A stretch of DNA of 64,000 bases, taken from assembly GCF_003334355.1 (NCBI RefSeq), contig NZ_QOWP01000012.1. The stretch is one strand, 5' to 3'. Positions 1 to 64,000 of the stretch are shown here, piece after piece (positions within the stretch are counted from its first letter, which is position 1; every line of letters starts with the position of its first letter). The translations under genes and the position numbers were made by a program. Below the pieces are notes generated by a model, which worked only from the letters and a program-made list of their open reading frames with translations, did no database searches and was not told where the DNA came from. The DNA comes from Escherichia coli. GTDB lineage: Bacteria > Pseudomonadota > Gammaproteobacteria > Enterobacterales > Enterobacteriaceae.

Positions 1-1
1 A

Positions 2-1219
2 TTGATGTCGCTCGACACCGCGCTTAATGAGATGCTTTCTCGCGTTACCCCATTGACCACCCAGGAAACGCTGCCACTGGTACAGTGTTTTGGTCGTATT
101 CTGGCGAGCGATGTCGTTTCGCCGCTTGATGTTCCGGGGTTTGACAACTCCGCAATGGACGGCTACGCGGTGCGTTTAGCCGATATTGCCTCCGGGCAAC
201 CGCTGCCCGTTGCCGGTAAATCCTTTGCCGGTCAGCCATACCATGGTGAATGGCCTGCGGGCACCTGCATTCGTATTATGACCGGTGCGCCGGTGCCGGA
301 AGGCTGCGAAGCGGTGGTGATGCAGGAGCAGACTGAACAAACGGACAATGGCGTGCGTTTTACTGCTGAAGTGCGTAGCGGGCAAAATATTCGCCGTCGC
401 GGTGAAGATATCTCTGCAGGTGCGGTTGTTTTCCCGGCGGGAACTCGCCTGACTACCGCTGAACTGCCAGTGATTGCTTCACTGGGGATTGCCGAAGTTC
501 CGGTGATTCGTAAAGTGCGTGTAGCGCTTTTTTCTACCGGTGATGAACTCCAGTTGCCCGGTCAGCCACTGGGCGATGGCCAAATCTACGATACCAACCG
601 TCTCGCCGTACACCTGATGTTAGAACAGCTGGGTTGCGAGGTAATCAACTTAGGGATTATCCGCGACGATCCCCATGCCCTGCGCGCCGCATTTATTGAA
701 GCCGACAGCCAGGCGGATGTAGTGATCAGTTCCGGCGGTGTTTCAGTGGGTGAAGCGGATTACACCAAAACGATTCTTGAAGAGCTGGGGGAGATCGCCT
801 TCTGGAAGCTGGCGATTAAACCAGGTAAACCGTTCGCGTTCGGTAAACTCAGCAATAGCTGGTTCTGCGGCCTGCCGGGCAACCCGGTTTCAGCGACGCT
901 GACCTTCTATCAACTGGTACAGCCTTTGCTGGCAAAACTAAGCGGCAACACCGCCAGCGGCCTGCCCGCGCGCCAGCGCGTACGCACAGCGTCCCGCCTG
1001 AAAAAAACGCCAGGACGTCTTGATTTCCAGCGCGGCGTGCTGCACCGCAACGCCGATGGCGAACTGGAAGTGACGACCACCGGACATCAGGGCTCACATA
1101 TATTCAGCTCCTTTAGCCTCGGCAACTGCTTTATCGTACTGGAACGCGATCGCGGCAATGTGGAAGTGGGCGAATGGGTGGAAGTAGAACCGTTTAACGC
1201 GTTGTTCGGAGGCCTGTAA
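2..1219 (+). CDS. moeA: Molybdopterin molybdenumtransferase MoeA, 5'-truncated by the window edge
   Basis: ORF runs from the window start; translation recognised as MoeA lacking only the first few residues; stop overlaps the moeB start. Confidence 0.9.
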
Positions 1220-1968
1220 TGGCGGAACTCAGCGATCAGGAGATGCTGCGCTACAACCGGCAAATCATTCTGCGCGGTTTTGATTTTGACGGTCAGGAGG
1301 CGCTAAAAGATTCTCGTGTGCTGGTAGTCGGCCTCGGTGGACTCGGCTGCGCAGCTTCGCAGTATCTGGCAAGCGCCGGTGTCGGCAACCTGACGCTGCT
1401 CGACTTCGACTCGGTTTCGCTCTCGAATCTGCAACGCCAGACGCTGCACAGTGATGCCACGGTCGGGCAACCGAAGGTGGAATCCGCCCGTGACGCCCTG
1501 GCGCGGATCAATCCACATATCGCGATTACGCCAGTCAATGCACTGCTGGATGACGCAGAACTTGCAGCATTGATTGCTGAACACGATCTGGTGCTCGACT
1601 GTACGGATAACGTTGCGGTACGTAATCAACTGAACGCAGGCTGTTTTGCCGCGAAGGTGCCGCTGGTTTCCGGCGCGGCAATTCGTATGGAAGGGCAAAT
1701 CACGGTCTTCACTTATCAGGACGGCGAACCGTGCTATCGCTGCCTTAGCCGTTTGTTTGGCGAGAACGCATTAACCTGCGTAGAAGCAGGCGTGATGGCA
1801 CCGTTGATCGGCGTAATTGGTTCGTTGCAGGCAATGGAAGCGATCAAACTGCTGGCAGGTTATGGCAAACCGGCCAGCGGGAAAATCGTCATGTACGATG
1901 CGATGACCTGTCAGTTTCGCGAAATGAAACTGATGCGCAATCCGGGGTGTGAGGTGTGCGGGCAGTAA
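1219..1968 (+). CDS. moeB: Molybdopterin-synthase adenylyltransferase MoeB
   Basis: 249 aa ORF with ThiF/MoeB-type GxGxxG motif (VVGLGGLGC) and C-terminal CxxC pairs; start overlaps the moeA stop. Confidence 0.9.
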   Translation: MAELSDQEMLRYNRQIILRGFDFDGQEALKDSRVLVVGLGGLGCAASQYLASAGVGNLTLLDFDSVSLSNLQRQTLHSDATVGQPKVESARDALARINPHIAITPVNALLDDAELAALIAEHDLVLDCTDNVAVRNQLNAGCFAAKVPLVSGAAIRMEGQITVFTYQDGEPCYRCLSRLFGENALTCVEAGVMAPLIGVIGSLQAMEAIKLLAGYGKPASGKIVMYDAMTCQFREMKLMRNPGCEVCGQ

Positions 1969-1977
1969 TTGCCACCT

Positions 1978-2070
1978 CCAGGCCTGATAAGACGCGACAA
2001 GCGTCGCATCAGGCATTTGCTCCAGACGCCAGATGCGGCGTGAACGCCTTATCTGGCCTACGGTTCGGGC
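1978..2070. repeat. REP/BIME palindromic repeat cluster
   Basis: GCCTGATAAGACGCG...CGTCGCATCAGGC and GCCAGATGCGGCGTGAACGCCTTATCTGGCCTAC units typical of E. coli REP elements, between convergent moeB and fsaA. Confidence 0.7.
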
Positions 2071-2146
2071 ACAGATTTCCAAGCGCGGCAGGCATCGGTG
2101 CACTCCGCCACGTCATCAGCAATTTATGAGGATGCAGAACGTCCGG

Positions 2147-2809
2147 TTAAATCGACGTTCTGCCAAACGCTCCCTGCCAGTCCTGCTCAAACTTCGCCAC
2201 AGCGGCTTCCACCGCCGGATAGCTAATCATCTGTTGTGCCACATCCAGTGGCAGAGTAATTGATTCACATCCTGCCAGTAAGCAGTCCAGCGCCTGACGC
2301 GGGGTTTTGAAACTCGCTGCCAGCACTTTCGCCTGCGGCGCATGCATTTTCAATAACTGGTGTAAGTCGGTCACAGTCTGAATGCCGCTACCGCCCTGAG
2401 CATCAATACGATTAACGTAAGGCGCAACATATTCCGCACCTGCCAGCGCCGACAGCAGCCCTTGTGCTGCGCCATATACCGCGGTTCCCAGCGTTGGAAT
2501 CCCTTCCGCTTTTAACATCTTAATAGCTGCCAGCCCCTCGGCGGTCACCGGAACTTTCACCACGATATCCGCAATAATAGAACGCAATTTACGTGCGTCA
2601 TTCACCATCCCTTCAGCAGTGGTAGCCATTACCTGGGCAAACAGACGCCCCTGACCGCCCATCGCTTCATGAAGTTGCGGAAGCACAACATCCAGCGGTT
2701 TTTTACCCGCGGCGATAATGCTTGGGTTAGTGGTCACACCCGCCAGCGGAAAAATACGTGACAGCGCCTTCACCGCAACAACGTCTGAAGTATCCAGATA
2801 CAGTTCCAT
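2147..2809 (-). CDS. fsaA: Fructose-6-phosphate aldolase 1
   Basis: Translation from internal Met ([10 protein letters not shown]...) gives 220 aa, recognised as FsaA; the ORF-track N-terminal extension is not used. Confidence 0.9.
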
Positions 2810-2912
2810 AACCATCCTCAAAATGTACTTTTTGTCTGAATGTAGACTATCACGGGAAAACTCTCTGAACAGTTGACGCACATCAATCTAACTTTCATTC
2901 GAAAGTATTTTA

Positions 2913-3839
2913 ATGCTTGAACGAAATAGAGAGGCAACTATGATTTTCAATATTCAGCGCTACTCGACCCATGATGGCCCCGGTATCCGCACGGTCGTAT
3001 TTCTTAAAGGCTGTTCGCTGGGCTGCCGCTGGTGTCAGAACCCGGAAAGCCGCGCCCGCACGCAGGATCTGCTGTATGACGCACGACTGTGTCTGGAAGG
3101 CTGCGAGCTGTGCGCTAAGGCCGCGCCGGAAGTGATTGAGCGCGCGCTGAATGGTTTGCTTATTCATCGGGAAAAGTTAACCCCGGAGCATCTGACGGCG
3201 TTAACCGACTGCTGTCCGACACAGGCATTAACCGTGTGTGGTGAAGTGAAAAGCGTTGAGGAGATCATGACGACCGTTCTGCGCGATAAACCGTTTTACG
3301 ATCGCAGCGGCGGCGGTTTAACGCTTTCGGGTGGTGAGCCCTTTATGCAGCCGGAAATGGCGATGGCGCTACTGCAAGCCAGCCACGAGGCAGGCATTCA
3401 TACTGCGGTAGAAACCTGTCTGCATGTGCCGTGGAAATATATCGCCCCTTCTCTGCCCTATATCGATCTGTTTCTTGCCGATTTAAAACACGTTGCCGAC
3501 GCGCCGTTTAAACAGTGGACCGACGGTAACGCCGCCAGAGTGCTGGATAACCTGAAAAAACTCGCCGCAGCGGGCAAAAAAATCATTATCCGCGTGCCGC
3601 TGATTCAGGGCTTTAATGCCGACGAAACCTCTGTAAAAGCCATTACCGATTTTGCCGCCGACGAGCTGCACGTTGGCGAAATTCATTTTCTGCCCTACCA
3701 CACGCTGGGCATCAACAAATATCACTTACTTAATCTGCCCTATGACGCCCCGGAAAAACCGCTTGATGCGCCAGAACTGCTCGACTTTGCCCAGCAGTAT
3801 GCCTGCCAGAAAGGGTTAACCGCGACCTTACGAGGATAA
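2913..3839 (+). CDS. ybiY: Glycyl-radical enzyme activating enzyme (radical SAM, PflA-like)
   Basis: 308 aa ORF with radical-SAM CxxxCxxC (CSLGCRWC) and extra Cys clusters; sits immediately upstream of the glycyl radical enzyme gene. The start could instead be the internal Met at about 2940. Confidence 0.85.
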
Positions 3840-3844
3840 CAACC

Positions 3845-6277
3845 ATGACCACACTGAAACTGGACACGCTCAGCGACCGCATTAAAGCGCACAAAAATGC
3901 GCTGGTGCATATTGTGAAACCGCCAGTCTGTACCGAGCGCGCGCAGCACTATACCGAGATGTATCAACAACATCTCGATAAGCCGATCCCGGTACGTCGC
4001 GCGCTGGCACTGGCGCATCACCTGGCGAATCGCACCATCTGGATCAAACACGATGAGTTGATCATTGGCAACCAGGCAAGCGAAGTTCGCGCCGCGCCGA
4101 TCTTCCCGGAATATACTGTCTCGTGGATCGAAAAAGAGATTGATGATCTGGCAGATCGTCCCGGTGCTGGCTTTGCGGTGAGCGAAGAGAACAAACGCGT
4201 TCTGCATGAAGTGTGCCCGTGGTGGCGCGGTCAGACCGTACAGGATCGCTGCTACGGCATGTTTACCGATGAGCAAAAAGGTCTGCTGGCGACCGGAATC
4301 ATTAAAGCGGAAGGCAATATGACCTCCGGCGATGCGCACCTGGCGGTGAATTTCCCGCTGCTGCTGGAAAAAGGGCTTGATGGTCTGCGCGAGAAAGTAG
4401 CGGAACGTCGCTCGCGCATCAACCTGACGGTGCTGGAAGATTTACACGGTGAGCAATTCCTGAAAGCGATTGATATCGTGCTGGTGGCAGTCAGTGAACA
4501 CATTGAACGTTTCGCTGCCCTGGCGCGTGAAATGGCCGCGACCGAAACCCGCGAAAGCCGTCGCGATGAACTGCTGGCGATGGCAGAAAACTGCGATCTT
4601 ATCGCCCACCAGCCGCCGCAGACTTTCTGGCAGGCGCTGCAACTGTGTTACTTCATCCAGTTGATTTTGCAGATCGAATCTAACGGTCACTCAGTATCGT
4701 TTGGTCGTATGGACCAGTATCTCTACCCGTACTATCGCCGCGACGTTGAACTCAACCAGACGCTGGATCGCGAACACGCCATCGAGATGCTGCATAGCTG
4801 CTGGCTGAAACTGCTGGAAGTGAACAAGATCCGCTCCGGCTCACACTCAAAAGCCTCTGCGGGAAGTCCGCTGTATCAGAACGTCACTATTGGCGGGCAA
4901 AATCTGGTTGATGGTCAACCAATGGACGCGGTGAATCCACTCTCTTACGCGATCCTCGAATCCTGCGGTCGCCTGCGTTCCACTCAGCCTAACCTCAGCG
5001 TGCGTTACCATGCAGGAATGAGCAACGATTTCCTCGACGCCTGCGTACAGGTGATCCGTTGCGGCTTCGGGATGCCGGCGTTCAACAACGACGAAATCGT
5101 GATCCCGGAATTTATTAAACTCGGTATTGAACCGCAGGACGCTTATGACTACGCAGCGATTGGTTGTATAGAAACCGCCGTCGGTGGCAAATGGGGCTAT
5201 CGCTGTACCGGCATGAGCTTTATCAACTTCGCCCGCGTGATGCTGGCGGCGCTGGAAGGCGGGCATGATGCCACCAGCGGCAAAGTGTTCCTGCCACAAG
5301 AAAAAGCGTTGTCGGCAGGTAACTTCAACAACTTCGATGAAGTGATGGACGCGTGGGATACGCAAATCCGTTACTACACCCGCAAATCAATCGAAATCGA
5401 ATATGTCGTCGACACCATGCTGGAAGAGAACGTGCACGATATTCTCTGCTCGGCGCTGGTGGATGACTGTATTGAGCGAGCGAAAAGTATCAAGCAAGGC
5501 GGCGCGAAATATGACTGGGTTTCTGGCCTGCAGGTCGGCATTGCCAACCTCGGCAACAGCCTGGCGGCAGTGAAGAAACTGGTGTTTGAACAAGGTGCGA
5601 TTGGTCAGCAACAGCTTGCTGCCGCACTGGCAGATGACTTCGACGGCCTGACTCACGAGCAGCTGCGTCAGCGGCTGATTAACGGTGCGCCGAAGTACGG
5701 CAACGACGATGATACTGTCGATACGCTGCTGGCTCGCGCTTATCAGACCTATATCGACGAACTGAAACAGTACCATAATCCGCGCTACGGTCGTGGTCCG
5801 GTTGGCGGCAACTATTACGCGGGTACGTCATCAATCTCCGCTAACGTACCGTTTGGCGCGCAGACTATGGCAACACCGGACGGGCGTAAAGCCCACACCC
5901 CGCTGGCAGAAGGCGCAAGCCCGGCCTCCGGTACTGACCATCTTGGCCCTACTGCGGTCATTGGCTCAGTGGGTAAACTGCCTACGGCAGCGATTCTCGG
6001 CGGCGTGTTGCTCAACCAGAAACTGAATCCGGCAACGCTGGAGAACGAATCTGACAAGCAGAAACTGATGATCCTGCTGCGTACCTTCTTTGAAGTGCAT
6101 AAAGGCTGGCATATTCAGTACAACATCGTTTCCCGCGAAACGCTGCTGGATGCGAAAAAACATCCCGATCAGTATCGCGATCTGGTAGTGCGTGTCGCGG
6201 GCTATTCCGCGTTCTTCACCGCGCTCTCTCCAGACGCTCAGGACGATATCATCGCCCGTACTGAACATATGCTGTAA
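3845..6277 (+). CDS. ybiW: Glycyl radical enzyme, pyruvate formate-lyase family
   Basis: 810 aa ORF with C-terminal glycyl radical motif RVAGYSAFF; length matches YbiW. Confidence 0.9.
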   Translation: MTTLKLDTLSDRIKAHKNALVHIVKPPVCTERAQHYTEMYQQHLDKPIPVRRALALAHHLANRTIWIKHDELIIGNQASEVRAAPIFPEYTVSWIEKEIDDLADRPGAGFAVSEENKRVLHEVCPWWRGQTVQDRCYGMFTDEQKGLLATGIIKAEGNMTSGDAHLAVNFPLLLEKGLDGLREKVAERRSRINLTVLEDLHGEQFLKAIDIVLVAVSEHIERFAALAREMAATETRESRRDELLAMAENCDLIAHQPPQTFWQALQLCYFIQLILQIESNGHSVSFGRMDQYLYPYYRRDVELNQTLDREHAIEMLHSCWLKLLEVNKIRSGSHSKASAGSPLYQNVTIGGQNLVDGQPMDAVNPLSYAILESCGRLRSTQPNLSVRYHAGMSNDFLDACVQVIRCGFGMPAFNNDEIVIPEFIKLGIEPQDAYDYAAIGCIETAVGGKWGYRCTGMSFINFARVMLAALEGGHDATSGKVFLPQEKALSAGNFNNFDEVMDAWDTQIRYYTRKSIEIEYVVDTMLEENVHDILCSALVDDCIERAKSIKQGGAKYDWVSGLQVGIANLGNSLAAVKKLVFEQGAIGQQQLAAALADDFDGLTHEQLRQRLINGAPKYGNDDDTVDTLLARAYQTYIDELKQYHNPRYGRGPVGGNYYAGTSSISANVPFGAQTMATPDGRKAHTPLAEGASPASGTDHLGPTAVIGSVGKLPTAAILGGVLLNQKLNPATLENESDKQKLMILLRTFFEVHKGWHIQYNIVSRETLLDAKKHPDQYRDLVVRVAGYSAFFTALSPDAQDDIIARTEHML

Positions 6278-6422
6278 TCTCCTCGGCCCGGCGGCGTCGT
6301 CGCCGGGCTAAATCATTCACATCATCAATTTCATCCTTACTTTCATTCGAAATATAATTTGTGCTCTGCGTCACATTGTTATTACACTGTTACGGTTTCA
6401 TTTTCGAGCCAGGAGCACACCT

Positions 6423-7238
6423 ATGAGCGTAAAAGTTATCGTCACAGACATGGACGGTACTTTTCTTAACGACGCCAAAACGTACAACCAACCACGTTTT
6501 ATGGCGCAATATCAGGAACTGAAAAAGCGCGGCATTAAGTTCGTTGTTGCCAGCGGTAATCAGTATTACCAGCTTATTTCATTCTTTCCTGAGCTAAAGG
6601 ATGAGATCTCTTTTGTCGCGGAAAACGGCGCACTGGTTTACGAACATGGCAAGCAGTTGTTCCACGGCGAACTAACCCGACATGAATCGCGGATTGTTAT
6701 TGGCGAGTTGCTAAAAGATAAGCAACTCAATTTTGTCGCCTGCGGTCTGCAAAGTGCATATGTCAGCGAAAATGCCCCCGAAGCATTTGTCGCACTGATG
6801 GCAAAACACTACCATCGCCTGAAACCTGTAAAAGATTATCAGGAGATTGACGACGTACTGTTCAAGTTTTCGCTCAACCTGCCGGATGAACAAATCCCGT
6901 TAGTGATCGACAAACTGCACGTAGCGCTCGATGGCATTATGAAACCCGTTACCAGTGGTTTTGGCTTTATCGACCTGATTATTCCCGGTCTACATAAAGC
7001 AAACGGTATTTCGCGGTTACTGAAACGCTGGGATCTGTCACCGCAAAATGTGGTAGCGATTGGCGACAGCGGTAACGATGCGGAGATGCTGAAAATGGCG
7101 CGTTATTCCTTTGCGATGGGCAATGCTGCGGAAAACATTAAACAAATCGCCCGTTACGCTACCGATGATAATAATCATGAAGGCGCGCTGAATGTGATTC
7201 AGGCGGTGCTGGATAACACATCCCCTTTTAACAGCTGA
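6423..7238 (+). CDS. ybiV: HAD-superfamily (Cof-type) sugar phosphatase
   Basis: 271 aa ORF with N-terminal DMDGT HAD motif. Confidence 0.9.
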
Positions 7239-7389
7239 CCTCTCTACCGGAGCCGTGCGCTCCGGTTTTCCCTTCTTTTTACATCCTGTACATCACATCA
7301 AATCATTAAACTTGCATTAACTTATTTATAACTTATATTGTCACATGCAAATCAGAATGGTTTCGAATGAAAGTTAATGAGAGGTGGTT

Positions 7390-8655
7390 ATGGCTTCTAC
7401 TTTTACCAGCGACACATTGCCTGCCGATCACAAAGCAGCTATCCGTCAGATGAAGCACGCGCTGCGGGCGCAGCTTGGCGACGTCCAGCAGATCTTTAAT
7501 CAGCTAAGCGATGACATTGCCACGCGAGTGGCTGAAATCAACGCACTCAAAGCACAGGGCGATGCCGTCTGGCCGGTGCTGTCTTATGCCGATATCAAAG
7601 CAGGTCATGTTACTGCAGAGCAGCGCGAACAGATTAAACGTCGCGGTTGTGCGGTGATAAAAGGCCATTTCCCCCGCGAACAAGCGCTAGGCTGGGATCA
7701 GTCGATGCTGGACTATCTGGACCGCAACCGCTTTGACGAGGTCTACAAAGGCCCCGGCGATAATTTCTTCGGGACGCTCAGCGCTTCACGTCCCGAGATT
7801 TACCCCATCTACTGGTCGCAGGCGCAAATGCAGGCCCGCCAGAGTGAAGAAATGGCGAATGCGCAGTCGTTTCTCAATCGTCTGTGGACATTTGAAAGTG
7901 ATGGAAAGCAATGGTTTAACCCGGATGTGAGCGTCATCTACCCTGACCGTATCCGCCGCCGTCCGCCCGGAACGACCTCCAAAGGTCTTGGAGCGCATAC
8001 CGACTCCGGGGCACTGGAACGCTGGCTGCTTCCAGCGTATCAGCGCGTTTTCGCCAACGTCTTTAATGGCAATCTGGCGCAATATGATCCCTGGCATGCG
8101 GCACATCGTACGGAAGTTGAAGAGTACACGGTGGACAACACCACCAAATGTTCCGTGTTTCGGACATTCCAGGGCTGGACAGCGCTCTCTGATATGCTGC
8201 CTGGTCAGGGGCTGCTGCACGTCGTGCCCATTCCTGAAGCTATGGCGTACGTACTGTTACGTCCGCTGCTTGATGATGTGCCGGAGGATGAACTGTGCGG
8301 CGTAGCGCCCGGAAGAGTATTGCCGGTATCAGAGCAATGGCATCCACTGTTGATTGAGGCGTTAACCAGCATTCCAAAACTCGAAGCCGGAGACTCCGTC
8401 TGGTGGCACTGCGACGTCATCCATTCCGTTGCCCCCGTTGAAAATCAACAAGGTTGGGGCAACGTGATGTACATTCCTGCGGCACCGATGTGCGAGAAAA
8501 ATCTTGCCTACGCGCACAAGGTGAAGGCCGCACTGGAAAAAGGCGCATCGCCGGGCGACTTCCCGCGCGAGGACTATGAAACAAACTGGGAAGGACGCTT
8601 TACGCTTGCCGACCTCAACATTCACGGTAAGCGAGCGTTGGGCATGGATGTTTGA
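7390..8655 (+). CDS. ybiU: DUF1479-family protein
   Basis: ORF recognised as YbiU; start placed at the second ATG to give the expected 421 aa. Confidence 0.8.
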   Translation: MASTFTSDTLPADHKAAIRQMKHALRAQLGDVQQIFNQLSDDIATRVAEINALKAQGDAVWPVLSYADIKAGHVTAEQREQIKRRGCAVIKGHFPREQALGWDQSMLDYLDRNRFDEVYKGPGDNFFGTLSASRPEIYPIYWSQAQMQARQSEEMANAQSFLNRLWTFESDGKQWFNPDVSVIYPDRIRRRPPGTTSKGLGAHTDSGALERWLLPAYQRVFANVFNGNLAQYDPWHAAHRTEVEEYTVDNTTKCSVFRTFQGWTALSDMLPGQGLLHVVPIPEAMAYVLLRPLLDDVPEDELCGVAPGRVLPVSEQWHPLLIEALTSIPKLEAGDSVWWHCDVIHSVAPVENQQGWGNVMYIPAAPMCEKNLAYAHKVKAALEKGASPGDFPREDYETNWEGRFTLADLNIHGKRALGMDV

Positions 8656-8736
8656 GAATTAATGGAAGTGAATTGATGTGGGATTAAGAAAATCGATTCG
8701 ACGTTACTCAGATTGCTGACAAATGCGCTTTGTTAA

Positions 8737-8835
8737 TGCCTGATGCGGCGTTAACGCCTTATCCGGCCTACAAAGTCCTGCAGATTCAATATATTGCAGG
8801 TACTGCGTAGGCCTGATAAGCGTAGCGCATCAGGC
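8737..8835. repeat. REP/BIME repeat cluster
   Basis: GCCTGATGCGGCGTTAACGCCTTATCCGGCCTAC and TAGGCCTGATAAGCGTAGCGCATCAGGC units between convergent ybiU and ybiT. Confidence 0.7.
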
Positions 8836-8854
8836 TATTTTGCATTTGTCATCA

Positions 8855-8888
8855 GCCGCCGTCACCCCGACAGTATCGGGGTGACGGA
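8855..8888. terminator. Hairpin just downstream of ybiT (perfect 10-bp stem GTCACCCCGA/TCGGGGTGAC)
   Basis: Inverted repeat read directly in the sequence, immediately 3' of the ybiT stop on the minus strand. Confidence 0.5.
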
Positions 8889-8895
8889 TAATCAC

Positions 8896-10488
8896 TTACT
8901 CGATCCCTTTACTACGCAGGTAATCTTCGTAATTACCGCTAAAGTCGATCACGCGTTCCGGGGTGATTTCCAGAATGCGGGTCGCCAGGGAGCTTACGAA
9001 CTCACGGTCGTGTGAAACAAAGATCAGCGTGCCCTGATACAGTTCCAGTGCCATGTTCAGCGACTCAATGGATTCCATATCCAGGTGGTTGGTCGGTTCG
9101 TCCATGATCAGAATGTTCGGCTTCTGCATCATTAACTTACCAAACAGCATCCGCCCTTTTTCCCCACCGGAAAGCACTTTAGCTGGCTTTTTGATGTCGT
9201 CCTGGCTGAACAGCAAACGACCGAGAATACTGCGTACCGCCTGCTCGTCATCGCCTTCCTGCTTCCACTGGCTCATCCATTCGAACACGGTCAGATCATT
9301 TTCAAACTCATATTCGTGGTCCTGAGCATAGTAACCAATGCGCGCGTTCTCAGACCATTTTACGGTGCCGCTGTCCGGTTGCAGATCGCCCACCAGCGTT
9401 TTCAGCAGCGTTGATTTACCGACGCCGTTGGTACCCAGTACCGCCAGTTTTTCACCCACTTCCAGCAGCAGGTTGAGATTTTTAAACAGCGGACCGTTAT
9501 CAAACCCTTTGGTCAGACCTTCCACTTCCAGCGCGTTACGGAACAGTTTCTTATCCTGTTCAAAACGGATGAACGGGTTCTGACGGCTGGAGGCTTTCAC
9601 CTCTTCCAGTTTGATTTTATCAATCTGGCGCGCGCGCGAAGTTGCCTGGCGAGATTTCGAGGCGTTGGCGCTAAAGCGGCTAACGAAAGATTGCAACTCA
9701 GCAATCTGCGCTTTCTTCTTGGCGTTATCGGCCAGCAGACGTTCACGCGCCTGGGTCGCCGCCGTCATGTACTCATCGTAGTTACCCGGATAAACGCGCA
9801 GCTCGCCGTAATCCAGATCCGCCATGTGGGTACAGACCATGTTAAGGAAGTGACGGTCGTGCGAGATGATGATCATGGTGCTGTCACGCTCGTTCAGCAC
9901 CTGTTCCAGCCAGCGAATGGTGTCGATGTCGAGGTTGTTGGTCGGTTCGTCGAGCAGGAGAATATCCGGATCAGCAAACAGCGCCTGCGCCAGAAGCACA
10001 CGCAGCTTCCAGCCAGGAGCAACTTCACTCATCGGGCCGTAGTGCTGTTCCACTGGAATTCCCACGCCAAGCAACAGTTCACCGGCGCGAGCTTCCGCAG
10101 AGTAACCGTCCATTTCGCCGTATTTAACTTCCAGATCGGCCACTTTATAGCCGTCTTCTTCACTCATTTCCGGCAAAGCATAGATGCGGTCGCGCTCCTG
10201 CTTCACTTCCCACAACTCTTTATGCCCCATGATCACCGTATCCAGCACAGTGAACTCTTCAAAGGCAAACTGATCCTGACGCAGTTTACCAATGCGCTCG
10301 TTGGGATCGAGGGAAACGTTACCCAGCGTCGGCTCAAGGTCGCCGCCGAGGATCTTCATAAAGGTGGATTTACCACTACCGTTCGCGCCAATCAGGCCGT
10401 AACGGTTGCCGCCGCCAAATTTGACGGAAATGTTTTCAAACAACGGCTTACTGCCGAACTGCATGGTGACGTTACTGGAAACTAACAC
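8896..10488 (-). CDS. ybiT: ABC-F family ATPase (two tandem ABC domains, no transmembrane domain)
   Basis: 530 aa ORF with two Walker A motifs ([18 protein letters not shown]) and two LSGGE signature motifs. Confidence 0.9.
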
Positions 10489-10706
10489 AGGCGTATCCTG
10501 AAAAGAGATATGACAAACCGCGCATTATGCCATAAGTCTGAAAGAAGATCCTGCTCCTCGCTTAAGGTCTACACTCAAGCCAAAGGCAAAAAATGTGATT
10601 TCGTACACATCTGATTTCACTGTGAGCTGGAATGAACTTATAATGCGCTTCCAATACTCTAATATTCTCAACCCAATGGCCTGCCAGGCACAAAATCTCG
10701 CTTAAC

Positions 10707-11627
10707 ATGAATATGAAATTGAAAACATTATTCGCAGCGGCCTTCGCTGTTGTCGGCTTTTGCAGTACCGCCTCTGCGGTAACTTATCCTCTGCCAACCG
10801 ACGGGAGTCGCCTGGTTGGTCAGAATCAGGTGATCACCATTCCTGAAGGTAACACTCAGCCGCTGGAGTATTTTGCCGCCGAGTACCAGATGGGGCTTTC
10901 CAATATGATGGAAGCGAACCCGGGTGTGGATACCTTCCTGCCGAAAGGCGGTACTGTACTGAACATTCCGCAGCAGCTGATCCTGCCGGATACCGTTCAT
11001 GAAGGCATCGTCATTAACAGTGCTGAGATGCGTCTTTATTACTATCCGAAAGGGACCAACACCGTTATCGTGCTGCCGATCGGCATTGGTCAGTTAGGCA
11101 AAGATACGCCTATCAACTGGACCACCAAAGTTGAGCGTAAAAAAGCAGGCCCGACCTGGACGCCGACCGCCAAAATGCACGCAGAGTACCGCGCTGCGGG
11201 CGAACCGCTTCCGGCTGTCGTTCCGGCAGGTCCGGATAACCCGATGGGGCTGTATGCACTCTATATCGGTCGCCTGTATGCTATCCATGGCACCAACGCC
11301 AACTTCGGTATCGGCCTGCGTGTAAGTCATGGTTGTGTGCGTCTGCGTAACGAAGACATCAAATTCCTGTTCGAGAAAGTACCGGTCGGTACCCGCGTAC
11401 AGTTTATTGATGAGCCGGTAAAAGCGACCACCGAGCCAGACGGCAGCCGTTATATTGAAGTCCATAACCCGCTGTCTACCACCGAAGCCCAGTTTGAAGG
11501 TCAGGAAATTGTGCCAATTACCCTGACGAAGAGCGTGCAGACAGTGACCGGTCAGCCAGATGTTGACCAGGTTGTTCTTGATGAAGCGATTAAAAACCGC
11601 TCCGGGATGCCGGTTCGTCTGAATTAA
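10707..11627 (+). CDS. ldtB: L,D-transpeptidase (YkuD domain with signal peptide)
   Basis: 306 aa ORF with signal peptide and catalytic SHGCVRL motif. Confidence 0.9.
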
Positions 11628-11644
11628 TCTTCAAAACTTAAAGC

Positions 11645-11673
11645 AAAAGGCGGACTCATAATCCGCCTTTTTT
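11645..11673. terminator. Bidirectional rho-independent terminator between ldtB and ybiR
   Basis: AAAAGGCGGACTCATAATCCGCCTTTTTT: GC stem flanked by A-run and T-run. Confidence 0.7.
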
Positions 11674-11685
11674 ATTTGCCAGACC

Positions 11686-12804
11686 CTAGTTGGCCGGGAG
11701 TATAACTAACAAAACATATCCCACCAACGCCGCCCACAACAGCATCGGTATTGAATAGAGATGGAAACGCCACCAGATGCGGCGATCGTTCGCCATACGT
11801 AGCGCAATCAAATTTGCCAGCGATCCGGGTAATAACCCAAAGCCACCTACGTTTACCGCCCATACCAGTAATAAAGACGGCGGCACATAGTTCAGCAACA
11901 ATATGGTACTCGGCACGTTACTGATCACCTGCGATAAACCGATTGCCGTTAACCATAACCCGGGTTCAGATAGATGACTCACGTTACCCAACACGCCTTG
12001 CAACGCTGGAAGCTGGGTCAGTAAATGGACGTCGATAAACATCGCCATAAACACCAGCAGCAGCGTCCAGTCCACACTGAGCACCACGCGACGTGCCAGC
12101 AGCGCAAAGCCTGCCGCCACAATCACCAGTCCCCACAGCTCTTGTTTGAACTCCAGCGCCGTCAGAAAGACGATATACAGCCCCAGACAACTCCACACCA
12201 GCCGCGGTTTCCACTCCGGTGTTTGCACCCCCGTATGGTATTGCAGCGCCTTTCCAGGGAAACAACACCAGCACAGGAGCAGGAGCGTCAGCATCATTGC
12301 GCCAGCCAGCGGTGCCATTTGGGCAATAAATCCGGCAAACGAAAGACCAGAACGTCCCCAGATAAGAATATTTTGCGGGTTGCCAATTGGCGTCAGTAGC
12401 GAACCAGCGTTGACTGCCAGCGCCTCAAAAATAATCAGCCGATTAACCGGGATCTCACACAGTCTTTTTAGCGTGATAGTCAGCGGAACAACAATAAACA
12501 GCGCGACATCGTTGGTCAGAAAGGTAGAAAGCAGCGCCGCCGCCAGCACCATAAACATCGCCAGCCGACGCTCCGTAGCAAAGCGGCGCACCATTTTGCG
12601 CCCCAGCACATCAAAATAACCGCTTAACTCCACACCTTTGGTCAGCAGCATCAGGCCGCTTAAGGTGATGATGGTGTGCCAGTCGATAGCAGCAGGCCAG
12701 GATTTCGGTGCAAAGGGCACGAAAAAGCTTAATCCGATACCAACAAGAATTAATAACTGAAAAAAACGATCGCCTTGCAGCGTGCGTAAAAAAGGCAGAC
12801 TCAT
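11686..12804 (-). CDS. ybiR: Putative anion permease (ArsB/NhaD-like inner membrane transporter)
   Basis: 372 aa hydrophobic ORF; start overlaps the mntR stop. Confidence 0.85.
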
Positions 12805-13268
12805 TTGGCACCGTGTTTCTGGGTAAACAAACGAAAAGCGTCGAGCGTCTCTTCACTAACATGGTGCTCCATGCCTTCCGCGTCGCGACGGGCGATTTCC
12901 GGACTGACGCCCAACACCAACAAGAAATTTTCGACTATCTGATGTCGCTCGCGGCTTTCCTGCGCCAGCTTCTCTCCTTCTGCCGTTAAAAACACGCCAC
13001 GCCAGGGGATCATTTCAATCAGCCCCATGGTTGCCAGCCGCTTAAGCATTTTAGCCACCGTCGGTTGCGAAACTCCCAGACGAGCAGCCATGTCCACCTG
13101 ACGAGCTTCCCCCACTTCCCTGATCAAGTCAGAAATCAGCTCAACGTAATCATCAATAAGCTCGCGCCGATGCGCCTCTCTGACCTGGCGGAACCCTTCA
13201 ACGTGCTCTTCCACGTTCACTAACTGCGTCACTTTTTTTGCTGTTGGCGTACCTGCGCGACGACTCAT
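12801..13268 (-). CDS. mntR: Manganese-responsive transcriptional regulator (DtxR family)
   Basis: 155 aa ORF recognised as MntR with N-terminal HTH. Confidence 0.9.
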
Positions 13269-13453
13269 TGTGCTTCCTCATTATGGTGACGCATACATAG
13301 CGTTCTCATTTCGTGCGCACATTGTAAACCAGAGTTGCGAAGGTACAAAAAATTAACGTTTTAGCAATAGCTATATAATATAGCCTGTGCTATATCTGTA
13401 TGTAATGCAATCATCCCTCAAGGATCGACGGGATTAGCAAGTCAGGAGGTCTT

Positions 13454-13582
13454 ATGAATGAGTTCAAGAGGTGTATGCGCGTGTTTAGTCATTCTCCCTT
13501 TAAAGTACGGTTAATGCTGCTCTCTATGTTGTGCGATATGGTCAACAACAAACCGCAGCAAGATAAACCTTCCGATAAATAG
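13454..13582 (+). CDS. mntS: Small protein MntS (42 aa)
   Basis: ATG preceded by AGGAGG; translation MNEFKRCMRVFSHSPFKVRLMLLSMLCDMVNNKPQQDKPSDK; divergent from mntR; below the 60-aa cut-off of the ORF track. Confidence 0.8.
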   Translation: MNEFKRCMRVFSHSPFKVRLMLLSMLCDMVNNKPQQDKPSDK

Positions 13583-13853
13583 CGGCGTCGCGGTACGCCG
13601 CTTCACTCCTGCTTTCATGCAGGCATAACGCGTTTTGGTCTGAAAAACCCCACTTTTTGTCGGATTTGCAATCCCCTTCGCAAAAGATTTGTTCGTCAGT
13701 AGTTGACCTGAACGGCGGCTCGCTCTATCTTCTTGCAGCCCTGCGTATATTGCGGCTCGCGGATGCGGACCCCTTTCCACTCTTCACGCACTCTTGCAGG
13801 TATTGACCCTTGACGCCAGGGTAAGCACATGGCGTTTGTTACGATAGTGGCAT

Positions 13854-15437
13854 ATGAATTTAACCCTCAAAGAATCGCTTGTTACCCGTAGCCGGGTATT
13901 TAGCCCGTGGACTGCGTTCTACTTTTTACAGTCGCTATTAATTAACCTCGGCTTAGGTTACCCCTTCAGTTTGCTCTACACCGCTGCGTTTACGGCTATT
14001 TTGCTTTTGCTATGGCGAACATTGCCTCGCGTACAAAAAGTTCTGGTCGGTGTCAGTTCGCTGGTGGCGGCTTGTTATTTCCCTTTTGCTCAGGCCTACG
14101 GCGCGCCTAATTTCAATACATTGCTGGCATTGCACTCCACCAATATGGAAGAGTCGACCGAAATCCTGACGATTTTTCCGTGGTACAGCTACCTGGTCGG
14201 CTTATTTATTTTTGCGCTCGGCGTAATAGCAATCAGGCGAAAAAAAGAGAATGAAAAAGCGCGCTGGAATACCTTCGACAGCCTGTGTCTGGTATTCAGT
14301 GTGGCGACATTTTTTGTTGCTCCCGTGCAAAACCTGGCCTGGGGTGGCGTATTTAAACTGAAAGATACTGGCTATCCGGTATTTCGTTTTGCTAAGGATG
14401 TCATCGTCAATAATAACGAGGTGATTGAAGAGCAAGAACGGATGGCAAAACTTTCCGGAATGAAAGATACCTGGACGGTCACTGCCGTTAAGCCGAAGTA
14501 TCAGACCTATGTGGTGGTGATCGGTGAAAGCGCGCGTCGCGATGCCCTCGGTGCCTTTGGCGGTCACTGGGACAATACCCCGTTTGCCAGCAGCGTTAAC
14601 GGTTTGATATTTGCTGACTACATTGCCGCCAGTGGCTCCACGCAGAAATCGCTTGGCTTAACGCTCAATCGCGTTGTCGATGGCAAACCACAGTTTCAGG
14701 ATAACTTTGTCACCCTGGCAAATCGCGCGGGCTTCCAGACCTGGTGGTTTTCCAACCAGGGTCAAATCGGCGAATACGATACCGCTATCGCCAGCATCGC
14801 CAAACGAGCAGATGAAGTGTACTTCCTGAAAGAAGGTAATTTTGAAGCAGATAAAAACACCAAAGACGAAGCGTTACTGGATATGACCGCTCAAGTGCTG
14901 GCGCAAGAGCACTCGCAACCGCAGCTGATTGTTCTACATCTGATGGGCTCACATCCGCAGGCCTGCGACAGGACACAAGGAAAATACGAAACCTTTGTGC
15001 AATCGAAAGAAACGTCGTGCTATCTCTATACCATGACGCAAACGGACGATTTACTGCGCAAGCTGTACGATCAGTTACGCAACAGCGGCAGCAGCTTCTC
15101 GCTGGTTTACTTTTCTGACCACGGTCTGGCCTTTAAAGAGCGCGGTAAAGACGTGCAATACCTTGCCCATGATGATAAATATCAGCAAAATTTCCAGGTG
15201 CCTTTTATGGTCATTTCCAGCGACGATAAAGCGCATCGTGTGATTAAAGCCCGCCGCTCAGCCAATGACTTCTTAGGCTTTTTCTCCCAGTGGACGGGGA
15301 TTAAAGCGAAGGAAATTAACATCAAATACCCGTTTATATCTGAGAAGAAAGCCGGGCCGATATACATCACCAACTTCCAGTTACAGAAGGTGGATTACAA
15401 CCATCTCGGAACCGATATTTTCGACCCGAAACCTTAA
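13854..15437 (+). CDS. opgE: Phosphoethanolamine transferase for osmoregulated periplasmic glucans
   Basis: 527 aa ORF with N-terminal transmembrane segments and sulfatase-like C-terminal domain. Confidence 0.85.
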   Translation: MNLTLKESLVTRSRVFSPWTAFYFLQSLLINLGLGYPFSLLYTAAFTAILLLLWRTLPRVQKVLVGVSSLVAACYFPFAQAYGAPNFNTLLALHSTNMEESTEILTIFPWYSYLVGLFIFALGVIAIRRKKENEKARWNTFDSLCLVFSVATFFVAPVQNLAWGGVFKLKDTGYPVFRFAKDVIVNNNEVIEEQERMAKLSGMKDTWTVTAVKPKYQTYVVVIGESARRDALGAFGGHWDNTPFASSVNGLIFADYIAASGSTQKSLGLTLNRVVDGKPQFQDNFVTLANRAGFQTWWFSNQGQIGEYDTAIASIAKRADEVYFLKEGNFEADKNTKDEALLDMTAQVLAQEHSQPQLIVLHLMGSHPQACDRTQGKYETFVQSKETSCYLYTMTQTDDLLRKLYDQLRNSGSSFSLVYFSDHGLAFKERGKDVQYLAHDDKYQQNFQVPFMVISSDDKAHRVIKARRSANDFLGFFSQWTGIKAKEINIKYPFISEKKAGPIYITNFQLQKVDYNHLGTDIFDPKP

Positions 15438-15440
15438 AAA

Positions 15441-15471
15441 CAAAAATCCGCCCCGAGAGGCGGATTTTTTA
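15441..15471. terminator. Bidirectional rho-independent terminator between opgE and ompX
   Basis: AAAAATCCGCCCCGAGAGGCGGATTTTTTA hairpin flanked by A/T runs. Confidence 0.7.
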
Positions 15472-15485
15472 TATCACCAAAGTGA

Positions 15486-16001
15486 TTAGAAGCGGTAACC
15501 AACACCGGCAATCCAGGTGCCTACGTCAACGCTACGAATACGGCTCTGCTCGTAAGAGAAGTCCAGAGCAACGTTTTCCATCGGGTTGAACTGCAGACCC
15601 GCACCGTAGGAGAAACCGTAGTCGCTGGTGTCGTGTTTGTAGGTCGGGTATTCAGTGGTCTGGAATTTACCATAACCCACACCCACTACACCGTAGATGC
15701 TTGCCCAGTCGTTAATGCGGTAAGCCGGACCAGCAGTGATGCCGTAGTACTGGTTTTTGTTGTAGTCACCAGAGCTTGCAGTACGGCTTTTCTCGGTGTA
15801 AGTGAAAGAACCGATCACACCCAGCGGGCTGTTGTCTTCTTCATAGCGGTATTTCAGGTTGAAACCGCCCATTTTGTTCATTTGGCCCTGAGCGTCGCTC
15901 TGTGCGTAACCGCCAGTTACAGTAGAAGTCGCAGCTACGGAAGTACCTGCGGTGAAAGCCAGAACTGCGGCCAGTGCTGAAAGACATGCAATTTTTTTCA
16001 T
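15486..16001 (-). CDS. ompX: Outer membrane protein X
   Basis: Translation from MKKIACLSALAAVLAFTAGTSVA gives 171 aa with C-terminal aromatic residue (GYRF). Confidence 0.9.
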   Translation of the reverse strand: MKKIACLSALAAVLAFTAGTSVAATSTVTGGYAQSDAQGQMNKMGGFNLKYRYEEDNSPLGVIGSFTYTEKSRTASSGDYNKNQYYGITAGPAYRINDWASIYGVVGVGYGKFQTTEYPTYKHDTSDYGFSYGAGLQFNPMENVALDFSYEQSRIRSVDVGTWIAGVGYRF

Positions 16002-16353
16002 AACCACCTCAAATGTGATTCAAATAAGTCCTAAGTTTTAAATATATCAAAAATTAATGGGAAACTCTTCGCGATTTGTGATGTCTAACGGGCCATTTCA
16101 TGTAACAGAACGTTTCCATACACCGCTATCCATCTAAATTTAAATCACTTTTTCAGAGAACTGCGTAAGTATTACGCATGTTTTCCCTGTCATTCATCCA
16201 GATTATTCCTAATCACCAGACTAATGATTCCATCAATCCTGGCGCATTTTAGTCAAAACGGGGGAAAATTTTTTCAACAAATGCTCAACCAGCATTGGGT
16301 ATATCCAGTACACTCCACGCTTTACTTAAGTCTAGATATTTGTGGGAGAAAGG

Positions 16354-17241
16354 ATGCCTGGTTCATTACGTAAAATGCCGGTCTGGTTACCAATAGTCAT
16401 ATTGCTCGTTGCCATGGCGTCTATTCAGGGTGGAGCCTCGTTAGCTAAGTCACTTTTTCCTCTGGTGGGCGCACCGGGTGTCACTGCGCTGCGTCTGGCA
16501 TTAGGAACGCTGATCCTCATCGCGTTCTTTAAGCCATGGCGACTGCGCTTTGCCAAAGAGCAACGGTTACCGCTGTTGTTTTACGGCGTTTCGCTGGGTG
16601 GGATGAATTATCTTTTTTATCTTTCTATTCAGACAGTACCGCTGGGTATTGCGGTGGCGCTGGAGTTCACCGGACCACTGGCGGTGGCGCTGTTCTCTTC
16701 TCGTCGCCCGGTAGATTTCGTCTGGGTTGTGCTGGCGGTTCTTGGTCTGTGGTTCCTGCTACCGCTGGGGCAAGACGTTTCCCATGTCGATTTAACCGGC
16801 TGTGCGCTGGCACTGGGGGCCGGGGCTTGTTGGGCTATTTACATTTTAAGTGGGCAACGCGCAGGAGCGGAACATGGCCCTGCGACGGTGGCAATTGGTT
16901 CGTTGATTGCAGCGTTAATTTTCGTGCCAATTGGAGCGCTTCAGGCTGGTGAAGCACTCTGGCACTGGTCGGTTATTCCATTGGGTCTGGCTGTCGCTAT
17001 TCTCTCGACCGCTCTGCCTTATTCGCTGGAAATGATTGCCCTCACCCGTTTGCCAACACGGACATTTGGTACGCTGATGAGCATGGAACCGGCGCTGGCT
17101 GCCGTTTCCGGGATGATTTTCCTCGGAGAAACACTGACACCCATACAGCTACTGGCGCTCGGCGCTATCATCGCCGCTTCAATGGGGTCTACGCTGACAG
17201 TACGCAAAGAGAGCAAAATAAAAGAATTAGACATTAATTAA
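16354..17241 (+). CDS. rhtA: Threonine/homoserine exporter (DMT superfamily)
   Basis: Translation from MPGSLRKMPVWL gives 295 aa, 10-TM-type hydrophobic protein. Confidence 0.85.
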   Translation: MPGSLRKMPVWLPIVILLVAMASIQGGASLAKSLFPLVGAPGVTALRLALGTLILIAFFKPWRLRFAKEQRLPLLFYGVSLGGMNYLFYLSIQTVPLGIAVALEFTGPLAVALFSSRRPVDFVWVVLAVLGLWFLLPLGQDVSHVDLTGCALALGAGACWAIYILSGQRAGAEHGPATVAIGSLIAALIFVPIGALQAGEALWHWSVIPLGLAVAILSTALPYSLEMIALTRLPTRTFGTLMSMEPALAAVSGMIFLGETLTPIQLLALGAIIAASMGSTLTVRKESKIKELDIN

Positions 17242-17249
17242 ATTTACAT

Positions 17250-17280
17250 TTCTGCATGGTTATGCATAACCATGCAGAAT
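17250..17280. terminator. Perfect palindrome immediately after rhtA (CTGCATGGTTATGCATAACCATGCAG)
   Basis: Long perfect inverted repeat read directly in the sequence, about 10 nt after the rhtA stop and upstream of the dps promoter region. Confidence 0.5.
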
Positions 17281-17395
17281 TTCTCGCTACTTTTCCTCTA
17301 CACCGTCTTTATATATCGAATTATGCAAAAGCATATTTATTCCGAAAATTCCTGGCGAGCAGATAAATAAGAATTGTTCTTATCAATATATCTAA

Positions 17396-18043
<648 letters not shown>

Positions 18044-18064
18044 ATCCATCGCTGATGGTGCAGA

Positions 18065-18110
18065 ACTTTAGTACCCGATAAAAGCGGCTTCCTGACAGGA
18101 GGCCGTTTTG
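18065..18110 (+). terminator. Putative dps terminator hairpin
   Basis: Imperfect GC stem (GGCTTCCTG...CAGGAGGCC) followed by TTTTGTTTT. Confidence 0.45.
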
Positions 18111-18258
18111 TTTTGCAGCCCACCTCAACGCACTTATTTAGTGCATCCATCTGCTATCTCCAGCTGATTAAGTAAATTTTTTGTATCCACATCATCACAC
18201 AATCGTTACATAAAGATTGTTTTTTCATCAGGTTTTACGCTAAATAATCACTGTGTTG

Positions 18259-18392
18259 AGTGCACAATTTTAGCGCACCAGATTGGTGCCCCAGAATGGT
18301 GCATCTTCAGGGTATTGCCCTATAAATCGTGCATCACGTTTTTGCCGCATCTCGAAAAATCAAGGAGTTGCAAAACTGGCACGATTTTTTCA
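18259..18392 (+). promoter_or_regulatory. glnH control region: NtrC-type palindromes and sigma-54 type promoter
   Basis: GCACCAGATTGGTGC palindrome near 18275 to 18289 and TGGCAC-N5-TTTCA near 18377 to 18392, upstream of glnH. Confidence 0.55.
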
Positions 18393-18431
18393 TATATGTG
18401 AATGTCACGCAGGGGATCGTCCCGTGGATAG

Positions 18432-19193
<762 letters not shown>

Positions 19194-19195
19194 TA

Positions 19196-19290
19196 ACGCT
19201 ACACCTGTAAAACGCACTGGCAGTTCCCTCTCCCCTATGGGGAGAGGATTAGGGTGAGGGGCGCAAACCCGCTCCGGGGCCATTAATTAC
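19196..19290. repeat. GC-rich intergenic hairpin repeat (box C-like) between glnH and glnP
   Basis: CCCTCTCCCCTATGGGGAGAGG inverted repeat followed by GGGTGAGGGGCGC; resembles the box C class of E. coli intergenic repeats as I recall it. Confidence 0.45.
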
Positions 19291-19331
19291 CCTGAATTTG
19301 ATTATTTACACCACGGTAACAGGAACAACAT

Positions 19332-19991
19332 ATGCAGTTTGACTGGAGTGCCATCTGGCCTGCCATTCCGCTTCTGATTGAAGGTGCCAAAATGACCCTG
19401 TGGATTTCGGTCCTCGGTCTGGCAGGCGGTCTGGTAATCGGATTGCTGGCAGGTTTTGCACGCACCTTCGGAGGTTGGATAGCCAACCACATCGCGCTGG
19501 TCTTTATTGAAGTGATCCGCGGCACACCTATCGTCGTCCAGGTGATGTTTATTTATTTCGCCCTGCCGATGGCGTTTAACGACTTACGCATCGACCCATT
19601 TACTGCGGCGGTGGTCACCATCATGATCAACTCCGGCGCGTATATTGCGGAAATCACGCGTGGTGCGGTGCTGTCTATCCACAAAGGTTTTCGTGAAGCA
19701 GGACTGGCGCTCGGTCTTTCACGTTGGGAAACCATTCGCTACGTCATTTTACCGCTGGCACTGCGTCGTATGCTGCCGCCGCTGGGTAACCAGTGGATCA
19801 TCAGCATTAAAGACACCTCGCTGTTTATTGTGATCGGCGTGGCGGAACTGACCCGTCAGGGGCAAGAAATTATTGCCGGTAACTTCCGCGCCCTTGAGAT
19901 CTGGAGCGCCGTGGCGGTGTTCTATCTGATTATTACCCTGGTGCTGAGCTTTATTCTGCGTCGTCTGGAAAGAAGGATGAAAATCCTGTGA
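19332..19991 (+). CDS. glnP: Glutamine ABC transporter permease
   Basis: 219 aa hydrophobic ORF; overlaps glnQ start by 4 bp. Confidence 0.9.
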
Positions 19992-20710
19992 TTGAATTTA
20001 AAAACGTCTCCAAGCACTTTGGCCCAACCCAGGTGCTGCACAATATCGATTTGAACATTGCCCAGGGCGAAGTCGTGGTGATTATCGGGCCGTCCGGTTC
20101 CGGTAAATCGACCCTGCTGCGCTGCATCAACAAACTGGAAGAAATCACCTCCGGCGATCTGATTGTCGATGGCCTGAAGGTTAACGATCCGAAAGTTGAC
20201 GAGCGCCTGATTCGCCAGGAAGCAGGTATGGTGTTCCAGCAGTTTTACCTCTTCCCGCATCTGACGGCGCTGGAAAACGTCATGTTTGGCCCGCTACGCG
20301 TGCGTGGCGCGAACAAAGAAGAGGCGGAAAAACTGGCACGTGAGCTGCTGGCGAAAGTCGGTCTGGCAGAACGTGCACATCACTACCCTTCCGAACTTTC
20401 TGGTGGTCAACAGCAGCGTGTGGCGATTGCCCGCGCGCTGGCGGTGAAGCCGAAAATGATGCTGTTTGATGAACCGACTTCCGCTCTTGACCCGGAACTG
20501 CGCCATGAAGTGCTGAAGGTTATGCAGGATCTGGCTGAAGAAGGGATGACGATGGTGATCGTGACCCACGAAATCGGTTTTGCCGAGAAAGTAGCTTCGC
20601 GGCTGATCTTTATCGACAAAGGCCGGATTGCGGAAGATGGCAATCCGCAGGTGTTGATCAAGAACCCGCCGAGCCAGCGCTTGCAGGAATTTTTGCAGCA
20701 CGTCTCTTAA
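19988..20710 (+). CDS. glnQ: Glutamine ABC transporter ATP-binding protein
   Basis: 240 aa ORF with Walker [10 protein letters not shown] and LSGGQQQR signature. Confidence 0.9.
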
Positions 20711-20714
20711 TAAG

Positions 20715-20830
20715 ACACATTGCCTGATGCGCTACGCTTATCAGGCCTACAGGATATCTGGCAACTTATTAAAATTGCATGAACTTGTAGGACGGATAAG
20801 GCGTTCACGCCGCATCCGGCAAAAAAGCCC
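20715..20830. repeat. REP/BIME repeat cluster
   Basis: GCCTGATGCGCTACGCTTATCAGGCCTAC and GGATAAGGCGTTCACGCCGCATCCGGC units after glnQ. Confidence 0.7.
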
Positions 20831-20970
20831 GCACGTTGTCAGCAACCTGCTTAATATCCCTTCCTCCCTTTCACCCGAAAGGGAGGCACACCAGATTCCT
20901 CTCATTTAAAATCGCCCCTCCTCCAGCATCTATACTTATCTTTTTGCTCTATTTTCTCACTGGAGGAGTC

Positions 20971-23196
20971 ATGCGGTGGATCCTGTTCATCCTCTTCTGC
21001 CTGCTGGGCGCACCTGCCCACGCGGTATCCATACCCGGCGTTACAACCACAACGACAACGGACTCAACGACTGAACCGGCCCCGGAACCGGATATCGAAC
21101 AAAAAAAAGCGGCCTATGGCGCACTGGCGGATGTGCTGGATAATGACACCTCGCGTAAAGAGTTGATCGACCAGTTGCGCACCGTTGCCGCTACGCCCCC
21201 TGCTGAACCGGTACCAAAAATAGTGCCGCCGACGCTGGTCGAAGAGCAAACCGTGCTGCAAAAGGTCACCGAAGTCAGCCGCCATTATGGTGAAGCCCTT
21301 TCCGCCCGCTTCGGGCAACTTTATCGCAATATCACCGGCTCCCCGCATAAGCCGTTTAATCCACAAACCTTCAGCAATGCGCTGACCCATTTTTCAATGT
21401 TAGCGGTATTAGTGTTTGGTTTTTACTGGCTGATTCGCCTGTGCGCACTGCCGCTGTATCGCAAAATGGGTCAGTGGGCGCGGCAAAAAAATCGTGAGCG
21501 CAGCAACTGGTTGCAGCTTCCGGCGATGATTATCGGGGCGTTTATTATCGACCTGCTGTTACTGGCCCTGACATTATTTGTCGGCCAGGTATTAAGCGAC
21601 AACCTGAATGCAGGCAGTCGCACCATCGCTTTCCAACAAAGTTTGTTTCTCAACGCCTTTGCCCTCATTGAATTTTTCAAAGCCGTACTACGCCTGATTT
21701 TTTGCCCAAACGTGGCGGAGCTGCGCCCGTTCACGATTCAGGACGAGAGCGCCCGTTACTGGAGTCGTCGCCTGAGCTGGTTAAGCAGTTTGATAGGTTA
21801 TGGCCTGATTGTGGCCGTGCCGATTATCTCTAATCAGGTGAATGTACAGATAGGTGCGCTGGCGAACGTCATCATTATGCTGTGCATGACCGTCTGGGCG
21901 TTGTACCTGATCTTTCGTAATAAAAAAGAGATTACCCAGCATTTGCTCAACTTCGCGGAGCATTCGCTGGCCTTTTTCAGCCTGTTTATCCGCGCCTTTG
22001 CGCTGGTGTGGCACTGGCTGGCAAGCGCCTATTTTATCGTGCTGTTTTTCTTTTCGTTGTTCGATCCGGGCAACAGCCTGAAATTTATGATGGGTGCAAC
22101 GGTGCGCAGCCTGGCGATTATTGGTATCGCAGCGTTTGTTTCCGGTATGTTTTCCCGCTGGCTGGCGAAAACCATCACTCTCTCGCCACATACTCAGCGT
22201 AACTATCCGGAGCTGCAAAAACGGTTGAATGGCTGGCTGTCGGCGGCGCTGAAAACGGCGCGTATTCTGACAGTCTGCGTGGCGGTAATGTTGCTGTTGA
22301 GCGCATGGGGATTGTTCGATTTCTGGAACTGGCTGCAAAACGGCGCGGGGCAGAAAACCGTAGATATCCTGATCCGTATCGCACTCATTCTTTTCTTCTC
22401 GGCGGTTGGCTGGACGGTGCTCGCCAGTTTGATCGAAAACCGGCTGGCTTCGGATATTCATGGCCGCCCGCTACCCAGCGCCCGCACGCGTACCCTGCTT
22501 ACGCTGTTTCGTAACGCGCTGGCGGTGATTATCAGTACCATCACCATCATGATTGTGTTGTCGGAAATCGGCGTCAATATCGCGCCATTGCTGGCAGGTG
22601 CCGGGGCATTAGGTCTGGCTATCTCGTTTGGTTCGCAAACGCTGGTGAAAGATATTATCACCGGGGTATTTATTCAGTTTGAAAACGGCATGAACACTGG
22701 AGATTTGGTGACTATCGGGCCGTTGACCGGCACAGTGGAACGGATGTCGATTCGCTCCGTGGGCGTACGCCAGGATACCGGGGCGTATCACATCATTCCG
22801 TGGTCTTCGATAACCACCTTTGCTAACTTTGTCCGCGGCATTGGTTCGGTGGTGGCAAATTATGATGTTGATCGCCATGAAGATGCTGATAAAGCCAATC
22901 AGGCACTGAAAGATGCGGTAGCGGAATTAATGGAAAACGAAGAAATTCGCGGGCTGATTATTGGTGAACCGAATTTTGCCGGGATTGTCGGCTTAAGCAA
23001 TACCGCGTTTACACTGCGTGTTTCGTTCACCACGCTGCCACTCAAACAGTGGACGGTACGCTTTGCCCTCGACAGCCAGGTGAAAAAACATTTCGACCTG
23101 GCGGGCGTTCGCGCGCCAGTGCAGACTTATCAGGTGCTGCCTGCTCCGGGCGCGACCCCGGCTGAACCGTTACCGCCGGGGGAACCAACGCTTTAA
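20971..23196 (+). CDS. ybiO: Mechanosensitive channel, MscS/MscK family, with signal peptide and long periplasmic N-terminus
   Basis: Translation from [18 protein letters not shown] gives 741 aa; GGAGG RBS upstream; the ORF-track extension is rejected. Confidence 0.85.
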
Positions 23197-24119
23197 CGCT
23201 GGCGATTGACAAAACGGCGGCGCTGCTCGTCGTTCATAAAGGTCCAGGCAATAAAGCGACTCTGCTTTTGCCCCTGGGCCATCTCTTTTTTAACCACCTT
23301 CACCGCGCCCACGTCCGTCAGGGCACGATACAACGGCGGTAAGTTTTCACCACGAGATACCAGTGATGTAAACCACATCACCTGCTTCGCGAAGCCTTTG
23401 CTCTCTTCAATCATCTTTTTGATAAAGGTGACTTCACCGCCTTCACACCACAACTCCTGTTGCTGGCCGCCAAAGTTCAGTGCATCGTCTTTGTTCAGCC
23501 CCAGGTTACGGCGTTTACGCTCACTACCTGCCCGTGCCGCAGCGGCGGAATCGTGGAATGGCGGGTTACACAAGGTCGCGTCGTATTGCTCGTTTTTATG
23601 GATGATGCCGTTAAAAATCGCCCCACTCTCTTTTTGCCGACGCAGACGAATGGCGCGGTTAAGCCCCGGATTAGAACTGATAATCGCCTGCGCACTGCTT
23701 AACGCCTGGCTGCTGGTTTCACTACCGGTAAAACGCCAGCCATATTCATGTACGCCAATCAGCGGATAAATACAGTTCGCACCAACGCCGATATCCAGAA
23801 TGCTGGCATTCGCTGGAATTGTTCCGCTTGCTTCTGCCAGTAAATCGGCAAGGTGATGAATATAATCCGCCCGGCCCGGTACTGGTGGGCAGAGAAAACC
23901 GTCGGGGATATCCCAGTTCGCTACGGCGTAAAAATGGGCCAGCAACGCCTTATTGAGCGCCTTCACCGCCAGCGGATTGGCAAAGTCTACGCTTTGCTCC
24001 CCGGCGGGTGTAAGCGTGAGGAATTGCCTGAGTTCAGGATTGACCTGACAAAGCGTGGCGAGATCGTAGCGGCTGTGATGACGGTTGCGCGGATGCAACC
24101 CCGGTTTCTGGGCGGACAT
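23193..24119 (-). CDS. rlmF: 23S rRNA m6A1618 methyltransferase
   Basis: Translation from [19 protein letters not shown] gives 308 aa with NPPF methyltransferase motif; 4-bp convergent overlap with ybiO. Confidence 0.85.
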
Positions 24120-24394
24120 AGCATTCTCCTTTAAGCAGCGGCGTAAGATACCCGCATAACGCGACAGGGTAAATATCTGGCTGCGTTTATCATTCCCCAA
24201 AACCTTAACATGGCTATGGTTTATGGCAATTCATCATAAAAATCAGCATTATGCATGTCATTGATTTGTCTTATTTTGTAAAAATATATCGTTCAAAAAA
24301 TAAGCACATCTCTGTCAATTTTTTGCGTCATTTGCATCGCGCAGGCGACCTACACTTATCAGGCACTACCCGTTGTATTTATGAGGATGTCATT

Positions 24395-24655
24395 ATGAAA
24401 AAGTGCCTCACACTACTGATTGCCACCGTCCTGAGCGGAATCTCTCTCACGGCTTATGCCGCGCAACCGATGAGTAACCTGGACAGCGGTCAGCTACGGC
24501 CCGCCGGTACCGTTTCGGCAACTGGCGCATCAAACCTAAGCGATCTGGAGGATAAACTGGCAGAAAAAGCGCGCGAACAAGGCGCGAAAGGTTATGTCAT
24601 TAATTCCGCAGGCGGAAATGACCAGATGTTCGGTACTGCAACCATCTACAAATAA
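24395..24655 (+). CDS. mcbA: Small periplasmic DUF1471 protein (BhsA/McbA family)
   Basis: Translation from MKKCLTLLIATVLSGISLTAYA gives 86 aa ending GTATIYK; paralogous to ybiJ in this window. Confidence 0.8.
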   Translation: MKKCLTLLIATVLSGISLTAYAAQPMSNLDSGQLRPAGTVSATGASNLSDLEDKLAEKAREQGAKGYVINSAGGNDQMFGTATIYK

Positions 24656-24788
24656 CCCCACCAACGTAACTGCATTCGCCTCTGGATGCAGTTTTCGTCT
24701 GTTTTGTAATCAAAAAACATCAAATATGAACTCAATGTAAATAAATGTATTTCTTTTTCGCGCAATGGGTGATAGAAAATCGCTCCAA

Positions 24789-24817
24789 GTGATAATGCTT
24801 ATCAAAATTATTATCAC
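24789..24817 (+). promoter_or_regulatory. Fur box upstream of fiu
   Basis: GATAATGCTTATCAAAATTATTATCAC resembles the Fur consensus GATAATGATAATCATTATC; lies about 100 bp upstream of the fiu start. Confidence 0.55.
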
Positions 24818-24919
24818 TTGCACAAACACTATCACGGGATTAACAGTGGCATCGCATCCGCAGAGATGCTTTCTCGTGGCAGTGAAAATTTCAACATATA
24901 AGAAAAAGTCACCTGCAAA

Positions 24920-27202
24920 ATGGAAAACAATCGCAATTTCCCTGCCAGACAATTTCATTCGCTCACGTTCTTTGCCGGTCTTTGTATTGGCATCACGCCT
25001 GTGGCTCAGGCACTCGCCGCCGAAGGGCAAACTAACGCGGATGACACGCTGGTTGTCGAAGCATCAACGCCTTCGCTTTATGCGCCACAACAATCTGCCG
25101 ATCCGAAATTCTCGCGTCCGGTAGCGGATACTACCCGCACGATGACGGTAATTTCTGAACAAGTGATTAAAGATCAGGGCGCAACCAACCTTACCGACGC
25201 GCTCAAAAACGTCCCCGGCGTGGGTGCGTTTTTTGCGGGTGAGAACGGTAACTCCACCACTGGCGACGCCATTTATATGCGTGGTGCCGATACCTCTAAC
25301 AGTATTTATATTGATGGCATTCGCGATATCGGCAGCGTCTCGCGCGACACCTTCAATACCGAGCAGGTCGAAGTGATTAAAGGGCCGTCCGGCACCGACT
25401 ACGGGCGCAGCGCACCGACAGGCTCGATCAATATGATCAGCAAGCAGCCGCGCAATGATTCCGGCATTGACGCCTCCGCCAGTATTGGCAGCGCCTGGTT
25501 CCGCCGCGGCACGCTGGACGTCAATCAGGTCATTGGTGATACCACCGCGGTGCGCCTGAATGTAATGGGCGAAAAAACGCACGATGCCGGACGCGACAAA
25601 GTCAAAAATGAGCGTTACGGCGTCGCCCCTTCTGTCGCTTTTGGCCTTGGTACAGCGAATCTTTTGTATCTTAATTATCTGCATGTCACCCAGCACAACA
25701 CGCCAGACGGCGGCATTCCGACCATCGGTTTGCCGGGCTATTCTGCCCCATCTGCGGGAACGGCGGCCCTGAATCATTCCGGAAAAGTTGATACTCATAA
25801 CTTTTACGGCACGGATTCCGATTACGACGATTCGACCACCGACACCGCCACCATGCGTTTTGAGCACGACATCAACGATAACACCACCATTCGCAATACT
25901 ACCCGTTGGTCGCGCGTAAAGCAGGATTACCTGATGACGGCGATTATGGGCGGGGCGTCGAATATTACTCAGCCCACCAGCGATGTGAATAGCTGGACCT
26001 GGTCACGCACGGCGAATACCAAAGATGTGAGTAATAAAATTCTCACCAACCAGACCAACCTGACCTCGACGTTCTATACCGGTTCTATCGGTCATGATGT
26101 CAGTACCGGCGTGGAATTTACCCGTGAAACGCAGACTAACTACGGCGTTAATCCGGTGACGTTACCCGCGGTAAATATTTATCATCCTGACAGCAGCATT
26201 CATCCCGGCGGCCTGACGCGCAACGGCGCAAACGCCAATGGTCAGACGGATACCTTCGCAATTTACGCCTTTGATACGCTGCAAATCACCCGTGATTTTG
26301 AGCTGAACGGCGGGATCCGTCTGGATAATTATCATACTGAATATGACAGTGCCACCGCCTGCGGCGGCAGCGGACGCGGTGCCATCACCTGCCCAACTGG
26401 TGTGGCAAAAGGTTCTCCGGTCACCACCGTCGACACCGCCAAGTCGGGCAATCTGATGAACTGGAAAGCCGGGGCGCTGTATCACCTGACGGAAAACGGC
26501 AATGTCTATATTAACTATGCCGTTTCCCAGCAGCCTCCGGGCGGCAACAACTTCGCCCTTGCGCAGTCTGGCAGCGGTAACAGTGCCAACCGCACCGATT
26601 TTAAACCGCAAAAAGCCAACACCAGCGAGATTGGCACCAAATGGCAGGTTCTGGATAAACGTCTGTTGCTCACCGCCGCGCTGTTCCGCACTGATATCGA
26701 AAATGAAGTTGAGCAAAATGATGACGGAACTTACTCGCAATACGGTAAGAAACGCGTCGAAGGCTATGAGATATCCGTGGCCGGGAATATCACTCCCGCG
26801 TGGCAGGTGATTGGCGGCTATACCCAGCAAAAAGCAACCATCAAAAACGGCAAAGATGTTGCCCAGGATGGTTCCTCATCGCTGCCGTATACCCCGGAGC
26901 ACGCCTTCACCTTATGGAGCCAATATCAGGCAACCGACGATATCTCTGTTGGCGCGGGCGCACGCTATATCGGCAGTATGCATAAAGGTTCAGACGGCGC
27001 GGTGGGAACGCCAGCGTTTACCGAAGGTTACTGGGTCGCCGATGCCAAACTGGGGTATCGAGTTAATCGCAATCTCGACTTCCAGCTAAACGTTTACAAC
27101 CTGTTTGATACCGATTACGTCGCCTCAATCAACAAGAGCGGCTACCGTTATCACCCGGGCGAGCCAAGAACCTTCTTGCTCACAGCCAATATGCATTTCT
27201 GA
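24920..27202 (+). CDS. fiu: TonB-dependent outer membrane receptor for catecholate siderophores
   Basis: 760 aa ORF with signal peptide, TonB box region and C-terminal aromatic residue (NMHF). Confidence 0.9.
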
Positions 27203-27243
27203 ATCAGATGTGGGGCGCAGGCCCCACTTTTTGGAGAAATTGT

Positions 27244-27921
27244 ATGATGTACCACATTCCCGGCGTGTTATCGCCACAGGACGTCGCTCGTTTTCGCGAA
27301 CAACTGGAACAAGCCGAATGGGTGGATGGACGCGTCACCACCGGCGCACAAGGTGCGCAAGTTAAGAACAATCAACAGGTCGACACCCGCAGCACGTTAT
27401 ACGCCGCCCTGCAAAATGAGGTGCTGAACGCGGTTAACCAACATGCTTTATTCTTTGCCGCGGCCTTGCCGCGTACCCTTTCCACGCCGCTGTTTAATCG
27501 CTATCAGAACAATGAAACCTATGGTTTCCATGTGGATGGCGCAGTACGCAGCCATCCACAAAACGGCTGGATGCGTACTGACCTTTCTGCCACGCTGTTT
27601 TTAAGCGATCCACAAAGCTACGACGGCGGCGAACTGGTCGTTAATGACACCTTCGGACAACATCGGGTAAAACTCCCGGCAGGCGATCTCGTGTTGTATC
27701 CCTCCAGCAGCCTGCATTGCGTGACACCCGTAACCCGCGGCGTACGAGTGGCATCATTTATGTGGATCCAGTCGATGATCCGCGATGATAAAAAGCGCGC
27801 CATGCTGTTTGAACTGGACAACAATATTCAGTCGCTGAAAAGCCGCTACGGCGAAAGTGAAGAGATCCTGTCGCTGCTTAATCTTTATCATAATCTGCTG
27901 CGGGAATGGTCGGAGATCTGA
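27244..27921 (+). CDS. ybiX: PKHD-type Fe(II)/2-oxoglutarate-dependent hydroxylase
   Basis: Translation from [13 protein letters not shown] gives 225 aa with HxD...H iron-binding arrangement; directly downstream of fiu. Confidence 0.85.
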
Positions 27922-27994
27922 TGCTTGAACTGCCCGAGTTCGTCCCTGGATTAGCTACACTTAACTGTACAAGTATTGATATGGGGAGGTCGAT

Positions 27995-28195
27995 ATGGCA
28001 TCCGGTTGGGCTAACGATGACGCCGTCAACGAACAGATCAACAGTACAATTGAAGATGCGATTGCCCACGCTCGGGGTGAAATTCCGCGCGGCGAAAGCC
28101 TGGATGAATGTGAAGAGTGCGGTGCCCCCATCCCGCAGGCCCGTCGGGAAGCCATTCCTGGCGTGCGCTTATGTATTCATTGTCAGCAGGAGTAA
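27995..28195 (+). CDS. ybiI: DksA/TraR-type C4 zinc-finger protein, 66 aa as encoded here (expected 88 aa)
   Basis: CEECGAPIPQARREAIPGVRLCIHCQ zinc finger. An in-frame TAA at 28193 to 28195 is followed by 21 in-frame sense codons to a second TAA at 28259 to 28261, which would give 88 codons. Confidence 0.6.
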   Translation: MASGWANDDAVNEQINSTIEDAIAHARGEIPRGESLDECEECGAPIPQARREAIPGVRLCIHCQQE

Positions 28196-28525
28196 GATTT
28201 ACAAAAACCAGCTTATACAGGATATAATCGCAGAGGTTCGAAAGACAGCCAGTTACGTTAACTACAACTGGCGAGATGCATAGCGAGTATAATTTGTATT
28301 TTGCGTGTCATTCCGTGCCTTTAACGCTGCTGTGACTGCCACGCGGTATAAAACAAGTTCATAAGTACAACAAATAAATGGTTTATCAGTAGGTTAGATA
28401 TCAATCAATTTATTTGAACAAGGCGGTCAATTCTCTTCGATTTTATCTCTCGTAAAAAAACGTGATACTCATCACATCGACGAAACAACGTCACTTATAC
28501 AAAAATCACCTGCGAGAGATTAATT

Positions 28526-28786
28526 ATGAAAACTATCAATACTGTTGTTGCTGCTATGGCTCTTTCAACTCTGTCATTTGGCGTGTTCGCGGCGGAACCG
28601 GTAACGGCATCCCAGGCACAGAACATGAATAAAATCGGCGTGGTTTCTGCCGATGGCGCATCCACCCTCGATGCCCTGGAAGCGAAACTGGCTGAGAAAG
28701 CCGCGGCAGCCGGTGCCAGTGGATACAGCATCACTTCCGCCACCAACAACAATAAATTAAGCGGTACTGCGGTAATTTATAAGTAA
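28526..28786 (+). CDS. ybiJ: Small periplasmic DUF1471 protein
   Basis: 86 aa ORF with signal peptide ending GTAVIYK; paralog of mcbA. Confidence 0.85.
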   Translation: MKTINTVVAAMALSTLSFGVFAAEPVTASQAQNMNKIGVVSADGASTLDALEAKLAEKAAAAGASGYSITSATNNNKLSGTAVIYK

Positions 28787-28789
28787 TTC

Positions 28790-28915
28790 GTAGGACGGAT
28801 AAGGCGTTTACGCCGCATCCGGCAACAGATGCCTGATGCGACGCTACCGCGTCTTATCAGGCCTACAAAATCCGAACCGTTGGACGGATCAGGCGTTTAC
28901 GCTACGTCCAGCACA
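28790..28915. repeat. REP/BIME repeat cluster (three REP units)
   Basis: GGACGGATAAGGCGTTTACGCCGCATCCGGC, GCCTGATGCGACGCTACCGCGTCTTATCAGGCCTAC and GGACGGATCAGGCGTTTACGCTACGTCC units. Confidence 0.7.
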
Positions 28916-29014
28916 AGTATTTCCCTGTCTGTTTGCCGACAGACGCATATGCTCTAACCCTCATTGATCCTATGTTACCCTTGTTTGCCCGTCCGCCACT
29001 GGACGGGCTTTTTT

Positions 29015-30112
<1,098 letters not shown>

Positions 30113-30157
30113 TTTATGTTATGTGTTTGTTGTATTTTTATGCTGCACGCCGGGCGT

Positions 30158-30234
<77 letters not shown>

Positions 30235-30240
30235 AAAGAA

Positions 30241-31203
<963 letters not shown>

Positions 31204-31230
31204 TTACGACTCCTTACCTGACTCACATCA

Positions 31231-33381
31231 TTAACGCCGCCGACGGCGTGGGGATTTCGTTTTTTCTTTCTTTTTAACTATACCTTCAGGGACTTCCGGT
31301 TGCTCTATCGGAAATACCGGTAATGCATCCAGTAGTCGCTTGCCATAATTTTTGGTCAGCAAGCGTTTGTCGTAGATAACCACTTCGCCCCAGCAACCGT
31401 GGCTTCGAATCAGTCGCCCAACCTGCTGAATCAGGTTAAACGAGGCGCTCGGCAGGCTTTGCACCTCAAACGGATAGCGGTTGAGGCTTTTCAGCCATTC
31501 CCCTTCGGTGATCACCACCGGGCTGTCGATGGGCGGAAAAGCGATTTTGTGGATATGCACCTGGCTGAGCAGATCACCTTTCAAATCAAGCCCTTCGGCA
31601 AATGACTGTAAGCCCACCAGCACGCTGCGCTCACCGTTGGCGACGCGTTTGCGGTGCAGTTCAACTAAACGGTAACGCGGCTGATCGCCCTGAACCAGCA
31701 ACATCAGACGTAAATCCGTCACATAGTCGAGAAAGCGCTGCATCGCCCGTCCGCTGGCAAACAGTACCAACATACCGAGATGTTTTTTGCTCTCCACCTG
31801 CTTACGGAAAAAGGCCGCCATTTCGGCAATATGCTGCTCTTCGTTGTCGATGGAAGGCTCAACGCGCATCCGGGGAATAACAATTTTGCCCTGTTCGCAG
31901 TGGTTAAAGGGGGAATCCAGCGCCACAAAACGGTCGCCCGCTTTCTCTTTCAGACCACTCATCTCCTGCAAACGCGAAAAACTGTTCAGCGAACGCAAGG
32001 TTGCGGAGGTGACAATAATGTGCGGAATACTGCGCCACAGCAGCCTTTCCAGCTGATCGCTGACACGTATTCCCACGCAGTGAAACCAGAGGTGTAGCTG
32101 CCCTTCGCGCTCTTCCCGCGTCGCCCATTTGGTCACCGGTGCACCGGAAGATTGCGCCAGCGAAGCCAGCCGCCAGAGTTTGCTTTGCGCCTCGAACATC
32201 CCCAACGCGCGGTTCATCTGCAAAATCAACCGATGCAGACGTACAATGTCATGGCTGCCGGTTTTCTCACTTAAATCGTTAAGAAATAACTCCGCCAGGC
32301 CACGCAGCATCTCGGTGAGTTTTGCCAGCCGCTGGCAGATCTCCAGCACTTCATCTGGCAGTTCGCCCATCGCAAAACGGTGCTCTGCCTCCTGCCCGGC
32401 AGGCATGTAGAGATTGAGAATGTTGTTTAACGAGGCGATAAGCTCATACAACTCTTCACAATGCGCATTCAAACGTTCAGGAATCGCCAGCGGTGGGATG
32501 GTCTTCGGGCGAAACTGCTCCATGCAGGTAGCGACCAGTTTCGTGAACAAGTCCAGCTGTAGCCGATACCACGGCGCGGTGATTTCGGCGCTCATCTCAA
32601 GCGCATCCCGCGCCACATCCGGCAGGTGATGGCCTTCGTCCAGCACCAGCAGTAAATTTTTCGGGTCAGGCAATACCGCTTCGCTTTCCATCGCCGCCAT
32701 CACCAGCGCATGGTTTGCCACCACCACTTCCGCTTCCTGAATCTCCCGACGAGCGACAAAAAACGGGCATTCACGATAGTAGTAACAATTGCGGTTGAGG
32801 CAGCTGGCTTTGTCGGTACTTAAACGACGCCAGAGATCGTCATCTATAGCGATATCAGTATGATCGCGCAGACCATCCCATTTATAAGTATCGAGATCGC
32901 CCTTCAGCTTCGCACAACGTTTTTGCTCTTCCTGATTGTTCGGGGTCAGTTCGTCGTCAAGAAACGCCAGCAGATCCTGTTGCGTGGGTTCAGTACTGGC
33001 GAGCGCCGTCAGATTACGCGGACAAACGTAGCGCCCACGCCCAAAAGCGGCAGTGAATTTAAGATCGGGAATGATCTTTTTCAGCAGCGGTAAATCTTTG
33101 CTGTAAATCTGATCCTGCAATGCCACGTTGGCGGTACTCACCACCAGCGTTTTTTGCTCTTCGCGGGCAATGGCGATGCCGGGAATCAAATAAGAGAGCG
33201 TTTTCCCAACGCCGGTGGGGGCTTCAATCGCCAGATGTCGCCCTTCTTCTCCGGCCAGCGTTTTGGCGACGTCCGCAATCATCTGCCGCTGCGGCGCACG
33301 GGGAATAAAGTCGGGGATCTGTTCCTGAAGCGCCTTATACCAGGCGGCAATTTGCGCTTTAAGCGCGGCGGTTAATGCCAT
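31231..33381 (-). CDS. dinG: ATP-dependent DNA helicase DinG
   Basis: Translation from MALTAALKAQIAAWYKAL gives 716 aa with Walker A APTGVGKT and DEGHH box; the ORF-track 45-aa extension is rejected. Confidence 0.9.
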   Translation of the reverse strand: MALTAALKAQIAAWYKALQEQIPDFIPRAPQRQMIADVAKTLAGEEGRHLAIEAPTGVGKTLSYLIPGIAIAREEQKTLVVSTANVALQDQIYSKDLPLLKKIIPDLKFTAAFGRGRYVCPRNLTALASTEPTQQDLLAFLDDELTPNNQEEQKRCAKLKGDLDTYKWDGLRDHTDIAIDDDLWRRLSTDKASCLNRNCYYYRECPFFVARREIQEAEVVVANHALVMAAMESEAVLPDPKNLLLVLDEGHHLPDVARDALEMSAEITAPWYRLQLDLFTKLVATCMEQFRPKTIPPLAIPERLNAHCEELYELIASLNNILNLYMPAGQEAEHRFAMGELPDEVLEICQRLAKLTEMLRGLAELFLNDLSEKTGSHDIVRLHRLILQMNRALGMFEAQSKLWRLASLAQSSGAPVTKWATREEREGQLHLWFHCVGIRVSDQLERLLWRSIPHIIVTSATLRSLNSFSRLQEMSGLKEKAGDRFVALDSPFNHCEQGKIVIPRMRVEPSIDNEEQHIAEMAAFFRKQVESKKHLGMLVLFASGRAMQRFLDYVTDLRLMLLVQGDQPRYRLVELHRKRVANGERSVLVGLQSFAEGLDLKGDLLSQVHIHKIAFPPIDSPVVITEGEWLKSLNRYPFEVQSLPSASFNLIQQVGRLIRSHGCWGEVVIYDKRLLTKNYGKRLLDALPVFPIEQPEVPEGIVKKKEKTKSPRRRRR

Positions 33382-33395
33382 GAGAAAACCTGAAA

Positions 33396-33415
33396 TACTG
33401 TATAAACAGCCAATA
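33396..33415 (-). promoter_or_regulatory. LexA (SOS) box of dinG
   Basis: Minus-strand sequence TATTGGCTGTTTATACAGTA directly upstream of the dinG ATG; matches the non-canonical dinG SOS box as I recall it. Confidence 0.6.
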
Positions 33416-33500
33416 TTGTGGCATTTTTCGGTTTTCAGGGGTAATGGTTTTTCTGTTTCTGGAAAGCGGCTCGCAATAACCACCAACATAATGCGGTTTA

Positions 33501-33983
33501 ATGCCCGTTCGAGCACAAAGGATCCAACACGTCATGCAAGACACCATCATAAATTTCTACAGCACCAGCGATGACTACGGTGATTTTTCTAACTTTGCCG
33601 CCTGGCCCATCAAGGTTGACGGGAAAACCTGGCCCACCTCAGAACACTATTTTCAGGCACAAAAATTCCTTGATGAAAAATACCGCGAAGAGATCCGTCG
33701 GGTTTCTTCCCCTATGGTCGCCGCACGCATGGGGCGCGATCGTTCTAAGCCTCTGCGTAAAAACTGGGAGTCGGTCAAAGAACAGGTGATGCGAAAAGCA
33801 CTTCGCGCTAAATTCGAACAGCATGCAGAACTGCGTGCGCTCTTGCTGGCAACCGCGCCCGCAAAACTGGTTGAGCATACGGAAAACGATGCTTACTGGG
33901 GAGACGGTGGTCATGGTAAGGGCAAGAATCGACTGGGCTACCTTTTAATGGAGTTGCGCGAACAATTGGCTATAGAGAAGTAA
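33501..33983 (+). CDS. ybiA: N-glycosidase YbiA (DUF1768 / riboflavin-intermediate hydrolase family)
   Basis: 160 aa ORF recognised as YbiA. Confidence 0.85.
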   Translation: MPVRAQRIQHVMQDTIINFYSTSDDYGDFSNFAAWPIKVDGKTWPTSEHYFQAQKFLDEKYREEIRRVSSPMVAARMGRDRSKPLRKNWESVKEQVMRKALRAKFEQHAELRALLLATAPAKLVEHTENDAYWGDGGHGKGKNRLGYLLMELREQLAIEK

Positions 33984-34062
33984 CGTCTCGGTGGCTTATG
34001 GGCGGTAAAACAGATAAATTTTTTCCCGTGTTCTCAAATTGCTGACAAGTGCTTGTTGTGAA

Positions 34063-34165
<103 letters not shown>

Positions 34166-34186
34166 TTTGCGTTTGTTCATCAGCCT

Positions 34187-34210
34187 GATGCCGGGCATAG
34201 CCCGGCATAA
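34187..34210. terminator. Palindromic hairpin just downstream of rhlE
   Basis: ATGCCGGGCATAGCCCGGCAT perfect palindrome immediately 3' of the rhlE stop on the minus strand. Confidence 0.5.
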
Positions 34211-34214
34211 AAGA

Positions 34215-35579
34215 TTACTGCGCAGCGGCAGGTTTACGCGGACGGCGGCGACGTTGTTGTTCGCCTGCCGGTTTGGCATCGCCGAGGCGGCGAGACGGTT
34301 TTTCTGCAGGTTTCGCGCTTGCAGATTTTGCGCCACCTTCCCCACGGCGTGGTTGCTGTTGACCGCGACCACCACCTTGCCCACGACCGCCGCCGCCACG
34401 TTGCTGGCGACCGTTCTGGATCGGTTCGGCTTTGATTGACGGGTCCGGCTCATAGCCCGGAATCGCAATGCGCGGGATCTCTTTTTTCAGCAGTTTTTCG
34501 ATATCACGCAGCAGTTTGTGTTCATCAACACACACCAGCGACAACGCTTCACCGGTAGCAGCCGCACGACCGGTACGCCCGATACGGTGGACATAATCTT
34601 CAGGTACGTTTGGCAGTTCATAGTTGACGACGTGCGGCAGCTCTTCAATATCCAGGCCGCGCGCAGCGATGTCAGTTGCCACCAGTACACGAATATCGCC
34701 CGATTTAAAATCAGCCAGCGCACGAGTACGCGCACCTTGCGATTTATTGCCGTGGATCGCCGCACTACGGATGCCATCTTTATTGAGCTGTTCAGCCAGA
34801 TGGTTAGCGCCGTGTTTGGTACGGGTAAACACCAGCACCTGCTGCCAGTTCCCTTTCCCAATCATGTGCGACAGCAATTCGCGTTTGCGTTTCTTATCGA
34901 CAAAGTGAACGTGCTGGGTCACCTGATCAGACGCGGTATTGCGGCGTGCCACTTCGATTTCCAGCGGGTTGTGCAACAGTTTTTCCGCCAGGGCTTTAAT
35001 ATCGTCAGAGAAGGTCGCGGAGAATAACAGGTTCTGGCGCTTCGCAGGTAGTTTTGTTAACACGCGACGGATATCGTGGATAAAGCCCATGTCGAGCATG
35101 CGGTCAGCTTCATCGAGGACGAGGATTTCAACCTGATCCAGCTTCACTGCATTCTGATGTTCCAGGTCCAGCAAACGTCCCGGGGTTGCCACCAGCACAT
35201 CAACGCCGCCACGCAGTTTCATCATCTGCGGGTTAATACTCACACCACCAAACACCACCAGCGAACGAATGTTCAGGTATTTGCTGTAATCACGGACGTT
35301 TTCGCCAATCTGCGCCGCCAGTTCACGGGTCGGGGTAAGAATGAGCGCACGTACCGGACGACGCCCTTTGGCGTGCGGCTGGCGAGTGATCAGGTGTTGC
35401 AACAGCGGCAGCGTAAAGCCCGCTGTTTTGCCGGTGCCGGTCTGGGCGCTAGCCATCAGGTCGCGGCCTTCCAGCACCGCAGGGATCGCCTGCTGCTGAA
35501 TAGGGGTGGGTTCACGGTAACCCTGCTCGGCAACGGCGCGCAGGATATCAGGGCTTAAACCCAAAGAATCGAAAGACAT
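34215..35579 (-). CDS. rhlE: ATP-dependent DEAD-box RNA helicase
   Basis: 454 aa ORF with Q-motif, Walker [13 protein letters not shown] box (VLDEADRM) and Arg/Gly-rich C-terminal tail. Confidence 0.9.
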
Positions 35580-35807
35580 AACTACTCCGAACCGCCCCGA
35601 CCGTTACCGGTGTAGTTTTCAGGGAGATACTGAAAAGGAAAATGACAAAAACCACAATGTCATGAGGGAGCGGAGTGTAGCAGTTTTTGTGACGCAGCGC
35701 ATAAATTATCCCTGTGACTGGCGTTGCTAAAATTCTTAGCCATACTGGACAACTCCCCTATGGAGTCATAATCTTAATCAATCATTTGATTAAGAATGGA
35801 CTGTGCG

Positions 35808-39198
<3,391 letters not shown>

Positions 39199-39206
<8 letters not shown>

Positions 39207-40332
39207 CCCGATCCTGTCCTGGCGTCGCGTACGGGCGCTGTGCGTTAAAGAGACGCGGCAGATCGTTCGCGATCCGAGTAGCTGGCTGATTGCGGTAGTG
39301 ATCCCGCTGCTACTGCTGTTTATTTTTGGTTACGGCATTAACCTCGACTCCAGCAAGCTGCGGGTCGGGATTTTACTGGAACAGCGTAGCGAAGCGGCGC
39401 TGGATTTCACCCACACCATGACCGGTTCGCCCTACATCGACGCCACCATCAGCGATAACCGTCAGGAACTGATCGCCAAAATGCAGGCGGGGAAAATTCG
39501 CGGTCTGGTGGTTATTCCGGTGGATTTTGCGGAACAGATGGAGCGCGCCAACGCCACCGCACCGATTCAGGTGATCACCGACGGCAGTGAGCCGAATACC
39601 GCTAACTTTGTACAGGGGTATGTCGAAGGGATCTGGCAGATCTGGCAAATGCAGCGAGCGGAGGACAACGGGCAGACTTTTGAACCGCTTATTGATGTAC
39701 AAACCCGCTACTGGTTTAACCCGGCGGCGATTAGCCAGCACTTCATTATCCCCGGTGCGGTGACCATTATCATGACGGTCATCGGCGCGATTCTCACCTC
39801 GCTGGTGGTGGCGCGAGAATGGGAACGCGGCACCATGGAGGCTCTGCTCTCTACGGAGATTACCCGCACGGAACTGCTGCTGTGTAAGCTGATCCCTTAT
39901 TACTTTCTCGGGATGCTGGCGATGTTGCTGTGTATGCTGGTGTCAGTGTTTATTCTCGGCGTGCCGTATCGCGGGTCGCTGCTGATTCTGTTTTTTATCT
40001 CCAGCCTGTTTTTACTCAGTACCCTGGGGATGGGGCTGCTGATTTCCACGATTACCCGCAACCAGTTCAATGCCGCTCAGGTCGCCCTGAACGCCGCTTT
40101 TCTGCCGTCGATTATGCTTTCCGGCTTTATTTTTCAGATCGACAGTATGCCCGCGGTGATCCGCGCGGTGACGTACATTATTCCCGCTCGTTATTTCGTC
40201 AGCACCCTGCAAAGCCTGTTCCTCGCCGGGAATATTCCAGTGGTGCTGGTGGTAAACGTGCTGTTTTTGATCGCTTCGGCGGTGATGTTTATCGGCCTGA
40301 CGTGGCTGAAAACCAAACGTCGGCTGGATTAG
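39199..40332 (+). CDS. ybhS: ABC-2 type transporter permease
   Basis: 377 aa hydrophobic ORF overlapping the ybhF stop. Confidence 0.85.
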
Positions 40333-40342
40333 GGAGAAGAGC

Positions 40343-41449
40343 ATGTTTCATCGCTTATGGACGTTAATCCGCAAAGAGTTGCAGTCGTTGCTGCGCGAAC
40401 CGCAAACCCGCGCGATTCTGATTTTACCCGTGCTAATTCAGGTGATCCTGTTCCCGTTCGCCGCCACGCTGGAAGTGACTAACGCCACCATCGCCATCTA
40501 CGATGAAGATAACGGCGAGCATTCGGTGGAGCTGACCCAACGTTTTGCCCGCGCCAGCGCCTTTACTCATGTGCTGCTGCTGAAAAGCCCACAGGAGATC
40601 CGCCCAACCATCGACACACAAAAGGCGTTACTACTGGTGCGTTTCCCGGCTGACTTCTCGCGCAAACTGGATACCTTCCAGACCGCGCCTTTGCAGTTGA
40701 TCCTCGACGGGCGTAACTCCAACAGTGCGCAAATTGCCGCCAACTACCTGCAACAGATCGTCAAAAATTATCAGCAGGAGCTGCTGGAAGGAAAACCGAA
40801 ACCTAACAACAGCGAGCTGGTGGTACGCAACTGGTATAACCCGAATCTCGACTACAAATGGTTTGTGGTGCCGTCACTGATCGCCATGATCACCACTATC
40901 GGCGTAATGATCGTCACTTCACTTTCCGTCGCCCGCGAACGTGAACAAGGTACGCTCGATCAGCTACTGGTTTCGCCGCTCACCACCTGGCAGATCTTCA
41001 TCGGCAAAGCCGTACCGGCGTTAATTGTCGCCACCTTCCAGGCCACCATTGTGCTGGCGATTGGTATCTGGGCGTATCAAATCCCCTTCGCCGGATCGCT
41101 GGCGCTGTTCTACTTTACGATGGTGATTTATGGTTTATCGCTGGTGGGATTCGGTCTGTTGATTTCATCACTCTGTTCAACACAACAGCAGGCGTTTATC
41201 GGCGTGTTTGTCTTTATGATGCCCGCCATTCTCCTTTCCGGTTACGTTTCTCCGGTGGAAAACATGCCGGTATGGCTGCAAAACCTGACGTGGATTAACC
41301 CTATTCGCCACTTTACGGACATTACCAAGCAGATTTATTTGAAGGATGCGAGTCTGGATATTGTGTGGAATAGTTTGTGGCCGCTACTGGTGATAACGGC
41401 CACGACAGGGTCAGCGGCGTACGCGATGTTTAGACGTAAGGTGATGTAA
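40343..41449 (+). CDS. ybhR: ABC-2 type transporter permease
   Basis: 368 aa hydrophobic ORF, paralogous to ybhS. Confidence 0.85.
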
Positions 41450-41821
41450 CTTCTTATCTTTCGCCAGCAAAGACACTACCGCCGGGCCGGCAAGGATTGC
41501 CAGCCCTGCAATTGCCAGCAAAAAGTTGTTTTCCAGAACGCGGGACAACAGCCACAGCACAATCAGCGCTGCGCCAAAATACCAGGTCGTGGTCAGCTCT
41601 TCCAGCACGTCTGCCACCTCACGCCAGCGTTGCTCGGGGTGGCGCTGAAACACCAGCATCATCACTACCGTGACACAATACAGTGCGCATAATCCCACGC
41701 CGACGTGAACCAGAGTCTTACTCATCCAGCCCACCACCAGCAGCGCCACTACCAGTAAATGCAACATAATCTGCCAGCAACTTAGACCCGTTGCGACACG
41801 AACACGTTGTTGCCACTTCAT
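41411..41821 (-). CDS. ybhQ: Inner membrane protein YbhQ
   Basis: 136 aa hydrophobic ORF; its 3' end overlaps the ybhR 3' end by 39 bp (convergent). Confidence 0.8.
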
Positions 41822-41953
41822 GGCTTCTCTCCTGAAGAATTTATCTCTACTTACTCAGAGTACCGAACTTTACGGAAAATTCCGTAAGACCGCACCTTTT
41901 TGTGACGCCGACTACACTATTTCAATGAGATAAGAGGCAAAGACAGGAAAATT

Positions 41954-42715
41954 ATGCCCGATCAAACACAACAATTTTCGTTCAAGGTGCTCACCATCAA
42001 TATTCACAAAGGCTTTACCGCGTTTAACCGACGCTTCATTTTGCCGGAACTTCGCGACGCCGTGCGTACCGTCAGCGCCGATATTGTTTGCCTGCAGGAA
42101 GTGATGGGCGCGCACGAAGTTCATCCGCTGCATGTGGAAAACTGGCCCGATACCTCGCACTACGAGTTTCTCGCCGACACTATGTGGAGCGATTTTGCCT
42201 ACGGTCGCAATGCCGTATACCCGGAAGGGCATCACGGCAACGCCGTACTGTCGCGTTATCCCATTGAACATTATGAGAATCGCGATGTTTCGGTCGATGG
42301 TGCGGAAAAGCGCGGCGTGCTCTACTGCCGCATTGTGCCGCCGATGACCGGAAAAGCGATTCATGTGATGTGCGTACATCTGGGCCTGCGTGAGGCGCAC
42401 CGTCAGGCGCAGCTTGCGATGCTCGCCGAATGGGTGAATGAGCTACCGGACGGCGAACCGGTATTGGTGGCGGGTGATTTCAATGACTGGCGGCAAAAAG
42501 CTAATCATCCGTTAAAAGTGCAGGCCGGACTGGATGAGATATTTACCCGCGCCCACGGACGCCCGGCGCGCACGTTTCCGGTGCAATTTCCTCTACTACG
42601 TCTGGACAGGATCTACGTCAAAAATGCCAGCGCCAGCGCGCCAACCGCGTTGCCGCTGCAGACATGGCGACACCTTTCTGATCATGCCCCTTTAAGTGCG
42701 GAGATTCATTTATGA
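41954..42715 (+). CDS. ybhP: Endonuclease/exonuclease/phosphatase (EEP) family protein
   Basis: 253 aa ORF recognised as YbhP; stop overlaps the clsB start. Confidence 0.85.
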
Positions 42716-43953
42716 AATGTAGCTGGCGTGAAGGCAATAAGATCGAGTTGCTGGAAAACGGCGAGCAATATTATCCCGCGGTGTTTAAGGCGATTGGCGA
42801 GGCACAAGAACGCATCATTCTTGAAACGTTTATCTGGTTTGAGGATGACGTCGGCAAACAGCTGCATGCGGCACTACTGGCAGCAGCGCAACGCGGGGTT
42901 AAAGCGGAAGTCTTGCTGGATGGCTACGGTTCGCCGGATCTCAGCGATGAGTTTGTCAATGAACTGACGGCAGCTGGCGTGGTATTTCGCTACTACGATC
43001 CCCGCCCTCGCCTTTTTGGTATGCGCACCAATGTGTTTCGCCGGATGCATCGCAAAATTGTGGTGATCGACGCGCGTATCGCCTTTATTGGCGGGCTGAA
43101 TTACTCCGCCGAGCATATGTCCAGCTACGGTCCAGAGGCTAAACAGGATTACGCGGTACGCCTTGAAGGGCCGATTGTCGAAGATATTCTCCAGTTTGAG
43201 CTGGAAAACCTGCCTGGACAGAGCGCGGCACGACGCTGGTGGCGACGTCATCACAAAGCGGAAGAAAATCGCCAGCCGGGAGAAGCGCAGGTATTGCTGG
43301 TCTGGCGCGATAACGAAGAACACCGCGATGATATAGAACGCCACTATCTGAAAATGCTCACTCAGGCGCGGCGGGAAGTCATTATCGCCAACGCCTACTT
43401 CTTCCCCGGCTATCGATTTTTACACGCCTTGCGTAAAGCGGCACGCCGCGGGGTGCGGATCAAACTGATCATTCAGGGCGAACCGGATATGCCGATTGTC
43501 AGAGTCGGCGCGCGCTTGCTGTATAACTATCTGGTTAAAGGCGGCGTTCAGGTGTTTGAGTACCGCCGCCGCCCGCTCCACGGCAAAGTAGCATTGATGG
43601 ACGATCACTGGGCGACAGTAGGGTCCAGTAATCTCGATCCGCTCAGTTTGTCACTGAATCTCGAAGCAAATGTCATCATCCACGATCGTAATTTTAACCA
43701 GACGCTGCGCGATAATCTGAACGGCATTATCGCCGCAGATTGTCAGCAGGTGGATGAAACCATGCTGCCCAAACGCACCTGGTGGAACCTGACCAAAAGC
43801 GTGCTGGCGTTCCACTTTTTACGCCACTTCCCGGCGCTGGTTGGCTGGCTTCCGGCACACACGCCACGTCTGGCGCAGGTTGATCCGCCCGCACAACCGA
43901 CAATGGAAACGCAGGATCGGGTAGAAACTGAAAACACGGGGGTAAAACCCTGA
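42712..43953 (+). CDS. clsB: Cardiolipin synthase B (phospholipase D superfamily)
   Basis: 413 aa ORF with two HKD-type motifs ([17 protein letters not shown]). Confidence 0.9.
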
Positions 43954-44909
43954 TGAGTAAATCACACCCGCGCTGGCGCTTAGCAAAGAAGATCCTCACC
44001 TGGCTGTTTTTTATCGCGGTGATTGTGTTGCTGGTGGTCTACGCCAAAAAAGTGGACTGGGAAGAGGTCTGGAAGGTCATCCGCGACTACAATCGCGTTG
44101 CGCTGCTTAGTGCGGTCGGGCTGGTGGTCGTCAGCTATCTGATTTACGGCTGCTATGACCTGCTCGCCCGCTTTTACTGCGGTCACAAACTGGCGAAGCG
44201 CCAGGTGATGCTGGTGTCGTTTATCTGCTACGCCTTCAACCTGACGCTCAGTACCTGGGTCGGCGGCATTGGTATGCGCTATCGTTTGTACTCTCGTCTG
44301 GGGTTGCCCGGTAGCACTATTACGCGGATTTTCTCGCTCAGTATTACCACCAACTGGCTGGGCTACATTTTACTGGCAGGGATTATCTTTACCGCAGGCG
44401 TGGTGGAGTTGCCGGATCACTGGTATGTCGATCAAACTACGCTGCGTATTCTCGGCATTGGCTTACTGATGATTATCGCGGTTTATTTGTGGTTTTGCGC
44501 TTTCGCGAAGCACCGCCATATGACCATCAAAGGGCAAAAGCTGGTGCTGCCTTCATGGAAATTCGCCCTCGCTCAGATGCTGATTTCCAGCGTTAACTGG
44601 ATGGTAATGGGGGCGATTATCTGGCTGTTACTTGGTCAAAGCGTGAACTATTTCTTTGTACTGGGCGTGTTACTGGTTAGTAGTATTGCTGGCGTCATCG
44701 TGCATATTCCGGCGGGGATCGGTGTGCTGGAAGCGGTGTTTATCGCACTACTGGCTGGGGAGCATACCTCCAAAGGTACAATTATCGCCGCCCTACTCGC
44801 TTACCGTGTGCTGTATTACTTTATCCCACTGCTGCTGGCGCTGATCTGTTACCTGTTGCTGGAAAGCCAGGCGAAGAAGCTACGGGCGAAAAATGAAGCG
44901 GCGATGTGA
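43953..44909 (+). CDS. ybhN: Inner membrane protein YbhN
   Basis: 318 aa polytopic membrane ORF; start overlaps the clsB stop. Confidence 0.85.
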   Translation: MSKSHPRWRLAKKILTWLFFIAVIVLLVVYAKKVDWEEVWKVIRDYNRVALLSAVGLVVVSYLIYGCYDLLARFYCGHKLAKRQVMLVSFICYAFNLTLSTWVGGIGMRYRLYSRLGLPGSTITRIFSLSITTNWLGYILLAGIIFTAGVVELPDHWYVDQTTLRILGIGLLMIIAVYLWFCAFAKHRHMTIKGQKLVLPSWKFALAQMLISSVNWMVMGAIIWLLLGQSVNYFFVLGVLLVSSIAGVIVHIPAGIGVLEAVFIALLAGEHTSKGTIIAALLAYRVLYYFIPLLLALICYLLLESQAKKLRAKNEAAM

Positions 44910-44944
44910 AGTTTAGTTAAGTTCTTTAGTATGTGCATTTACGG

Positions 44945-45658
44945 CTAATGAAAAAAACGCGTATGCCTTTGCCAGACAAGCGTTATAGCTATCGCGGCAA
45001 GTATCCCAAAGAAGCCGATAAAATAGTAATAGAGTGTTAATGCACCTGTAAAAGCGCAACGAACCGGACTCCACAACTCTTCACTATGGCATTTCCCCGC
45101 CAATTCAAGGAGCTTATTTCGTCCATGCGAGATAATGCCTGACCATAACACAATCATTAAGCAACTTATTACCCAAATGGGCCGTTCACTCATTAATGCC
45201 GCATTCACGATGATTACCAGGGCCAACCCTGTCAACGTCATCATAATGATAAAACGGTGAGAACCAGGATCAACATTAAATAATAAACCGGCCAGCATAC
45301 TGATTAAAAACATCGCGCCCGCAGTGCTGAACACGATGATAATGGCATATACAGGAACTAAACTTGCAACGACAATCGCCACCAAAGAGAGTAAAAACAG
45401 ATATATTACGCCCGCGATGGCGGCATTTATCTTGTTGATATCCTTACTTAAGCCATACATACAAAGTAATAATAACCCTATGGCGACATACATTGGTGGT
45501 GAATCATATTTGGTTGCCGTAATTTCGAGATACTTAGCTCCCCAGGCTAGTCCTGCGGTTGCCACCAAACCTAAAGCGGTAATGAGCCATATACCGTTTA
45601 ATATCCTGGCCTCGTGCTGAAAATCTAATTTATTGCTGTTTTGCGAGTATGATTCCAT
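44945..45658 (-). CDS. ybhM: BAX inhibitor-1 family membrane protein
   Basis: 237 aa 7-TM-type ORF recognised as YbhM. Confidence 0.8.
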   Translation of the reverse strand: MESYSQNSNKLDFQHEARILNGIWLITALGLVATAGLAWGAKYLEITATKYDSPPMYVAIGLLLLCMYGLSKDINKINAAIAGVIYLFLLSLVAIVVASLVPVYAIIIVFSTAGAMFLISMLAGLLFNVDPGSHRFIIMMTLTGLALVIIVNAALMSERPIWVISCLMIVLWSGIISHGRNKLLELAGKCHSEELWSPVRCAFTGALTLYYYFIGFFGILAAIAITLVWQRHTRFFH

Positions 45659-45862
45659 TCTTTTAGTTATCCTTAGAAAAAATATTAATATTCACCATCA
45701 ATAAATTTAAAACCACGCATACAAAATACTTTTGCATTTATGGATACAGAAAACGCTTCCGCTCGTCCATAAGGCATATTTTATACCTGGTACTTGTTAA
45801 GTGTCGTTTTTAGTAAGAAAAAAATCCCGACACATGGCCGGGATAGTGATGGTGAAAAAGAA

Positions 45863-46567
45863 TTAACGGCGGTTGCCGAAGATCCGCAACAACATCAGGA
45901 ACAGGTTGATGAAGTCCAGATACAAGGTTAACGCGCCAAGAATGGAATATTTGCGCAGGTTCGACGTGTCGCGGGTATCAATCTGCTCACCCATATTTTT
46001 CAGTTTCTGCGTGTCATACGCCGTCAATCCGACAAAGACAATCACGCCGATGTAGGTAACTGCCCACATCAATGCTTCGCTTTTCAACCAGAAGTTGACC
46101 AGCGATGCCAGCACAATGCCGATTAACGCCATAAACAGCATATTGCCAAAGCCACTTAAATCGCGCTTCGTGGTGTAACCGTACAGGCTCATTGCGCCGA
46201 ACATCCCGGCAGTAACGACGAAAGTACTGGCGATAGAAGCAGCGGTATAGACAATGAATATACTGGAAAGCGTAAGACCCGTCAGCGCCGAATAAAGCAT
46301 AAAGAGCATCGTCGTTACACCTGCGCTCAGCTTTTGAATCATCGCTGATAACACAATAACCAATGCTAATTGCGCGATGATCAGACCGATTAAAAAGACA
46401 CGGTTAGTGAACAACAGCTCCATCACGGCCGCGGAATTAGCCGCATACCAGGCAACAAATGCGGTCAGCAACAAGCCAACGGTCATCCAGCCATAGACTT
46501 GAGCCATATAAGTTTGCAAGCCAGCCCGGGGTTGTACGATTGAATCAGAACGTGGGAATCTGTCCAT
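45863..46567 (-). CDS. ybhL: BAX inhibitor-1 / YccA-like membrane protein
   Basis: 234 aa ORF with Arg/Lys-rich C-terminus typical of the family. Confidence 0.85.
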   Translation of the reverse strand: MDRFPRSDSIVQPRAGLQTYMAQVYGWMTVGLLLTAFVAWYAANSAAVMELLFTNRVFLIGLIIAQLALVIVLSAMIQKLSAGVTTMLFMLYSALTGLTLSSIFIVYTAASIASTFVVTAGMFGAMSLYGYTTKRDLSGFGNMLFMALIGIVLASLVNFWLKSEALMWAVTYIGVIVFVGLTAYDTQKLKNMGEQIDTRDTSNLRKYSILGALTLYLDFINLFLMLLRIFGNRR

Positions 46568-46627
46568 GACGATCTCCTGAAGATATAAGGAATATCTTAA
46601 GGATACTGCAAAATGATGAGGCTGTGC

Positions 46628-46700
46628 ATCGACGCAGCGTAAACGTATGTACTGAGCGGTGAAATTGCCGGACGCAGCGGTGCCTTATCCGGCTAACAAA
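46628..46700. repeat. REP element
   Basis: GCCGGACGCAGCGGTGCCTTATCCGGCTAAC unit between ybhL and moaE. Confidence 0.6.
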
Positions 46701-46703
46701 AAA

Positions 46704-47156
46704 CTACCAGCGTTTTGCCGCCTGCTGATCGCTCTCCCGAGCTTCAACCCAGCGGTCGCCTTCCGGCGTGGCTTCGCGCTTCCAGAACGGTGCGCGGGTT
46801 TTGAGATAATCCATAATAAACTGCCCGGCTTCAAACGCACTGCTGCGATGCGCACTGGTGACACCGACAAAAACGATTTCATCGCCCGGCCATAATTCCC
46901 CGATGCGGTGAATCACAGTGACGCGCCCCAGCGGCCAGCGGTTACGCGCTTCATCAACAATTTCTGCCAGTGCTTTTTCAGTCATCCCCGGATAGTGTTC
47001 GAGGGTTAATGCGTTGACGCTGTCGCCCAGGTTATGGTTGCGCACCTTACCAGTAAAGGTGACTACCGCACCGTCTTCGTCACGCTCCGCCAGCCACGGG
47101 TACTCTTCTCCTACGCTGAACGGCTGCGGACCAACAACAATTTTGGTTTCTGCCAT
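46704..47156 (-). CDS. moaE: Molybdopterin synthase catalytic subunit
   Basis: 150 aa ORF; last gene of the moaABCDE operon. Confidence 0.9.
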   Translation of the reverse strand: MAETKIVVGPQPFSVGEEYPWLAERDEDGAVVTFTGKVRNHNLGDSVNALTLEHYPGMTEKALAEIVDEARNRWPLGRVTVIHRIGELWPGDEIVFVGVTSAHRSSAFEAGQFIMDYLKTRAPFWKREATPEGDRWVEARESDQQAAKRW

Positions 47157-47157
47157 C

Positions 47158-47403
47158 TTAACCTCCGGTTACCGGCGGGAAGAAAGCTACTTCGTCGCCG
47201 TCAGTCAGCGGATGGTCAAAACTCACCAGCGTCTGGTTGACGGCAGCCAGTAATTTGCCATCTTCCAGCGCCAGCGCCCAGCGATCGCTCTGCGCAGCCA
47301 TGTGCTGGCGTAACGCTTCAACAGTTGGGAAATCCGCAGCCACTTCGGTTGCATCTGTTCCCACCAACTCGCGCACCTGGGCGAAAAAAAGAACTTTAAT
47401 CAT
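47158..47403 (-). CDS. moaD: Molybdopterin synthase sulfur-carrier subunit
   Basis: Translation from [10 protein letters not shown] gives 81 aa ending in the characteristic C-terminal GG; the ORF-track extension is rejected. Confidence 0.9.
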
Positions 47404-47881
47404 CCGCTTCCACCTTAAAGTCACCCGACTTGCCGCCGCTCTTCGCCAGCAAACGTACCGGACCAATCACCATATCTTTTTGCACCGCTTTGCACATGTC
47501 ATAAATGGTCAGCGCCGCCACGGAGGCCGCGGTTAATGCTTCCATTTCGACACCGGTTTTCCCGGTCAGGCGGCATAAGGTTTCTATACGCACCCGATTG
47601 TGCTCCGGCTCGGCCTGTAAATTGACTTCAACTTTGCTGAGCATCAGCGGATGACAGAGCGGGATCAGATCCCAGGTGCGTTTTGCCGCCTGAATACCGG
47701 CAATACGCGCAGTGGCAAATACGTCGCCTTTGTGGTGGCGACCATCAATAATCATCGCCAGCGTCTCGCTGCGCATGGTGACAAAGGCTTCCGCCCGCGC
47801 TTCACGCACGGTTTCCGCTTTGGCGGAGACATCCACCATGTGCGCTTCGCCAGCGGCGTTGATATGGGTCAGTTGCGACAT
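47396..47881 (-). CDS. moaC: Cyclic pyranopterin monophosphate synthase MoaC
   Basis: 161 aa ORF; overlaps the moaD start by 8 bp. Confidence 0.9.
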
Positions 47882-47883
47882 AC

Positions 47884-48396
47884 TTATTTCTTCAAATGTG
47901 GATGGAAATTACACGGACGCGTACGGGCATCCAGCTGCGGCGCGATGATATTTTCCCATGCGGTACGGCACGCTTTGGTCGAACCCGGCATGGCGAAAAT
48001 CAGCGTTTTGTTGGCGACGCCCGCTACCGCACGAGATTGCAACGTGGAAGTGCCAATCTCTTCAAACGACAACATCCGGAACACTTCACCAAAACCTTCA
48101 ACTTCACGGTCGAACAACGGCAGCAATGCTTCGGGAGCCTGATCACCTTCCGTCAGGCCAGTACCACCCGTAATCAATACCACTTGTACATCGTCGCTGG
48201 CGATCCACGCAGATACCTGAGCGCGAATAGCGTAGCGGTTTTCTTTCACAATGGCTTTATCGACAACGTGATGGCCCGCTTCTTGCGCCGAATCGCGCAG
48301 ATAGTGACCGGAGGTATCGTCTTCTTCACCGCGACGATTAGAAACCGTAAGAATAGCAATACGGGTCGGGATAAATTCAGTGCTTACCTGACTCAT
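47884..48396 (-). CDS. moaB: MoaB (MogA-like molybdopterin-binding protein)
   Basis: 170 aa ORF with GGTG motif. Confidence 0.9.
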
Positions 48397-48417
48397 CTGA
48401 TCTCTCCTTTTGACGTT

Positions 48418-49407
48418 TTAGCCGCCAATGTACGATAAGTTTTGCGTAATACCGGTGTTGTTTTGATGCAGGAAATGGGTCTGTTTCTTCTCCCGCAGCG
48501 CCGCTGAAATACGCGCTTCCAGCGCCTGTTGCTGGGTATCGTCTTCCAGCAGATCGCGCAGGTTAACGCCGCCTTCACCAAACAGGCAGAGATGGAGTTT
48601 ACCAATAGAGGAAACGCGCAGGCGGTTGCAAGTGGCGCAGAAGTCTTTTTCATACGGCATGATAAGGCCAATCTCTCCGGCGTAATCTGGATGGCAAAAG
48701 ACTTGCGCGGGACCGTCGCTGCGTTGACGTAATTGGTGGATCCAGCCGCGACGCAGTAGCTCGTCACGCAGAACCTGACCAGAGATGTGATGCTTACGGA
48801 AGAGCTCGCTGCCCTCGCCCGTTTCCATCAGTTCGATGAAACGCAGCTGGATAGGGCGATGCTGGATCCAGTTCAGAAAGGTGTCGAGCTGGTGATGATT
48901 AACATCACGCATCAGCACGGTATTGACTTTGACCTTCTCAAAACCGGCCTCAAATGCAGCATCAATCCCTGCCATGACCTGGTTGAATTTATCCTGCCCG
49001 GTAATAGCGTGAAACTGGCGGGCGTCCAGACTGTCGACACTGACGTTAATGCCAGTAAGTCCCGCATCGCGCCAGTTCGCCACATCGCGTTCCAGACGGT
49101 AACCATTGGTTGTGACCGCAATCTGGCGGATAGCGTCGTTTTCCCGCACAGCGGCGATGATATCGGTAAAGTCGCGGCGTAAAGACGGCTCTCCTCCTGT
49201 CAGGCGCACTTTTTCGGTGCCCAGACTGGCGAAGGCGCGCGTAACCCGGCGAATTTCATCGACGGTAAGAAAGCCTTTATTGGTGACGCCGCTCGGTTTG
49301 TAGCCATCCGGCAGGCAGTAGGTGCAACGAAAGTTACACACATCGGTAATCGACAGGCGCAAGTAGTAAAACTTACGCGCAAATGCATCAGTCAGTTGTG
49401 AAGCCAT
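48418..49407 (-). CDS. moaA: GTP 3',8-cyclase MoaA (radical SAM)
   Basis: Translation from [31 protein letters not shown] gives 329 aa with CxxxCxxC; the ORF-track 27-aa extension lies in the leader and is rejected. Confidence 0.9.
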
Positions 49408-49560
49408 GTACACCTTTCCAGATACGGGAGGCGAAGTCATTTCTTCCTTCGCCCTGGTGGCAATCTTTACGAGCATTGTCACGGCCAAAGCACCGTATCA
49501 GTTGACCCAGGTGCAGAGGCTAGAGTGTTTAGTGGTTATGCCGATACTAGCGTGTAAATG
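49408..49560 (-). ncRNA. moaA 5' leader, candidate Moco riboswitch (cis-regulatory RNA)
   Basis: Structured, conserved-looking leader directly upstream of moaA; assigned from established knowledge that the E. coli moaA leader carries the Moco RNA motif. Boundaries are approximate. Confidence 0.5.
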
Positions 49561-49743
49561 AGATTTTTACCATCCACACTTTCGCTATGTAATCATGTAT
49601 ATAGCGTCATGATCGTGCTATTTCGCTACAGAATAAGGGAAAATGGCGGTTTTACTTTGATATACATCATCAGGGAGGCATAGCGTGCATCGTCCTTTAG
49701 AGGTAGAAGAAAATAGTTTGTATCCTCAATATTGGCAGGTTAA

Positions 49744-50712
<969 letters not shown>

Positions 50713-50744
50713 CGGAAATCCGAAGGAAAATTCCGGCTTCCTAT

Positions 50745-50875
50745 TGAAGACAAAGTGCGCGTTGTTTATGCCGGATGCGGCGTGAACGCCTTATCCGGCC
50801 TACAAACCGCGCAAATTCAATATATTGCGGAGAAAATGTAGGCCTGATAAGCGTAGCGCATCAGGCTGTTTTCCG
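50745..50875. repeat. REP/BIME repeat cluster
   Basis: GCCGGATGCGGCGTGAACGCCTTATCCGGCCTAC and TAGGCCTGATAAGCGTAGCGCATCAGGC units between ybhK and uvrB. Confidence 0.7.
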
Positions 50876-50903
50876 TTTGTCATCAGTCTTCTTCGCTATC
50901 CTG

Positions 50904-52925
50904 TTACGATGCCGCGATAAACAGCTCACGCAGCTGATGCAACTGGTCACGAATTTGCGCCGCTTCTTCGAACTCCAGATTCTGCGCGTGTTGCATCATC
51001 AACCCTTCCAGCTCATGGATTTTCTGCTGCAACGCTTTAGGCGACATATCCATCGGCACATTATCCGGCTCAACAATCGGGCGCGATTTTCCTCTGCCCT
51101 TCGCTTTGGTTTTGGCAATGTTCTGCCCCAGCGCCAGGATATCGACCACTTTCTTGTTCAAGCCTTGCGGCGTAATTCCGTGTTCCTCGTTGTACTTCTG
51201 CTGTTTCTCACGGCGACGTTCGGTTTCGCCAATCGCTTTCGCCATTGATGGGGTGATCTTATCGCCGTAGAGAATCGCTTTACCGTTAACGTTACGTGCC
51301 GCACGACCAATGGTCTGGATCAACGAACGTTCGGAACGCAGGAAGCCTTCTTTGTCAGCGTCGAGGATCGCCACCAGCGACACTTCCGGCATATCCAGAC
51401 CTTCGCGCAGTAAGTTGATCCCTACCAGCACGTCGAACTCACCCAGACGCAAGTCGCGGATAATCTCCATACGTTCGACGGTGTCGATATCTGAGTGAAG
51501 ATAACGCACGCGCTCGCCATGTTCTTCGAGATATTCGGTAAGATCTTCCGCCATCCGCTTGGTCAGTGTGGTGACCAGTACGCGTTCGTTAATTGCCGCT
51601 CGCTGACGAATCTCCGAAAGAAGATCATCAACCTGTGTCGCCACCGGCCGCACTTCGATAATCGGGTCAAGCAATCCGGTTGGACGCACCACCTGATCCA
51701 CCACATCGCCGCCGGATTTTTCCAGCTCGTAATTACCCGGCGTCGCCGAAACATAGATGGTTTGCGGCGCTAATGCTTCGAACTCTTCAAACTTAAGCGG
51801 ACGGTTATCCAGCGCTGATGGCAGGCGGAAGCCGTACTCCACCAGTGTCTCTTTACGCGCCCGGTCACCGCGATACATGCCGCCAATTTGTGGAATGGTG
51901 ACGTGAGATTCATCGACCACCAGCAGCCCATCAGCAGGGAGGTAATCAAACAGCGTCGGCGGTGGCTCACCCGGTCCACGACCGGAGAGGAAGCGCGAGT
52001 AGTTTTCAATCCCCGAACAGTAGCCCAGCTCGTTCATCATCTCCAGATCAAACTGGGTACGCTGGGTCAGCCGCTGCTCTTCCAGCAGTTTGTTGTTTTC
52101 CAACAGCACTTTGCGTCTGGCGGCCAGCTCTTCTTTGATCTCCTCCATCGCCTGTACGATGCGCTCGCGCGGTGTGACGTAGTGCGTTTTCGGGTAGATG
52201 GTAAAACGTGGAATAGTGGAAACAATCTGCCCGGTCAGCGGGTCAAATAACGACAATCGTTCCACTTCCTCGTCAAACAGTTCCACGCGAAGTGCAATGT
52301 CATCCGATTCTGCCGGGAAGATATCTATCACCTCGCCACGAACGCGGAAAGTACCACGCTGGAATGCTTGATCATTACGAGCGTATTGCAGCTCCGCCAG
52401 TCGGCGCAGAATCGCGCGCTGATCGATAATCATACCGACCGTGAGATGGAGCATCATCTTGAGATATAAATCAGGATCGCCCAGACCATAAATCGCGGAA
52501 ACAGACGCCACCACAACCACATCACGCCGCTCCAGCATCGCTTTGGTGGCGGATAAACGCATCTGCTCAATATGTTCGTTAACCGAGGCATCTTTCTCAA
52601 TGAAAGTGTCGGAACTCGGTACATAGGCTTCCGGCTGATAGTAGTCGTAGTAGGAGACGAAATACTCCACCGCGTTTTCCGGGAAGAACTCTTTCATTTC
52701 GCCATACAGCTGGGCCGCCAGCGTTTTGTTGGGCGCAAGTACCATGGTTGGGCGCTGAAGGTCAGCAATGACATTGGCAATGGTGAAGGTTTTCCCTGAG
52801 CCAGTCACGCCAAGTAACGTCTGGTGCGCCAGGCCATCTTCCAGCCCCTCTTCGAGACGTCGAATCGCCTCTGGCTGATCGCCAGAAGGTTTAAAAGCGG
52901 AATTCAGTTTGAACGGTTTACTCAT
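50904..52925 (-). CDS. uvrB: Excinuclease ABC subunit B
   Basis: 673 aa ORF with Walker A GVTGSGKT and helicase motifs. Confidence 0.9.
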
Positions 52926-52999
52926 GAGTCGCTACCTGAAGGAGTTGGGCGGGCAGGTATGTAATTTTACTCGTCGTACTTAATTATGCCAACAAATTA

Positions 53000-53019
53000 T
53001 ACTGGATAAAAAAACAGTT
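53000..53019 (-). promoter_or_regulatory. LexA (SOS) box of uvrB
   Basis: Minus-strand AACTGTTTTTTTATCCAGTA upstream of uvrB, a CTG-N10-CAG LexA-type site. Confidence 0.6.
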
Positions 53020-53321
53020 CATCACCATAATATTTCTGATACAGCGTAAACTCCGCTGTCAATCATGAGCAAAATTTACTCTGTGGCGAGATAAAACTCC
53101 GGCCTTACCGGGTTATCCCCAAAGCAACGGCTTTTTTAACATTTGTCAAGATGAGTGATGACAGTTTTATGGCAAGAGATGCCTGTTCAGTGACTGCCAT
53201 TGCATTTATCTAACCAGTTAAAAAATAAAAGATATTTCTTTGAGCCGTCTTTAACGCCAATTCGCGTGCAAGCCGCGTATTCTCTCGCTTGCCTCGTGTT
53301 TTCTAACTCTAATACACATGG

Positions 53322-53344
53322 TTATCCACAGGAATAGTGGATAA
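53322..53344. promoter_or_regulatory. Inverted pair of DnaA-box-like 9-mers in the distal uvrB upstream region
   Basis: TTATCCACA matches the DnaA box consensus TTATNCACA exactly; AGTGGATAA lies 5 bp away in inverted orientation. Confidence 0.45.
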
Positions 53345-53503
53345 CTGTCTCCAGCCCCTATCCCCCGCCGCCTGGGCAATTCCCACATTCGCCGCATGAG
53401 GCGGAAGTAAAATTTTTTTCGTGATTATTTTAGAATTTAATTGGTTAAATTGCAGTCAATCGAAGACGCGATCTCGCTCGCAATTTAACCAAATACAGAA
53501 TGG

Positions 53504-54181
53504 CTACAACAAGGCAAGGTTTATGTACTTTCCGGTTGCCGCATTTTCTGGATTTTCTGCAAGCCAGGGGATCTCTCCCAGCAGCGGCGCGGGAATCATG
53601 CGGGTGAGCGTGGTCATATATTCAGCGTGACGTTTTCCCGGAGGCGTAACATCGTTCGCCACCCAACCCGCCAGAGTCAGTCCGGCGTGTTGTATTGCCT
53701 GCGCAGTCAACATCGCGTGATTAATACAGCCGAGTTTCACACCAACTACCAGTATCACCGGCAGTTGTTCCTGTGTTACCCAATCTGCAAAAGTGAAAGT
53801 GTCAGAAAGCGGCGTAAACCAGCCGCCAGCACCTTCCACTAACACCCAGTCAGCCTGTTGTTCAAGCGCGCGTAATCCGGCGCTCATTACCAATGATTCT
53901 ATCGGTCTGCCCTCTTGCGCGCTGATGATGTGCGGCGAAGTGGGTTCTGCGAAGGTGTAAGGATTTACTGTTGCGTAATCCAGCTGCAGGCTGCTGTTGC
54001 GCTGTAACGCCAGCGCGTCGCTATTGCGTAAACCTTCCGGGGTCTTTTCGCTGCCAGAGGCGACCGGTTTATAACCTGCCGTCCGGTAGCCTGCTGCCTT
54101 TGCGGCTTGTAAAAGTGCACAACTGGCGACAGTTTTCCCCACTTCGGTATCCGTTCCGGTGACAAAATAACGTTTACTCAC
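53504..54181 (-). CDS. bioD: Dethiobiotin synthetase
   Basis: GTG start gives 225 aa ([17 protein letters not shown]-loop); overlaps the bioC stop. Confidence 0.85.
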
Positions 54182-54929
54182 GAGCAATCACTCCCAAAAA
54201 AAGATGATACGTCAGAGGATATCGCCCCTGCTGTTGCGGCCAGGCCAGTTGCAATCGCTGCAACTGCGAACGCGTTAATATTCGCGGGTCGCGCCCTTCA
54301 TGAAGATGCGTGGCACCGATGCCTTTCAGCGAACGCATGGCACTGAGCGCATCATCAAACCACAGCGTGATGGGCTGAATATGATGTTGATAATGCACGC
54401 CGTTCAGCGACTGTTCGATTTCATCTGGCGGTAAAAAGCGATTAGCATGCGGACGCTCGTCCACCGCCTGCCACGCCTGATGCAGTTCGGGTAACGATCC
54501 CTGCACCAGCGTGGTAAACGCGACCACGCCTTTGGGGCGCACCACCCGATACAGCTCGCGGAGTGCCGTGGATAAATTACCGCACCACTGCACTGCGAGA
54601 TTGCTCCATGCAAGATCGAACGTCGCAGTCGCTAACGGCAGGGATTCGATATCTCCCGCCAGATAATGGTCTGCGGCATCCTTCTGGCGTGCCTGAACAA
54701 GCATTGGCGGCGAGAGATCTAAGGCCGTCACCTGCGCGTGACGTTCCCGCCAGTGGCGGCTCATCCAGCCAGGTCCACAACCCGCGTCCAGTACGTGGGT
54801 GTATTTACGCTGTGGAAGCATTGCCAGTAAGGCGTCAGCACTCTGGCGCTGTAGATCTGCATGTTGCTCATAGTGTGCGGCTGCCCGACCAAATGCCGCT
54901 GCAATGGCTTGTTTATTAACCGTTGCCAT
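54174..54929 (-). CDS. bioC: Malonyl-ACP O-methyltransferase
   Basis: Translation from [17 protein letters not shown] gives 251 aa with SAM-binding LDAGCGPG motif. Confidence 0.9.
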
Positions 54930-56070
54930 GCAGCACCTCCAGCAGACGGTCGATATCCTGCATTTCATGCGCAGCGGTTAGCGTTAAGCGCAGTCGCGCA
55001 GTACCAGCGGGTACGGTTGGCGGGCGAATCGCCGTGACCCAGCAGCCTTGCTGGCGCAGTTTTTCTGCCAGTTGTAACGCACGGCTGTTATCACCGACAA
55101 TCAATGGCTGGATGGCGCTGCATGAATCAGCATGCGTAAACGGCAAATCCTGTACTCCGGCACGAAAACGCGTAATGAGTGCCGCCAGTTTTTCGCGCCG
55201 TGCATCACCCTCATCACTGCGAATGACCGCCAGCGACGCACGTAATGCCTGCGCCTGAGCGGGCGGCATACTGGTGCTGTAGATAAGGTGGCGGGCGAAT
55301 TGCAGCAGATAATCCGCCACCGTACTGGAGCAAAGCACCGCTGCCCCGCTGACGCCAAATCCTTTGCCAAAAGTCACTACCAGCAATTCTGGTTTTACCT
55401 TTTGCAGCCAGCAGCTGCCGCGCCCCTGCTCCCCGATAACGCCCGTGCCGTGGGCATCATCGACCATCAACCAGCCATTGTGCTGTTGCGTTACCTGCTG
55501 GATTTCCGCCAGTGGCGCACTATCGCCGTCCATGCTGAACACGCCTTCTGTCACCACCATTTGCTGCCCCGGACAGGGGGAAGCAAGCAGTCGCGCCAGA
55601 TGAGTGACATCGTTATGAACAAAACGGCGAAGCTGCGACGGGCTTAAACTGGCAGCCTCCAGCAATGAGGCATGGCTAAGCCGGTCGGCAACAATACGGT
55701 CCTCTTTCGCCATCATCGCGGCAATGACCGCCTGATTAGCGGCAAAACCAGAGATAAACAGCAGTGCCCGCGAATAGCCCAGCCACTCGGCCAGTTCTTC
55801 TTCCAGCGCCTGATGTGCCACGCTATAACCGCTGACGTGACCGGAGCCGCCGCTACCGACGCCAAATTGCTCCGCACTCTGCTTCCAGGCACGGATAATT
55901 TGCGGATGATGGCTTAAACCTAAATAATCGTTACTGGAAAAGTTCAGATACTGGCGATCGTCCGCCACCAGCCAGCGTCCTGCTCCTTGCGCCACTGGAT
56001 AACGGCGACGCAGGGCATCGGCAGCACGCCGCGCATCGAGGGCCGCGTTGATTTTATCCTGCCAGCTCAT
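54916..56070 (-). CDS. bioF: 8-amino-7-oxononanoate synthase
   Basis: 384 aa PLP-dependent aminotransferase-fold ORF; overlaps the bioC start. Confidence 0.9.
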
Positions 56071-57107
56071 AGTGCTGCCGCGTTGTAATATTCGTCAGTG
56101 TCCGGGGTCATCAGTGCCTGTTCCAGACGCTGCTGTTGTTCGTTATCGCCCGCCAGCACGGCAGTTTGCTGCGGATTTAGCCCCAGTTTGCGGAACAGTT
56201 GCAGGTCTTTATCTTCTTCCGGATTCGGCGTGGTCAGCAGTTTGCAACCGTAGAAAATCGAGTTTGCGCCTGCCATAAAGCACATCGCCTGAGTCTGTTC
56301 GTTCATCTGCTCGCGTCCGGCAGAAAGGCGCACGTAAGAGGTTGGCATCATGATCCGCGCGACCGCAATGGTGCGAATAAAATCAAAGGCATCGACATCA
56401 TCGTTATCGGCAAGCGGCGTGCCTTTCACCTTCACCAGCATGTTGATTGGCACGCTTTCCGGCGGCGTCGGCAGGTTTGCCAGTTGCAGCAATAATCCGG
56501 CGCGATCTTTTACCGTTTCGCCTAAGCCCACAATGCCGCCAGAACAGACTTTGATCCCGGCATCGCGCACTTTTTCCAGCGTATCGAGGCGTTCCTGATA
56601 AGTGCGTGTGGTGATGATATTGCCGTAAAACTCCGGCGAGGTGTCCAGGTTGTGGTTGTAGTAATCCAGCCCGGCGTTCGCGAGGCGCTGCGCCTGAGAT
56701 TCACTCAACGTGCCCAGCGTCATACACGCCTCCAGCCCCATCGCTTTTACCCCCTGCACCATTTGTTCCAGGTACGGCATATCGCGTTCGTGGGGATTCT
56801 TCCACGCCGCGCCCATACAGAAGCGCGTCGATCCTGCCGCTTTCGCTTTGCGCGCCGACTCCAGCACCTGTTCAACTTCCATCAACCGCTCGGCTTCCAG
56901 CCCGGTTTTGTAGCGCGAGCTTTGCGGGCAGTATTTGCAATCTTCCGGACAAGCTCCGGTCTTAATCGACAGCAAAGTGCTGACCTGCACCTGACGAGGA
57001 TCGAAATGCTGTCGATGTACCTGCTGCGCTTCAAACAGCAGATCCAGCAACGGTTTTTCAAATAATTCTGTGACTTGCGACAATGTCCAGCGTGGGCGGT
57101 GAGCCAT
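56067..57107 (-). CDS. bioB: Biotin synthase (radical SAM)
   Basis: 346 aa ORF with CPEDCKYC radical-SAM motif. Confidence 0.9.
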
Positions 57108-57151
57108 GGGGCTTCTCCAAAACGTGTTTTTTGTTGTTAATTCGGTGTAGA

Positions 57152-57187
57152 CTTGTAAACCTAAATCTTTTCAATTTGGTTTACAAG
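57152..57187. promoter_or_regulatory. bio operator (BirA-binding palindrome) between divergent bioB and bioA
   Basis: TTGTAAACC...GGTTTACAA imperfect inverted repeat of about 36 bp centred between the bioB and bioA starts. Confidence 0.7.
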
Positions 57188-57193
57188 TCGATT

Positions 57194-58483
57194 ATGACAA
57201 CGGACGATCTTGCCTTTGACCAACGCCATATCTGGCACCCATACACATCCATGACCTCCCCTCTGCCGGTTTATCCGGTCGCGAGCGCCGAAGGTTGCGA
57301 GCTAATTTTGTCTGACGGCAGACGCCTGGTTGACGGTATGTCGTCCTGGTGGGCGGCGATCCACGGCTATAATCACCCGCAGCTTAATGCGGCGATGAAG
57401 TCGCAAATTGATGCTATGTCGCATGTGATGTTTGGCGGTATCACCCATGCGCCCGCCATCGAGCTATGCCGCAAACTGGTGGCAATGACGCCGCAACCGC
57501 TGGAATGCGTTTTTCTCGCGGACTCCGGCTCCGTAGCGGTGGAAGTGGCGATGAAAATGGCGTTGCAGTACTGGCAGGCCAAAGGCGAAGCGCGCCAGCG
57601 TTTTCTGACCTTCCGCAATGGTTATCATGGCGATACCTTTGGCGCGATGTCGGTGTGCGATCCGGACAACTCAATGCACAGCCTGTGGAAAGGCTATCTG
57701 CCAGAAAACTTGTTTGCTCCCGCCCCACAAAGCCGTATGGATGGCGAATGGGATGAGCGCGATATGGTGGGCTTTGCCCGCCTGATGGCGGCGCATCGTC
57801 ATGAAATCGCGGCGGTGATCATTGAGCCGATTGTCCAGGGCGCAGGCGGGATGCGCATGTACCATCCGGAATGGTTAAAACGAATCCGCAAAATATGCGA
57901 TCGCGAAGGTATCTTGCTGATTGCCGACGAGATCGCCACTGGATTTGGTCGTACCGGGAAACTGTTTGCCTGTGAACATGCAGAAATCGCGCCGGACATT
58001 TTGTGCCTCGGTAAAGCCTTAACCGGCGGCACAATGACCCTTTCCGCCACACTCACCACGCGCGAGGTTGCAGAAACCATCAGTAACGGTGAAGCCGGTT
58101 GCTTTATGCATGGGCCAACTTTTATGGGCAATCCGCTGGCCTGCGCGGCAGCAAACGCCAGCCTGGCGATTCTCGAATCTGGCGACTGGCAGCAACAGGT
58201 GGCGGATATTGAAGTACAGCTGCGCGAGCAACTTGCCCCCGCCCGTGATGCCGAAATGGTTGCCGATGTGCGCGTACTGGGGGCCATTGGCGTGGTCGAA
58301 ACCACTCATCCGGTGAATATGGCGGCGCTGCAAAAATTCTTTGTCGAACAGGGTGTCTGGATCCGGCCTTTTGGCAAACTGATTTACCTGATGCCGCCCT
58401 ATATTATTCTCCCGCAACAGTTGCAGCGTCTGACCGCAGCGGTTAACCGCGCGGTACAGGATGAAACATTTTTTTGCCAATAA
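57194..58483 (+). CDS. bioA: Adenosylmethionine-8-amino-7-oxononanoate aminotransferase
   Basis: Translation from [20 protein letters not shown] gives 429 aa; the ORF-track 37-aa extension covers the operator and is rejected. Confidence 0.9.
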
Positions 58484-58541
58484 CGAGAAGTCCGCGTGAG
58501 GGTTTCTGGCTACACTTTCTGCAAACAAGAAAGGAGGGTTC

Positions 58542-59018
58542 ATGAAACTCATCAGTAACGATCTGCGCAATGGCGATAAATTGCCGCATCGTCATGTCTT
58601 TAACGGCATGGGTTACGATGGCGATAATATTTCACCGCATCTGGCGTGGGATGATGTTCCTGCGGGAACGAAAAGTTTTGTTGTCACCTGCTACGACCCG
58701 GATGCGCCAACCGGCTCCGGCTGGTGGCACTGGGTAGTTGTTAACTTACCCGCTGATACCCGCGTATTACCGCAAGGGTTTGGCTCTGGTCTGGTAGCAA
58801 TGCCAGACGGCGTTTTGCAGACGCGTACCGACTTTGGTAAAACCGGGTACGATGGCGCAGCACCGCCGAAAGGCGAAACTCATCGCTACATTTTTACCGT
58901 TCACGCGCTGGATATAGAACGTATTGATGTCGATGAAGGTGCCAGCGGCGCGATGGTCGGGTTTAACGTTCATTTCCACTCTCTGGCAAGCGCCTCGATT
59001 ACTGCGATGTTTAGTTAA
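58542..59018 (+). CDS. ybhB: PEBP-family protein (kinase inhibitor homolog)
   Basis: 158 aa ORF recognised as YbhB. Confidence 0.85.
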   Translation: MKLISNDLRNGDKLPHRHVFNGMGYDGDNISPHLAWDDVPAGTKSFVVTCYDPDAPTGSGWWHWVVVNLPADTRVLPQGFGSGLVAMPDGVLQTRTDFGKTGYDGAAPPKGETHRYIFTVHALDIERIDVDEGASGAMVGFNVHFHSLASASITAMFS

Positions 59019-59105
59019 TCACTCTGCCAGATGGCGCAATGCCATCTGGTATCACTTAAAGGTATTAAAAACAACTTTTTGTCTTTTTACCTTCCCGTTT
59101 CGCTC

Positions 59106-59125
59106 AAGTTAGTATAAAAAAGCAG
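59106..59125. other. Phage lambda attachment site attB (core), unoccupied
   Basis: CAAGTTAGTATAAAAAAGCAG is the reverse complement of CTGCTTTTTTATACTAACTTG, containing the 15-bp lambda att core GCTTTTTTATACTAA, in the ybhB-ybhC intergenic region with no phage DNA adjacent. Confidence 0.7.
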
Positions 59126-59169
59126 GCTTCAACGGATTCATTTTTCTATTTCATAGCCCGGAGCAACCT

Positions 59170-60453
59170 GTGAACACATTTTCAGTTTCCCGTCTGGCGC
59201 TGGCATTGGCTTTTGGCGTGACGCTGACCGCCTGTAGCTCAACCCCGCCCGATCAACGTCCTTCTGATCAAACCGCGCCTGGTACCTCTTCTCGCCCGAT
59301 TCTGTCGGCAAAAGAAGCGCAGAATTTCGATGCTCAACACTATTTTGCATCCCTGACACCAGGTGCTGCAGCGTGGAATCCTTCCCCGATTACCCTGCCT
59401 GCGCAACCTGAATTTGTTGTCGGCCCGGCGGGCACTCAAGGTGTAACGCATACCACGATTCAGGCGGCGGTAGATGCGGCAATTATCAAGCGTACCAACA
59501 AGCGCCAATATATTGCCGTGATGCCTGGTGAGTATCAGGGAACGGTATATGTCCCTGCCGCTCCGGGTGGAATTACTCTGTACGGTACAGGTGAAAAACC
59601 GATTGATGTGAAGATTGGGCTTTCCCTTGATGGTGGCATGAGCCCTGCCGACTGGCGTCACGACGTCAACCCGCGCGGCAAATATATGCCAGGTAAACCA
59701 GCGTGGTATATGTACGATAGCTGCCAGAGCAAACGCAGCGACAGTATCGGTGTTCTCTGCTCTGCGGTCTTCTGGTCACAAAACAATGGCCTGCAACTGC
59801 AAAATCTGACCATCGAAAACACGCTGGGCGATATCGTAGATGCAGGTAACCATCCGGCGGTGGCACTGCGTACTGATGGTGACCAGGTACAGATTAACAA
59901 CGTTAACATTCTCGGTCGTCAGAACACCTTCTTTGTCACCAACAGCGGTGTGCAGAACCGTCTGGAAACGAATCGTCAGCCGCGTACGCTGGTGACCAAC
60001 AGCTACATTGAAGGGGATGTGGATATCGTTTCTGGTCGCGGCGCAGTGGTGTTCGATAACACCGAATTCCGCGTGGTGAACTCACGTACTCAGCAAGAAG
60101 CGTATGTGTTTGCACCGGCTACGCTGTCCAACATTTACTACGGTTTCCTCGCCGTAAACAGCCGTTTCAATGCTTTCGGTGATGGTGTGGCGCAACTGGG
60201 CCGCTCGCTGGATGTTGATGCCAATACCAACGGTCAGGTGGTGATCCGTGATAGCGCCATCAACGAAGGTTTTAACACGGCTAAACCGTGGGCCGATGCG
60301 GTGATCTCTAATCGTCCGTTTGCGGGTAATACCGGCAGCGTAGATGATAACGACGAAATACAGCGCAATCTGAATGACACTAACTACAACCGCATGTGGG
60401 AATACAATAACCGCGGCGTGGGTAGTAAAGTGGTTGCAGAGGCGAAGAAGTAA
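59170..60453 (+). CDS. ybhC: Outer membrane lipoprotein, pectinesterase-like
   Basis: 427 aa ORF with lipoprotein signal peptide and lipobox (LTAC). Confidence 0.85.
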   Translation: MNTFSVSRLALALAFGVTLTACSSTPPDQRPSDQTAPGTSSRPILSAKEAQNFDAQHYFASLTPGAAAWNPSPITLPAQPEFVVGPAGTQGVTHTTIQAAVDAAIIKRTNKRQYIAVMPGEYQGTVYVPAAPGGITLYGTGEKPIDVKIGLSLDGGMSPADWRHDVNPRGKYMPGKPAWYMYDSCQSKRSDSIGVLCSAVFWSQNNGLQLQNLTIENTLGDIVDAGNHPAVALRTDGDQVQINNVNILGRQNTFFVTNSGVQNRLETNRQPRTLVTNSYIEGDVDIVSGRGAVVFDNTEFRVVNSRTQQEAYVFAPATLSNIYYGFLAVNSRFNAFGDGVAQLGRSLDVDANTNGQVVIRDSAINEGFNTAKPWADAVISNRPFAGNTGSVDDNDEIQRNLNDTNYNRMWEYNNRGVGSKVVAEAKK

Positions 60454-60461
60454 GAGCAATT

Positions 60462-60686
<225 letters not shown>

Positions 60687-60690
<4 letters not shown>

Positions 60691-62948
60691 ATCTGACGGT
60701 TTTTATTGAAGTTAATCAAACTACCCGCCTTGATAATCTCGCGCTCTTCAGCAGTCAGACTTTCCATATAGAGCGTAATTTCCGTTACCGGCGCATCTTC
60801 ATGGATCACATAACCTTTAAACGTCGTACCCGGATTATCCAGCGCCGCTTTAATGCCAGGGATGTAAATGTAATCCCCCACTTCAAAGGTTGGCACTTCC
60901 GCCATCTGCAGCGGTAACATCCCCCAGTTGATGACGTTAGAACGGTAGCGTTTAGTCGCGTACTCTTCGGCAATATTCGCCAGACCGCCAATCACACGCT
61001 GGCAGCTCGCCGCCTGTTCACGCGCAGAACCATCGCCTGGTTTCACCGCATATACCATGCTGCCAATTTCAGTTTGCAGCGGATCAATATGCTCCTGACC
61101 AGCAATCTGCTTAATGCGCGCAAACACCTCTGTCAGCTCGCTGACATTCCCCGCCAGACGCTGATTTTCCAGCTCAGCAGTCGCTTTACTTCTGCCAACA
61201 TAACCGGGATCGCGGCGTGACAGGGTAAACTCCGCCGGACCAATCGGATTTGAACGATAAGAAGAGGTTTCACCGGAAGGAATCAGTTCGTCGGTGGTGG
61301 TCACTTCGTCGAGGATCTTCGAGCACACTTTCAGGACGATATTGTCAGTCAGCGCACCCAATTCCGGCCAGTCTTTAATGTTCGGTCCGTAAATCAGCGG
61401 TTGCTGAGTTGCCCCTTTCACAAAGCCCTGATAAACACGGTTTTTATACGGCGTTACATCGAAGGCGTACTCCGGCACGTTGTCCCAGCAATCAAGTTCG
61501 CTGGCAGAGGTTAAATAGCCACCGTTTGCCGCAGTCGCAGCGATAGAACGAGCGTCCATCAACGCCACCGCTGACATCTGCCCATTAGCTGGCTTAGAGC
61601 CTTCGCGGTTCGGGAAGTTGCGCGTGGTGTGGCGAATACTTAATCCGTTGTTGATTGGCGTATCGCCCGCGTCAAAGCATGGGCCGCAGAACGCGGTTCT
61701 GATGATTGCGCCTGCGCCAATCAAATCTGCTACCACACCTTTTTTGGCGAGATCCATAAACACCGGCTGTGATGACGGGTAAACTGCCAGCGAGAAGGTG
61801 TCATTGCCACAGGATTGACCGCGCAGTGCATTCGCCGCCGCGATGACGTTTTCGTAGTTACCGCCAGAACAGCCCGCGATAATCCCCTGCTGCACTTTCA
61901 GGCGACCATTTTCCACTTTATCCAGCAGCGAGAGTTTGGCTTTACCGTGCGCCACGCGTTCGGACTCAATTTCAATCTCACGCAGAATGTCGGTCAGGTT
62001 CTGGTTCAGTGTGTCGATTTCATACACGTTGCTCGGGTGGAACGGCAGCGCAATCATTGGTTTGATGGCGCTTAAATCAACGCTGATGCAGCCATCGTAG
62101 TACGCCATCGGTTGAGGGTTAAGCTGGCAGTAATCCTGGCCGCGACCGTGCAGCGCCAGCCAGTTATGGACTTCTTCATCGGTTTGCCAGACAGAACTTA
62201 AACAGGTCGTTTCAGTGGTCATAACGTCAACGCTGTTACGGAAATCGGTAGAGAGCGCAGCAACACCGGGACCTACGAATTCCATCACTTTGTTTTTGAC
62301 GTAGCCGTTTTTGAACACGGCACCGATGATAGCCAGCGCCACATCCTGCGGCCCCACATACGGCGCTGGTTTTCCGGTCAGATGCACCGCAACAACTCCC
62401 GGATAGTCGATATCCCAGGTGTCATTAAGCAGCTGTTTTACCAACTCACCGCCGCCCTCACCGACTGCCATTGTCCCTAATGCACCGTAACGGGTGTGGC
62501 TGTCTGACCCGAGGATCATTTTGCCGCCGCCTGCCATCATCTCACGCATATATTGATGGATGACCGCAATATGCGGAGGCACAAAAATACCGCCATAACG
62601 CTGAGCTGCCGATAAACCAAAAACATGGTCATCACCGTTAATGGTGCCGCCGACGGCGCAGAGTGAGTTATGGCAGTTGGTCAGCACATACGGCAGCGGG
62701 AAACGTTCCATTCCGGACGCTTTAGCGGTCTGTACAATACCAACAAAGGTAATATCGTGAGAGGCTAATGAATCAAACTTAATTTTAAGTTTATCCATAT
62801 TTCCGGACGTATTATGAGAAGAGAGAATAGACCAGGCAATAGTGCCTTTTTTGGCTTCTTCTTTTTTAATTTCGCCGGTGAAATGTTCTTCGGCAATTAT
62901 TTCGTTATTACTGGCGAGAAACACGCCTTTTTCAGATAACTTGATCAT
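60687..62948 (-). CDS. ybhJ: Aconitase-family protein
   Basis: Translation from [11 protein letters not shown] gives 753 aa with aconitase-like Cys-containing regions. Confidence 0.8.
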
Positions 62949-63002
62949 CAAATGCTCCAGATATCTGCGCACCGTGAAGTGCGCAGAAAGATAATAAATG
63001 GA

Positions 63003-63136
63003 TATACTCTAAATAATTCGAGTTGCAGGAAGGCGACAAGTGAGTGAATCCCCAGGAGCTTACATAAGTAAGTGACTGGGGTGAGCGAACGCAAACGCAG
63101 CACATGCAACTTGAAGTATGACGAGTATATTTACAG
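63003..63136. repeat. ERIC (enterobacterial repetitive intergenic consensus / IRU) element
   Basis: GTGAATCCCCAGGAGCTTACATAAGTAAGTGACTGGGGTGAGCG core matches the ERIC consensus as I recall it; lies between ybhJ and ybhI. Confidence 0.8.
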
Positions 63137-63842
63137 CATGTTCCAGCCGATCAGCATATTCCACCACCACACGCCGAGGGTGATATGCACCAGGAAGGTT
63201 AATATCGTCAGTACCGCACCGACCAACCACCAGGATTTAATATCGTTATAACCCACGCCAAAGATGACCGGACCTGCCGCGCCGCCATAGTGAGTAACCA
63301 TGCCGCCATAGGAGTTGGAGAACAACAGTGCCAGCGCGGTTAACATTAACGGTGCGCCGGAGACGTTCGCCAGCATGGCAAATACCGGTAACATAGCAAC
63401 GATATAGGCACTACCGGAAGCGAAGAAATAACGCACGATAATGCTGAGGAAAATAATAACGAAGAAAGCAACGTTACCGTGACCATCAAATGCCAGGTTA
63501 TTTTTAAAGACTTCAGCTAACCATTCGAAGAATTTAACTTTCGATAATAAGGAGCTTAAGCCGATAATACCGCCGTACCAGATTAAGGTATTCCAGCCGC
63601 CTTTATTTTTAACCACGTCTTCCCAGGTAACGATACCCAGCAGCAGCATGGTTGCCATAACAACGATTGCCACGGTGGATTCATCAACCCCCAGAGACTT
63701 ACTGAAAATCCAGCCCAGCAGCGCCAGCACAAAGACACCGAGCAGCATTTTTTCGCGGATTTTCATCGGTCCTAGTTCGGCAAGGCCCGCTTTAGCGATG
63801 GTTTTGTTATCCACCTTCTTAATTTCTGGTGGATACATGGTG
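63131..63842 (-). pseudogene. ybhI: 3' fragment (about 236 codons) of DASS-family anion transporter gene ybhI, interrupted by an insertion sequence
   Basis: Translation is the C-terminal half of a DASS (CitT-like) transporter; expected full length about 477 aa; upstream of 63842 the sequence switches to IS10-type DNA. Confidence 0.75.
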
Positions 63843-64000
63843 CTGAGAGATCCCCTCATAATTTCCCCAAAACGTAACCATGTGTGAATAGATTTTGAGT
63901 AAGCAGGGTTGCAGCCACGAGTGAGTCTTCCCTTGTTATTGTGTAGCCAGAATGCCGCAAAACTTCCATGCCTAAGCGAACTGTTGAGAGTACGTTTCGA
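63843..64000 (-). mobile_element. IS10-family (IS4 superfamily) insertion sequence, inside end and 3' part; continues beyond the window
   Basis: Terminus CTGAGAGATCCCCTCATAATTTCCCC matches the IS10 inside end as I recall it; adjacent minus-strand frame encodes the IS10-type transposase C-terminus. Confidence 0.8.
63856..64000 (-). CDS. IS10-type transposase, C-terminal 47 codons (5' part outside the window)
   Basis: Minus-strand translation RNVLSTVRLGMEVLRHSGYTITREDSLVAATLLTQNLFTHGYVLGKL-stop, near-identical to the IS10 transposase C-terminus as I recall it. Confidence 0.75.
   Translation of the reverse strand, partial: RNVLSTVRLGMEVLRHSGYTITREDSLVAATLLTQNLFTHGYVLGKL

Follow-up and report, generated by a model that had tools for sequence, protein, structure and literature searches.

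What does the glycyl radical enzyme YbiW act on, and do the genes around it serve the same route? The window analyzed here is a stretch of 64,000 nucleotides of Escherichia coli (contig NZ_QOWP01000012.1), whose positions 1-12000 match the sequence of an E. coli chromosome with 100% identity. [quoted passage not shown] The locus comprises:

1981..2058, minus strand: REP/BIME-type repeat (Rfam naRNA4; 79.6 bits; strong fold, z = -5.3)
2147-2809, minus strand: fsaA (fsa); RefSeq annotation and translation; NF009296; K85 present
2940-3839, plus strand: ybiY; RefSeq annotation; 299 aa; radical-SAM activase of YbiW
3845-6277, plus strand: ybiW; RefSeq annotation; 810 aa; glycyl radical enzyme with H165, C441, E443 and G786
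6423-7238, plus strand: ybiV; RefSeq annotation; 271 aa; Cof-type HAD-IIB sugar phosphatase with D9/D11
7390-8655, plus strand: ybiU; protein of the Gig2-like/DUF1479 type; fold of an Fe(II)/2-oxoglutarate dioxygenase; H203, D205, H345

Annotation, motifs and NCBIfam scores confirm the cluster. All four ORFs are intact in translation and are flanked by moeB and ybiU in the RefSeq annotation, and the 5.1-kb block is found in 5426/5426 complete E. coli genomes. Using the curated cut-offs of NCBIfam, all four proteins score above threshold: FsaA with 453 bits against the FSA model NF009296 (cut-off 306), YbiY with 370 against the GRE activase model TIGR02494 (174), YbiW with 1411 against the PFL2/glycerol-dehydratase GRE subfamily (678) and YbiV with 221 against the Cof-type HAD-IIB model (137). 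YbiY carries the radical-SAM CX3CX2C motif (C25-X3-C29-X2-C32) and second/auxiliary Cys clusters, and the RVAGYSAFF motif near the YbiW C-terminus spans residues 783-791 (window 6191-6217) around G786. The module ends on its left side at the REP/BIME-type repeat, which lies between the convergent moeB and fsaA. Since fsaA is read from the other strand, divergently from ybiY-ybiW, and the 145-bp ybiW-ybiV gap has its own promoter-like elements as well as a strong hairpin, the genes form three or four transcription units and not a single operon. We hold with high confidence that the cluster as a whole serves as the "anhydroglycolysis" module by which E. coli breaks down 1,5-anhydroglucitol (AG), repressed by YciT and with FNR probably involved.

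YbiW, an oxygen-sensitive radical enzyme, is a 1,5-anhydroglucitol-6-phosphate ring-opening C-O lyase. In PMC12441222, Ma et al. (JACS 2024) are credited with showing that YbiW cleaves 1,5-anhydroglucitol-6-phosphate (AG6P) to 1-deoxyfructose-6-phosphate; the same source describes the formation of this product from 1,5-AM6P by PflD, the entry of 1,5-AG by the PTS, and the ability of E. coli to grow anaerobically on 1,5-AG via the YbiW route. Crystal structures of YbiW exist (PDB 8id7/8yjn), and the protein encoded here is identical to them at every position but three changes and one variant, the three apparently being engineered surface changes. The earlier description of an incompletely defined substrate is therefore outdated, as the function was already published in 2024. 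The proposed anaerobic route is borne out, with YbiW and YbiY acting on AG6P, a sugar derivative rather than a non-sugar compound.

In the proposed pathway, AG, a dietary sugar analogue, enters via a PTS as AG6P, a published step, and FsaA would pass the YbiW product into glycolysis by splitting 1-deoxyfructose-6-phosphate into glyceraldehyde-3-phosphate and hydroxyacetone. The 2024 abstract of Ma and colleagues reportedly includes this same FsaA cleavage and also a GldA step. The cleavage would fit FsaA, as FSA is known to accept hydroxyacetone as donor (PMC7767278). The link between the aldolase and ybiYW is real: fsaA adjoins ybiYW in two unrelated genome contexts and is kept beside it in 18/21 loci of differing context, while the neighbors of pflDC are gldA and fsaB, whose product is 70% identical to FsaA. 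The Rouxiella locus carries an additional ROK kinase and a gldA-like gene. By comparison, alternative (non-E. coli-type) contexts have the module without ybiV and ybiU beside it, and ybiU is absent or decayed in ~20% of E. coli genomes, so neither is essential to the core route. The idea that the neighbors share one route is supported for fsaA and not for ybiV as a route step. The latter gene, whose product is known from PDB structures 1rlm/2hf2, is left behind outside the E. coli-type context, though it is co-regulated with the module, as its operator and the yciT deletion indicate.

A different purpose can be imagined for the same genes, namely detoxification or metabolite repair more than growth: the PTS would accidentally make AG6P, a dead-end inhibitor, which YbiW (anaerobically), YbiU (aerobically) and YbiV (by dephosphorylation) would remove under a repressor sensing its build-up. 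We regard this as possible but rather unlikely. It agrees with Yersinia, where sgrR and setA, a sugar-phosphate stress locus (PMC2760817), flank an inserted ybiYW that lacks both fsaA and the YciT box. It also agrees with YbiV being a promiscuous hexose-phosphate phosphatase, with the handling of 1,5-AG6P by a repair phosphatase in humans (PMC12441222), and with chromosomal expression that stays very low as long as yciT is present. However, PMC12441222 reports that E. coli grows anaerobically on 1,5-AG through this route, and the tight, repeated aldolase linkage, joined in Rouxiella by the kinase and the gldA-like gene, fits carbon harvesting. The two purposes can both hold.

Probable regulatory sites of the anhydroglycolysis module lie in its intergenic regions. 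The window holds three copies of an exact 13-mer, CTTTCATTCGAAA, where 0.01 would be expected, one in each of the three intergenic regions. The 13-mer forms the central part of a 16-bp palindrome and is conserved, at fixed positions, across ~80 Enterobacterales species. The sites are:

2891..2906, plus strand: O-ybiY, ACTTTCATTCGAAAGT; 6+4+6 palindrome, 34-49 bp 5' of the ybiY ATG; probable YciT site
2909-2914, plus strand: -10-like TTTAAT, predicted, in the ybiY promoter region; phylogenetic footprint
2909..2927 region, plus strand: second, weaker operator-like box ~21 bp after O-ybiY; phylogenetic footprint, putative function
6339..6354, plus strand: O-ybiV, ACTTTCATTCGAAATA; exact-core copy abutting the TATAAT hexamer 6353-6358
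7359..7374, minus strand: O-ybiU, ACTTTCATTCGAAACC; conserved exact-core copy, 16-31 bp 5' of the ybiU ATG
20867..20882, plus strand: operator-like palindrome CCTTTCACCCGAAAGG; 2-mismatch match, ~90 bp upstream of ybiO

O-ybiY is found with at most 2 mismatches in 74 of 81 distinct ybiY upstream sequences, almost every ybiV-bearing locus has O-ybiV, in one orientation or the other, 5' of the gene, and O-ybiU moves along with relocated ybiU in Rouxiella (L064) and Mangrovibacter (L079). The second ybiY box reads cttGAACGAAA in E. coli versus ttcATAyGmAA in other genera, and in two loci (L047, L056) it scores as an operator with 1-2 mismatches.

Very probably YciT, a repressor of the DeoR type, uses the palindrome as its operator, because a yciT orthologue adjoins the fsaA-ybiYW module in 13 of 21 alternative-context loci from several genera, and because five genes are derepressed in the published yciT deletion (log2 fold change: ybiY +7.7, ybiU +7.0, ybiW +3.5, ybiV +2.2, fsaA +1.8). 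YciT scores 488 bits against its own NCBIfam model, with AgaR, GlpR and SrlR of the DeoR family next best. It is very improbable that another regulator binds the palindrome, or that it is a structural repeat and the YciT effects are indirect. Published YciT ChIP-exo peaks lie at ybiY, ybiV and ybiO, and once their coordinates are converted the centers of the first two are 100-150 bp away from the closest motif, an offset also remarked by the authors of the Reg-Seq preprint. Yet DNA-affinity mass spectrometry in that preprint enriched YciT on ybiYp DNA ~100 bp from the ChIP-exo call, where the ybiY motif sits, and CCTTTCACCCGAAAGG lies inside the ybiO peak. Furthermore, the genes derepressed in the deletion are exactly those flanked by the motif, the motif-bearing module adjoins yciT in those 13 loci, and the palindrome agrees with the reported palindromic YciT motif.

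YciT would bind the palindrome within or beside three promoters, that of ybiY, which divergent fsaA shares, and those of ybiV and ybiU, with a pathway sugar phosphate, AG6P or 1-deoxyfructose-6-phosphate, as its probable effector; YbiV, a phosphatase, and YbiU, with its oxygenase fold, would be members of the regulon. The regulon takes in ybiU, beyond the four genes of the sequence-only reading. Independent transcription of ybiYW with unrelated signals had been named there as evidence against a common route; the units are separate, but ybiYW, fsaA and ybiV share the operator and are all derepressed in the yciT deletion, and hence respond to a shared signal. The published functional proposal for YciT is osmotic stress, a role that the content of the regulon does not suggest. 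Further control elements are:

2873..2886, unstranded: FNR-like box TTGACgcacATCAA; 9/10 match to TTGAT-N4-ATCAA; lies in the control region between divergent fsaA and ybiY
6285..6309, plus strand: GC-rich hairpin directly after the ybiW stop; dG -22.5 kcal/mol, z = -4.4; without U-tract
6360..6375, unstranded: CRP-like box TGTGCtctgcgTCACA, a sequence match 5' of ybiV
7246..7280, plus strand: intrinsic terminator after ybiV; 8-bp GC stem then T-run; dG -14.5 kcal/mol, z = -3.6
7313..7340, plus strand: predicted ybiU promoter-like element (TTGCAT, 16 bp, TATATT), highly conserved across genera

Transcription of ybiYW would additionally require anaerobiosis, probably through FNR at the box that precedes the operator by 4 bp. 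The FNR pattern occurs 6 times in the window against 2.5 expected, which is not significant, and its support is conservation: with at most 2 mismatches it is kept in 77 of 81 distinct ybiY upstream sequences, exactly 4 bp from the operator in 75, while its N4 spacer takes 40 different sequences. In the Reg-Seq preprint, the ybiY promoter is active only anaerobically and an unnamed protein leaves an activator footprint ~15 bp upstream of the YciT site, a position that matches the FNR-like box. No connection between FNR and ybiY was found in the literature searched. The hairpin after ybiW is possibly a partial terminator or transcript stabilizer, and the CRP-like pattern upstream of ybiV (TGTGC-N6-TCACA) is kept across genera.

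The active site is in keeping with the lyase assignment. As the sequence-only reading had suggested, we compared YbiW with characterized GREs: in its GC441IE443 motif a lone Cys precedes the Glu, as in the eliminating enzymes glycerol dehydratase and PflD, where PflB has Cys-Cys, and H165 aligns with a glycerol dehydratase His. From family knowledge, YbiY would place the radical on G786, from where it would pass to C441, and the thiyl radical would take a hydrogen from the substrate. E443 may act as base and H165 is the likely proton donor, as judged from the glycerol dehydratase alignment; elimination of the C1-O5 ring bond would then give the published product. That YbiW is instead a pyruvate formate-lyase isoenzyme with coincidental neighbors, as its product name in K-12 RefSeq, its legacy labels ("putative formate acetyltransferase 3", "putative pyruvate formate lyase") and an applied study following the annotation as formate acetyltransferase (PMC9055928) would have it, is in effect refuted by 26% identity to PflB, replacement of the catalytic Cys-Cys by GC-I-E, a PFL equivalog score of 165 bits against a cut-off of 994, and a different defined substrate with solved crystal structures (PMC12441222; PDB 8id7/8yjn).

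Among the closest known systems is E. coli PflD/PflC with FsaB, GldA and the Frw PTS (b3945-b3953), the 1,5-anhydromannitol-6-phosphate branch of the YbiW pathway. Both have a GRE of the same subfamily with Cys-x-Glu and an activase (YbiW/PflD 39%, YbiY/PflC 36% identity), an adjoining paralogous FSA (70%) and the common product 1-deoxyfructose-6-phosphate; a PflD structure exists (PDB 8yjo). They differ in that the pflD locus has PTS components, gldA and the AraC-type yijO, in place of which the ybiW locus has ybiV and ybiU. A search for a YciT-type operator in the pflD/fsaB locus found none, the best matches having 3 mismatches. PflD retains the equivalent of Asp447 of glycerol dehydratase (H-D), but YbiW does not. 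The closest solved non-orthologous structures to YbiW are B12-independent glycerol dehydratase (C. butyricum, 1r8w; E 1e-163) and the GRE 1,2-propanediol dehydratase (5i2a; E 2e-151), which share with it the Gly motif, Cys-x-Glu, the His of the SG(D/V)xH segment, the ESNGHS segment and the chemistry class, a radical 1,2-elimination with an oxygen leaving group beside a hydroxyl-bearing carbon. Unlike in these enzymes, the substrate of YbiW is a much larger, phosphorylated anhydro-hexitol and its ring ether oxygen is what leaves, so that the ring opens and no water is released.

In humans, the G6PC3/G6PT phosphatase system removes 1,5-AG6P formed by side phosphorylation of dietary 1,5-AG (PMC12441222). 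By analogy YbiV could play the same part, although it is a soluble HAD-IIB enzyme with no sequence relationship to the human proteins. YciT resembles GlpR, AgaR, SrlR, UlaR and DeoR of the DeoR family in having a small catabolic regulon with repeated palindromic operators overlapping promoters; it differs from such sugar-phosphate repressors in that its E. coli gene lies ~480 kb from its targets, whereas in other genera it is adjacent to them.

Genes of the module and its neighbours, with coordinates, strand and annotation (genes as annotated by RefSeq)
moeA and moeB, neighbours to the left (moeB on the + strand)
2147-2809, -, fsaA (annotated fsa)
2940-3839, +, ybiY
3845-6277, +, ybiW
6423-7238, +, ybiV
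7359-7374, operator of ybiU, of a kind common to the module genes
7390-8655, +, ybiU
ybiT, -, neighbour past ybiU

Positions 1-12000 of the window are 100% identical to an E. coli chromosome. Every ORF of the module is intact, and the four-gene block fsaA, ybiY, ybiW and ybiV was found in 5426 of 5426 complete E. coli genomes. YbiY carries the radical-SAM motif CX3CX2C at C25/C29/C32 plus auxiliary Cys clusters, and reaches 370 bits against TIGR02494 (cut-off 174). FsaA scores 453.2 and 282.1 against the FSA profiles NF009296 (cut-off 306) and TIGR00875 (cut-off 245.95), respectively, with its Schiff-base lysine K85 lying within VVKVP. YbiV, the same protein as PDB entry 1rlm, has the DxD nucleophile motif D9-M-D11-G-T and scores 221.3 against TIGR00099 (Cof-type HAD-IIB, cut-off 137). 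With intact ORFs, the motifs in place and NCBIfam scores well above the curated cut-offs, the cluster of these four genes proposed by the sequence-only reading is borne out. Its genes are separate transcription units. Just 5 bp separate ybiY from ybiW, and a strong hairpin follows ybiW. The reading of the module as a single operon was dropped, since fsaA runs divergently from ybiYW, a conserved promoter-like region of its own precedes ybiV, and a canonical terminator after ybiV splits it from ybiU. Elsewhere in the window, REP/BIME-type repeats (Rfam naRNA4 and ES036) at 1981-2058, 8772-8814, 28793-28863, 34099-34141, 50804-50845 and 60522-60592 are located between convergent or tandem genes.

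YbiW is a glycyl radical enzyme (GRE) of the eliminase type. Its C-terminal RVxGY motif (RVAGYSAFF, residues 783-791) holds the glycyl radical residue G786, a column invariant among YbiW, PflD and PflB, and the protein matches TIGR01774, the model of the PFL2/glycerol-dehydratase GRE subfamily, over its full length with 1410.9 bits (cut-off 678.2). It is 39% identical to PflD. PDB entries 8id7 and 8yjn are E. coli YbiW itself, and 8yjo is PflD. An 810-residue alignment of YbiW with 8id7/8yjn shows differences only at 114, 115, 117 and 183: the first three are Ala in the PDB chains (SAANARV) as against SEENKRV here (window 4184-4195), which we take to be engineered surface-entropy mutations, and residue 183 is Glu there and Lys here (window 4391-4393), taken to be a strain variant. 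Comparing the active site with those of characterized GREs, a check put forward with the sequence-only reading, we found the pattern of glycerol dehydratase, propanediol dehydratase and PflD, unlike that of PflB. The Cys loop G440-C441-I442-E443 corresponds in the alignment to GCVE in both glycerol dehydratase and PflD, and the G-C-x-E arrangement is common to glycerol dehydratase (1r8w), propanediol dehydratase (5i2a) and PflD, whereas PflB has C-C. YbiW has a single catalytic Cys, C441, together with Glu443 and His165. It also shares with glycerol dehydratase the ESNGHS segment and the His within SG(D/V)xH; Asp447 of glycerol dehydratase is retained in PflD but not in YbiW. The alternative that YbiW is a pyruvate formate-lyase proper was rejected: the C418/C419 pair of PflB is absent (G-C-I-E in place of C-C-V-S), identity to PflB is 26%, and the PFL equivalog TIGR01255 gives 165.1 bits, far under its cut-off of 994.2. 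As this model fails so badly, the legacy name "pyruvate formate lyase" is wrong, and so is its use in one applied study (PMC9055928).

The central function of the module has in fact been known since 2024. According to the summary in PMC12441222 of Ma et al. 2024 (JACS), PTS systems phosphorylate both 1,5-anhydroglucitol (AG) and 1,5-anhydromannitol, YbiW converts AG 6-phosphate (AG6P) to 1-deoxyfructose-6-phosphate (1-deoxy-F6P), and PflD forms the same product from 1,5-anhydromannitol-6-phosphate (AM6P). The same summary states that the reaction requires the glycyl radical, and that the pathway enables anaerobic growth on AG in E. coli and in many gut bacteria. The sequence-only reading, which had suggested an anaerobic sugar-phosphate route, was right in outline, its description of the substrate as incompletely defined is outdated, and the place it gives to ybiV in the route is conjectural. 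RefSeq has so far kept the product names "putative pyruvate formate lyase" and "glycyl radical protein". The 1-deoxy-F6P is reportedly cleaved to glyceraldehyde-3-phosphate and hydroxyacetone by FsaA and FsaB, and GldA is said to reduce the hydroxyacetone to 1,2-propanediol. These FsaA, FsaB and GldA steps are supported independently by the use of hydroxyacetone by FSA and by comparative genomics. AG is a clinical marker of glycaemia. In G6PC3 and GSD-Ib neutropenia the toxic metabolite is AG6P, which gives AG6P disposal by gut bacteria some medical relevance. Hydroxyacetone is a known FSA donor, and as late as 2020 the physiological role of FSA was called "enigmatic" (PMC7767278). The published pathway answers two old E. 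coli questions, namely the role of the "extra" pyruvate-formate-lyase-like enzymes and the reason for a fructose-6-phosphate aldolase. The active site of YbiW, as far as residue roles can be inferred from it, fits a radical 1,2-elimination in which the ring oxygen is the group that departs: hydrogen would be abstracted at C2 of the substrate, E443 would then deprotonate the substrate, and O5 would leave C1, to which the hydrogen would then be returned.

The regulation of the module was examined through a repeated element. An exact 13-mer, CTTTCATTCGAAA, occurs at 2892-2904 (+), 6340-6352 (+) and 7361-7373 (-), i.e. upstream of ybiY/fsaA, ybiV and ybiU each, giving three copies in the window against 0.01 expected. 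The full operator element is a 6+4+6 palindrome, ACTTTCATTCGAAAGT, and its probable binder is the DeoR-type repressor YciT. In 80 Enterobacterales loci fetched at a YbiW identity of at least 85%, its position is fixed at ~50 bp upstream of the ybiY start and ~30 bp upstream of ybiU, and ahead of ybiV it lies at a distance of ~80 bp, in one orientation or the other; it also accompanies the relocated ybiU in Rouxiella and Mangrovibacter. A 2021 study reports YciT ChIP-exo peaks at ybiY/fsaA, ybiV and ybiO, and log2 fold changes upon yciT deletion of +7.7 for ybiY, +7.0 for ybiU, +3.5 for ybiW, +2.2 for ybiV and +1.8 for fsaA. After conversion of the published coordinates, the ybiY/fsaA and ybiV peaks are 100-150 bp off the motif. 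A Reg-Seq preprint (2025-26) found YciT enriched on ybiY promoter DNA by DNA-affinity mass spectrometry, ~100 bp from the ChIP-exo call, and still terms ybiYW unannotated. An operator-like palindrome, CCTTTCACCCGAAAGG, a copy with two mismatches, is located ~90 bp upstream of ybiO (20867-20882) and, by the same conversion, falls within the published peak; ybiO encodes a mechanosensitive channel, for which a connection to AG is not evident. Scanning the pflD/fsaB/gldA locus and the surroundings of yciT in K-12 yielded only matches with 2-3 mismatches in irrelevant places, hence there is no sign of cross-regulation or autoregulation in E. coli.

Immediately upstream of the ybiY operator, at a distance of exactly 4 bp, is an FNR-like box, TTGACgcacATCAA, that matches TTGAT-N4-ATCAA at 9 of 10 positions. 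The pattern occurs six times in the window against 2.5 expected, which is not significant, and the box is retained because of its conservation across species: among 81 distinct orthologous regions it has at most one mismatch in 63 and at most two in 77, while its N4 spacer appears in 40 versions. The Reg-Seq preprint reports that ybiYp is active only anaerobically and that the footprint of an unidentified activator lies ~15 bp further upstream than the YciT site. This missing anaerobic activator is, judging from the conserved box, probably FNR; a literature search for a link between FNR and ybiY found none. In class II FNR-activated promoters the box is centred near -41.5. Here a distance of 41.5 bp separates the centre of the box (2879.5) from the ybiY start predicted from a -10-like TTTAAT (2909-2914), and the fsaA start that an extended -10 (TGaTAGTCT, - strand) would predict is equally 41.5 bp away, from which we infer that one FNR-like site could serve both divergent promoters. 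As a consensus promoter scan gave five matches against 5.4 by chance, with no excess, the promoter calls rest on conservation. The conserved promoter-like element of ybiU is sigma-70-like and has no FNR box. In other genera (e.g. loci L016, L018 and L036 of the sample), an inverted repeat, CAAGTTTTTAAACTTG, overlaps its -35 region; this repeat, which may be the site of a further regulator, is well conserved outside Escherichia and degenerate in the window at ~7293-7312. Upstream of ybiV, a CRP-like box (TGTGC-N6-TCACA, 6360-6375) is conserved in nearly all genera, but it is not spaced from the likely ybiV -10 as a standard activating site would be. Farther along the window, another FNR-like box, TTGATATACATCAT (49657-49670), is located ~120 bp from a molybdenum cofactor riboswitch (49395-49539, -, Rfam 103.6 bits), the two presumably forming the moaA leader and promoter.

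The 80 loci fall into two contexts. Context A, the E. coli type, has moeB, then fsaA divergent from ybiY-ybiW, then ybiV and ybiU; within it, Klebsiella, Raoultella, S. enterica subsp. diarizonae and some Kosakonia lack fsaA. The interval between ybiU and ybiT is ~5-6 kb longer than in E. coli in many A-type loci (e.g. L018, L022 and L036). In context B, found in Atlantibacter, Buttiauxella, Serratia, Franconibacter, Brenneria, Pantoea, Rouxiella, Mangrovibacter and others, fsaA divergent from ybiY-ybiW sits amid unrelated genes without ybiV or ybiU. As the trio is kept in both contexts, the aldolase, GRE and activase form a portable core, with which ybiV does not travel. A YciT orthologue (58-81% identical) directly adjoins the trio in 13 of 21 B-type loci, an adjacency that supports the binding and derepression data on YciT. 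In Rouxiella the order is yciT and ybiU, then fsaA divergent from ybiY-ybiW and a ROK kinase gene, then a gldA-like gene divergent from a second yciT, a nearly complete pathway locus in which the ROK-family kinase suggests a non-PTS entry. In R. aceris (L064, 5074-15671), the DNA separating gldA from the second yciT holds an operator-like site (14829). Directly downstream of ybiW in Entomohabitans (L060, 12639-13232) is a gene for a DJ-1 family glyoxalase III, which may be related to the handling of hydroxyacetone or methylglyoxal. In Yersinia (L081 and L082; 7310-14134), ybiY-ybiW is inserted in the sugar-phosphate stress locus, with sgrR on one side and a setA-like gene for sugar efflux on the other, as earlier noted by Horler and Vanderpool 2009 (PMC2760817); neither fsaA nor a YciT-type operator was found in these two loci. 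In summary, YciT looks like the repressor of an AG regulon and not an osmotic-stress factor. The literature on AG biochemistry and that on YciT and Reg-Seq regulation appear unconnected, and joining them gives a coherent picture of this regulon.

Two members of the regulon lie outside the portable core. YbiV, whose structure has been solved more than once, is well known as a promiscuous phosphatase of hexose phosphates; judged by its conserved operator it is a genuine regulon member, and it might plausibly act on AG6P as a relief or repair enzyme. YbiU, a classic y-ome protein encoded immediately past the span of the sequence-only reading, belongs to Pfam Gig2-like/DUF1479 and has several unannotated crystal structures. 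It shows the double-stranded beta-helix fold of PhyH-like Fe(II)/2-oxoglutarate dioxygenases, and the residues of its HxD...H triad (H203, D205 and H345) reach a conservation of at least 90% among 35 homologues, the most distant being 27% identical. The homologue search returned near-identical enterobacterial proteins, all DUF1479, the diversity coming from a representative search. Literature searches on ybiU, DUF1479 and Gig2 combined with oxygenase found no functional or assay data. Two of four distant homologues placed in context lie in sugar-transport or sugar-catabolic operons, and the other two are uninformative. Within E. coli, ybiU is present in 4331 of 5426 complete genomes and absent or decayed in ~20%; 242 of the 4331 carry a divergent allele (60-80% DNA identity). 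Strain HH97 (L090, 2500-5120) keeps only N- and C-terminal ybiU remnants with the operator retained, and the E. albertii and E. whittamii loci (L004 and L005) are without ybiU. In the yciT-deletion comparison, ybiU is by far the most expressed regulon member (mean count ~6500), whereas ybiY and ybiW have low counts, which would fit an extra anaerobic requirement of ybiYW.

A wider reading, which we put forward tentatively and consider rather unlikely as a whole, is that YciT senses AG6P (or 1-deoxy-F6P) and controls two arms and a valve. The anaerobic arm would be FNR-dependent and consist of the oxygen-sensitive YbiW with FsaA. In the aerobic arm, YbiU, with its Fe(II)/2-oxoglutarate oxygenase fold, would attack the same anhydro-sugar phosphate, for example by hydroxylating C1 beside the ring oxygen to yield glucose-6-phosphate directly, and YbiV would act as an overflow valve that drains excess AG6P. 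If true, a first biochemical function would thereby be assigned to the DUF1479/Gig2 family. The remaining interest of the module lies in the regulatory synthesis, with YciT as AG regulon repressor and FNR as co-activator, and in the roles of YbiU and YbiV; experiments can now address these two roles, and the effector of YciT, directly. The pairing of aldolase and GRE seen in the ybiW module recurs in E. coli at a paralogous locus, where gldA-fsaB-ptsA is divergent from frwCB-pflD-pflC-frwD.

Follow-up and report, generated by a model that had tools for sequence, protein, structure and literature searches.

The manganese-responsive small-protein gene mntS (rybA) of Escherichia coli and its promoter-operator region

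What does the short interval divergent from the manganese regulator gene mntR encode in Escherichia coli, and how is it controlled? The window analyzed here, a stretch of 64,000 nucleotides from E. coli contig NZ_QOWP01000012.1, carries on its minus strand (12801-13268) the gene for the Mn2+-sensing, DtxR-family regulator MntR, recognized by NCBIfam NF008273 (269 bits; cut-off 153). An original prediction, made from the DNA letters, had placed on the opposite strand a 42-codon gene for MntS, together with a plausible near-palindromic MntR operator upstream of it and a GC hairpin after its stop codon. Our analysis leaves little room for doubt that this interval is E. coli mntS, with its transcript RybA and its promoter-operator, that it is repressed by MntR and that it encodes MntS, an inhibitor of MntP. 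The gene, its control by MntR and its MntP target are already published, and the gene is in RefSeq. The additions made here are the conservation of tandem MntR boxes 19 bp apart in 77 species, the loss of a U tract in Escherichia and a conserved leader hairpin carrying GGA.

A small coding gene divergent from mntR

The mntS coding sequence lies at 13454-13582 on the plus strand, where an ATG opens 42 codons closed by a TAG stop and specifies the product MNEFKRCMRVFSHSPFKVRLMLLSMLCDMVNNKPQQDKPSDK. A Shine-Dalgarno sequence, AGGAGG, stands on the same strand at 13444-13449 and ends 4 nt before the ATG. RefSeq annotates mntS (b4705 in K-12) at exactly these coordinates, and the product matches the equivalog family NF033226 (small_MntS), scoring 96 bits where the family threshold is 36 (E = 6.3e-28, over profile positions 1-40 of 41), both of which bear out the identification of this ORF as MntS. 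A Pfam search returned no MntS family. The ORF had also been described as missed by the ORF track, and it is indeed absent from that track; this follows solely from the 60-aa cut-off and does not amount to a gap in the annotation. Such a cut-off hides real, functional small-protein genes, and mntS was recovered correctly from the letters alone.

Positions 12700-14000 matched 5,422 of 5,426 complete E. coli genomes, with best hits that were 100% identical, and ybiR, mntR, mntS and opgE are annotated at the locus in these identical genomes. The segment 11000-15900 is colinear with K-12 MG1655 and differs from it by two substitutions in 4.9 kb, both in ybiR; a K-12 coordinate r is converted into a window position w by w = 13454 + (852997 - r). 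On the mntR side, the mntR stop and the ybiR start share 4 nt (ATGA, 12801-12804), suggesting that mntR and ybiR, which encodes a putative anion transporter, are translationally coupled in one operon.

Conservation was assessed with MntR as bait and one locus per species in 80 species of Enterobacteriaceae, from genera that include Escherichia, Citrobacter, Salmonella, Enterobacter, Kluyvera, Klebsiella, Raoultella, Kosakonia, Leclercia, Lelliottia and Franconibacter. Absence of the small ORF from related enterobacteria had been named beforehand as a result that could refute the prediction. A MntS homologue was found upstream of and divergent from mntR in 77 of the 80 loci, or 77 of the 78 that have an upstream flank; two of the three loci without mntS (L046 and L084) have no such flank. 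The ORF is intact in all 77 loci, with 41-44 codons, and AGGAGG is kept at the same distance in 76 of them. Across the 77 orthologues the N-terminal core of the protein (MNEFKRC...HSPFKVRL) is nearly invariant and the polar C-terminus is variable. The third codon position dominates the variation at the nucleotide level, with minor-allele fractions of 0.113, 0.052 and 0.227 and variable columns numbering 16, 10 and 30 of 33 at the first, second and third positions, respectively. Of the alternative frames, +1 is closed in 77/77 loci and +2 in 76/77, being open in one. The segment 13454-13582 is a real coding gene, mntS, with a coding-type pattern of substitution.

Published work agrees with this on the protein side. 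MntS is expressed, and the phenotypes of its overproduction are due to the protein, not the RNA, and are independent of Hfq (PMC4361602). MntS binds and inhibits the manganese exporter MntP (bioRxiv 10.1101/2023.06.02.543501). Ribo-seq or proteomic data had been proposed as a check on the 42-aa product, and such data exist for Salmonella, where MntS was called from published Ribo-seq data and a Western blot showed the protein.

MntR boxes and the mntS promoter

Judged by their sequence, the AT-rich palindromes between mntR and mntS represent a tandem pair of mntH-type MntR boxes that flank the -10 element. The proximal box is a perfect 7-4-7 dyad, ATATAGC-CTGT-GCTATAT, at 13378-13395 (no strand assigned to either box), which covers -9 to +9 and is centred on the transcription start; its exact core occupies 13380-13393. 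The core of the distal box, TTAGCAATAGCTAT (TTAGC-N4-GCTAT, 13361-13374), lies 19 bp upstream in the spacer between -35 and -10 and carries one mismatch to ATAGC-N4-GCTAT. A consensus -10 hexamer of the mntS/rybA promoter, TATAAT (13374-13379, plus strand), is completed by the five bases that separate the cores and ends 7 nt before 13387. The notion of an MntR operator in this region was therefore right, but the operator is not the pair of strings in which it had been drawn. Both strings are present, AGCTATATAATATAGCC at 13369-13385 and GTGCTATATCTG at 13387-13398, and the first of them runs from the right half-site of the distal box across the -10 into the left half-site of the proximal one. 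A repeat finder reported a 15-nt inverted pair, 80% complementary, at 13362-13376 and 13378-13392, as one of eight inverted pairs listed in total.

The arrangement is strongly conserved. The proximal half-sites ATAGC and GCTAT are unchanged in 77/77 loci, and the intergenic DNA around them varies. The distal box stands exactly 19 bp upstream in the same 77 loci, with no mismatch in 15, one in 60 and two in 2. The -10 position reads TAAAAT or TACAAT in other genera. Within the 64-kb window the exact core ATAGC-N4-GCTAT was found twice against a mean of 0.06 in shuffled sequence, and none of 100 shuffles reached two. The only two exact cores in the window are those of mntS and of the dps promoter, where ATAGCCGGTGCTAT lies at 17477-17490, 50-63 bp upstream of the dps ATG. 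As dps is a published MntR target according to the citation of Yamamoto et al. (2011) in PMC10003395, both exact cores in 64 kb stand at MntR-regulated promoters. The dps core also abuts or overlaps TATACT, a -10-like hexamer.

Upstream of the boxes, an A/T block on the plus strand, ACAAAAAATTAACG(TT), occupies 13343-13358, or about -44 to -29 of PmntS. Its first part, ACAAAAAATTAACG (13343-13356), and a second segment, CTGTATGTAATGCA (13397-13410), flank the boxes and are at least 95% conserved among 76 distinct Enterobacteriaceae sequences. The upstream block looks like an UP-element A tract joined to the best -35-like hexamer, TTAACG (4/6 matches, 15-bp spacer), and its part in the promoter would follow from this resemblance. 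A consensus promoter scan of the plus strand did not call PmntS because its -35 is weak. Position 13387 is taken as +1 from the K-12 annotation and from a CLIP-seq peak whose edge is at 13386. With the boxes (13361-13395) spanning both the -10 and the annotated 5' end, the position of the operator is compatible with repression.

Regulation of this kind is on record. Transcription of mntS is repressed by MntR with manganese (PMC4361602), and expression from a PmntS-egfp fusion was lowered by added manganese, released from repression when mntR was deleted and brought back under control when mntR was supplied in trans (PMC9806134). The original prediction had made MntR-dependent regulation at this promoter a point on which it could fail, and these two studies settle that point in its favour.

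Several other features of the intergenic region were noted. A candidate Fur box at TGTAATGCAATCAT (13397-13410) was dropped, as by eye it appeared to be offset from the register of the Fur consensus and a paper on the Fur regulon contains no discussion of mntS among the targets of Fur. In the third of the loci without mntS (L016, Citrobacter sp. R56), AT-rich foreign DNA is inserted upstream of mntR exactly at the centre of the proximal box (...TATAATATAGC, junction, TTTGATTT...), and no mntS was found within the 2.5 kb of upstream flank at this locus. Closer to mntR, two blocks are conserved across genera, CATTGTAAA at 13320-13328 and GTGACGC at 13286-13292, the former reading TTTACA, a -35-like sequence, on the minus strand. 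Promoter-like sites on that strand at 13406-13377 and 13309-13280 are candidate mntR promoters, and the first would lie under the mntS boxes.

The RybA transcript, its 3' hairpins and its leader

The mntS transcript is annotated in K-12 as the non-coding RNA rybA (b4416), 340 nt long, at 852725-853064, which corresponds to 13387-13726 on the plus strand of the window; shorter forms end at 13606 and 13635. Seven RybA RNAs that share their 5' end and range from 205 to about 400 nt have been described (PMC4361602). Term-seq 3' ends (Adams et al., 2021; PMC7815308) map to K-12 852845 (13606, 4 nt past the stem of the hairpin described below), 852816 (13635) and 852973 (13478, 24 nt into the mntS ORF). 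Counted from 13387, these ends give RNAs of 220, 249 and 92 nt, respectively, which together with the annotated 340 nt agree with the set of seven RNAs; the end inside the ORF may reflect processing, premature termination or protein protection. The 205-nt species is about 15 nt shorter than 13387-13606, and one of the mapped RybA ends may be slightly off.

As originally noted, a GC-rich hairpin, AGCGGCGTCGCGGTACGCCGCT, follows the coding sequence. It lies at 13581-13602 on the plus strand, with an 8-bp stem (13581-13588 paired with 13595-13602) and a 6-nt loop, and its stem takes in the final two bases of the mntS stop codon. Folding predicts a second small hairpin, CCUGC-UUUCAU-GCAGG (13608-13623), which is followed by CAUAACGCGUUU up to the 3' end at 13635 (the whole at 13608-13635, plus strand). 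The stem of the first, GCGGCG...CGCCGC, was recovered in 74 of 77 species, its start lying between -1 and +2 nt relative to the stop-codon end. At least five T occur in the 9 nt after the stem in 64 of these 74 species, the commonest tail being TTCATTTTT. The count is four in the window (TTCACTCCT, 13603-13611) and 2-4 in three Escherichia loci and the window taken together. The tail of the hairpin in the window reads UUCACUCCU, and the E. coli tail, UUCACUCC, differs from that of Salmonella or Enterobacter, UUCAUUUUU. The U tract is also decayed in some Kluyvera and Citrobacter.

At 13581-13602 there is accordingly no GC stem directly followed by a U tract, as an intrinsic terminator would have, and a terminator scan was negative because the U tract is absent. 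From the comparison among species we conclude that the hairpin is the mntS intrinsic terminator hairpin, that its U tract has decayed in Escherichia and that in E. coli it is not canonical. This loss may explain the long RybA isoforms. The folding energy of the 3' region is unremarkable (z = -0.9), and the hairpin is supported by its conservation, not by its stability. It is near-invariant across genera, including the loop (TCGCGGTA in 54/74), and the adjacent C-terminal codons vary freely. The constraint on the hairpin exceeds the needs of a plain terminator. An Rfam search of 12500-14500 gave no match even at E <= 1, and there is therefore no RybA family in Rfam for this segment. Over the whole window, an Rfam scan at gathering thresholds returned a Moco (molybdenum cofactor) riboswitch at 49395-49539 on the minus strand, three naRNA4 elements (1981-2058, 28793-28863 and 60522-60592) and three ES036 elements (at 8772, 34099 and 50804).

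An alignment of 40 leaders revealed a further hairpin between the transcription start and the Shine-Dalgarno sequence. Predicted from folding and covariation, it occupies 13413-13434 on the plus strand and consists of AUCCCUC, a 7-nt loop AAGGAUC and GACGGGAU, with a GGA in the loop at 13422-13424. On this structure 89.5% of the alignment cells are paired, and four of six pairs have changed on both sides. The covariation score of 0.263 compares with 0.186 for shuffled alignments (0/500 reach it), and all slid registers scored lower. In 64 of 77 species the predicted loop contains GGA, with the loop motif CA(A/C)GGA; E. albertii has GGU. The folding energy of the leader is again unremarkable (z = +0.48), and the evidence for the hairpin is conservation and covariation, not stability.

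Leaders bound by CsrA usually combine a GGA in a hairpin loop with a GGA in the Shine-Dalgarno sequence, as in those of glgC and cstA. The mntS leader resembles such CsrA-repressed leaders: the loop GGA (CAAGGAU) is accompanied by a Shine-Dalgarno GGA at 13445-13447, 23 nt downstream, a pairing that makes it a candidate CsrA site by sequence, and a CLIP peak was recorded in vivo. This peak (peak_81) covers mntS at K-12 852943-853065 (13386-13508; logFC 1.93, padj 5.8e-12; Potts et al., 2017, PMC5694010), and its maximum at 853004 (13447) falls inside the Shine-Dalgarno sequence. In the same table, peak_82 covers the 5' end and early coding sequence of mntR at K-12 853179-853402 (13049-13272; PMC5694010). 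Our literature search found no report of a functional effect of CsrA on mntS. The candidate site in the conserved leader hairpin, for which CLIP binding is on record, is the only underexplored point of this locus.

We tentatively propose, with the odds somewhat against us, that mntS is under a second, post-transcriptional control by CsrA and, separately, that the tandem MntR boxes bind two dimers cooperatively across their 19-bp spacing. Repression of MntS translation by CsrA, if it occurs, would couple the retention of manganese that follows from MntP inhibition to the carbon status and growth phase of the cell. If the tandem boxes bind cooperatively, the manganese switch at mntS could be sharper or more sensitive than that at mntH.

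Regulation of mntS and relation to known systems

These elements can be combined into a simple scheme. Transcription would begin at about 13387 by way of the consensus -10 TATAAT at 13374-13379. At high cytoplasmic Mn2+, Mn2+-MntR dimers would occupy both boxes, roughly from -28 to +9, and the geometry of the site suggests that bound MntR would block RNA polymerase, so that mntS would be made only under manganese scarcity. The 67-nt leader with its strong AGGAGG would then drive translation of the 42-aa MntS, which binds and inhibits MntP and thereby raises cellular manganese. At the other end of the transcript, the degraded U tract would make the terminator leaky in Escherichia, in keeping with the ladder of longer RybA RNAs.

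Could the locus instead be mainly a non-coding regulatory RNA, RybA, with the 42-codon ORF incidental or secondary? The gene was first found as an sRNA and its K-12 annotation is still a 340-nt ncRNA, a 2012 study by Gerstle (cited in PMC4361602) reportedly found aroF and aroL to be repressed by RybA during peroxide stress, and a 3' hairpin more conserved, loop included, than the C-terminal codons beside it is unexpected for a plain terminator. Set against this, the substitutions are of the coding type, the frame is kept in 77 species and conservation extends to the Shine-Dalgarno sequence; the protein has been detected and binds MntP, the overproduction phenotypes track the protein and are Hfq-independent (PMC4361602), and no Rfam family matches the region. 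We consider an RNA with an incidental ORF very improbable. A dual function of RybA, as protein and RNA, is possible; a purely non-coding role no longer is. Less credible still, to the point of being negligible, is the reading of the AT-rich near-palindromes as promoter elements or chance repeats with no site for a regulator. It draws on the fact that the centre of the palindrome is the -10 itself, with a -10-like TATATT also on the minus strand, and that short palindromes arise readily in AT-rich intergenic DNA, as the eight inverted pairs illustrate. Neither circumstance accounts for an exact 10-base core expected 0.06 times and found twice, both times at MntR-regulated promoters, nor for half-sites unchanged in 77/77 species and the presence of the same core at mntH and mntP. 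Conservation and the published mntR-deletion data (PMC9806134) refute it. An MntR-repressed mntS gene encoding an MntP inhibitor is the reading that we retain.

This gene is the same as the K-12 mntS/rybA, which was reportedly the subject of work by Waters, Sandoval and Storz in 2011, by Martin and colleagues in 2015 and by Wright and colleagues in 2024; the sequence of the interval is identical and the neighbours are the same, with mntR divergent and opgE downstream. As for its origin, the signal peptide of SitA has been proposed as the evolutionary source of MntS. The two share a PF motif and their length, and sitA is also linked to mntR, whereas in MntS the AXA cleavage site and, with it, the mature domain are reported to have been lost and the hydrophobicity to be lower.

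The operator can be compared with those of other MntR-controlled genes. A comparison with the mntH and mntP boxes had been suggested with the original prediction, and the core ATAGC-N4-GCTAT, read from K-12, proved identical in all of them. At mntH, whose promoter box was reportedly described by Patzer and Hantke in 2001, the box reads AAACATAGC-AAAG-GCTATGTTT (AAACATAGCAAAGGCTATGTTT). It is a single box with 9-bp arms, in contrast to the tandem pair at mntS, and no second MntR box was found when one was sought 19 bp from the first. The dps promoter likewise has a single box, and dps does not encode a manganese transporter. Far upstream of mntP, TTAGCCAAAGCTAT and ATAGCTTAGGCTAT form a pair of boxes 40 bp apart that function in activation, whereas those of mntS are 19 bp apart and lie over the core promoter.

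Follow-up and report, generated by a model that had tools for sequence, protein, structure and literature searches.

An intrinsic terminator is recognized by a G+C-rich stem followed by a U-rich tract of 7–8 nt. A different kind of transcript end was described by Dar and Sorek (2018, NAR; PMC6061677), who found Rho-dependent transcripts with a stable stem-loop, reduced U content, and an excess of C over G downstream. In their account, Rho terminates diffusely further on, PNPase or RNase II trims the RNA back to the hairpin, and such stem-loops can turn intrinsic by gaining U residues. REP elements are extragenic palindromes downstream of genes that are able to stabilize the upstream mRNA. Finally, Antipov et al. 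(2017; PMC5553809) placed a 30-bp inverted repeat at the center of an in vitro Dps footprint, 216–281 bp upstream of Pdps, and speculated that it affects promoter topology. The element described here is that same DNA, and we consider it very likely that it encodes the 3′-terminal stem-loop of the rhtA mRNA. The two underlying observations are already known: the rhtA 3′ end stands in a published table (PMC10687069), and the inverted repeat appears in the Dps literature (PMC5553809). What we add is cross-genus covariation, a strand bias, an argument for a Rho-type protective hairpin as the conserved mode, and the placement of the E. coli allele near the intrinsic-terminator boundary.

The window, by which we mean the whole stretch of 64,000 nt that was analyzed, carries ompX on the minus strand followed by rhtA (16354–17241), dps (17540–18043), and glnH, all on the plus strand. 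The gene identities were confirmed by comparison with MG1655, from which the window differs by a single base (17496) over the 4 kb compared across ompX–rhtA–dps–glnH. The palindrome occupies 17250–17279 on the plus strand. It is 30 bp long and perfect, with 15-nt arms that abut without a spacer (TTCTGCATGGTTATG and CATAACCATGCAGAA), and it begins 9 nt past the rhtA stop codon (TAA, 17239–17241, plus strand). The sequence-only reading had reported a perfect palindrome directly after rhtA, and both the perfection and the position hold. Its 12-bp arm was an undercount, since the arm is 13 nt in the 26-mer CTGCATGGTTATGCATAACCATGCAG (17252–17277) and 15 nt in full. No second copy of that 26-mer was found in the 64-kb window with up to three mismatches allowed, where 0 would be expected by chance. 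Nowhere else in the 64 kb is there a perfect, spacerless palindrome with arms of at least 7 nt, and no hairpin in the window has a longer perfect stem. Other long perfect hairpins lie at 8859–8887 (CCGTCACCCCGACAGTATCGGGGTGACGG, a 12-bp stem) and at 35772–35795 (TCTTAATCAATCATTTGATTAAGA, a 10-bp AT-rich stem). The palindrome is thus genuine, but it is ordinary. Its spacerless perfection in Escherichia requires only that the 4-nt loop (TGCA) be self-complementary, which has a chance of 1 in 16. The loops of close relatives read TGCAT or GCAT.

As RNA, 17250–17279 folds on either strand at −18.7 kcal/mol, with 13 bp in the stem and the 4 nt UGCA in the loop. On the plus strand, this corresponds to z = −5.6 to −6.6 relative to dinucleotide shuffles, and 0 of 200 shuffles folded as well. 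The stem is followed by a weak U-rich tail, UUUCUCGCU (17280–17288, plus strand), within which the mapped rhtA mRNA 3′ terminus lies. Immediately after the stem, the sequence is UUUCUCGCUACUUUUCC, with no canonical U-run. The statement in the sequence-only reading that no T-run follows the palindrome was therefore roughly right, because the tail TTTCTCGCTACTTTTCC has 4 T in its first 8 nt. This is one below the criterion of the tool that we used to scan for promoters and terminators, which explains why the scan did not call the palindrome as a terminator. An Rfam scan of 16000–18500 (E ≤ 1) returned no match overlapping 17245–17290. It returned only sub-threshold matches on the dps intrinsic terminator: ctRNA_p42d at 18081–18116 (26.9 bits vs. 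a gathering score of 50) and, more weakly, STnc70 at 18034–18115, both of which are probably terminator look-alikes.

We also computed a terminator d-score of the d'Aubenton-Carafa type, combining the formula reportedly given by d'Aubenton-Carafa and colleagues in 1990 with modern energy parameters. The window allele scored −4.5. Two positive controls, the dps terminator and the terminator between opgE and ompX, scored +22.5 and +9.1, respectively. By this measure, the E. coli element is a borderline intrinsic terminator, and it does not show the combination of a G+C-rich stem and a 7–8-nt U-rich tract.

Where rhtA transcripts end has been mapped in MG1655. In Supplementary Data 3 of the TRS study (Nat Commun 2023; PMC10687069), the minus strand has an rhtA 3′ terminus classed as "Primary," with a peak at 849163–849170 and a dominant position at 849165. 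With the conversion window = 866451 − MG1655, the dominant terminus falls at window 17286, 7 nt past the stem, and the peak at 17281–17288. We checked the register with the dps terminus of the same table (848334), which converts to window 18117, inside GUUUUGUUUUGCA. The resulting rhtA 3′ UTR is about 45 nt (46 nt in the table), and this hairpin is printed there as well, at −18.7 kcal/mol. The terminus has a signal of 0.911 and rank 700, and its adjusted p values in three libraries are 0, 0.185, and 0.0028, so that one library is not significant (PMC10687069). The gene is weakly expressed, and its mapped 3′ end rests on this one study. We did not find an rhtA entry in the portions we searched of the supplementary 3′-end tables of Adams 2021, TERMITe, and SMRT-Cappable-seq, and the RefSeq annotation gives neither a stem-loop nor an end point for the rhtA 3′ region. 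The suggestion in the sequence-only reading that the palindrome may terminate rhtA is supported by this end point and by the conservation of the hairpin described below; RNA folding and published 3′-end mapping, the checks it named, gave the −18.7 kcal/mol fold and the terminus at 17286.

According to the legend of the supplementary table, the folded sequence runs from 40 nt before the terminus to 10 nt after it. The dps and rhtA coordinates instead imply a stretch from 50 nt before to 1 nt after, and for the U-tract window they imply 10 before to 20 after (PMC10687069). We placed the rhtA end from the tabulated coordinates and not from the sequence windows of the legend. The same table gives a primary opgE 3′ end at 850979. 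The hairpin between the convergent genes opgE (plus strand) and ompX (minus strand), at 15442–15469 (AAAAATCCGCCCCGAGAGGCGGATTTTT), is symmetric with A5 and T5 flanks and looks like a bidirectional intrinsic terminator.

To compare relatives, we assembled 80 Enterobacteriaceae loci from a Dps search of genome contigs and located the rhtA stop codon in each. A hairpin of −12 kcal/mol or lower starting no more than 25 nt past the stop codon is present in 60 of the 67 distinct sequences and in nearly every genus. The loops of these orthologous hairpins range from 3 to 13 nt, and the stems differ widely in sequence: TTTTGCATGG...CCATGCAAAA in E. albertii, CTGCATGATG...CATCATGCAG in one Citrobacter group, TTCAGCATG...CATGCTGAA in Kosakonia and Phytobacter, TATTTACCGTGG...CCACGGTAAATA in Buttiauxella, CATTTAATGCGG...CCGCATTAAATG in Cedecea, GTTCTGCACGAGGC...GCCTCGTGCAGAAC in Raoultella, and CGGCCCG...CGGGCCG in Klebsiella pneumoniae. 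In an alignment of 44 sequences, 95.1% of the cells of a 12-pair helix are paired, compared with 78% after column shuffles and 30–44% with slid partners. Ten of the 12 pairs have changed on both sides, and there are 95 compensatory cells where 27 would be expected. RNAalifold predicted the same helix independently.

The mismatches that the helix tolerates depend on the strand. Read as the sense strand, the alignment contains 20 G·U or U·G cells and 3 A·C or C·A cells. Shared ancestry inflates both the covariation and the G·U counts, so fewer independent events lie behind them; we estimate about 8–10 independent wobble events vs. 3. Fold stability points in the same direction: of the 60 hairpins, 41 are more stable on the sense strand, 11 on the antisense, and 8 are equally stable on both. 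Compensatory pairs and strand-specific G·U are what mark a conserved structured RNA, and the orthologues show both. Variable arm spacing, replaced stems, and sense-only wobbles are predicted by an RNA hairpin in the rhtA transcript and not by a dimeric operator or a cruciform. The comparative data therefore favor RNA as the selected function, and the case for an rhtA 3′ end is much stronger than that for a protein-binding site in the dps region.

What has not been kept is the U-tract. Among 68 distinct orthologous loci, d-scores are below 0 in 67, with a median of −33 for all 68; the hairpin is thus conserved while the U-tract, missing in almost all genera, is not. The sequence after the hairpin has a different bias. 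In the 60 nt that follow, C exceeds G at 65 of 69 loci (means of 14.3 C and 6.6 G), and in the window the sense strand of 17280–17339 holds 14 C and 5 G, which makes this tract a candidate Rho-loading (rut-like) region. A hairpin that persists where the U-tract does not, with 60 nt behind it that are rich in C and poor in G, makes a Rho-dependent type of mechanism the most likely one to be conserved, namely termination by Rho followed by trimming to a protective hairpin.

The locus resembles the class of Dar and Sorek (PMC6061677) in its stable stem-loop just past the coding region, in its steady-state 3′ end a few nucleotides further on, in the excess of C over G downstream, and in the lack of a U-rich tract or an upstream A-tract in most orthologues. 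This likeness consists of sequence features and a mapped 3′ end, from which we infer Rho dependence and trimming. A difference from that class is the partial U-tract of the E. coli allele (UUUCUCG, d = −4.5), and that allele lies near the intrinsic boundary. With an intrinsic terminator the element shares a hairpin ahead of a pyrimidine-rich tail, and its mapped 3′ end, 7 nt past the stem and 9 nt past the last G-C pair, is at the usual release distance. Unlike one, it has a stem base rich in A-U pairs, U at only 4 of the first 8 tail residues, no call in the terminator scan, and a d-score far from the +22.5 of the neighboring dps terminator. REP elements, too, are extragenic palindromes behind a gene whose mRNA they can stabilize; unlike them, the element here is single-copy and has neither the REP consensus nor clustered inverted copies.

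The following sequence of events would account for these features. Transcription that starts at the rhtA promoter continues past the stop codon and through the inverted repeat, whose RNA folds into the 13-bp hairpin, a structure backed by covariation. Rho most likely loads downstream and terminates diffusely in the rhtA–dps spacer, after which PNPase or RNase II would trim the RNA back to the hairpin, which would protect the rhtA mRNA from there on. This would leave steady-state transcripts ending 7 nt past the hairpin, as in the published mapping. The E. coli tail (UUUCUCG, or AUUUUCUCG in phylogroup B2) is U-rich enough that some polymerases probably release directly there. By either route, the element would keep rhtA transcription apart from the dps promoter, which is heavily regulated and lies about 220 bp further on. 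Our literature search returned no paper pairing rhtA with bicyclomycin, and no bicyclomycin or exonuclease-mutant data for this locus.

Within E. coli, the element is nearly universal. Of 5426 complete genomes, 5421 contain the 38-mer around the palindrome, each at a single locus that always lies between rhtA and dps; the "two places" per genome returned by the search are the two strands of one palindrome. The search for further copies that the sequence-only reading had named as a check thus returned none in these genomes. About 1174 of the 5421 genomes have one mismatch in the 38-mer. In the three of these that we read, S88 and the ST131 strain MB1341 (both B2) and M25631H, the change is A to T at 17279. 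The stem thereby loses its outermost A-U pair, the tail grows to AUUUUCUCG, and the d-score rises from −4.5 to the +6.8 of the phylogroup B2 allele. In M25631H, a second change, C to T at 17254, gives a U·G pair on the sense strand. Judged from their sequences, the E. coli alleles look like a transition from a Rho-type end to an intrinsic terminator. In E. coli HS30-1 (locus L085, 1769–2466), an IS1X2 element sits in the rhtA–dps spacer at the equivalent of window ~17352. It lies between the hairpin, which is intact and ends about 75 nt before it, and the dps promoter.

The palindrome could instead act as DNA. The dps core promoter, comprising the −10 hexamer TATACT and the approximate start, lies at 17488–17501 on the plus strand, as judged from the sequence and from PMC5553809. 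The palindrome falls within the published distal Dps footprint (PMC5553809), so the suggestion in the sequence-only reading of a protein-binding site in the distal dps promoter does have a counterpart, albeit in vitro only. Its center is about 236 bp upstream of the dps start. This start we take to be at about 17501. In such a reading, the palindrome would be a structure-specific contact site, possibly a cruciform, for Dps or another architectural protein. It would determine the local topology and play a part in dps autoregulation. Dps does prefer branched DNA, the distal F1-R1 fragment carries its footprints (Melekhov et al. 2015; PMC4433220), and the perfect, spacerless Escherichia repeat is the form most prone to cruciform extrusion. 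However, the binding was seen in vitro, with Dps in 5–10-fold molar excess, and was weaker for the distal fragment than for the promoter-proximal one (PMC4433220). The comparative data also weigh against this explanation. Outside Escherichia, the arms are 3–13 nt apart and G·T mismatches are tolerated only as G·U in the sense-strand RNA (20 vs. 3), and the stem has been replaced completely in Buttiauxella, Cedecea, Klebsiella, and Raoultella while its position beside the rhtA stop codon was kept. The perfection that favors extrusion needs merely the self-complementary TGCA loop. A DNA cruciform would also preserve an inverted repeat, but it leaves the strand bias of G·U unexplained. Overall, we regard a purely DNA-level role as unlikely. 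The two Dps papers (PMC4433220 and PMC5553809) treat this same DNA as a structural element of the dps promoter; the word rhtA does not occur in either, and an RNA hairpin or rhtA 3′ end was not considered there. Both roles might be combined, with the RNA ending and protecting the rhtA mRNA and, in Escherichia, a DNA cruciform under supercoiling nucleating the binding of Dps (or HU). If so, dps promoter topology would be coupled to transcription arriving from rhtA, but we consider this combination quite improbable.

The palindrome could also be an operator for a sequence-specific dimeric transcription factor, regulating dps from a distance or rhtA itself. In favor of this, Escherichia, Citrobacter, Enterobacter, Lelliottia, and Silvania have kept the sequence of the half-site TTCTGCATGG/CCATGCAGAA. 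Yet the spacing of the half-sites among those five genera varies from 0 to at least 8 nt, which a dimeric DNA-binding protein could not tolerate, and among all orthologues the gap between the arms runs from 0 to 13 nt, where such an operator should have a fixed one. In other genera, the arms change by compensatory substitution. The position also speaks against an operator, as the site follows rhtA and precedes the dps start by some 236 bp, and there is no regulon of similar sites because the palindrome occurs once per genome. Our literature search found no such operator and no match to the palindrome sequence or to an rhtA–dps palindrome. The spacing or half-site is wrong for LexA, Zur, and NsrR-like operators. 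We therefore hold an operator to be very improbable. A chance palindrome, or a functionless remnant of a mobile or repeated element of the REP or MITE kind, is more doubtful still. Inverted repeats do occur in intergenic AT-rich DNA, and IS1 has inserted into this very spacer in one strain. Against this, 0 matches are expected by chance, the fold is 5.6–6.6 standard deviations better than shuffles, and the structure covaries across genera. The palindrome is absent from phage records and viral contigs, and six "plasmid" matches are chromosome-like records of 0.7–4.9 Mb. Being single-copy in 5421 of 5426 genomes and absent from the phage and viral sets, it is not a repeated or mobile element, and REP and MITE identities fail on copy number (one locus per genome). 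A chance or mobile origin without function is effectively refuted.

Reading the palindrome as the 3′-terminal stem-loop of rhtA has small importance beyond annotation, where it supplies the stem-loop and end point of rhtA for the rhtA–dps spacer. It provides a clean example of a 3′ hairpin kept by covariation across the Enterobacteriaceae while the U-tract comes and goes, a pattern that fits the idea of terminators drifting between Rho-dependent and intrinsic modes. It also cautions against treating the "30-bp inverted repeat" purely as a dps promoter element, because the repeat belongs first to the rhtA transcript.

Several features of the spacer and the dps promoter can be added. The one base that differs from MG1655, 17496 (G here, A in MG1655), falls in the discriminator of a sigma-S/sigma-70 promoter, past the dps −10 hexamer (TATACT, 17488–17493) but before the transcription start. 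Overlapping the −10 hexamer is an inverted repeat, ATAGC-N6-GCTAT, within 17470–17493 (GAACACATAGCCGGTGCTATACTT). It resembles the MntR box of dps that was reportedly identified by Yamamoto and colleagues in 2011. In a Leclercia orthologue, TATAGCCGGTGCTATA is kept. Finally, no hairpin follows rhtA in Pseudocitrobacter (L013 and L015), Trabulsiella (L045, L059, and L068), or Klebsiella indica (L007). In Pseudocitrobacter and Trabulsiella, the rhtA–dps spacer is only 114–129 nt, compared with about 300 nt elsewhere, so rhtA transcripts may enter the dps promoter region in these two genera.

Follow-up and report, generated by a model that had tools for sequence, protein, structure and literature searches.

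The glnHPQ operon of Escherichia coli carries a strong hairpin between the gene for its glutamine-binding protein and the gene for its permease, and the question raised by this locus is what kind of element forms the hairpin and whether it acts on the messages on either side of it. We analysed the locus in a stretch of E. coli DNA of 64,000 nucleotides (hereafter the window, with positions counted from its first letter). A sequence-only reading of the window had placed here a GC-rich hairpin repeat of the box C class, rather than REP, and had suggested that it stabilises the upstream mRNA.

The glnH-glnP spacer and its hairpin

The glnH-glnP region of the window is a base-for-base match to E. 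coli K-12 MG1655. From the open reading frames and the RefSeq annotation of the identical DNA, the following genes were placed on the plus strand: glnH (18447..19193), which is the first gene of glnHPQ and encodes the periplasmic glutamine-binding protein, the permease gene glnP (19332..19991), glnQ (19988-20710) and ybiO. The window also contains dps on the plus strand, at about 17540-18043. The glnH stop at 19193 and the glnP ATG at 19332 leave a spacer of 138 nt (19194-19331), which is the length that had been claimed for it. No sigma-70-like promoter was found in the spacer by a consensus scan, which counts against an internal glnP promoter of that type. Two open reading frames were set aside: one of 166 aa on the minus strand (18783-19283), rejected as a gene as antisense to glnH, and one of six codons (ATGGGGAGAGGATTAGGGTGA, 19237-19257), dismissed as trivial.

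Within the spacer there is a perfect 9-bp inverted repeat, CCTCTCCCC / GGGGAGAGG (19227-19235 / 19239-19247), with a 3-nt loop and a C.A mismatch at the tenth stem position. This is the strong hairpin which had been described from the sequence, the string CCCTCTCCCCTATGGGGAGAGG quoted at the time lying at 19226-19247, with ATTA next and then GGGTGAGGGGCGC at 19252-19264. The predicted folding energy of the hairpin RNA is -18.3 kcal/mol (z = -2.83), a value reached by 0 of 200 dinucleotide shuffles, and that of the complete spacer is -45.2 kcal/mol (z = -2.52). The check proposed by the sequence-only reading was to fold 19194 to 19292; the 99-nt stretch as delimited reached only z = -1.15. It is less striking because its 3' boundary cuts off part of a second predicted RNA helix, in which a region around TTACCCT, discussed below as the remnant of a partner repeat, pairs with 19249-19257 (span 19249-19296). 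The MFE structure predicted for the full spacer also pairs CCUGU (19204-19208, just 3' of the glnH stop) with ACAGG (19319-19323); this predicted pairing is of 5 bp only, overlaps the glnP Shine-Dalgarno sequence and encloses the BoxC module, and the CCUGU partner of ACAGG is within the E. coli-specific segment.

We scanned the window for potential triplexes using the purine-motif triad rules C.G*G, T.A*A and T.A*T. The 64 kb contain a single strong three-block pyrimidine-purine-purine motif, at 19226-19261 (10 triads, 1 mismatch, 3/3 loops), which has no counterpart among 20 shuffles, and this stretch satisfies the sequence rule for a triplex. The quoted 22-mer was matched at up to 3 mismatches by 0 of 100 shuffles and no further copies were found in the 64-kb window. 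A search of Rfam over 18000-20500 gave nothing near any gathering score; BoxC has no Rfam family.

The element is a BoxC repeat

Judged by its sequence, the glnH-glnP hairpin element is a type A repeat of the BoxC family (also PIT, TMECO), and its membership is secure because the identities of both core and flanks fall within the range of accepted members. BoxC, for which later papers cite Bergler 1992 and Bachellier 1999, is 56 bp long and has 32 copies in E. coli, and it was found again, with 22 copies, by an HMM screen (Petrillo 2008). The PIT ("potential intrastrand triplex") elements are described in later work as its rediscovery by Hoyne and Maher 2000, and TMECO is its characterisation by Holder et al. 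2015 (PMC4666352). The core pattern is CCCTC(G/T)CCCC-N3-GGGGAGAGGG-(TTA/CCG)-GGGTGAGGGG (PMC4666352) and the type A consensus is CCCTCGCCCCTTTGGGGAGAGGGTTAGGGTGAGGGG (Holder 2015, PMC4666352).

At 33 of the 36 positions of the core the window copy has the base of the type A consensus, the differences being T6, A12 and A23, and the similarity reaches into the family flanks, which bears out the earlier choice of box C over REP. We retrieved the 23 MG1655 copies in Table 1 of Holder 2015 and aligned them with their flanks. Against the family consensus the window copy scored 69% identity across 68 columns, and 84% in the 32 columns that are best conserved; the corresponding ranges for the accepted MG1655 members (n = 23) were 60-85% and 84-100%. 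The spacer contains no REP-like GCCGGATG...CTAC palindrome, and both the GCC(G/T)GATG...CATC(C/A)GGC consensus and the GTAG/CTAC tag are missing; real REPs are present after glnQ. Directly after this gene, two inverted REPs (BIME) were seen on the plus strand at 20722-20750 (GCCTGATGCGCTACGCTTATCAGGCCTAC) and 20787-20820 (GTAGGACGGATAAGGCGTTCACGCCGCATCCGGC), and glnHPQ therefore carries BoxC inside and REPs at its end. A 68-nt query was run against all 5426 complete E. coli genomes, and the number of similar places in a genome had a median of 15. Neither an unstable structure nor a single-copy motif was thus encountered, since the hairpin is stable and the motif is repeated.

All parts of the element are given for the plus strand. 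The 5' flank AAAACGCACTGGCAGTT (19209..19225) is homologous to the family flank gcgcacggacaGTC by comparison with the 23 MG1655 copies. Block 1, the pyrimidine arm CCCTCTCCCC (19226..19235), contains the 5' hairpin arm and was delimited by the inverted repeat, the fold and the triad scan. Loop 1 (19236..19238) is TAT in the window, and TAT, TCT or GCC in E. coli alleles. Block 2, the purine arm GGGGAGAGGA (19239..19248), contains the 3' hairpin arm and has A19248 in place of the consensus G. Loop 2 (19249..19251) is TTA, the type A signature, and block 3, GGGTGAGGGG (19252..19261), is a mirror repeat of block 2 and the third strand of the potential DNA triplex. Having T for G at core position 6, the window copy therefore has a mismatch-free stem. 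Downstream of the element, the AU-rich stretch GAATTTGATTATTTA (19294..19308) is predicted by the whole-spacer fold to be unpaired. It includes GA|AUU (19294-19298), which we take to be an RNase E-like RN|WUU site. The spacer ends with a conserved module, CACCACGGTAACAGGAAC... (19309..19331), which contains the glnP Shine-Dalgarno AGGA (19321-19324) and, just 5' of it, a putative GlnZ pairing region.

In MG1655 the window copy lies at 847,190-847,225 on the minus strand. It is missing from Table 1 of Holder 2015, which has no entry near 847 kb (PMC4666352), and the text of the supplements to that paper does not mention glnH or glnP. We also observed an extra degenerate BoxC in MG1655 at about 632,060-632,098, downstream of cstA (reverse complement CCCTCGCCCCACCGGGGAGAGGGTTAGGGTGAGAGGG), which is likewise missing from this table. 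With the 23 listed copies and the two unlisted ones (847 kb and 632 kb), MG1655 therefore holds at least 25 copies.

The window element is intergenic, and the BoxC consensus matches just 5 of 50,697 phage records. Other MG1655 copies are found in all kinds of intergenic context, and a position after a binding-protein gene is not a general property of BoxC. In a plasmid collection 517 records matched the consensus, among them records of Rhizobium, Sinorhizobium and Azospirillum with an identity of 80-90%; several of the top plasmid-record matches are multi-megabase and resemble chromosomes filed as plasmids. An inverted BoxC pair was also seen downstream of glnQ in Enterobacter sp. kpr-6 (locus 2585-2661), and BoxC therefore occurs outside Escherichia.

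A probable truncated pair with a conserved stem

The window element appears, from its alignment, to be a truncated inverted BoxC pair, of which the type A copy is left and the type B partner is lost. Inverted pairs of type A and type B are found in MG1655 at fepB-entC, ygfF-gcvP and alx-sstT. In the window, a linker (19262-19286) and TTACCCT (19287-19293) follow block 3 (together 19262..19293, plus strand, from the alignment with paired MG1655 copies and the fold). TTACCCT stands at the same 25-nt offset at which the inverted partner starts in the MG1655 pairs, and the linker is similar. A hand count on the alignment gave 21 matches to the alx-sstT pair in 32 positions, and the similarity ends after TTACCCT.

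The element is essentially fixed in the E. coli population, with the locus kept in 5401 of 5426 genomes (≥ 95% identity over ≥ 80% of the 401-nt query). In E. coli FORC_042 (locus 2652-3356), an IS26 transposase gene was seen to replace glnP between glnH and glnQ, and the glutamine permease of this strain is probably inactive because both the BoxC spacer and glnP have been lost. We defined alleles over 19218-19285 and found that four of them account for 5226 of the 5426 genomes (96%), with the 9-bp stem intact in all four. The third block is intact in the K-12 type allele (loop TAT, 2338 genomes) and in the loop TCT allele (1544 genomes), and is damaged in an allele with loop GCC and GGGTGAAGGG (999 genomes) and in one with a 1-nt deletion in block 3 (345 genomes), which has O157:H7 and O145 strains among its top matches. 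Damage to the third block thus extends to 1344 genomes, about 25%, and three loop versions occur across the alleles. At glnH-glnP it is the hairpin that persists rather than the triplex third strand, and the third G-block seems dispensable at this site.

This bears on a DNA-level explanation of the element, by which a single-stranded Y-R-R intrastrand triplex acts on replication, recombination, genome stability or polymerase stalling. The window copy satisfies the triad rules, which are rules of sequence only. Near-identical oligonucleotides fold in vitro into stable triplexes (Tm 70-82 C, by CD and NMR), polymerase was stopped in primer extension and TMECO loci are reportedly more rearranged among E. 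coli strains (PMC4666352); a G-quadruplex was excluded by NMR for the DNA oligonucleotides (Holder 2015, PMC4666352). However, when a single TMECO site was examined by in vivo DMS footprinting it showed no protection of the kind a triplex would give (PMC4666352), and purine-motif triplexes do not form in RNA (Holder 2015 introduction, PMC4666352). At our locus, moreover, 5401 of 5426 genomes keep the sequence in place, the damage carried by a quarter of them falls on the third strand and not on the stem, and BoxC copies of opposite orientation give the same RNA-end geometry (see below). We regard a triplex role as highly improbable, because the locus is stable, the third block appears dispensable and the geometry of the RNA ends is independent of orientation.

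An RNA 3' end at the foot of the hairpin

We compared the locus with the curated MG1655 list of 3' ends obtained by Term-seq (Adams et al. 2021, eLife, Supplementary file 1), after calibrating the layout of the table on the thrL entry (50 nt, end nucleotide, 10 nt). A 3' end is present at 847,200(-), which is window 19251, in all three conditions (Adams 2021), with 30,332 reads in LB at OD 0.4, 130,459 in LB at OD 2.0 and 42,295 in M63, and it is among the stronger ends of the neighbourhood. Position 19251 is the A of ...GGGGAGAGGAUUA, the last nucleotide of loop 2; it lies 4 nt past the last stem pair and ahead of the third G-block, and block 3 is beyond the in vivo RNA 3' end. An end 4 nt past the hairpin in three conditions supports the earlier suggestion of a stabilising structure after the binding-protein gene, and an intercistronic stabilising hairpin would be recognised by what is seen here, a stable stem-loop after glnH at whose foot RNA ends in vivo.

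The same end geometry was found, in either orientation, at other BoxC copies with mismatch-free stems: downstream of ppiC, where the end at 3,959,467(-) has 28,044 reads and lies 4 nt after the stem, at lldD (3,781,065(+)) and at hrpB (164,636(+)). At the copy near 632 kb, which has a G.A stem mismatch, the end is 11 nt after the hairpin (632,098(+)), and the G.A-mismatch copies after adk, tauD and zntA have no end in the curated Term-seq list.

A 3' end of this kind could come from partial termination or attenuation, with RNA polymerase stopping at the BoxC hairpin in some rounds and giving a glnH-only transcript. The precision of the end and its closeness to a strong hairpin agree with this, as does the presence of a hairpin followed by a T-run at this position in many genera (CAGGGGCG..CGCCCCTGCTATTTTT; CTCAGAGG..CCTCTGTTTT); because so many other genera hold such a structure, the ancestral device may have been an attenuator. 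In E. coli, however, no U-tract follows the stem (AUUAGGGUG), and a consensus scan of the plus strand found no terminator-like site in the spacer. Intrinsic terminators usually release 7-9 nt after the stem, and the end here, at 4 nt, is nearer than that. In addition, no Rho-dependent region is called in the spacer (Adams 2021 Supplementary file 2), and PIT elements had no terminator activity, according to the account of Hoyne and Maher given in PMC4666352. Direct termination is less likely because of this 4-nt distance and the lack of terminator activity of PIT elements, and we consider attenuation an improbable source of the E. coli end.

Trimming provides another source. Steady-state 3' ends just after U-less stem-loops are left when transcripts are trimmed by RNase II and PNPase as far as a protective structure (Dar and Sorek 2018, PMC6061677). 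Like these protective stem-loops, the BoxC hairpin has terminator-like energy, no U-tract and an end a few nt downstream; it differs from those of Rho-dependent transcripts in that its end is operon-internal and its spacer is without a Rho-dependent region, and the upstream event at the BoxC end is more likely to be an endonucleolytic cut than Rho termination. The end of the operon, at window 20890, is a classical Rho case. There a 3' end at 845,561(-), in the M63 list only (29,295 reads), lies 4 nt after a hairpin downstream of glnQ (CCTCCCTTTCACCCGAAAGGGAGG, 20863-20886, plus strand), and a significant Rho-dependent region is called at 845,551 (p = 5.6e-9; Adams 2021). Window 20863-20890 is thus the probable end of glnHPQ, one that depends on Rho and is trimmed to the hairpin. 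The triplex scan weakly flagged this region on the minus strand (8 triads, 1 mismatch).

Two further Term-seq ends were observed upstream of glnH. One, at 848,057(-) (window 18394), lies 53 nt upstream of the glnH start and 2 nt past a sigma-54-like box (TGGCACGATTTTTTCA, 18377-18392, plus strand), and may reflect a roadblock, or attenuation, in the leader of glnH. The other, at 848,340(-) (window 18111), falls within 18081-18116 (plus strand), where a weak Rfam match to ctRNA_p42d (26.9 bits, E = 0.0046, below gathering) coincides with the dps terminator hairpin and T-run; this match is most likely just terminator-shaped.

The same spacer in other species

We scanned for GlnP in one genome per species and obtained 80 loci, 79 of which had spacers that were delimited and analysed, the window included. 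All 79 spacers have a strong hairpin, with the best single hairpin ranging from -15 to -38 kcal/mol (median -21), and the MFE z-scores of the spacers have a median of -2.57, with 75% below -2 and none above 0. These hairpins are non-homologous. The importance that had been attached to the position after the binding-protein gene is therefore upheld, as a strong, sequence-unrelated hairpin is present here in every orthologous spacer examined.

BoxC itself was found in only two of the 79 spacers, in the window and in one divergent Escherichia lineage (E69). The glnP of E69 is 95% identical at the DNA level, its BoxC copy is nearer to the consensus (GGGGAGAGGGTTA) and its 5' flank reads GCGCACGGACAGTC. 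E. albertii, E. whittamii and strain SCPM-O-B-8794 (labelled E. coli) have another hairpin, GCCCGGCAG...CTGACCGGGC. In 30 spacers the palindrome is REP-like and ends in a CCGGGCCT(A/G)C tail; REP-like palindromes hold the spacer in Enterobacter, Citrobacter and non-coli Escherichia. When the Enterobacter version was compared with plasmid records by BLAST, it was multi-copy in Enterobacter and Klebsiella records, for example with 9 places in 518 kb. The spacers of Kosakonia, Buttiauxella, Cedecea, Atlantibacter and others contain a terminator-like structure, a G+C stem of short length and then a T-run (CAGGGGCGnCTTTCGCCCCTGCTATTTTT), and Klebsiella and Raoultella have long palindromes together with CTCAGAGG..CCTCTGTTTT. 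The 232-nt spacer of Serratia sp. H1w contains an ERIC/IRU-like palindrome, CCCCAGGAGCTTAC...GTAAGTGACTGGGGTGAG. It resembles an E. coli sequence listed at 127,845 which we take to be the ERIC consensus. The shortest spacers (78-88 nt) have terminator-like stems, which were not recognised as belonging to a repeat family.

Escherichia, Citrobacter and Salmonella hardly differ in the last ~25 nt of the spacer (CACCACGGTAACAGGAAC...ATG). It is next to the glnP Shine-Dalgarno sequence that GlnZ, an sRNA from the glnA 3'-UTR, pairs and represses glnP (Walling 2022 preprint; Miyakoshi 2022). The spacer is modular, with a variable hairpin slot followed by a conserved Shine-Dalgarno/GlnZ module, because the slot is filled by unrelated hairpins while the 3' module is nearly invariant. 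Non-homologous hairpins have been swapped at this site.

Such swapping could also be expected if BoxC were a neutral repeat in an insertion-tolerant spacer and the RNA 3' end a by-product of any stable hairpin, without a selected effect. The site holds at least four unrelated palindromes across taxa, of which three belong to families of dispersed repeats; intergenic DNA receives palindromic repeats in any case, BoxC is found in every kind of intergenic context and the K-12 copy is degenerate and truncated. Earlier functional work points the same way: by the account in Holder 2015 (PMC4666352), the tests by Hoyne and Maher of PIT elements were negative, detecting neither promoter nor terminator activity, nor any effect in vivo, and TMECO showed no positional bias hinting at regulation (Holder 2015, PMC4666352). 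Against a neutral origin of the pattern, a strong hairpin is kept in 79 of 79 spacers, including those of 78-88 nt, the stem is intact in the alleles covering 96% of genomes while the loop and third block vary, and the 847,200(-) end is among the stronger ones nearby. We consider neutrality unlikely to be the full explanation, though it is a serious partial rival.

Discussion

By analogy with known stabilising palindromes, we think it likely that the BoxC hairpin, apparently what is left of a BoxC pair, is a 3'-exonuclease barrier which stabilises the glnH mRNA. BoxC would have replaced an older spacer palindrome in a common ancestor of E. coli and one or more sister lineages. Transcription of glnHPQ would run through the spacer, and an endonucleolytic cut in AU-rich 19294-19308, a candidate entry point, would remove the part downstream of glnH; alternatively, entry may be provided by breakdown of the glnPQ part, set off for instance by GlnZ. 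PNPase and RNase II, moving 3' to 5', would stall at the 9-bp G+C hairpin, and because of this a stable glnH mRNA ending ...GGGGAGAGGAUUA-3' would be left and the binding-protein message would outlast the glnPQ message. We infer that the end is made by trimming, that the hairpin is its cause and that GlnH is raised relative to GlnPQ as a result. In line with discoordinate regulation of the operon, a pulse of GlnZ in Salmonella lowered glnP and glnQ more than 4-fold, and glnH is not among the genes quoted as lowered (Miyakoshi 2022). Term-seq counts are semi-quantitative, and an abundant 3' end could be a long-lived decay intermediate without benefit. Further points against a stabiliser are that BoxC copies with the G.A mismatch have no curated 3' end even behind adk, which is expressed, and that the predicted second helix (19249-19296) would need to be degraded before trimming.

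The element shares with the BoxC/PIT/TMECO family its three-block CCCTCnCCCC-N3-GGGGAGAGGG-TTA-GGGTGAGGGG core, type A loop and flanks; the family is likewise intergenic and multi-copy, and sometimes occurs as inverted pairs of type A and type B. It differs in having T for G at core position 6 and A for G at 23, in lying inside an operon and being unlisted by Holder, and in coinciding with an abundant RNA 3' end, whereas the family has been given no role in expression in print. The REP/BIME stabilisers of malE-malF and hisJ-hisQ (Newbury et al. 1987, as cited in later papers) are similar in that a stable palindrome follows a binding-protein gene and an RNA 3' end lies at the foot of the palindrome. 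The window element is unrelated to them in sequence, with neither the REP consensus nor a GTAG/CTAC tag, and carries in addition a G-block in mirror repeat; stabilisation has been measured with REP, and for BoxC it is drawn by analogy. Intrinsic attenuators between binding-protein and permease genes occupy the same place and presumably also give an excess of binding-protein message, but the E. coli element is without a T-run and failed the terminator scan.

Much of the setting is already known, since the element family was described in the 1990s, the strain is the reference strain and the mechanism is of a classical type. In the BoxC and Term-seq literature cited here, we did not find it stated that perfect-stem BoxC copies mark RNA 3' ends, that BoxC took the place of a REP-like palindrome in the slot for a hairpin that is conserved beside the GlnZ site, or that the window copy is absent from the latest published list. 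A bolder proposal, which we put forward tentatively and think less probable than not, is that perfect-stem BoxC forms a second class of RNA 3'-end-protecting palindrome, evolutionarily interchangeable with REP, ERIC and attenuator hairpins, and that at glnH-glnP it would serve as a decay insulator sparing glnH while GlnZ destroys the glnPQ message.

For 30 years BoxC has been regarded as functionless or as an instability-causing DNA triplex motif. Precise in vivo ends at several perfect-stem copies would give a concrete RNA-level role to a repeat for which none had been found earlier, and the glnH-glnP spacer offers a natural system in which to ask whether any strong hairpin uncouples the expression of a binding protein from that of its permease.

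Follow-up and report, generated by a model that had tools for sequence, protein, structure and literature searches.

The rlmF-ybiB interval of Escherichia coli is best explained as a row of separate transcription units that would be neighbours by happenstance, with a variable fiu-ybiX cassette lying inside an old pair of DUF1471 genes, mcbA and ybiJ; we put the probability of this explanation as a whole at roughly 80%. In outline, mcbA would have its own promoter and intrinsic terminator, fiu-ybiX would form a Fur-repressed unit for a TonB-dependent catecholate receptor and an Fe(II)/2-oxoglutarate hydroxylase, ybiI would be a TraR/DksA-type zinc-finger gene that is co-expressed with fiu-ybiX in E. 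coli and has its own in vitro RNA polymerase binding, and ybiJ would be read from its own YhaJ-activated promoter and yield ZbiJ, a small RNA of its 3′UTR. The two DUF1471 genes, which probably encode small secreted envelope-stress proteins, would be ancient neighbours whose orthologues stand in tandem or are split by ybiI alone in many Enterobacteriaceae; fiu-ybiX, a cassette of 3.2 kb, fills the mcbA-ybiI spacer in some lineages and is missing in others. Since the cassette is variable and the paralogue pair around it old, the apparent bracketing of iron genes by paralogues would be a by-product rather than the outcome of a duplication centred on iron genes. Our own analysis shows the gene identities, the synteny, where Fur boxes occur, a deletion scar and the terminators; regulation by Fur, YhaJ and sigma-S, together with ZbiJ, is taken from published work.

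The window (the whole 64,000-nucleotide stretch analysed, from contig NZ_QOWP01000012.1) is E. coli chromosome with the gene order rlmF, mcbA, fiu, ybiX, ybiI, ybiJ, and the placement of fiu, ybiX and ybiI between mcbA and ybiJ agrees with the RefSeq annotation of the species. All genes from mcbA to ybiJ are on the plus strand. The mcbA (ybiM; 24395..24655) and ybiJ (28526..28786) ORFs, each of 86 aa, were found exactly where the initial annotation had placed them, and its gene identities, its Fur box ahead of fiu and its remark that all of the genes are known were likewise borne out. Both products matched PF07338 (YdgH/BhsA/McbA-like; E = 3e-19 for McbA and 1.2e-17 for YbiJ), with residues 34–86 of each covering the entire model (1–55 of 55). 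Under the NCBIfam equivalog criterion, by which a score must exceed the curated cut-off and be the best among the paralogue models, McbA was assigned to NF040473 (174.5 bits, cut-off 110; BhsA model second with 101.5) and YbiJ to NF007611 (173.1 bits, cut-off 110; BhsA model second with 116.2), in agreement with the RefSeq annotation of the matching genomes; McbA is a periplasmic protein of the family. By inspection, McbA has a Sec signal peptide at residues 1–22 (MKK, hydrophobic core, TAYA|A) and YbiJ a similar one (MK, hydrophobic core, VFA|A) with cleavage before residue 23, so that the signal peptides claimed earlier are seen in both, each with a basic start and an AxA or VxA motif; a Sec signal has also been stated for YbiJ (bioRxiv 10.1101/2025.02.11.637708).

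The proposal that the two proteins are paralogues was upheld by pairwise alignment. BLASTP gave 40/86 identities (47%) without gaps (E = 7e-16). In the signal peptide 8 of 22 residues are identical, in the mature protein 32 of 64 (50%) and in the Pfam domain 30 of 53, so that the low identity beyond the signal peptide that would have refuted paralogy is not observed; YbiJ has been described as a paralogue of McbA (bioRxiv 10.1101/2025.02.11.637708). Their matching C-termini, GTATIYK in McbA and GTAVIYK in YbiJ, are a signature of the family, since BhsA also ends in GTAVIYK and YahO has GTANIYK. Sequence hits included two PDB chains, 2noc_A and 2ma4_A ("Putative periplasmic protein"), with E-values of 3e-5 to 4e-4, and the DUF1471 structures reported as solved in the available part of Eletsky et al. 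(2014; PMC4092069), those of SrfN, YahO and YdgH domains, have a mixed alpha+beta fold. As described there, the DUF1471/YhcN/BhsA-McbA family (PF07338) consists of proteins of ~86–91 aa with a Sec signal and a C-terminal motif of the G-T-A-x-I-Y-K type, occurs as multiple paralogues per genome in Enterobacteriaceae with links to stress and biofilms, and counts McbA and YbiJ among its named members; at the protein level we see no difference between these two and the family. The same part of that source attributes expansion of the family to duplication, adjacent pairs included, and names yjfN/bsmA (yjfN/yjfO) and, in Salmonella, yhcN/ycfR-like pairs; neither mcbA and ybiJ as neighbours nor their tandem arrangement in other genera is mentioned among them. 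Clustering of mcbA and ybiJ exceeds chance: nine DUF1471 loci spread over 4.64 Mb would be expected to give 0.08 pairs within 5 kb, and two are seen (P ~ 0.003), namely mcbA/ybiJ and yjfN/bsmA.

We compared 80 rlmF-anchored loci, each from a different species of Enterobacteriaceae. The rlmF-proximal DUF1471 gene was the McbA orthologue and the distal one the YbiJ orthologue, as judged by identities of 58–87% vs. 40–49%. The full arrangement of mcbA, fiu, ybiX, ybiI and ybiJ occurred in 21 species, mcbA-ybiI-ybiJ with only ybiI between the DUF1471 genes in 19, ybiI-ybiJ only in 20, and fiu-ybiX-ybiI-ybiJ without mcbA in three. In a further five, mcbA and ybiJ stood in tandem on the same strand with a gap of 366–406 nt (Atlantibacter, Cedecea and one record named Citrobacter freundii M-21). 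The pair therefore exists without the iron module in 24 species, indicating that it is older than, and independent of, fiu-ybiX, and the earlier claim of a duplication "around an iron-regulated unit" is not supported, given the 19 species that lack iron genes between the pair and the five that have it in tandem. Fiu and ybiX were jointly present or jointly absent throughout the 80 species, fiu never occurring without ybiX, and ybiI accompanied ybiJ whether or not they were present; ybiI was found without fiu-ybiX in ~40 species, and fiu-ybiX without ybiI in four Kluyvera loci. Hence the evolutionary unit is fiu-ybiX and not fiu-ybiX-ybiI, and the three-gene unit of the initial annotation is defensible for co-expression in E. 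coli only, the pattern of occurrence across the 80 species speaking against it.

Fiu (24920..27202; 760 aa) is a TonB-dependent catecholate siderophore receptor (ORF and annotation; 1503 bits on NF007349, cut-off 686) and YbiX (27244..27921; 225 aa) a PKHD-type Fe(II)/2-oxoglutarate hydroxylase of the PiuC/CciO family (annotation; 519.8 bits on NF003972, cut-off 399). Upstream of fiu, a promoter-like site (24769–24796) has a -10-like GATAAT (24791–24796) that is overlapped by an array of Fur boxes (24785..24821), made up of four overlapping 19-mers in a 6-nt register with 4–6 mismatches to the consensus (best 4). Of 33 fiu ORF hits, which come from 29 loci since some fiu genes are fragmented, 28 were preceded by a Fur site with 2–5 mismatches, where the background mode was 8–9, and the Fur-box region was conserved only in fiu-carrying loci. 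The preceding gene is closed by a predicted intrinsic terminator on the plus strand (24660..24706; a 10-bp stem, then UUUUCGUCUGUUUUG), whose fold (-15.9 kcal/mol, z = -3.9, none of 200 shuffles equally stable) separates mcbA from fiu. The spacer between fiu and ybiX has a GC-rich hairpin with a U5 run after it (27210..27227, plus strand; -17.7 kcal/mol, z = -3.3), which was detected by the terminator-like scan and by folding and lies inside the documented fiu-ybiX operon, a Fur target (PMC4676285). Fiu-YbiX corresponds to PiuA-PiuC and CciT-CciO, each a Fur-regulated TonB-dependent receptor with a 2OG/Fe(II) dioxygenase (bioRxiv 10.1101/2024.10.16.618771; PMC4676285). In all of these the two genes are adjacent, co-conserved and Fur-repressed, the upstream Fur box being conserved for fiu-ybiX, and we find no difference in the pair itself; ybiI is outside the co-conserved pair, though it lies 3′ of it in E. 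coli.

Alignment with E. albertii L011 by blastn delimited the variable cassette (24699..27904), whose extent is thus set by its absence in that species. Homology ended at 24698 and restarted at 27905, so that the cassette comprises the Fur box, fiu and ybiX minus its last 17 nt. Retention of those 17 nt in E. albertii marks a deletion scar and hence loss of the cassette there. Across genera, the identities of Fiu and YbiX rise and fall with those of RlmF, YbiO and YbiB on either side, a parallel that fits vertical descent with repeated loss; together these observations suggest an ancestral cassette lost repeatedly, with the direction of change demonstrated for E. albertii only.

The ybiI gene (27995..28195) encodes a DksA/TraR-type C4 zinc-finger protein that is cut to 66 aa here by a TAA at 28193, the reference frame running to 28261 (88 aa). 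The truncation results from SNPs relative to strain 214-4 and K-12, and the shortened ORF matches profile positions 1–66 of 88 of NF008243 (117.9 bits). The exact 61-mer spanning the premature stop was absent from all 4412 E. coli genomes searched. Between ybiX and ybiI, which are on the same strand, is a 73-nt spacer (z = +0.74) in which folding gave no stable structure and scanning no terminator-like site; a sigma-S RNA polymerase site has been reported there in vitro (PMC5493296). In E. coli, fiu, ybiX and ybiI all belong to the Fur-1 iModulon (PMC10164565). Co-expression of ybiI with fiu-ybiX is most likely because transcription crosses the terminator-free spacer, and we infer read-through from fiu-ybiX into ybiI in this species.

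Regulation of ybiJ appears to be its own affair. YhaJ, a LysR-type regulator, binds and activates the ybiJ promoter, and the published mutations C120T and T112C/T111C (PMC5031710) map exactly onto the plus-strand TCA-N7-TGA box TCAATTTATTTGA at 28405..28417, 120 nt 5′ of the ybiJ ATG. At least 39 of 73 ybiJ orthologues have the box, located between -110 and -136, and conservation of the proximal ~120–140 nt of the promoter extends to 72 loci, both irrespective of the fiu-ybiX cassette. The ybiJ 3′ region contains a REP-type repeat of the Rfam naRNA4 family (28793..28863; RF02564, 78.4 bits, gathering score 59.5), followed by ZbiJ (asYbiE; PMC8175672; PMC8545128), which was mapped to 28920..29016 on the plus strand by its offset from ybiJ in K-12 (b4814, 837435–837531). 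ZbiJ ends at a predicted intrinsic terminator (stem 28987–29008, then U8), its sequence is conserved 3′ of ybiJ in 70 of 80 loci, and antisense to it lies the 19-aa small protein gene ybiE (28889..28948, minus strand; RefSeq annotation of matching genomes; PMC8545128).

Could the arrangement nevertheless be functional, a local duplication having put DUF1471 copies on either side of the iron module so that stress or biofilm proteins work with, or are co-regulated with, fiu-ybiX-ybiI? The flanking paralogues, seen in E. coli and in 21 of the 80 species, would agree with this, as would the co-expression of ybiI and the RIL-seq chimeras that RNA of the ybiJ-ybiC intergenic region, where ZbiJ lies, forms with fepA mRNA under iron starvation (PMC11979758). 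Synteny largely refutes it, as 24 species have the pair but no module and five have the module but no mcbA. Furthermore, the best Fur matches upstream of ybiI, ybiJ and mcbA were at background in the window and in orthologues of all lineages; the possibility that ybiJ has a Fur box of its own failed in the window as well as in the 73 orthologues, none of which rose above background. The mcbA terminator and the YhaJ-controlled ybiJ promoter also stand against it, and neither ybiJ nor mcbA appears in the main text of two Fur-regulon papers that name fiu, ybiX and ybiI (including PMC10164565). Fur control extends to neither of the two DUF1471 genes, and we regard a functional bracket as very improbable. 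A further alternative is that fiu-ybiX is not ancestral here but arrived by insertion, the spacer being a hot spot for cargo and homologous exchange between genera having possibly brought it in several times. Its patchy occurrence within Citrobacter, Enterobacter and Escherichia, the unrelated cargo in the same interval of other genera and the failure to find fiu or ybiX fragments in cassette-less loci other than E. albertii point that way. Identical junctions and gene order in all carriers, divergence in step with the flanking genes and the ybiX 3′ remnant of E. albertii argue for descent and loss, and insertion seems to us distinctly the less probable course.

The origin of the pair invites a comparable choice. 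Third-codon identity between mcbA and ybiJ is 29%, with synonymous sites saturated, so the duplication is ancient. The nearest paralogue of both is bhsA (43–47% identity), whose 3′UTR carries the small RNA BhsB as that of ybiJ carries ZbiJ; unlike them it lies 330 kb off, next to comR and with no adjacent iron genes. Bit scores of the K-12 proteins were 72.0 for McbA-YbiJ, 69.7 for McbA-BhsA and 73.6 for YbiJ-BhsA, the best match of YbiJ being BhsA, and because BhsA matches each as well as they match each other, a direct split of mcbA and ybiJ cannot be shown. It is conceivable, if rather doubtful, that mcbA derives from a bhsA-like gene, as a fast-evolving copy that came to lie beside ybiI-ybiJ, their adjacency being secondary and not that of direct tandem duplicates. 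McbA orthologues of other genera score 55–69 bits with BhsA vs. 40–53 with YbiJ, McbA itself scores 101.5 on the BhsA model vs. 74.3 on the YbiJ model and evolves at a higher rate than YbiJ, and at least 20 species have ybiI-ybiJ without mcbA, Salmonella included (our synteny; PMC4092069). Against this, the local paralogue is slightly above BhsA when the model is held fixed (McbA model: YbiJ 80.6, BhsA 77.7; YbiJ model: McbA 74.3, BhsA 70.5), and neighbor-joining bootstraps, which recovered the McbA clade in 157/200 replicates, preferred mcbA+ybiJ (66/200) to mcbA+BhsA (26/200) or ybiJ+BhsA (21/200). Two paralogues inside 5 kb are moreover improbable by chance, and genes lying next to each other on one strand, as in Atlantibacter and Cedecea, are what tandem duplication classically leaves behind. 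With profile scores in conflict and the mcbA+ybiJ grouping in only 66 of 200 bootstraps, a tandem-duplication origin for the pair is a tentative inference.

The genes, their family, Fur control of fiu-ybiX, YhaJ control of ybiJ and ZbiJ itself were already published or annotated, and comparison across species amounts to a neat correction more than to a new finding: it shows that only fiu-ybiX moves or is lost as a unit, in agreement with the receptor-dioxygenase pair known to be widely co-conserved in Proteobacteria (bioRxiv 10.1101/2024.10.16.618771). A bolder view, to which we give little credence for now, is that the interval houses an ancient tandem pair of DUF1471 genes with a site of cargo landing and loss in the spacer between them, that fiu-ybiX, where it sits there, draws ybiI into the iron regulon by read-through, and that ZbiJ feeds back on iron uptake by pairing with fepA mRNA. 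If true, the neighbourhood would have gained a regulatory meaning although it did not arise for one. In E. coli, the link between ybiI expression and Fur may be a side effect of gene position, which is worth recalling wherever ybiI is listed as an "iron" gene.

The genes of the region are real, correctly identified and already fully known. The stretch 24200-29000 shows 99.9% identity to the E. coli chromosome, has a match in all 5426 complete genomes and is covered over at least 80% of its length in 5417 of them. According to RefSeq annotation of the best match and of K-12, the gene order is ybiO, rlmF (-), mcbA, fiu, ybiX, ybiI, ybiJ (+), ybiE (-), hcxB (-) and ybiB (-), with + strand ORFs for mcbA at 24395-24655, fiu at 24920-27202, ybiX at 27244-27921, ybiI from 27995 and ybiJ at 28526-28786. 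The ORFs, a protein alignment, matches to PF07338 (DUF1471) and a Fur-box array confirmed the initial annotation in describing mcbA and ybiJ as paralogues around fiu-ybiX-ybiI, with a Fur box before fiu. This array (24785-24821) consists of four overlapping matches in a 6-nt register, each with 4-6 mismatches, and overlaps a -10-like GATAAT; the window contains no match to the Fur consensus at three or fewer mismatches.

The window is not K-12: nine sites differ from that strain in 12 kb, and the region is identical in no genome of the collection. At 28193, ybiI carries TAA vs. AAA in K-12 and in strain 214-4 (K67*), which shortens YbiI to 66 aa (88 aa without the stop) but spares its four zinc-finger cysteines; an R25H substitution occurs as well (28068). 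The stop was absent from the 4412 E. coli genomes matching the 61-mer; either a mutation private to this strain or a sequencing error could account for it. Positions 22770 (in ybiO), 24824 and 25662 differ from both K-12 and the closest genome; the second lies 3 nt past the fiu Fur-box array, and the third changes Fiu R248 to L.

For comparison across species, RlmF served as a neutral anchor to collect 80 loci of different species, each with flanks of 10 kb, in which ORFs were labelled by BLASTP and a DUF1471 HMM. Of 33 fiu ORF hits, 28 have Fur-like sites with 2-5 mismatches in their upstream region, and fiu-ybiX is a known Fur target operon (PMC4676285). Previous studies have also assigned ybiI, together with fiu and ybiX, to the Fur-1 iModulon (PMC10164565) and to the serum-induced genes (PMC4145685); the main text of neither paper mentions ybiJ or mcbA. 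As to whether ybiJ has a Fur box of its own, none was found: the best Fur-like sites upstream of ybiI, ybiJ and mcbA have 6-10 mismatches, which is the background of random 250-nt windows. A site upstream of ybiI at 27877-27895 (5 mismatches) was dropped. It lies inside the ybiX coding sequence, and its mismatches rise to 6 at three of the four remaining Escherichia loci and to 7-9 in other genera (in locus L007 the best site is elsewhere); about 5% of random 250-nt windows contain a site scoring as well as 5 mismatches.

Terminator scanning and RNA folding placed a strong intrinsic terminator at the end of mcbA and another strong terminator at the end of ybiJ and ZbiJ, a small RNA from the ybiJ 3′UTR. 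The same methods detected no stable structure in the ybiX-ybiI spacer, where genomic SELEX has located a site for the sigma-S holoenzyme (PMC5493296). Between fiu and ybiX, within the published single operon, a GC-rich hairpin followed by U5 occurs at 27210-27227 (-17.7 kcal/mol); it may act as a partial terminator or stabilise the 3′ end of a fiu-only transcript.

YhaJ, a LysR-type regulator, binds the ybiJ promoter and activates it in response to hydroquinone and dinitrotoluene (PMC5031710). The promoter mutations of that study fall exactly on TCAATTTATTTGA at 28405-28417, a YhaJ box of the form TCA-N7-TGA located exactly 120 nt before the ybiJ ATG. At least 39 of 73 ybiJ orthologues, from Escherichia to Pantoea and including Salmonella, have this box between -110 and -136, and the proximal ybiJ promoter is conserved in 72 loci, with or without fiu-ybiX. 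Downstream, the K-12 annotation of ZbiJ within the ybiJ 3′UTR maps to 28920-29016 (+). ZbiJ, discovered by RIL-seq, also appears in the literature under the name asYbiE as a repressor of rpoS translation (PMC8175672, PMC8545128). In 70 of the 80 loci ybiJ is directly followed by conserved sequence corresponding to the 3′ two-thirds of ZbiJ (the counterpart in L002 is at 9304-9403), and the paralogue bhsA likewise has an annotated 3′UTR small RNA, BhsB. No Rfam model recognised ZbiJ, the search returning a match to the REP-type naRNA4 and a sub-threshold chance match. The REP-type element (28793-28863; 78 bits) separates ZbiJ from the ybiJ stop; most other genera lack this repeat, and their homology to ZbiJ begins near the ybiJ stop. 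In RIL-seq under iron starvation, fepA mRNA formed chimeras with ybiJ 3′ intergenic RNA (PMC11979758), which is the sole hint that the ybiJ unit may be linked to iron.

McbA and YbiJ (86 aa each) align end to end by BLASTP with no gaps and 40 of 86 identities (E = 7e-16). Since identity amounts to 32/64 in the mature protein and 8/22 in the signal peptide, the similarity is not limited to the signal peptide, and their paralogy stands. Each covers the whole PF07338 model and passes its curated NCBIfam cut-off. The GTA(T/V)IYK at both C-termini is a motif of the family, with GTAVIYK at the end of BhsA (encoded 330 kb away) and GTANIYK in YahO. No DUF1471 ORF beyond mcbA and ybiJ was found in the 64-kb window. 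For nine loci, 0.08 pairs within 5 kb are expected by chance, and K-12 has two. When seven more K-12 DUF1471 genes were compared (bhsA, yjfN, bsmA, yjfY, yhcN, ydgH and yahO), McbA-YbiJ scored 46.5% identity and 72.0 bits, McbA-BhsA 43.0% and 69.7 bits, YbiJ-BhsA 46.5% and 73.6 bits, and YbiJ-YhcN 44.8% and 64.7 bits. When the NCBIfam model is fixed, BhsA falls slightly behind the local paralogue (77.7 vs. 80.6 for YbiJ with the McbA model; 70.5 vs. 74.3 for McbA with the YbiJ model); of the models other than its own, the broader BhsA model scores each protein highest, and for McbA orthologues of other genera BhsA is a higher-scoring match than YbiJ. A neighbour-joining bootstrap of 51 McbA-type and 73 YbiJ-type sequences with the K-12 paralogues recovered the McbA clade in 157 of 200 replicates, and joined mcbA with ybiJ in 66, mcbA with BhsA in 26 and ybiJ with BhsA in 21; the McbA homology search had returned close McbA orthologues alone, adding no BhsA diversity to the tree. 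Identity at third codon positions between mcbA and ybiJ is 29%, and the same codon is used at 14 of the 40 identical residues. This saturation indicates that the duplication is ancient. Judged by sequence comparison, McbA, YbiJ and BhsA form a trio without a clear branching order. Tandem duplication is a plausible origin of the pair that fits the synteny, while the sequences leave it undecided. Passages in Eletsky et al. (PMC4092069) describe a DUF1471 family enlarged by duplication, adjacent pairs included, and McbA as missing from Salmonella.

Across species, the rlmF-ybiB interval reads mcbA-fiu-ybiX-ybiI-ybiJ in 21 species and mcbA-ybiI-ybiJ, without fiu and ybiX, in 19, including E. albertii, Citrobacter amalonaticus, C. 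sedlakii, C. werkmanii, Enterobacter, Trabulsiella and Yokenella. In five species (Atlantibacter, Cedecea) mcbA and ybiJ are direct neighbours without ybiI; ybiI-ybiJ stands alone in 20 (Salmonella, Kosakonia, Phytobacter and others), fiu-ybiX-ybiI-ybiJ lacks mcbA in three of the Klebsiella oxytoca group, and four cases in Kluyvera have fiu-ybiX-ybiJ with or without an McbA-like gene. Among the 80 loci, fiu was never seen without ybiX, and the partner of ybiI is ybiJ, not fiu. The genes at the two DUF1471 positions are clearly orthologous to their respective E. coli counterparts (58-87% identity, vs. 40-49% to the other protein), and in the tandem cases both lie on one strand with 366-406 nt between them. 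McbA orthologues outside Escherichia are 56-78% identical to E. coli and YbiJ from the same species mostly 74-87% (loci L007-L086), McbA thus diverging faster; mcbA is absent from about 30 of the 80 species, ybiJ is nearly always retained, and hcxB is also variable. In other genera the interval holds unrelated cargo (L057 1900-9600; L043 1600-10000; L051 2900-8400; L037 5200-8650; L070 5200-8700), for example an ABC transporter with an amidohydrolase-like gene, large uncharacterised ORFs filling an 8-kb block, several repeated paralogous ORFs in succession, and a permease together with an adenine-deaminase-like gene.

In E. albertii (L011), homology to the window ends at 24698, just past the mcbA terminator, and restarts at 27905, 17 nt before the ybiX stop. 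This junction is a deletion scar, indicating that fiu-ybiX was present in the Escherichia ancestor. Across genera, Fiu (82-89%) and YbiX (80-88%) track the flanking RlmF, YbiO and YbiB in identity, as would be expected of vertical descent with repeated loss. No fiu or ybiX remnants were found by tblastn in the other loci without the two genes, so fiu-ybiX may have been gained by exchange in the history of those lineages. The pairing of fiu with ybiX is in line with a receptor-dioxygenase pair, CciT-CciO or PiuA-PiuC, for which co-conservation and Fur regulation across Proteobacteria have been reported (bioRxiv 10.1101/2024.10.16.618771). The initial annotation had viewed duplication around an iron-regulated unit as a notable organisation; the bracketing is instead explained by a variable, Fur-controlled two-gene cassette, fiu-ybiX, lying inside an older DUF1471 pair.

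Follow-up and report, generated by a model that had tools for sequence, protein, structure and literature searches.

The window, by which we mean the whole 64,000 nt stretch of DNA that was analysed, is 99.7% identical to Escherichia coli MG1655 over 61.7 kb and is a K-12-like E. coli chromosome segment. It contains the gene order fiu-ybiX-ybiI-ybiJ, which is that of the YbiI orthologue group and of the same locus in K-12. The features at this locus are as follows.

24920-27202, + strand: fiu, iron-regulated, upstream of ybiI, intact
27244-27921, + strand: ybiX, iron-regulated, upstream of ybiI, intact
27995-28195, + strand: truncated ybiI ORF, 66 codons and the premature TAA; ATG at 27995; product MASGW...CIHCQQE
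28067-28069, + strand: codon 25 of ybiI, CAC (His) against CGC (Arg) in K-12; SNP 28068 G>A
28109-28183, + strand: C4 zinc-ribbon segment, with C39, C42, C60 and C63 all retained
28193-28195, + strand: premature TAA stop; derived SNP 28193 A>T, Lys67 AAA>TAA; the next base is G (TAAG)
28196-28261, + strand: ybiI remnant, codons 68-88 and the original TAA, by comparison with K-12
28526-28786, + strand: ybiJ, downstream of ybiI, intact

The ybiI frame is interrupted by TAA directly after codon 66 and then continues through 21 sense codons (DLQKPAYTGYNRRGSKDSQLR) until the next TAA, at 28259-28261, as the preliminary description of this DNA had reported. The length of 88 codons that it gave for YbiI is also correct. 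The full 267 nt frame has 88 codons, the length of K-12 YbiI (WP_000146343.1), and an 88 aa CDS is annotated in MG1655 and other genomes. The frame aligns end to end with an annotated 88 aa ybiI in 5,421 of 5,426 complete E. coli genomes, where the gene is named 'C4-type zinc finger protein YbiI' (WP_000146343.1; MG1655 and thousands of genomes). Unexpectedly for a core gene of the chromosome, ybiI is also matched over its full length in two plasmid records among the complete genomes.

There are two base differences between ybiI in the window and in MG1655, 28068 G>A (R25H) and 28193 A>T (K67*), so that the K-12 gene is 99.3% identical at the DNA level and residues 1-66 are the same except for R25H. 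Over the 6.3 kb around ybiI, the window and K-12 differ at four positions. Codon 67 is a sense codon (Lys67) in K-12, whereas in the window it is a stop and residues 67-88 are untranslated. The ancestral codon is AAA (Lys) in every relative examined, and comparison with K-12 and these relatives bears out the suggestion that the stop arose by a single base change, here AAA>TAA. The 66 nt beyond the premature stop are the same as in K-12, base for base, and the open frame past the stop is therefore not due to chance. There is no in-frame ATG, GTG or TTG within the remnant at 28196-28261, so the tail is not separately translated. The original stop codon of ybiI lies within an inverted repeat with a 9 bp stem (GCCAGTTAC...GTAACTGGC) at 28248-28272, which is out of reach of ribosomes that terminate at the early stop.

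A stop codon created by one base could stem from faulty sequencing or assembly of the source genome, the organism really carrying AAA, and its absence from all 5,426 complete genomes would fit such an error. However, the public protein collection contains the exact 66 aa His25 product, in Logan assemblies only, and it is encoded in four runs: ERR4578542, SRR3823860, SRR25039422 and SRR25039423. Over 1.0-6.8 kb, these contigs match the window with 100% identity, the private haplotype (24824 A, 25662 T, 27203 A and 28068 A) included. All of them end near 28815, just after ybiJ, because of the REP-type repeat (Rfam naRNA4) at 28793-28863. The same base and haplotype in four independent run assemblies, from three unrelated accession series (ERR4578542; SRR3823860; SRR25039422/3), exclude a base-call error in one assembly. 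Additionally, an A>T change in non-repetitive sequence is not typical of systematic error. We therefore consider an error extremely unlikely. K67* is a genuine allele, the agreement among assemblies standing in for read support.

The allele is rare. The best match to the 267 nt ybiI frame among the 5,421 complete genomes is 99.3% identical, which corresponds to two mismatches. We used a 55-mer with T at its centre, which is unable to seed on wild-type DNA, as an allele-specific query. It matched none of the 5,426 complete E. coli genomes, while the control 55-mer with A (wild type) matched in 5,263. Thus no reference allele in this set has TAA at codon 67, and the claim that the stop is premature stands. 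Exact-match scans for the allele found none in 100,044 species-representative (GTDB) genomes and none in JGI metagenome contigs. The exact 66 aa H25 product is present on 5 contigs, compared with at least 1,000 for the wild type.

The allele is also young. The three nearest complete genomes (PSS-12, VG1046-3E9 and NCTC9967) differ from the window at 8-10 positions in 20 kb and all have AAA at codon 67. Two closer relatives, in ERZ27278217 (8 differences in 13 kb) and ERR9845305 (5 differences in 8 kb), carry R25H together with AAA at codon 67. R25H therefore arose before K67* in this lineage. The ancestral ORF is thus intact in all five of these closest relatives and the stop is derived. The remnant at 28196-28261 is undecayed, in frame and still identical to K-12, which indicates that the stop is recent. 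R25H (CGC>CAC) with a full-length ybiI is also found at four places on backgrounds that differ from the window by approximately 2%, which means either recurrence or transfer by recombination.

The 21 undamaged in-frame codons downstream of the stop might alternatively mean that ribosomes get past it, through programmed readthrough or with the help of an ochre suppressor tRNA, and continue to produce full-length YbiI. Any recent mutation would leave the remnant intact, however. A suppressor tRNA was looked for in the window and none was found, there being no tRNA gene at all in this stretch. Moreover, termination in E. coli is particularly efficient at TAA when the next base is G. Continued production of full-length YbiI by this route is very improbable.

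Among the 58 K-12 genes fully mapped on the window, damage is confined to ybiI. The other 57 have no internal stop and are intact and unchanged in length, so that this is an isolated nonsense SNP and not general gene decay. Decay of the kind seen in Shigella was considered and rejected, since no mapped gene other than ybiI is damaged and synteny with K-12 is not broken by any IS element. A mutator or mutagenised strain was likewise rejected; the few lineage-private changes in 20 kb are two synonymous changes, one intergenic change and the stop. With 264 nt separating the original ybiI stop from an intact ybiJ, the early stop should have no polar effect.

The 66 aa product retains the zinc ribbon. 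The codons for all four zinc-binding cysteines are present (C39, 28109-11; C42, 28118-20; C60, 28172-74; and C63, 28181-83), as the preliminary description had noted, and they form the CxxC-(17)-CxxC four-cysteine zinc ribbon of the DksA/TraR family (PF01258). The Pfam zf-dskA_traR match covers residues 39-66 of the product (E 1e-11). The product also scores 117.9 bits against the YbiI equivalog NCBIfam NF008243, over profile positions 1-66 of 88, which is above the curated cut-off of 96 bits; full-length YbiI scores 160.5 bits. With the zinc ribbon kept and the family cut-off passed, some residual or altered activity of the truncated YbiI is conceivable.

What is missing from the product is the C-terminal part. 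The orthologues in E. albertii, Citrobacter, Enterobacter, Salmonella and Pseudenterobacter are all 88 aa in length. Within them residues 76-88 (GYNRRGSKDSQLR) are near-invariant, more so than the linker at residues 68-75, and are the most conserved segment of YbiI. This points to strong purifying selection on the tail across enteric genera, as judged from sequence conservation. In the window this tail, which together with the length of 88 residues characterizes the YbiI orthologue group, is encoded past the stop. An AF2 model of full-length YbiI has a helix at residues 61-70 and leaves residues 71-88 unstructured. The model was built from a 16-sequence alignment, has a low overall confidence (mean pLDDT 61) and was used only for placing the 61-70 helix. 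The stop at codon 67 falls within this predicted helix. The earlier suggestion that the truncated product could still fold thus needs a qualification: the cysteines are kept, but the stop lies inside the predicted C-terminal helix and the most conserved segment (76-88) is gone.

Comparison with the characterized members of the family gives an indication of what this loss may mean. Wild-type YbiI has its own NMR structure (PDB 2KGO). Its zinc ribbon and flanking helices have homologous counterparts in F-plasmid TraR (73 aa; PDB 5W1S and 6N57), a small secondary-channel regulator of RNA polymerase (RNAP); the phmmer E value between the two is 5.5e-10 (E about 1e-9 to 1e-10), and DksA is more distant. 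[quoted passage not shown] TraR has twelve residues after its last cysteine, making up the full C helix, whereas truncated YbiI ends three residues after C63 and so lacks most of the counterpart of the RNAP-contacting helix that follows the second CxxC in DksA/TraR regulators. TraR does not have the conserved GYNRRGSKDSQLR tail of YbiI. At the other end of the protein, D3, D6 and A8 of TraR, which form the DxxDxA tip motif of TraR/DksA-like regulators, align with S3, A6 and D8 of YbiI (residues 7-12 are NDDAVN). The motif is absent from wild-type YbiI as well as from the truncated product, so that full-length YbiI, too, falls outside the canonical TraR-type regulators.

Some information on the role of YbiI is available from the literature. 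Evidence for an effect on transcription is indirect and consists of one report, given as 'data not shown', that dksA auxotrophy is rescued when YbiI is expressed at a high level (PMC2613031). Transcription of ybiI starts from a promoter of its own, which is sigma-S-preferring (PMC4447067), and serum induces ybiI along with fiu and ybiX (PMC4145685).

Taken together, the data show that the window carries a real, recent and rare K67* nonsense polymorphism (AAA>TAA, 28193) in the chromosomal ybiI of a K-12-like lineage, and they suggest that its product is most likely impaired. We put the probability of this reading at about 0.88. Translation would end 22 codons early at the efficient TAA-G stop. 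The resulting 66-residue product would keep the N-terminal segment and the four-cysteine zinc ribbon, and would lack both the GYNRRGSKDSQLR tail and most of the C-terminal helix, the counterpart of the helix with which TraR contacts RNAP. Because the C-helix contact is needed in TraR and the tail of YbiI is conserved, the truncated protein is most likely partly or fully non-functional. On the same grounds, tail conservation and the analogy with TraR, the 66 aa product is probably impaired in the role of YbiI, and it is unlikely that normal function is kept. If the product is non-functional, ybiI in this strain would be an incipient pseudogene.

Truncations of ybiI are also found elsewhere. The same A>T change occurs in SRR13787052, where codon 25 is Arg, there are 119 differences from the window in 7.9 kb and the stop is flanked by polymorphisms at 28174 and 28213. 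K67* in this run is of independent origin, on another background. Other true nonsense alleles, established by reading the DNA at 12 places, affect codons 65, 71 and 77, and several of them are in NCBI assemblies. These are Q65* (CAG>TAG; 64 aa, e.g. CTW11489.1), which is present on two backgrounds; K71* (AAA>TAA; 70 aa, WP_338265782.1); and Y77* (76 aa, WP_407803755.1), which has arisen by two mutations, TAT>TAG and TAT>TAA. Like K67*, they are rare single-base nonsense changes located past the zinc finger, some of them on different backgrounds. They differ from it in that they are represented in NCBI assemblies and named protein records, whereas the K67* product is found only in Logan assemblies. 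C-terminal nonsense alleles of ybiI are therefore a recurrent class of rare polymorphisms.

The number of such alleles cannot be taken directly from the protein collection. Look-ups of YbiI prefixes gave products of 62-65, 69, 70 and 76 aa, and nothing in the public protein collection matched at lengths of 67, 68 or 71 aa. The 43 contigs listed for a '66 aa R25' product were rejected as an allele frequency, because at nine of the ten places read the contig ends within a wild-type gene, leaving 198 nt and no stop; SRR13787052 was the only true K67* of the ten. Many short 'YbiI' proteins in the collection (15 places) come from wild-type genes in which the contig ends 0-2 nt into the next codon. 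One of these places (L020) has GAA (K67E) at codon 67. The contig breaks within ybiI are non-uniform and may lie at segregating sites where the assembly graphs of mixed samples split.

The recurrence of stops just past the zinc finger raises the question of whether truncation could be adaptive. A short, TraR-sized YbiI with altered activity, either a gain of function or relief from an inhibitory tail, might be favoured in some niches. This would account for the position of the stops, for the second occurrence of K67* on the divergent background of SRR13787052 and for the true Q65*, K71* and Y77* alleles, some of which are on two backgrounds. All of these truncation alleles keep the four cysteines, and F-plasmid TraR naturally lacks the GYNRRGSKDSQLR tail. 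However, each allele is very rare, as the counts for the H25 66 aa product (5 contigs against at least 1,000 for the wild type) and for K67* (none of 5,426 complete genomes) illustrate. With so many E. coli sequenced, neutral mutation is expected to strike every one-step nonsense site repeatedly, and such recurrence is as predicted for mutations that are neutral or mildly deleterious. That the stops seem to cluster in the tail is due to ascertainment, since the products of earlier stops are too short to be called. Additionally, the near-invariance of the tail across genera points to purifying selection, and the 66 aa product is about 10 residues shorter than TraR after the last cysteine and so is not TraR-like in the key helix. 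We therefore regard an adaptive truncation as unlikely. The more specific proposal, that the recurrent stops (Q65*, K67* twice, K71* and Y77* by two mutations) reflect repeated selection for a tail-less YbiI and that GYNRRGSKDSQLR is a regulatory or autoinhibitory module, is more doubtful still. If it were true, the tail-less protein might regulate RNAP differently under iron limitation or in stationary phase.

An impaired product of a recent, rare nonsense mutation remains the preferred reading. The feature is ordinary natural damage to a known gene and is of little importance past annotation. The annotation of ybiI in this strain should record the internal stop (K67*) rather than present a normal 66 aa gene. 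The allele could also serve as a natural truncation mutant that separates the zinc ribbon from the near-invariant C-terminal tail.

A scan for promoters and terminators revealed nothing that alters the interpretation of the ybiI stop. Several other observations were made on the surrounding DNA. A Fur-box-like sequence (GTGATAATGCTTATCAAAATTATTATCAC) lies upstream of fiu at 24789-24817, and differences from K-12 are clustered just downstream of it, at 24820, 24824, 24826 and 24867. The change at 24824 (G>A) is private to the lineage with the ybiI stop; the base is G in ERR9845305 and in the three nearest complete genomes. Within fiu, R248L (25662 G>T, codon 248) is a difference from K-12 that is common to PSS-12 but not to the other near relatives. 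A strong terminator-like hairpin (GTGGGGCGCAGGCCCCAC) followed by TTTTT is located at 27203-27227, immediately past the fiu stop and before ybiX, and the difference from K-12 at 27203 (T>A) is one base past the fiu stop.

REP-type repeats (Rfam naRNA4, ES036) are present at 1981-2058, 28793-28863 and 60522-60592, and also at 8772-8814, 34099-34141 and 50804-50845. The first of these overlaps 1997-2099, a 103 bp stretch between moeB and fsa that is inserted relative to MG1655. Finally, divergence from K-12 is mosaic across the window, with 20-50 SNPs per 2 kb in some blocks (1-2000, 38001-40000, 42001-44000, 54001-58000 and 60001-64000) and 0-3 in the long stretches between them. This block-wise distribution of SNPs suggests recombination tracts. 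There are 25 differences from K-12 in ybhF, all of them synonymous, and bioF has eight amino acid changes relative to K-12.

Follow-up and report, generated by a model that had tools for sequence, protein, structure and literature searches.

The gene dinG of Escherichia coli is a standard LexA regulon member, and its operator is the classical case of an SOS box in which the CTG trimer is broken. PMC8265657 prints the exact 20-bp sequence as the dinG SOS box of Lewis and Mount (1992), asymmetric and characterised by experiment, and credits these authors with demonstrating specific LexA binding to it. The sequence is listed among the SOS boxes upstream of UV-induced genes (PMC3009722), and it was used as a native operator in experiments that describe it as the one native operator deviating at a trimer position (PMC5999292). 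Its published heterology index (HI) is 8.6 (PMC11228462 Table 1, values from Courcelle 2001), and the accepted SOS sites in that table extend to an HI of 13, with polB and yoaA.

Expression studies show how dinG responds to DNA damage. AZT induces it 3.2-fold, with a small, 1.7-fold dependence on lexA (LexA cleavage) (PMC11228462); ciprofloxacin raises both transcript and protein (PMC11002266); a tiling-array study reports a UV-induced transcript 'ybiB, dinG' (PMC3009722 Table 7); and Culyba et al. 2018 place dinG among the 'early' promoters, those with a low ED50 (PMC5999292). The label 'weak' for the dinG operator is supported by the 3.2-fold response to AZT, the 1.7-fold lexA dependence and the membership in the early, low-ED50 class. 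The single box of Salmonella dinG, 14 bp from the ATG, has an HI of 10.08, and nalidixate induces the gene 10.6-fold (PMC8072944). The literature assigns the neighbouring E. coli gene ybiB to the LexA-regulated dinG operon; it is co-transcribed with dinG and so is under the same operator.

We analysed a 64,000-nucleotide stretch of E. coli DNA (the window), in which the operator and the genes around it are arranged as follows.

33396 to 33415, minus strand: LexA (SOS) operator of dinG, TATTGGCTGTTTATACAGTA (unique exact match, identity to the published dinG SOS box, HI and conservation)
33411 to 33413, minus strand: non-canonical left trimer TTG, box positions 3-5, where the consensus has CTG (direct reading)
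33398 to 33400, minus strand: canonical right trimer CAG, box positions 16-18 (direct reading; unvarying in 80 of 80 species)
31231 to 33381, minus strand: dinG, ATP-dependent DNA helicase DinG, 716 aa (RefSeq annotation of a genome identical over window positions 33000-34000)
30241 to 31203, minus strand: ybiB, TrpD2-family DNA-binding protein, 27 bp downstream of dinG (annotation)
33501 to 33983, plus strand: ybiA, divergent from dinG across a 119-bp intergenic gap (annotation)

By exact match search, TATTGGCTGTTTATACAGTA occurs once in the window, and it was contained in none of the dinucleotide shuffles of the window. The minus strand around it reads ...aaaaaTGcCACAATATTGGCTGTTTATACAGTAtttcAGGttttctcATGgcattaacc..., with 14 bp between the box and the dinG ATG at 33381..33379. 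The original prediction had proposed a LexA-like 20-mer between 33390 and 33420, a few bases upstream of dinG, with a left half-site off the CTG consensus and a canonical right half. A single such 20-mer is indeed present there, with TTG at 33413..33411 and CAG at 33400..33398; it lies upstream of the start codon as claimed, at a distance of 14 bp and not of a few bases. The further suggestion that this is the known weak dinG operator agrees with the appearance of the same 20-mer in PMC8265657 and PMC3009722, and the weakness fits the induction data. The 20-mer is thus almost certainly the operator already known to place the E. coli dinG-ybiB operon under SOS control, a real element but ordinary textbook material.

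Compared with the consensus TACTG(TA)5CAGTA, the right half ATACAGTA is canonical and the left half reads TATTGG, with TTG replacing CTG. The box therefore has the form TTG-N10-CAG; it lacks one of the two trimers of the pattern CTG-N10-CAG and is missing from the 25 matches to that pattern found in the window. Since it is still classed as an SOS box in the literature (PMC8265657), the strict pattern is typical of such boxes rather than defining. This also makes the dinG box usable as a positive control, namely a weak, asymmetric operator that an analysis can pick up though the CTG-N10-CAG pattern misses it.

The identity of the downstream gene is secure. The ATG at 33381 opens a frame that translates, read by eye, as MALTAALKAQIAAWYKALQEQ...; the mechanically called open reading frame begins at an upstream GTG (33516), and 33381 is the annotated start. 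The first 127 codons, contained in a 1,001-bp query, have 100% DNA identity with many RefSeq genomes in which the gene is annotated dinG, and the full coding sequence is 99.9% identical to that of ATCC 8739 at the same coordinates, as expected of a DinG orthologue. The Pfam domains DEAD_2 and Helicase_C_2 are recorded on DinG homologues. On the other side of the intergenic region, rhlE lies beyond ybiA according to the annotation. The window as a whole is E. coli chromosome, with 99.9% identity to ATCC 8739 from 8888 to 59123. Its first 7.2 kb are just 96-97% identical to that strain, and 7217-8887 and 59124-64000 (beyond ybhB, in the lambda attachment region) have no counterpart in the corresponding stretch of ATCC 8739; segments 1-8887 and 59124-64000 are probably recombinant or strain-specific.

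Several structured elements lie elsewhere in the window. A repeat of about 120-150 bp is present in four intergenic gaps (34038-34183, 8703-8857, 20721-20840 and 50743-50886), the copies sharing 81-86% identity. The copy between ybiA and rhlE matches the Rfam family ES036/CssrF above the gathering score at 34099-34141 (plus strand) and has a partial match to naRNA4, which we take to derive from REP325-type repeats, at 34044-34095. The Rfam scan of 33000-34400 returned no match at the dinG box. A molybdenum-cofactor riboswitch is predicted upstream of moaA, at about 49395-49540 on the minus strand, from the RefSeq annotation of the near-identical ATCC 8739.

To score the box we used an HI matrix of the Berg-von Hippel/Lewis type, for which 17-18 E. 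coli boxes were taken from Table 4 of PMC3009722. The dinG box has an HI of 9.29 with the 18-site matrix that includes it, 12.82 when it is left out, and 11.44 when it is left out and the matrix is symmetrised. The original prediction had named the HI as the check for this 20-mer, and the recomputed 9.3 (11.4-12.8 without dinG) and the published 8.6 are both within the range of experimentally functional operators, which reaches 13. Under all three matrices the box is the second-ranking LexA-like site in the 64 kb. The top site is the box AACTGTTTTTTTATCCAGTA at 53000-53019, identical to the published uvrB SOS box and located 74 bp upstream of the uvrB ATG (coding sequence 50904-52925, minus strand), so the window holds two SOS operators. 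Two sites scoring at least as well as the dinG box are observed, against 0.02-0.1 expected per 64-kb window from 200 dinucleotide shuffles.

This expectation corresponds to a few chance sites of such quality per genome. Moreover, with the strictest, symmetrised matrix, the dinG box (HI 11.4) is about 1 unit better than a near-palindrome, TACTGGATGCATTACCGGTA, at 31315-31334 (HI 12.4), so the score alone is not compelling. What is decisive for the dinG box is its placement at the putative promoter together with its conservation and the literature, and not a genome-wide score alone. The near-palindrome falls within the 3'-terminal part of the dinG gene, some 110 bp ahead of ybiB, and ranks third in the window with an HI of 10.8-12.4; it has CTG on one side and CGG for CAG on the other. 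We considered it as a ybiB-proximal operator and put it aside, as its HI of 10.8-12.4 is at chance level and it is within coding sequence; it is probably a chance match.

Within E. coli the operator is nearly fixed. Of 5,422 complete E. coli genomes, at least 5,399 match a 47-bp query spanning 33379-33425 with no mismatch across the whole box, and the stretch is also mismatch-free in an MG1655-derived genome. The match is broken within the box in six E. coli genomes. An ISL3-family element (annotated ISKox3 or ISEc53) is found within the box spacer in E. coli AHB21 (L088, 2180-3510) and TUM13064 (L002, about 3410-4700), at an insertion point equivalent to window position 33409/33410 and with an 8-bp target duplication, CTGTTTAT. 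The insertion cuts dinG off from both the left half-site and the -10 element, and dinG may have escaped LexA control in these strains. Just past the inserted element, TUM13064 carries a ClbS/DfsB-family gene.

Directly upstream of the dinG promoter, from about 33476-33495 onward, is a hot spot of variation. In approximately 2,000 of the 5,422 genomes, similarity to the window is lost from about 33495 and ybiA is a truncated pseudogene annotated 'NADAR family'; in the O157:H7 strain F8798, the break is at about 33476 and the type III effector gene espX2 replaces ybiA. This ybiA polymorphism ends just short of the dinG promoter, and the box is unchanged where ybiA is truncated or replaced by espX2, which indicates that the box travels with dinG.

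The sequence adjoining the box suggests where transcription of dinG could begin, through the following features.

33415 to 33423, minus strand: putative extended -10 element TGcCACAAT, with TG at 33423-33422 and the hexamer at 33420-33415 (sequence criterion and conservation)
33407 to 33408, minus strand: predicted transcription start, placed at the usual 7-8 nt downstream of the -10 hexamer
33389 to 33391, minus strand: weak Shine-Dalgarno sequence AGG, 7 nt before the dinG ATG (direct reading)

TGcCACAAT has what defines an extended -10 element in sequence, that is, a TG, one base, and a hexamer with -11A and -7T, and we consider it the putative dinG promoter. Its final T is position 1 of the box, so that the two elements adjoin. 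The TG, -11A and -7T are unvarying in all 65 full-length rows tabulated, the same reading is obtained for 80 of 80 Enterobacteriaceae species, and these bases are retained in Cedecea, Buttiauxella, Shimwellia, Erwiniaceae and Pectobacterium too. No conserved -35 element is seen in the species alignments upstream of dinG; an extended -10 element can make up for an absent -35 (PMC10911233). A simple scan of 33300-33600 for -35/-10 pairs and terminators found nothing, and the supplements of Kim 2012 have no entry or matching coordinates for a dinG transcription start. If TGcCACAAT is the promoter, a start near 33408/33407 would follow and the box would span about -7 to +13. Further downstream, the CAGG motif at the dinG Shine-Dalgarno sequence is kept in most Enterobacteriaceae.

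Conservation of the region across the family was assessed in 80 Enterobacteriaceae species, gathered via the DinG N-terminus. A 36-bp block running from the TG into the leader is conserved among them. Almost no variation is seen from the TG, which lies 7 bp ahead of the box, to a point about 13 bp beyond the box, while the columns further upstream have no majority base and are saturated with change. Within the block, box positions 4-19 are almost invariant and thus stand out from a diverged background. The most common form of the box is TAGTGGCTGTTTATACAGTA, present in 58 of the 80 species, with 12 more having the same sequence with a final G. The form TATTGG... is restricted to three species, E. 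coli, E. albertii and Escherichia sp.; E. whittamii has TAATGG..., and there are six singletons besides. At box position 3, therefore, 76 species have G, the three Escherichia have T, E. whittamii has A, and none of the 80 has the consensus C. Cedecea, Buttiauxella and Shimwellia, which were fetched separately, have TAGTGG... as well.

Beyond the family, the dinG operator takes other forms. In the Erwiniaceae, sampled as Pantoea ananatis, Erwinia amylovora and a Rosenbergiella-like contig, the box TACTGTGTAAAAATACAG(G/C)C is canonical, with an HI of 6.8-8.1. MAFFT and pairwise alignments put this box 14 bp further upstream than the one in E. coli. Its CAG, the right trimer, occupies the columns in which E. 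coli has TTG, and the TGn-hexamer is aligned throughout. A lineage related to the Erwiniaceae, represented by two contigs (L092 and L100), reads TGgCAAAAT(A/G)CTGGCTAAAAACACAG; its box, in register with that of E. coli, is canonical (CTG...CAG) and has an HI of 10.4. In Pectobacterium carotovorum, TGgGACAAT is kept and the dinG upstream region contains no LexA box, the best HI being 21.7. The same three aligned columns thus read CAG, CTG, GTG or TTG across the Enterobacterales groups. Because LexA boxes are found at dinG in both the Erwiniaceae and the L092/L100 lineage, LexA control of dinG is older than the operator now seen in E. coli, and the defective trimer appears to be a derived feature of the Enterobacteriaceae that was then stably kept.

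These comparisons raise the tentative idea, drawn from sequence alignments, that the dinG operator turned over around a fixed extended -10 element and that the base G in the defective trimer has been kept by selection. The Erwiniaceae box is centred on the -10 element and the L092/L100 box begins at its end; the Enterobacteriaceae box has the same downstream register as the latter, with its left trimer defective. Pairwise alignment to Erwinia favours a 14-bp shift, and alignment to the L092/L100 lineage favours box-to-box homology. As G is present in 76 of 80 species despite saturated neutral divergence around it, the base would be under selection. The reason for this may be selection for a deliberately weak, early-firing operator, or it may be that box position 3 is also promoter position -5. 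At that promoter position, according to Haugen 2006 as summarised in PMC10911233, open complexes live 10 to 50 times longer with G than with C, the least favourable base. On the operator side, placing C at box position 3 lowers the symmetrised HI from 11.4 to 7.2 by computation. The stronger notion that C is forbidden at box position 3 because of its role as promoter -5 is weakened by the L092/L100 lineage, which pairs the canonical C with the same TGn-hexamer-box architecture. Selection for a weak, early operator accounts for the position-3 data equally well as a promoter -5 constraint. These comparative details are a minor, incremental extension of a known system, and the picture they give may be of interest for research on how weak operators persist and binding sites shift position.

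It is extremely improbable that the 20-mer merely resembles the LexA consensus by chance and has no repressor function, its conservation coming from the promoter, start region and leader alone. What speaks for such a coincidence is that the left trimer, one of two that hardly ever vary, is broken, and substitutions in these trimers are said to severely abrogate LexA binding (PMC5999292); that the HI obtained without dinG (11.4-12.8) is near those of the best coding-sequence matches in the window; that a rate of 0.02-0.1 chance sites per 64 kb adds up to a few in a whole genome; and that the conserved block also holds promoter and leader elements. However, PMC8265657 describes this exact sequence as experimentally characterised for its interaction with LexA, dinG is damage-inducible and lexA-dependent in several published data sets, and LexA boxes exist in the dinG promoter region of the Erwiniaceae (HI 6.8-8.1) and of the L092/L100 lineage (HI 10.4). 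Those two groups also bear on the proposal that the invariant spacer GGCTGTTTATACAG, which holds CTG-N6-CAG, is the site of another DNA-binding factor, with LexA being secondary: their spacers are entirely different and their LexA boxes are kept. This proposal has in its favour that the ten spacer positions are almost invariant in the 80 species though LexA tolerates varied AT-rich spacers, but the spacer overlaps the predicted transcription start and the initially transcribed region, which would be constrained otherwise, and no such factor is known or was suggested by a literature search. We consider it highly improbable.

The box could also be a shared operator that represses the divergent ybiA besides dinG, in the way that the uvrA-ssb box serves two genes. 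It sits in the 119 bp between dinG and ybiA, 86-105 bp ahead of the ATG annotated for ybiA, and ybiA has been called 'inside a LexA-controlled operon' (PMC11125620). Yet ybiA is on the strand opposite to dinG and so outside the dinG operon, the simple scan of 33300-33600 yielded no ybiA promoter over the box, and the tiling array reported 'ybiB, dinG' as UV-induced and did not report ybiA (PMC3009722). Furthermore, the box is unchanged in the roughly 2,000 genomes where ybiA is truncated and where espX2 replaces it in O157:H7, so a shared role is unlikely. The specific placement of ybiA and rhlE, which occupy 33501-35579, inside a LexA-controlled dinG operon (PMC11125620) is ruled out by gene orientation, ybiA being divergent from dinG and rhlE convergent with ybiA.

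The preferred reading, a LexA operator acting on dinG-ybiB, suggests a simple mechanism that joins the sequence, position, score and conservation described here to the LexA binding, damage induction and early timing taken from the literature. A LexA dimer would occupy the 20-bp imperfect palindrome with one monomer on the canonical right half, ACAGTA, and the other on the degenerate left half, TATTGG, which has TTG for CTG. The operator starts at the last base of TGcCACAAT and covers the predicted transcription start, and because of this overlap with the end of the -10 element and the start, we infer that bound LexA would exclude RNA polymerase or block open-complex formation. Upon DNA damage, RecA filaments stimulate LexA self-cleavage; the repressor would then leave, and dinG-ybiB would be transcribed. 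We propose that LexA binding is weak because one half-site is defective; weak binding would in turn give leaky repression, a small induction ratio and early opening at low doses of damage.

Set beside the described systems, the locus is indistinguishable from the E. coli K-12 dinG SOS box of Lewis and Mount (1992), agreeing with it in the 20-mer, the flanks and the 14 bp to the ATG, with no difference. It resembles the canonical LexA boxes of recA, sulA, umuDC and uvrB in its 20-bp length, dyad layout, AT-rich spacer, right half ACAGTA and predicted position on the promoter, and differs from them in the left trimer TTG, a spacer that starts with GGC and an HI at the weak end, comparable with those of polB, dinB and ftsK. 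With the dinG operators of other Enterobacterales it shares the gene and the extended -10 element, in which TGn is followed by a hexamer with AAT or TAT at its end, and from the dinG boxes of other Enterobacteriaceae, which read TAGTGG..., it differs at position 3, where they have G in place of T.
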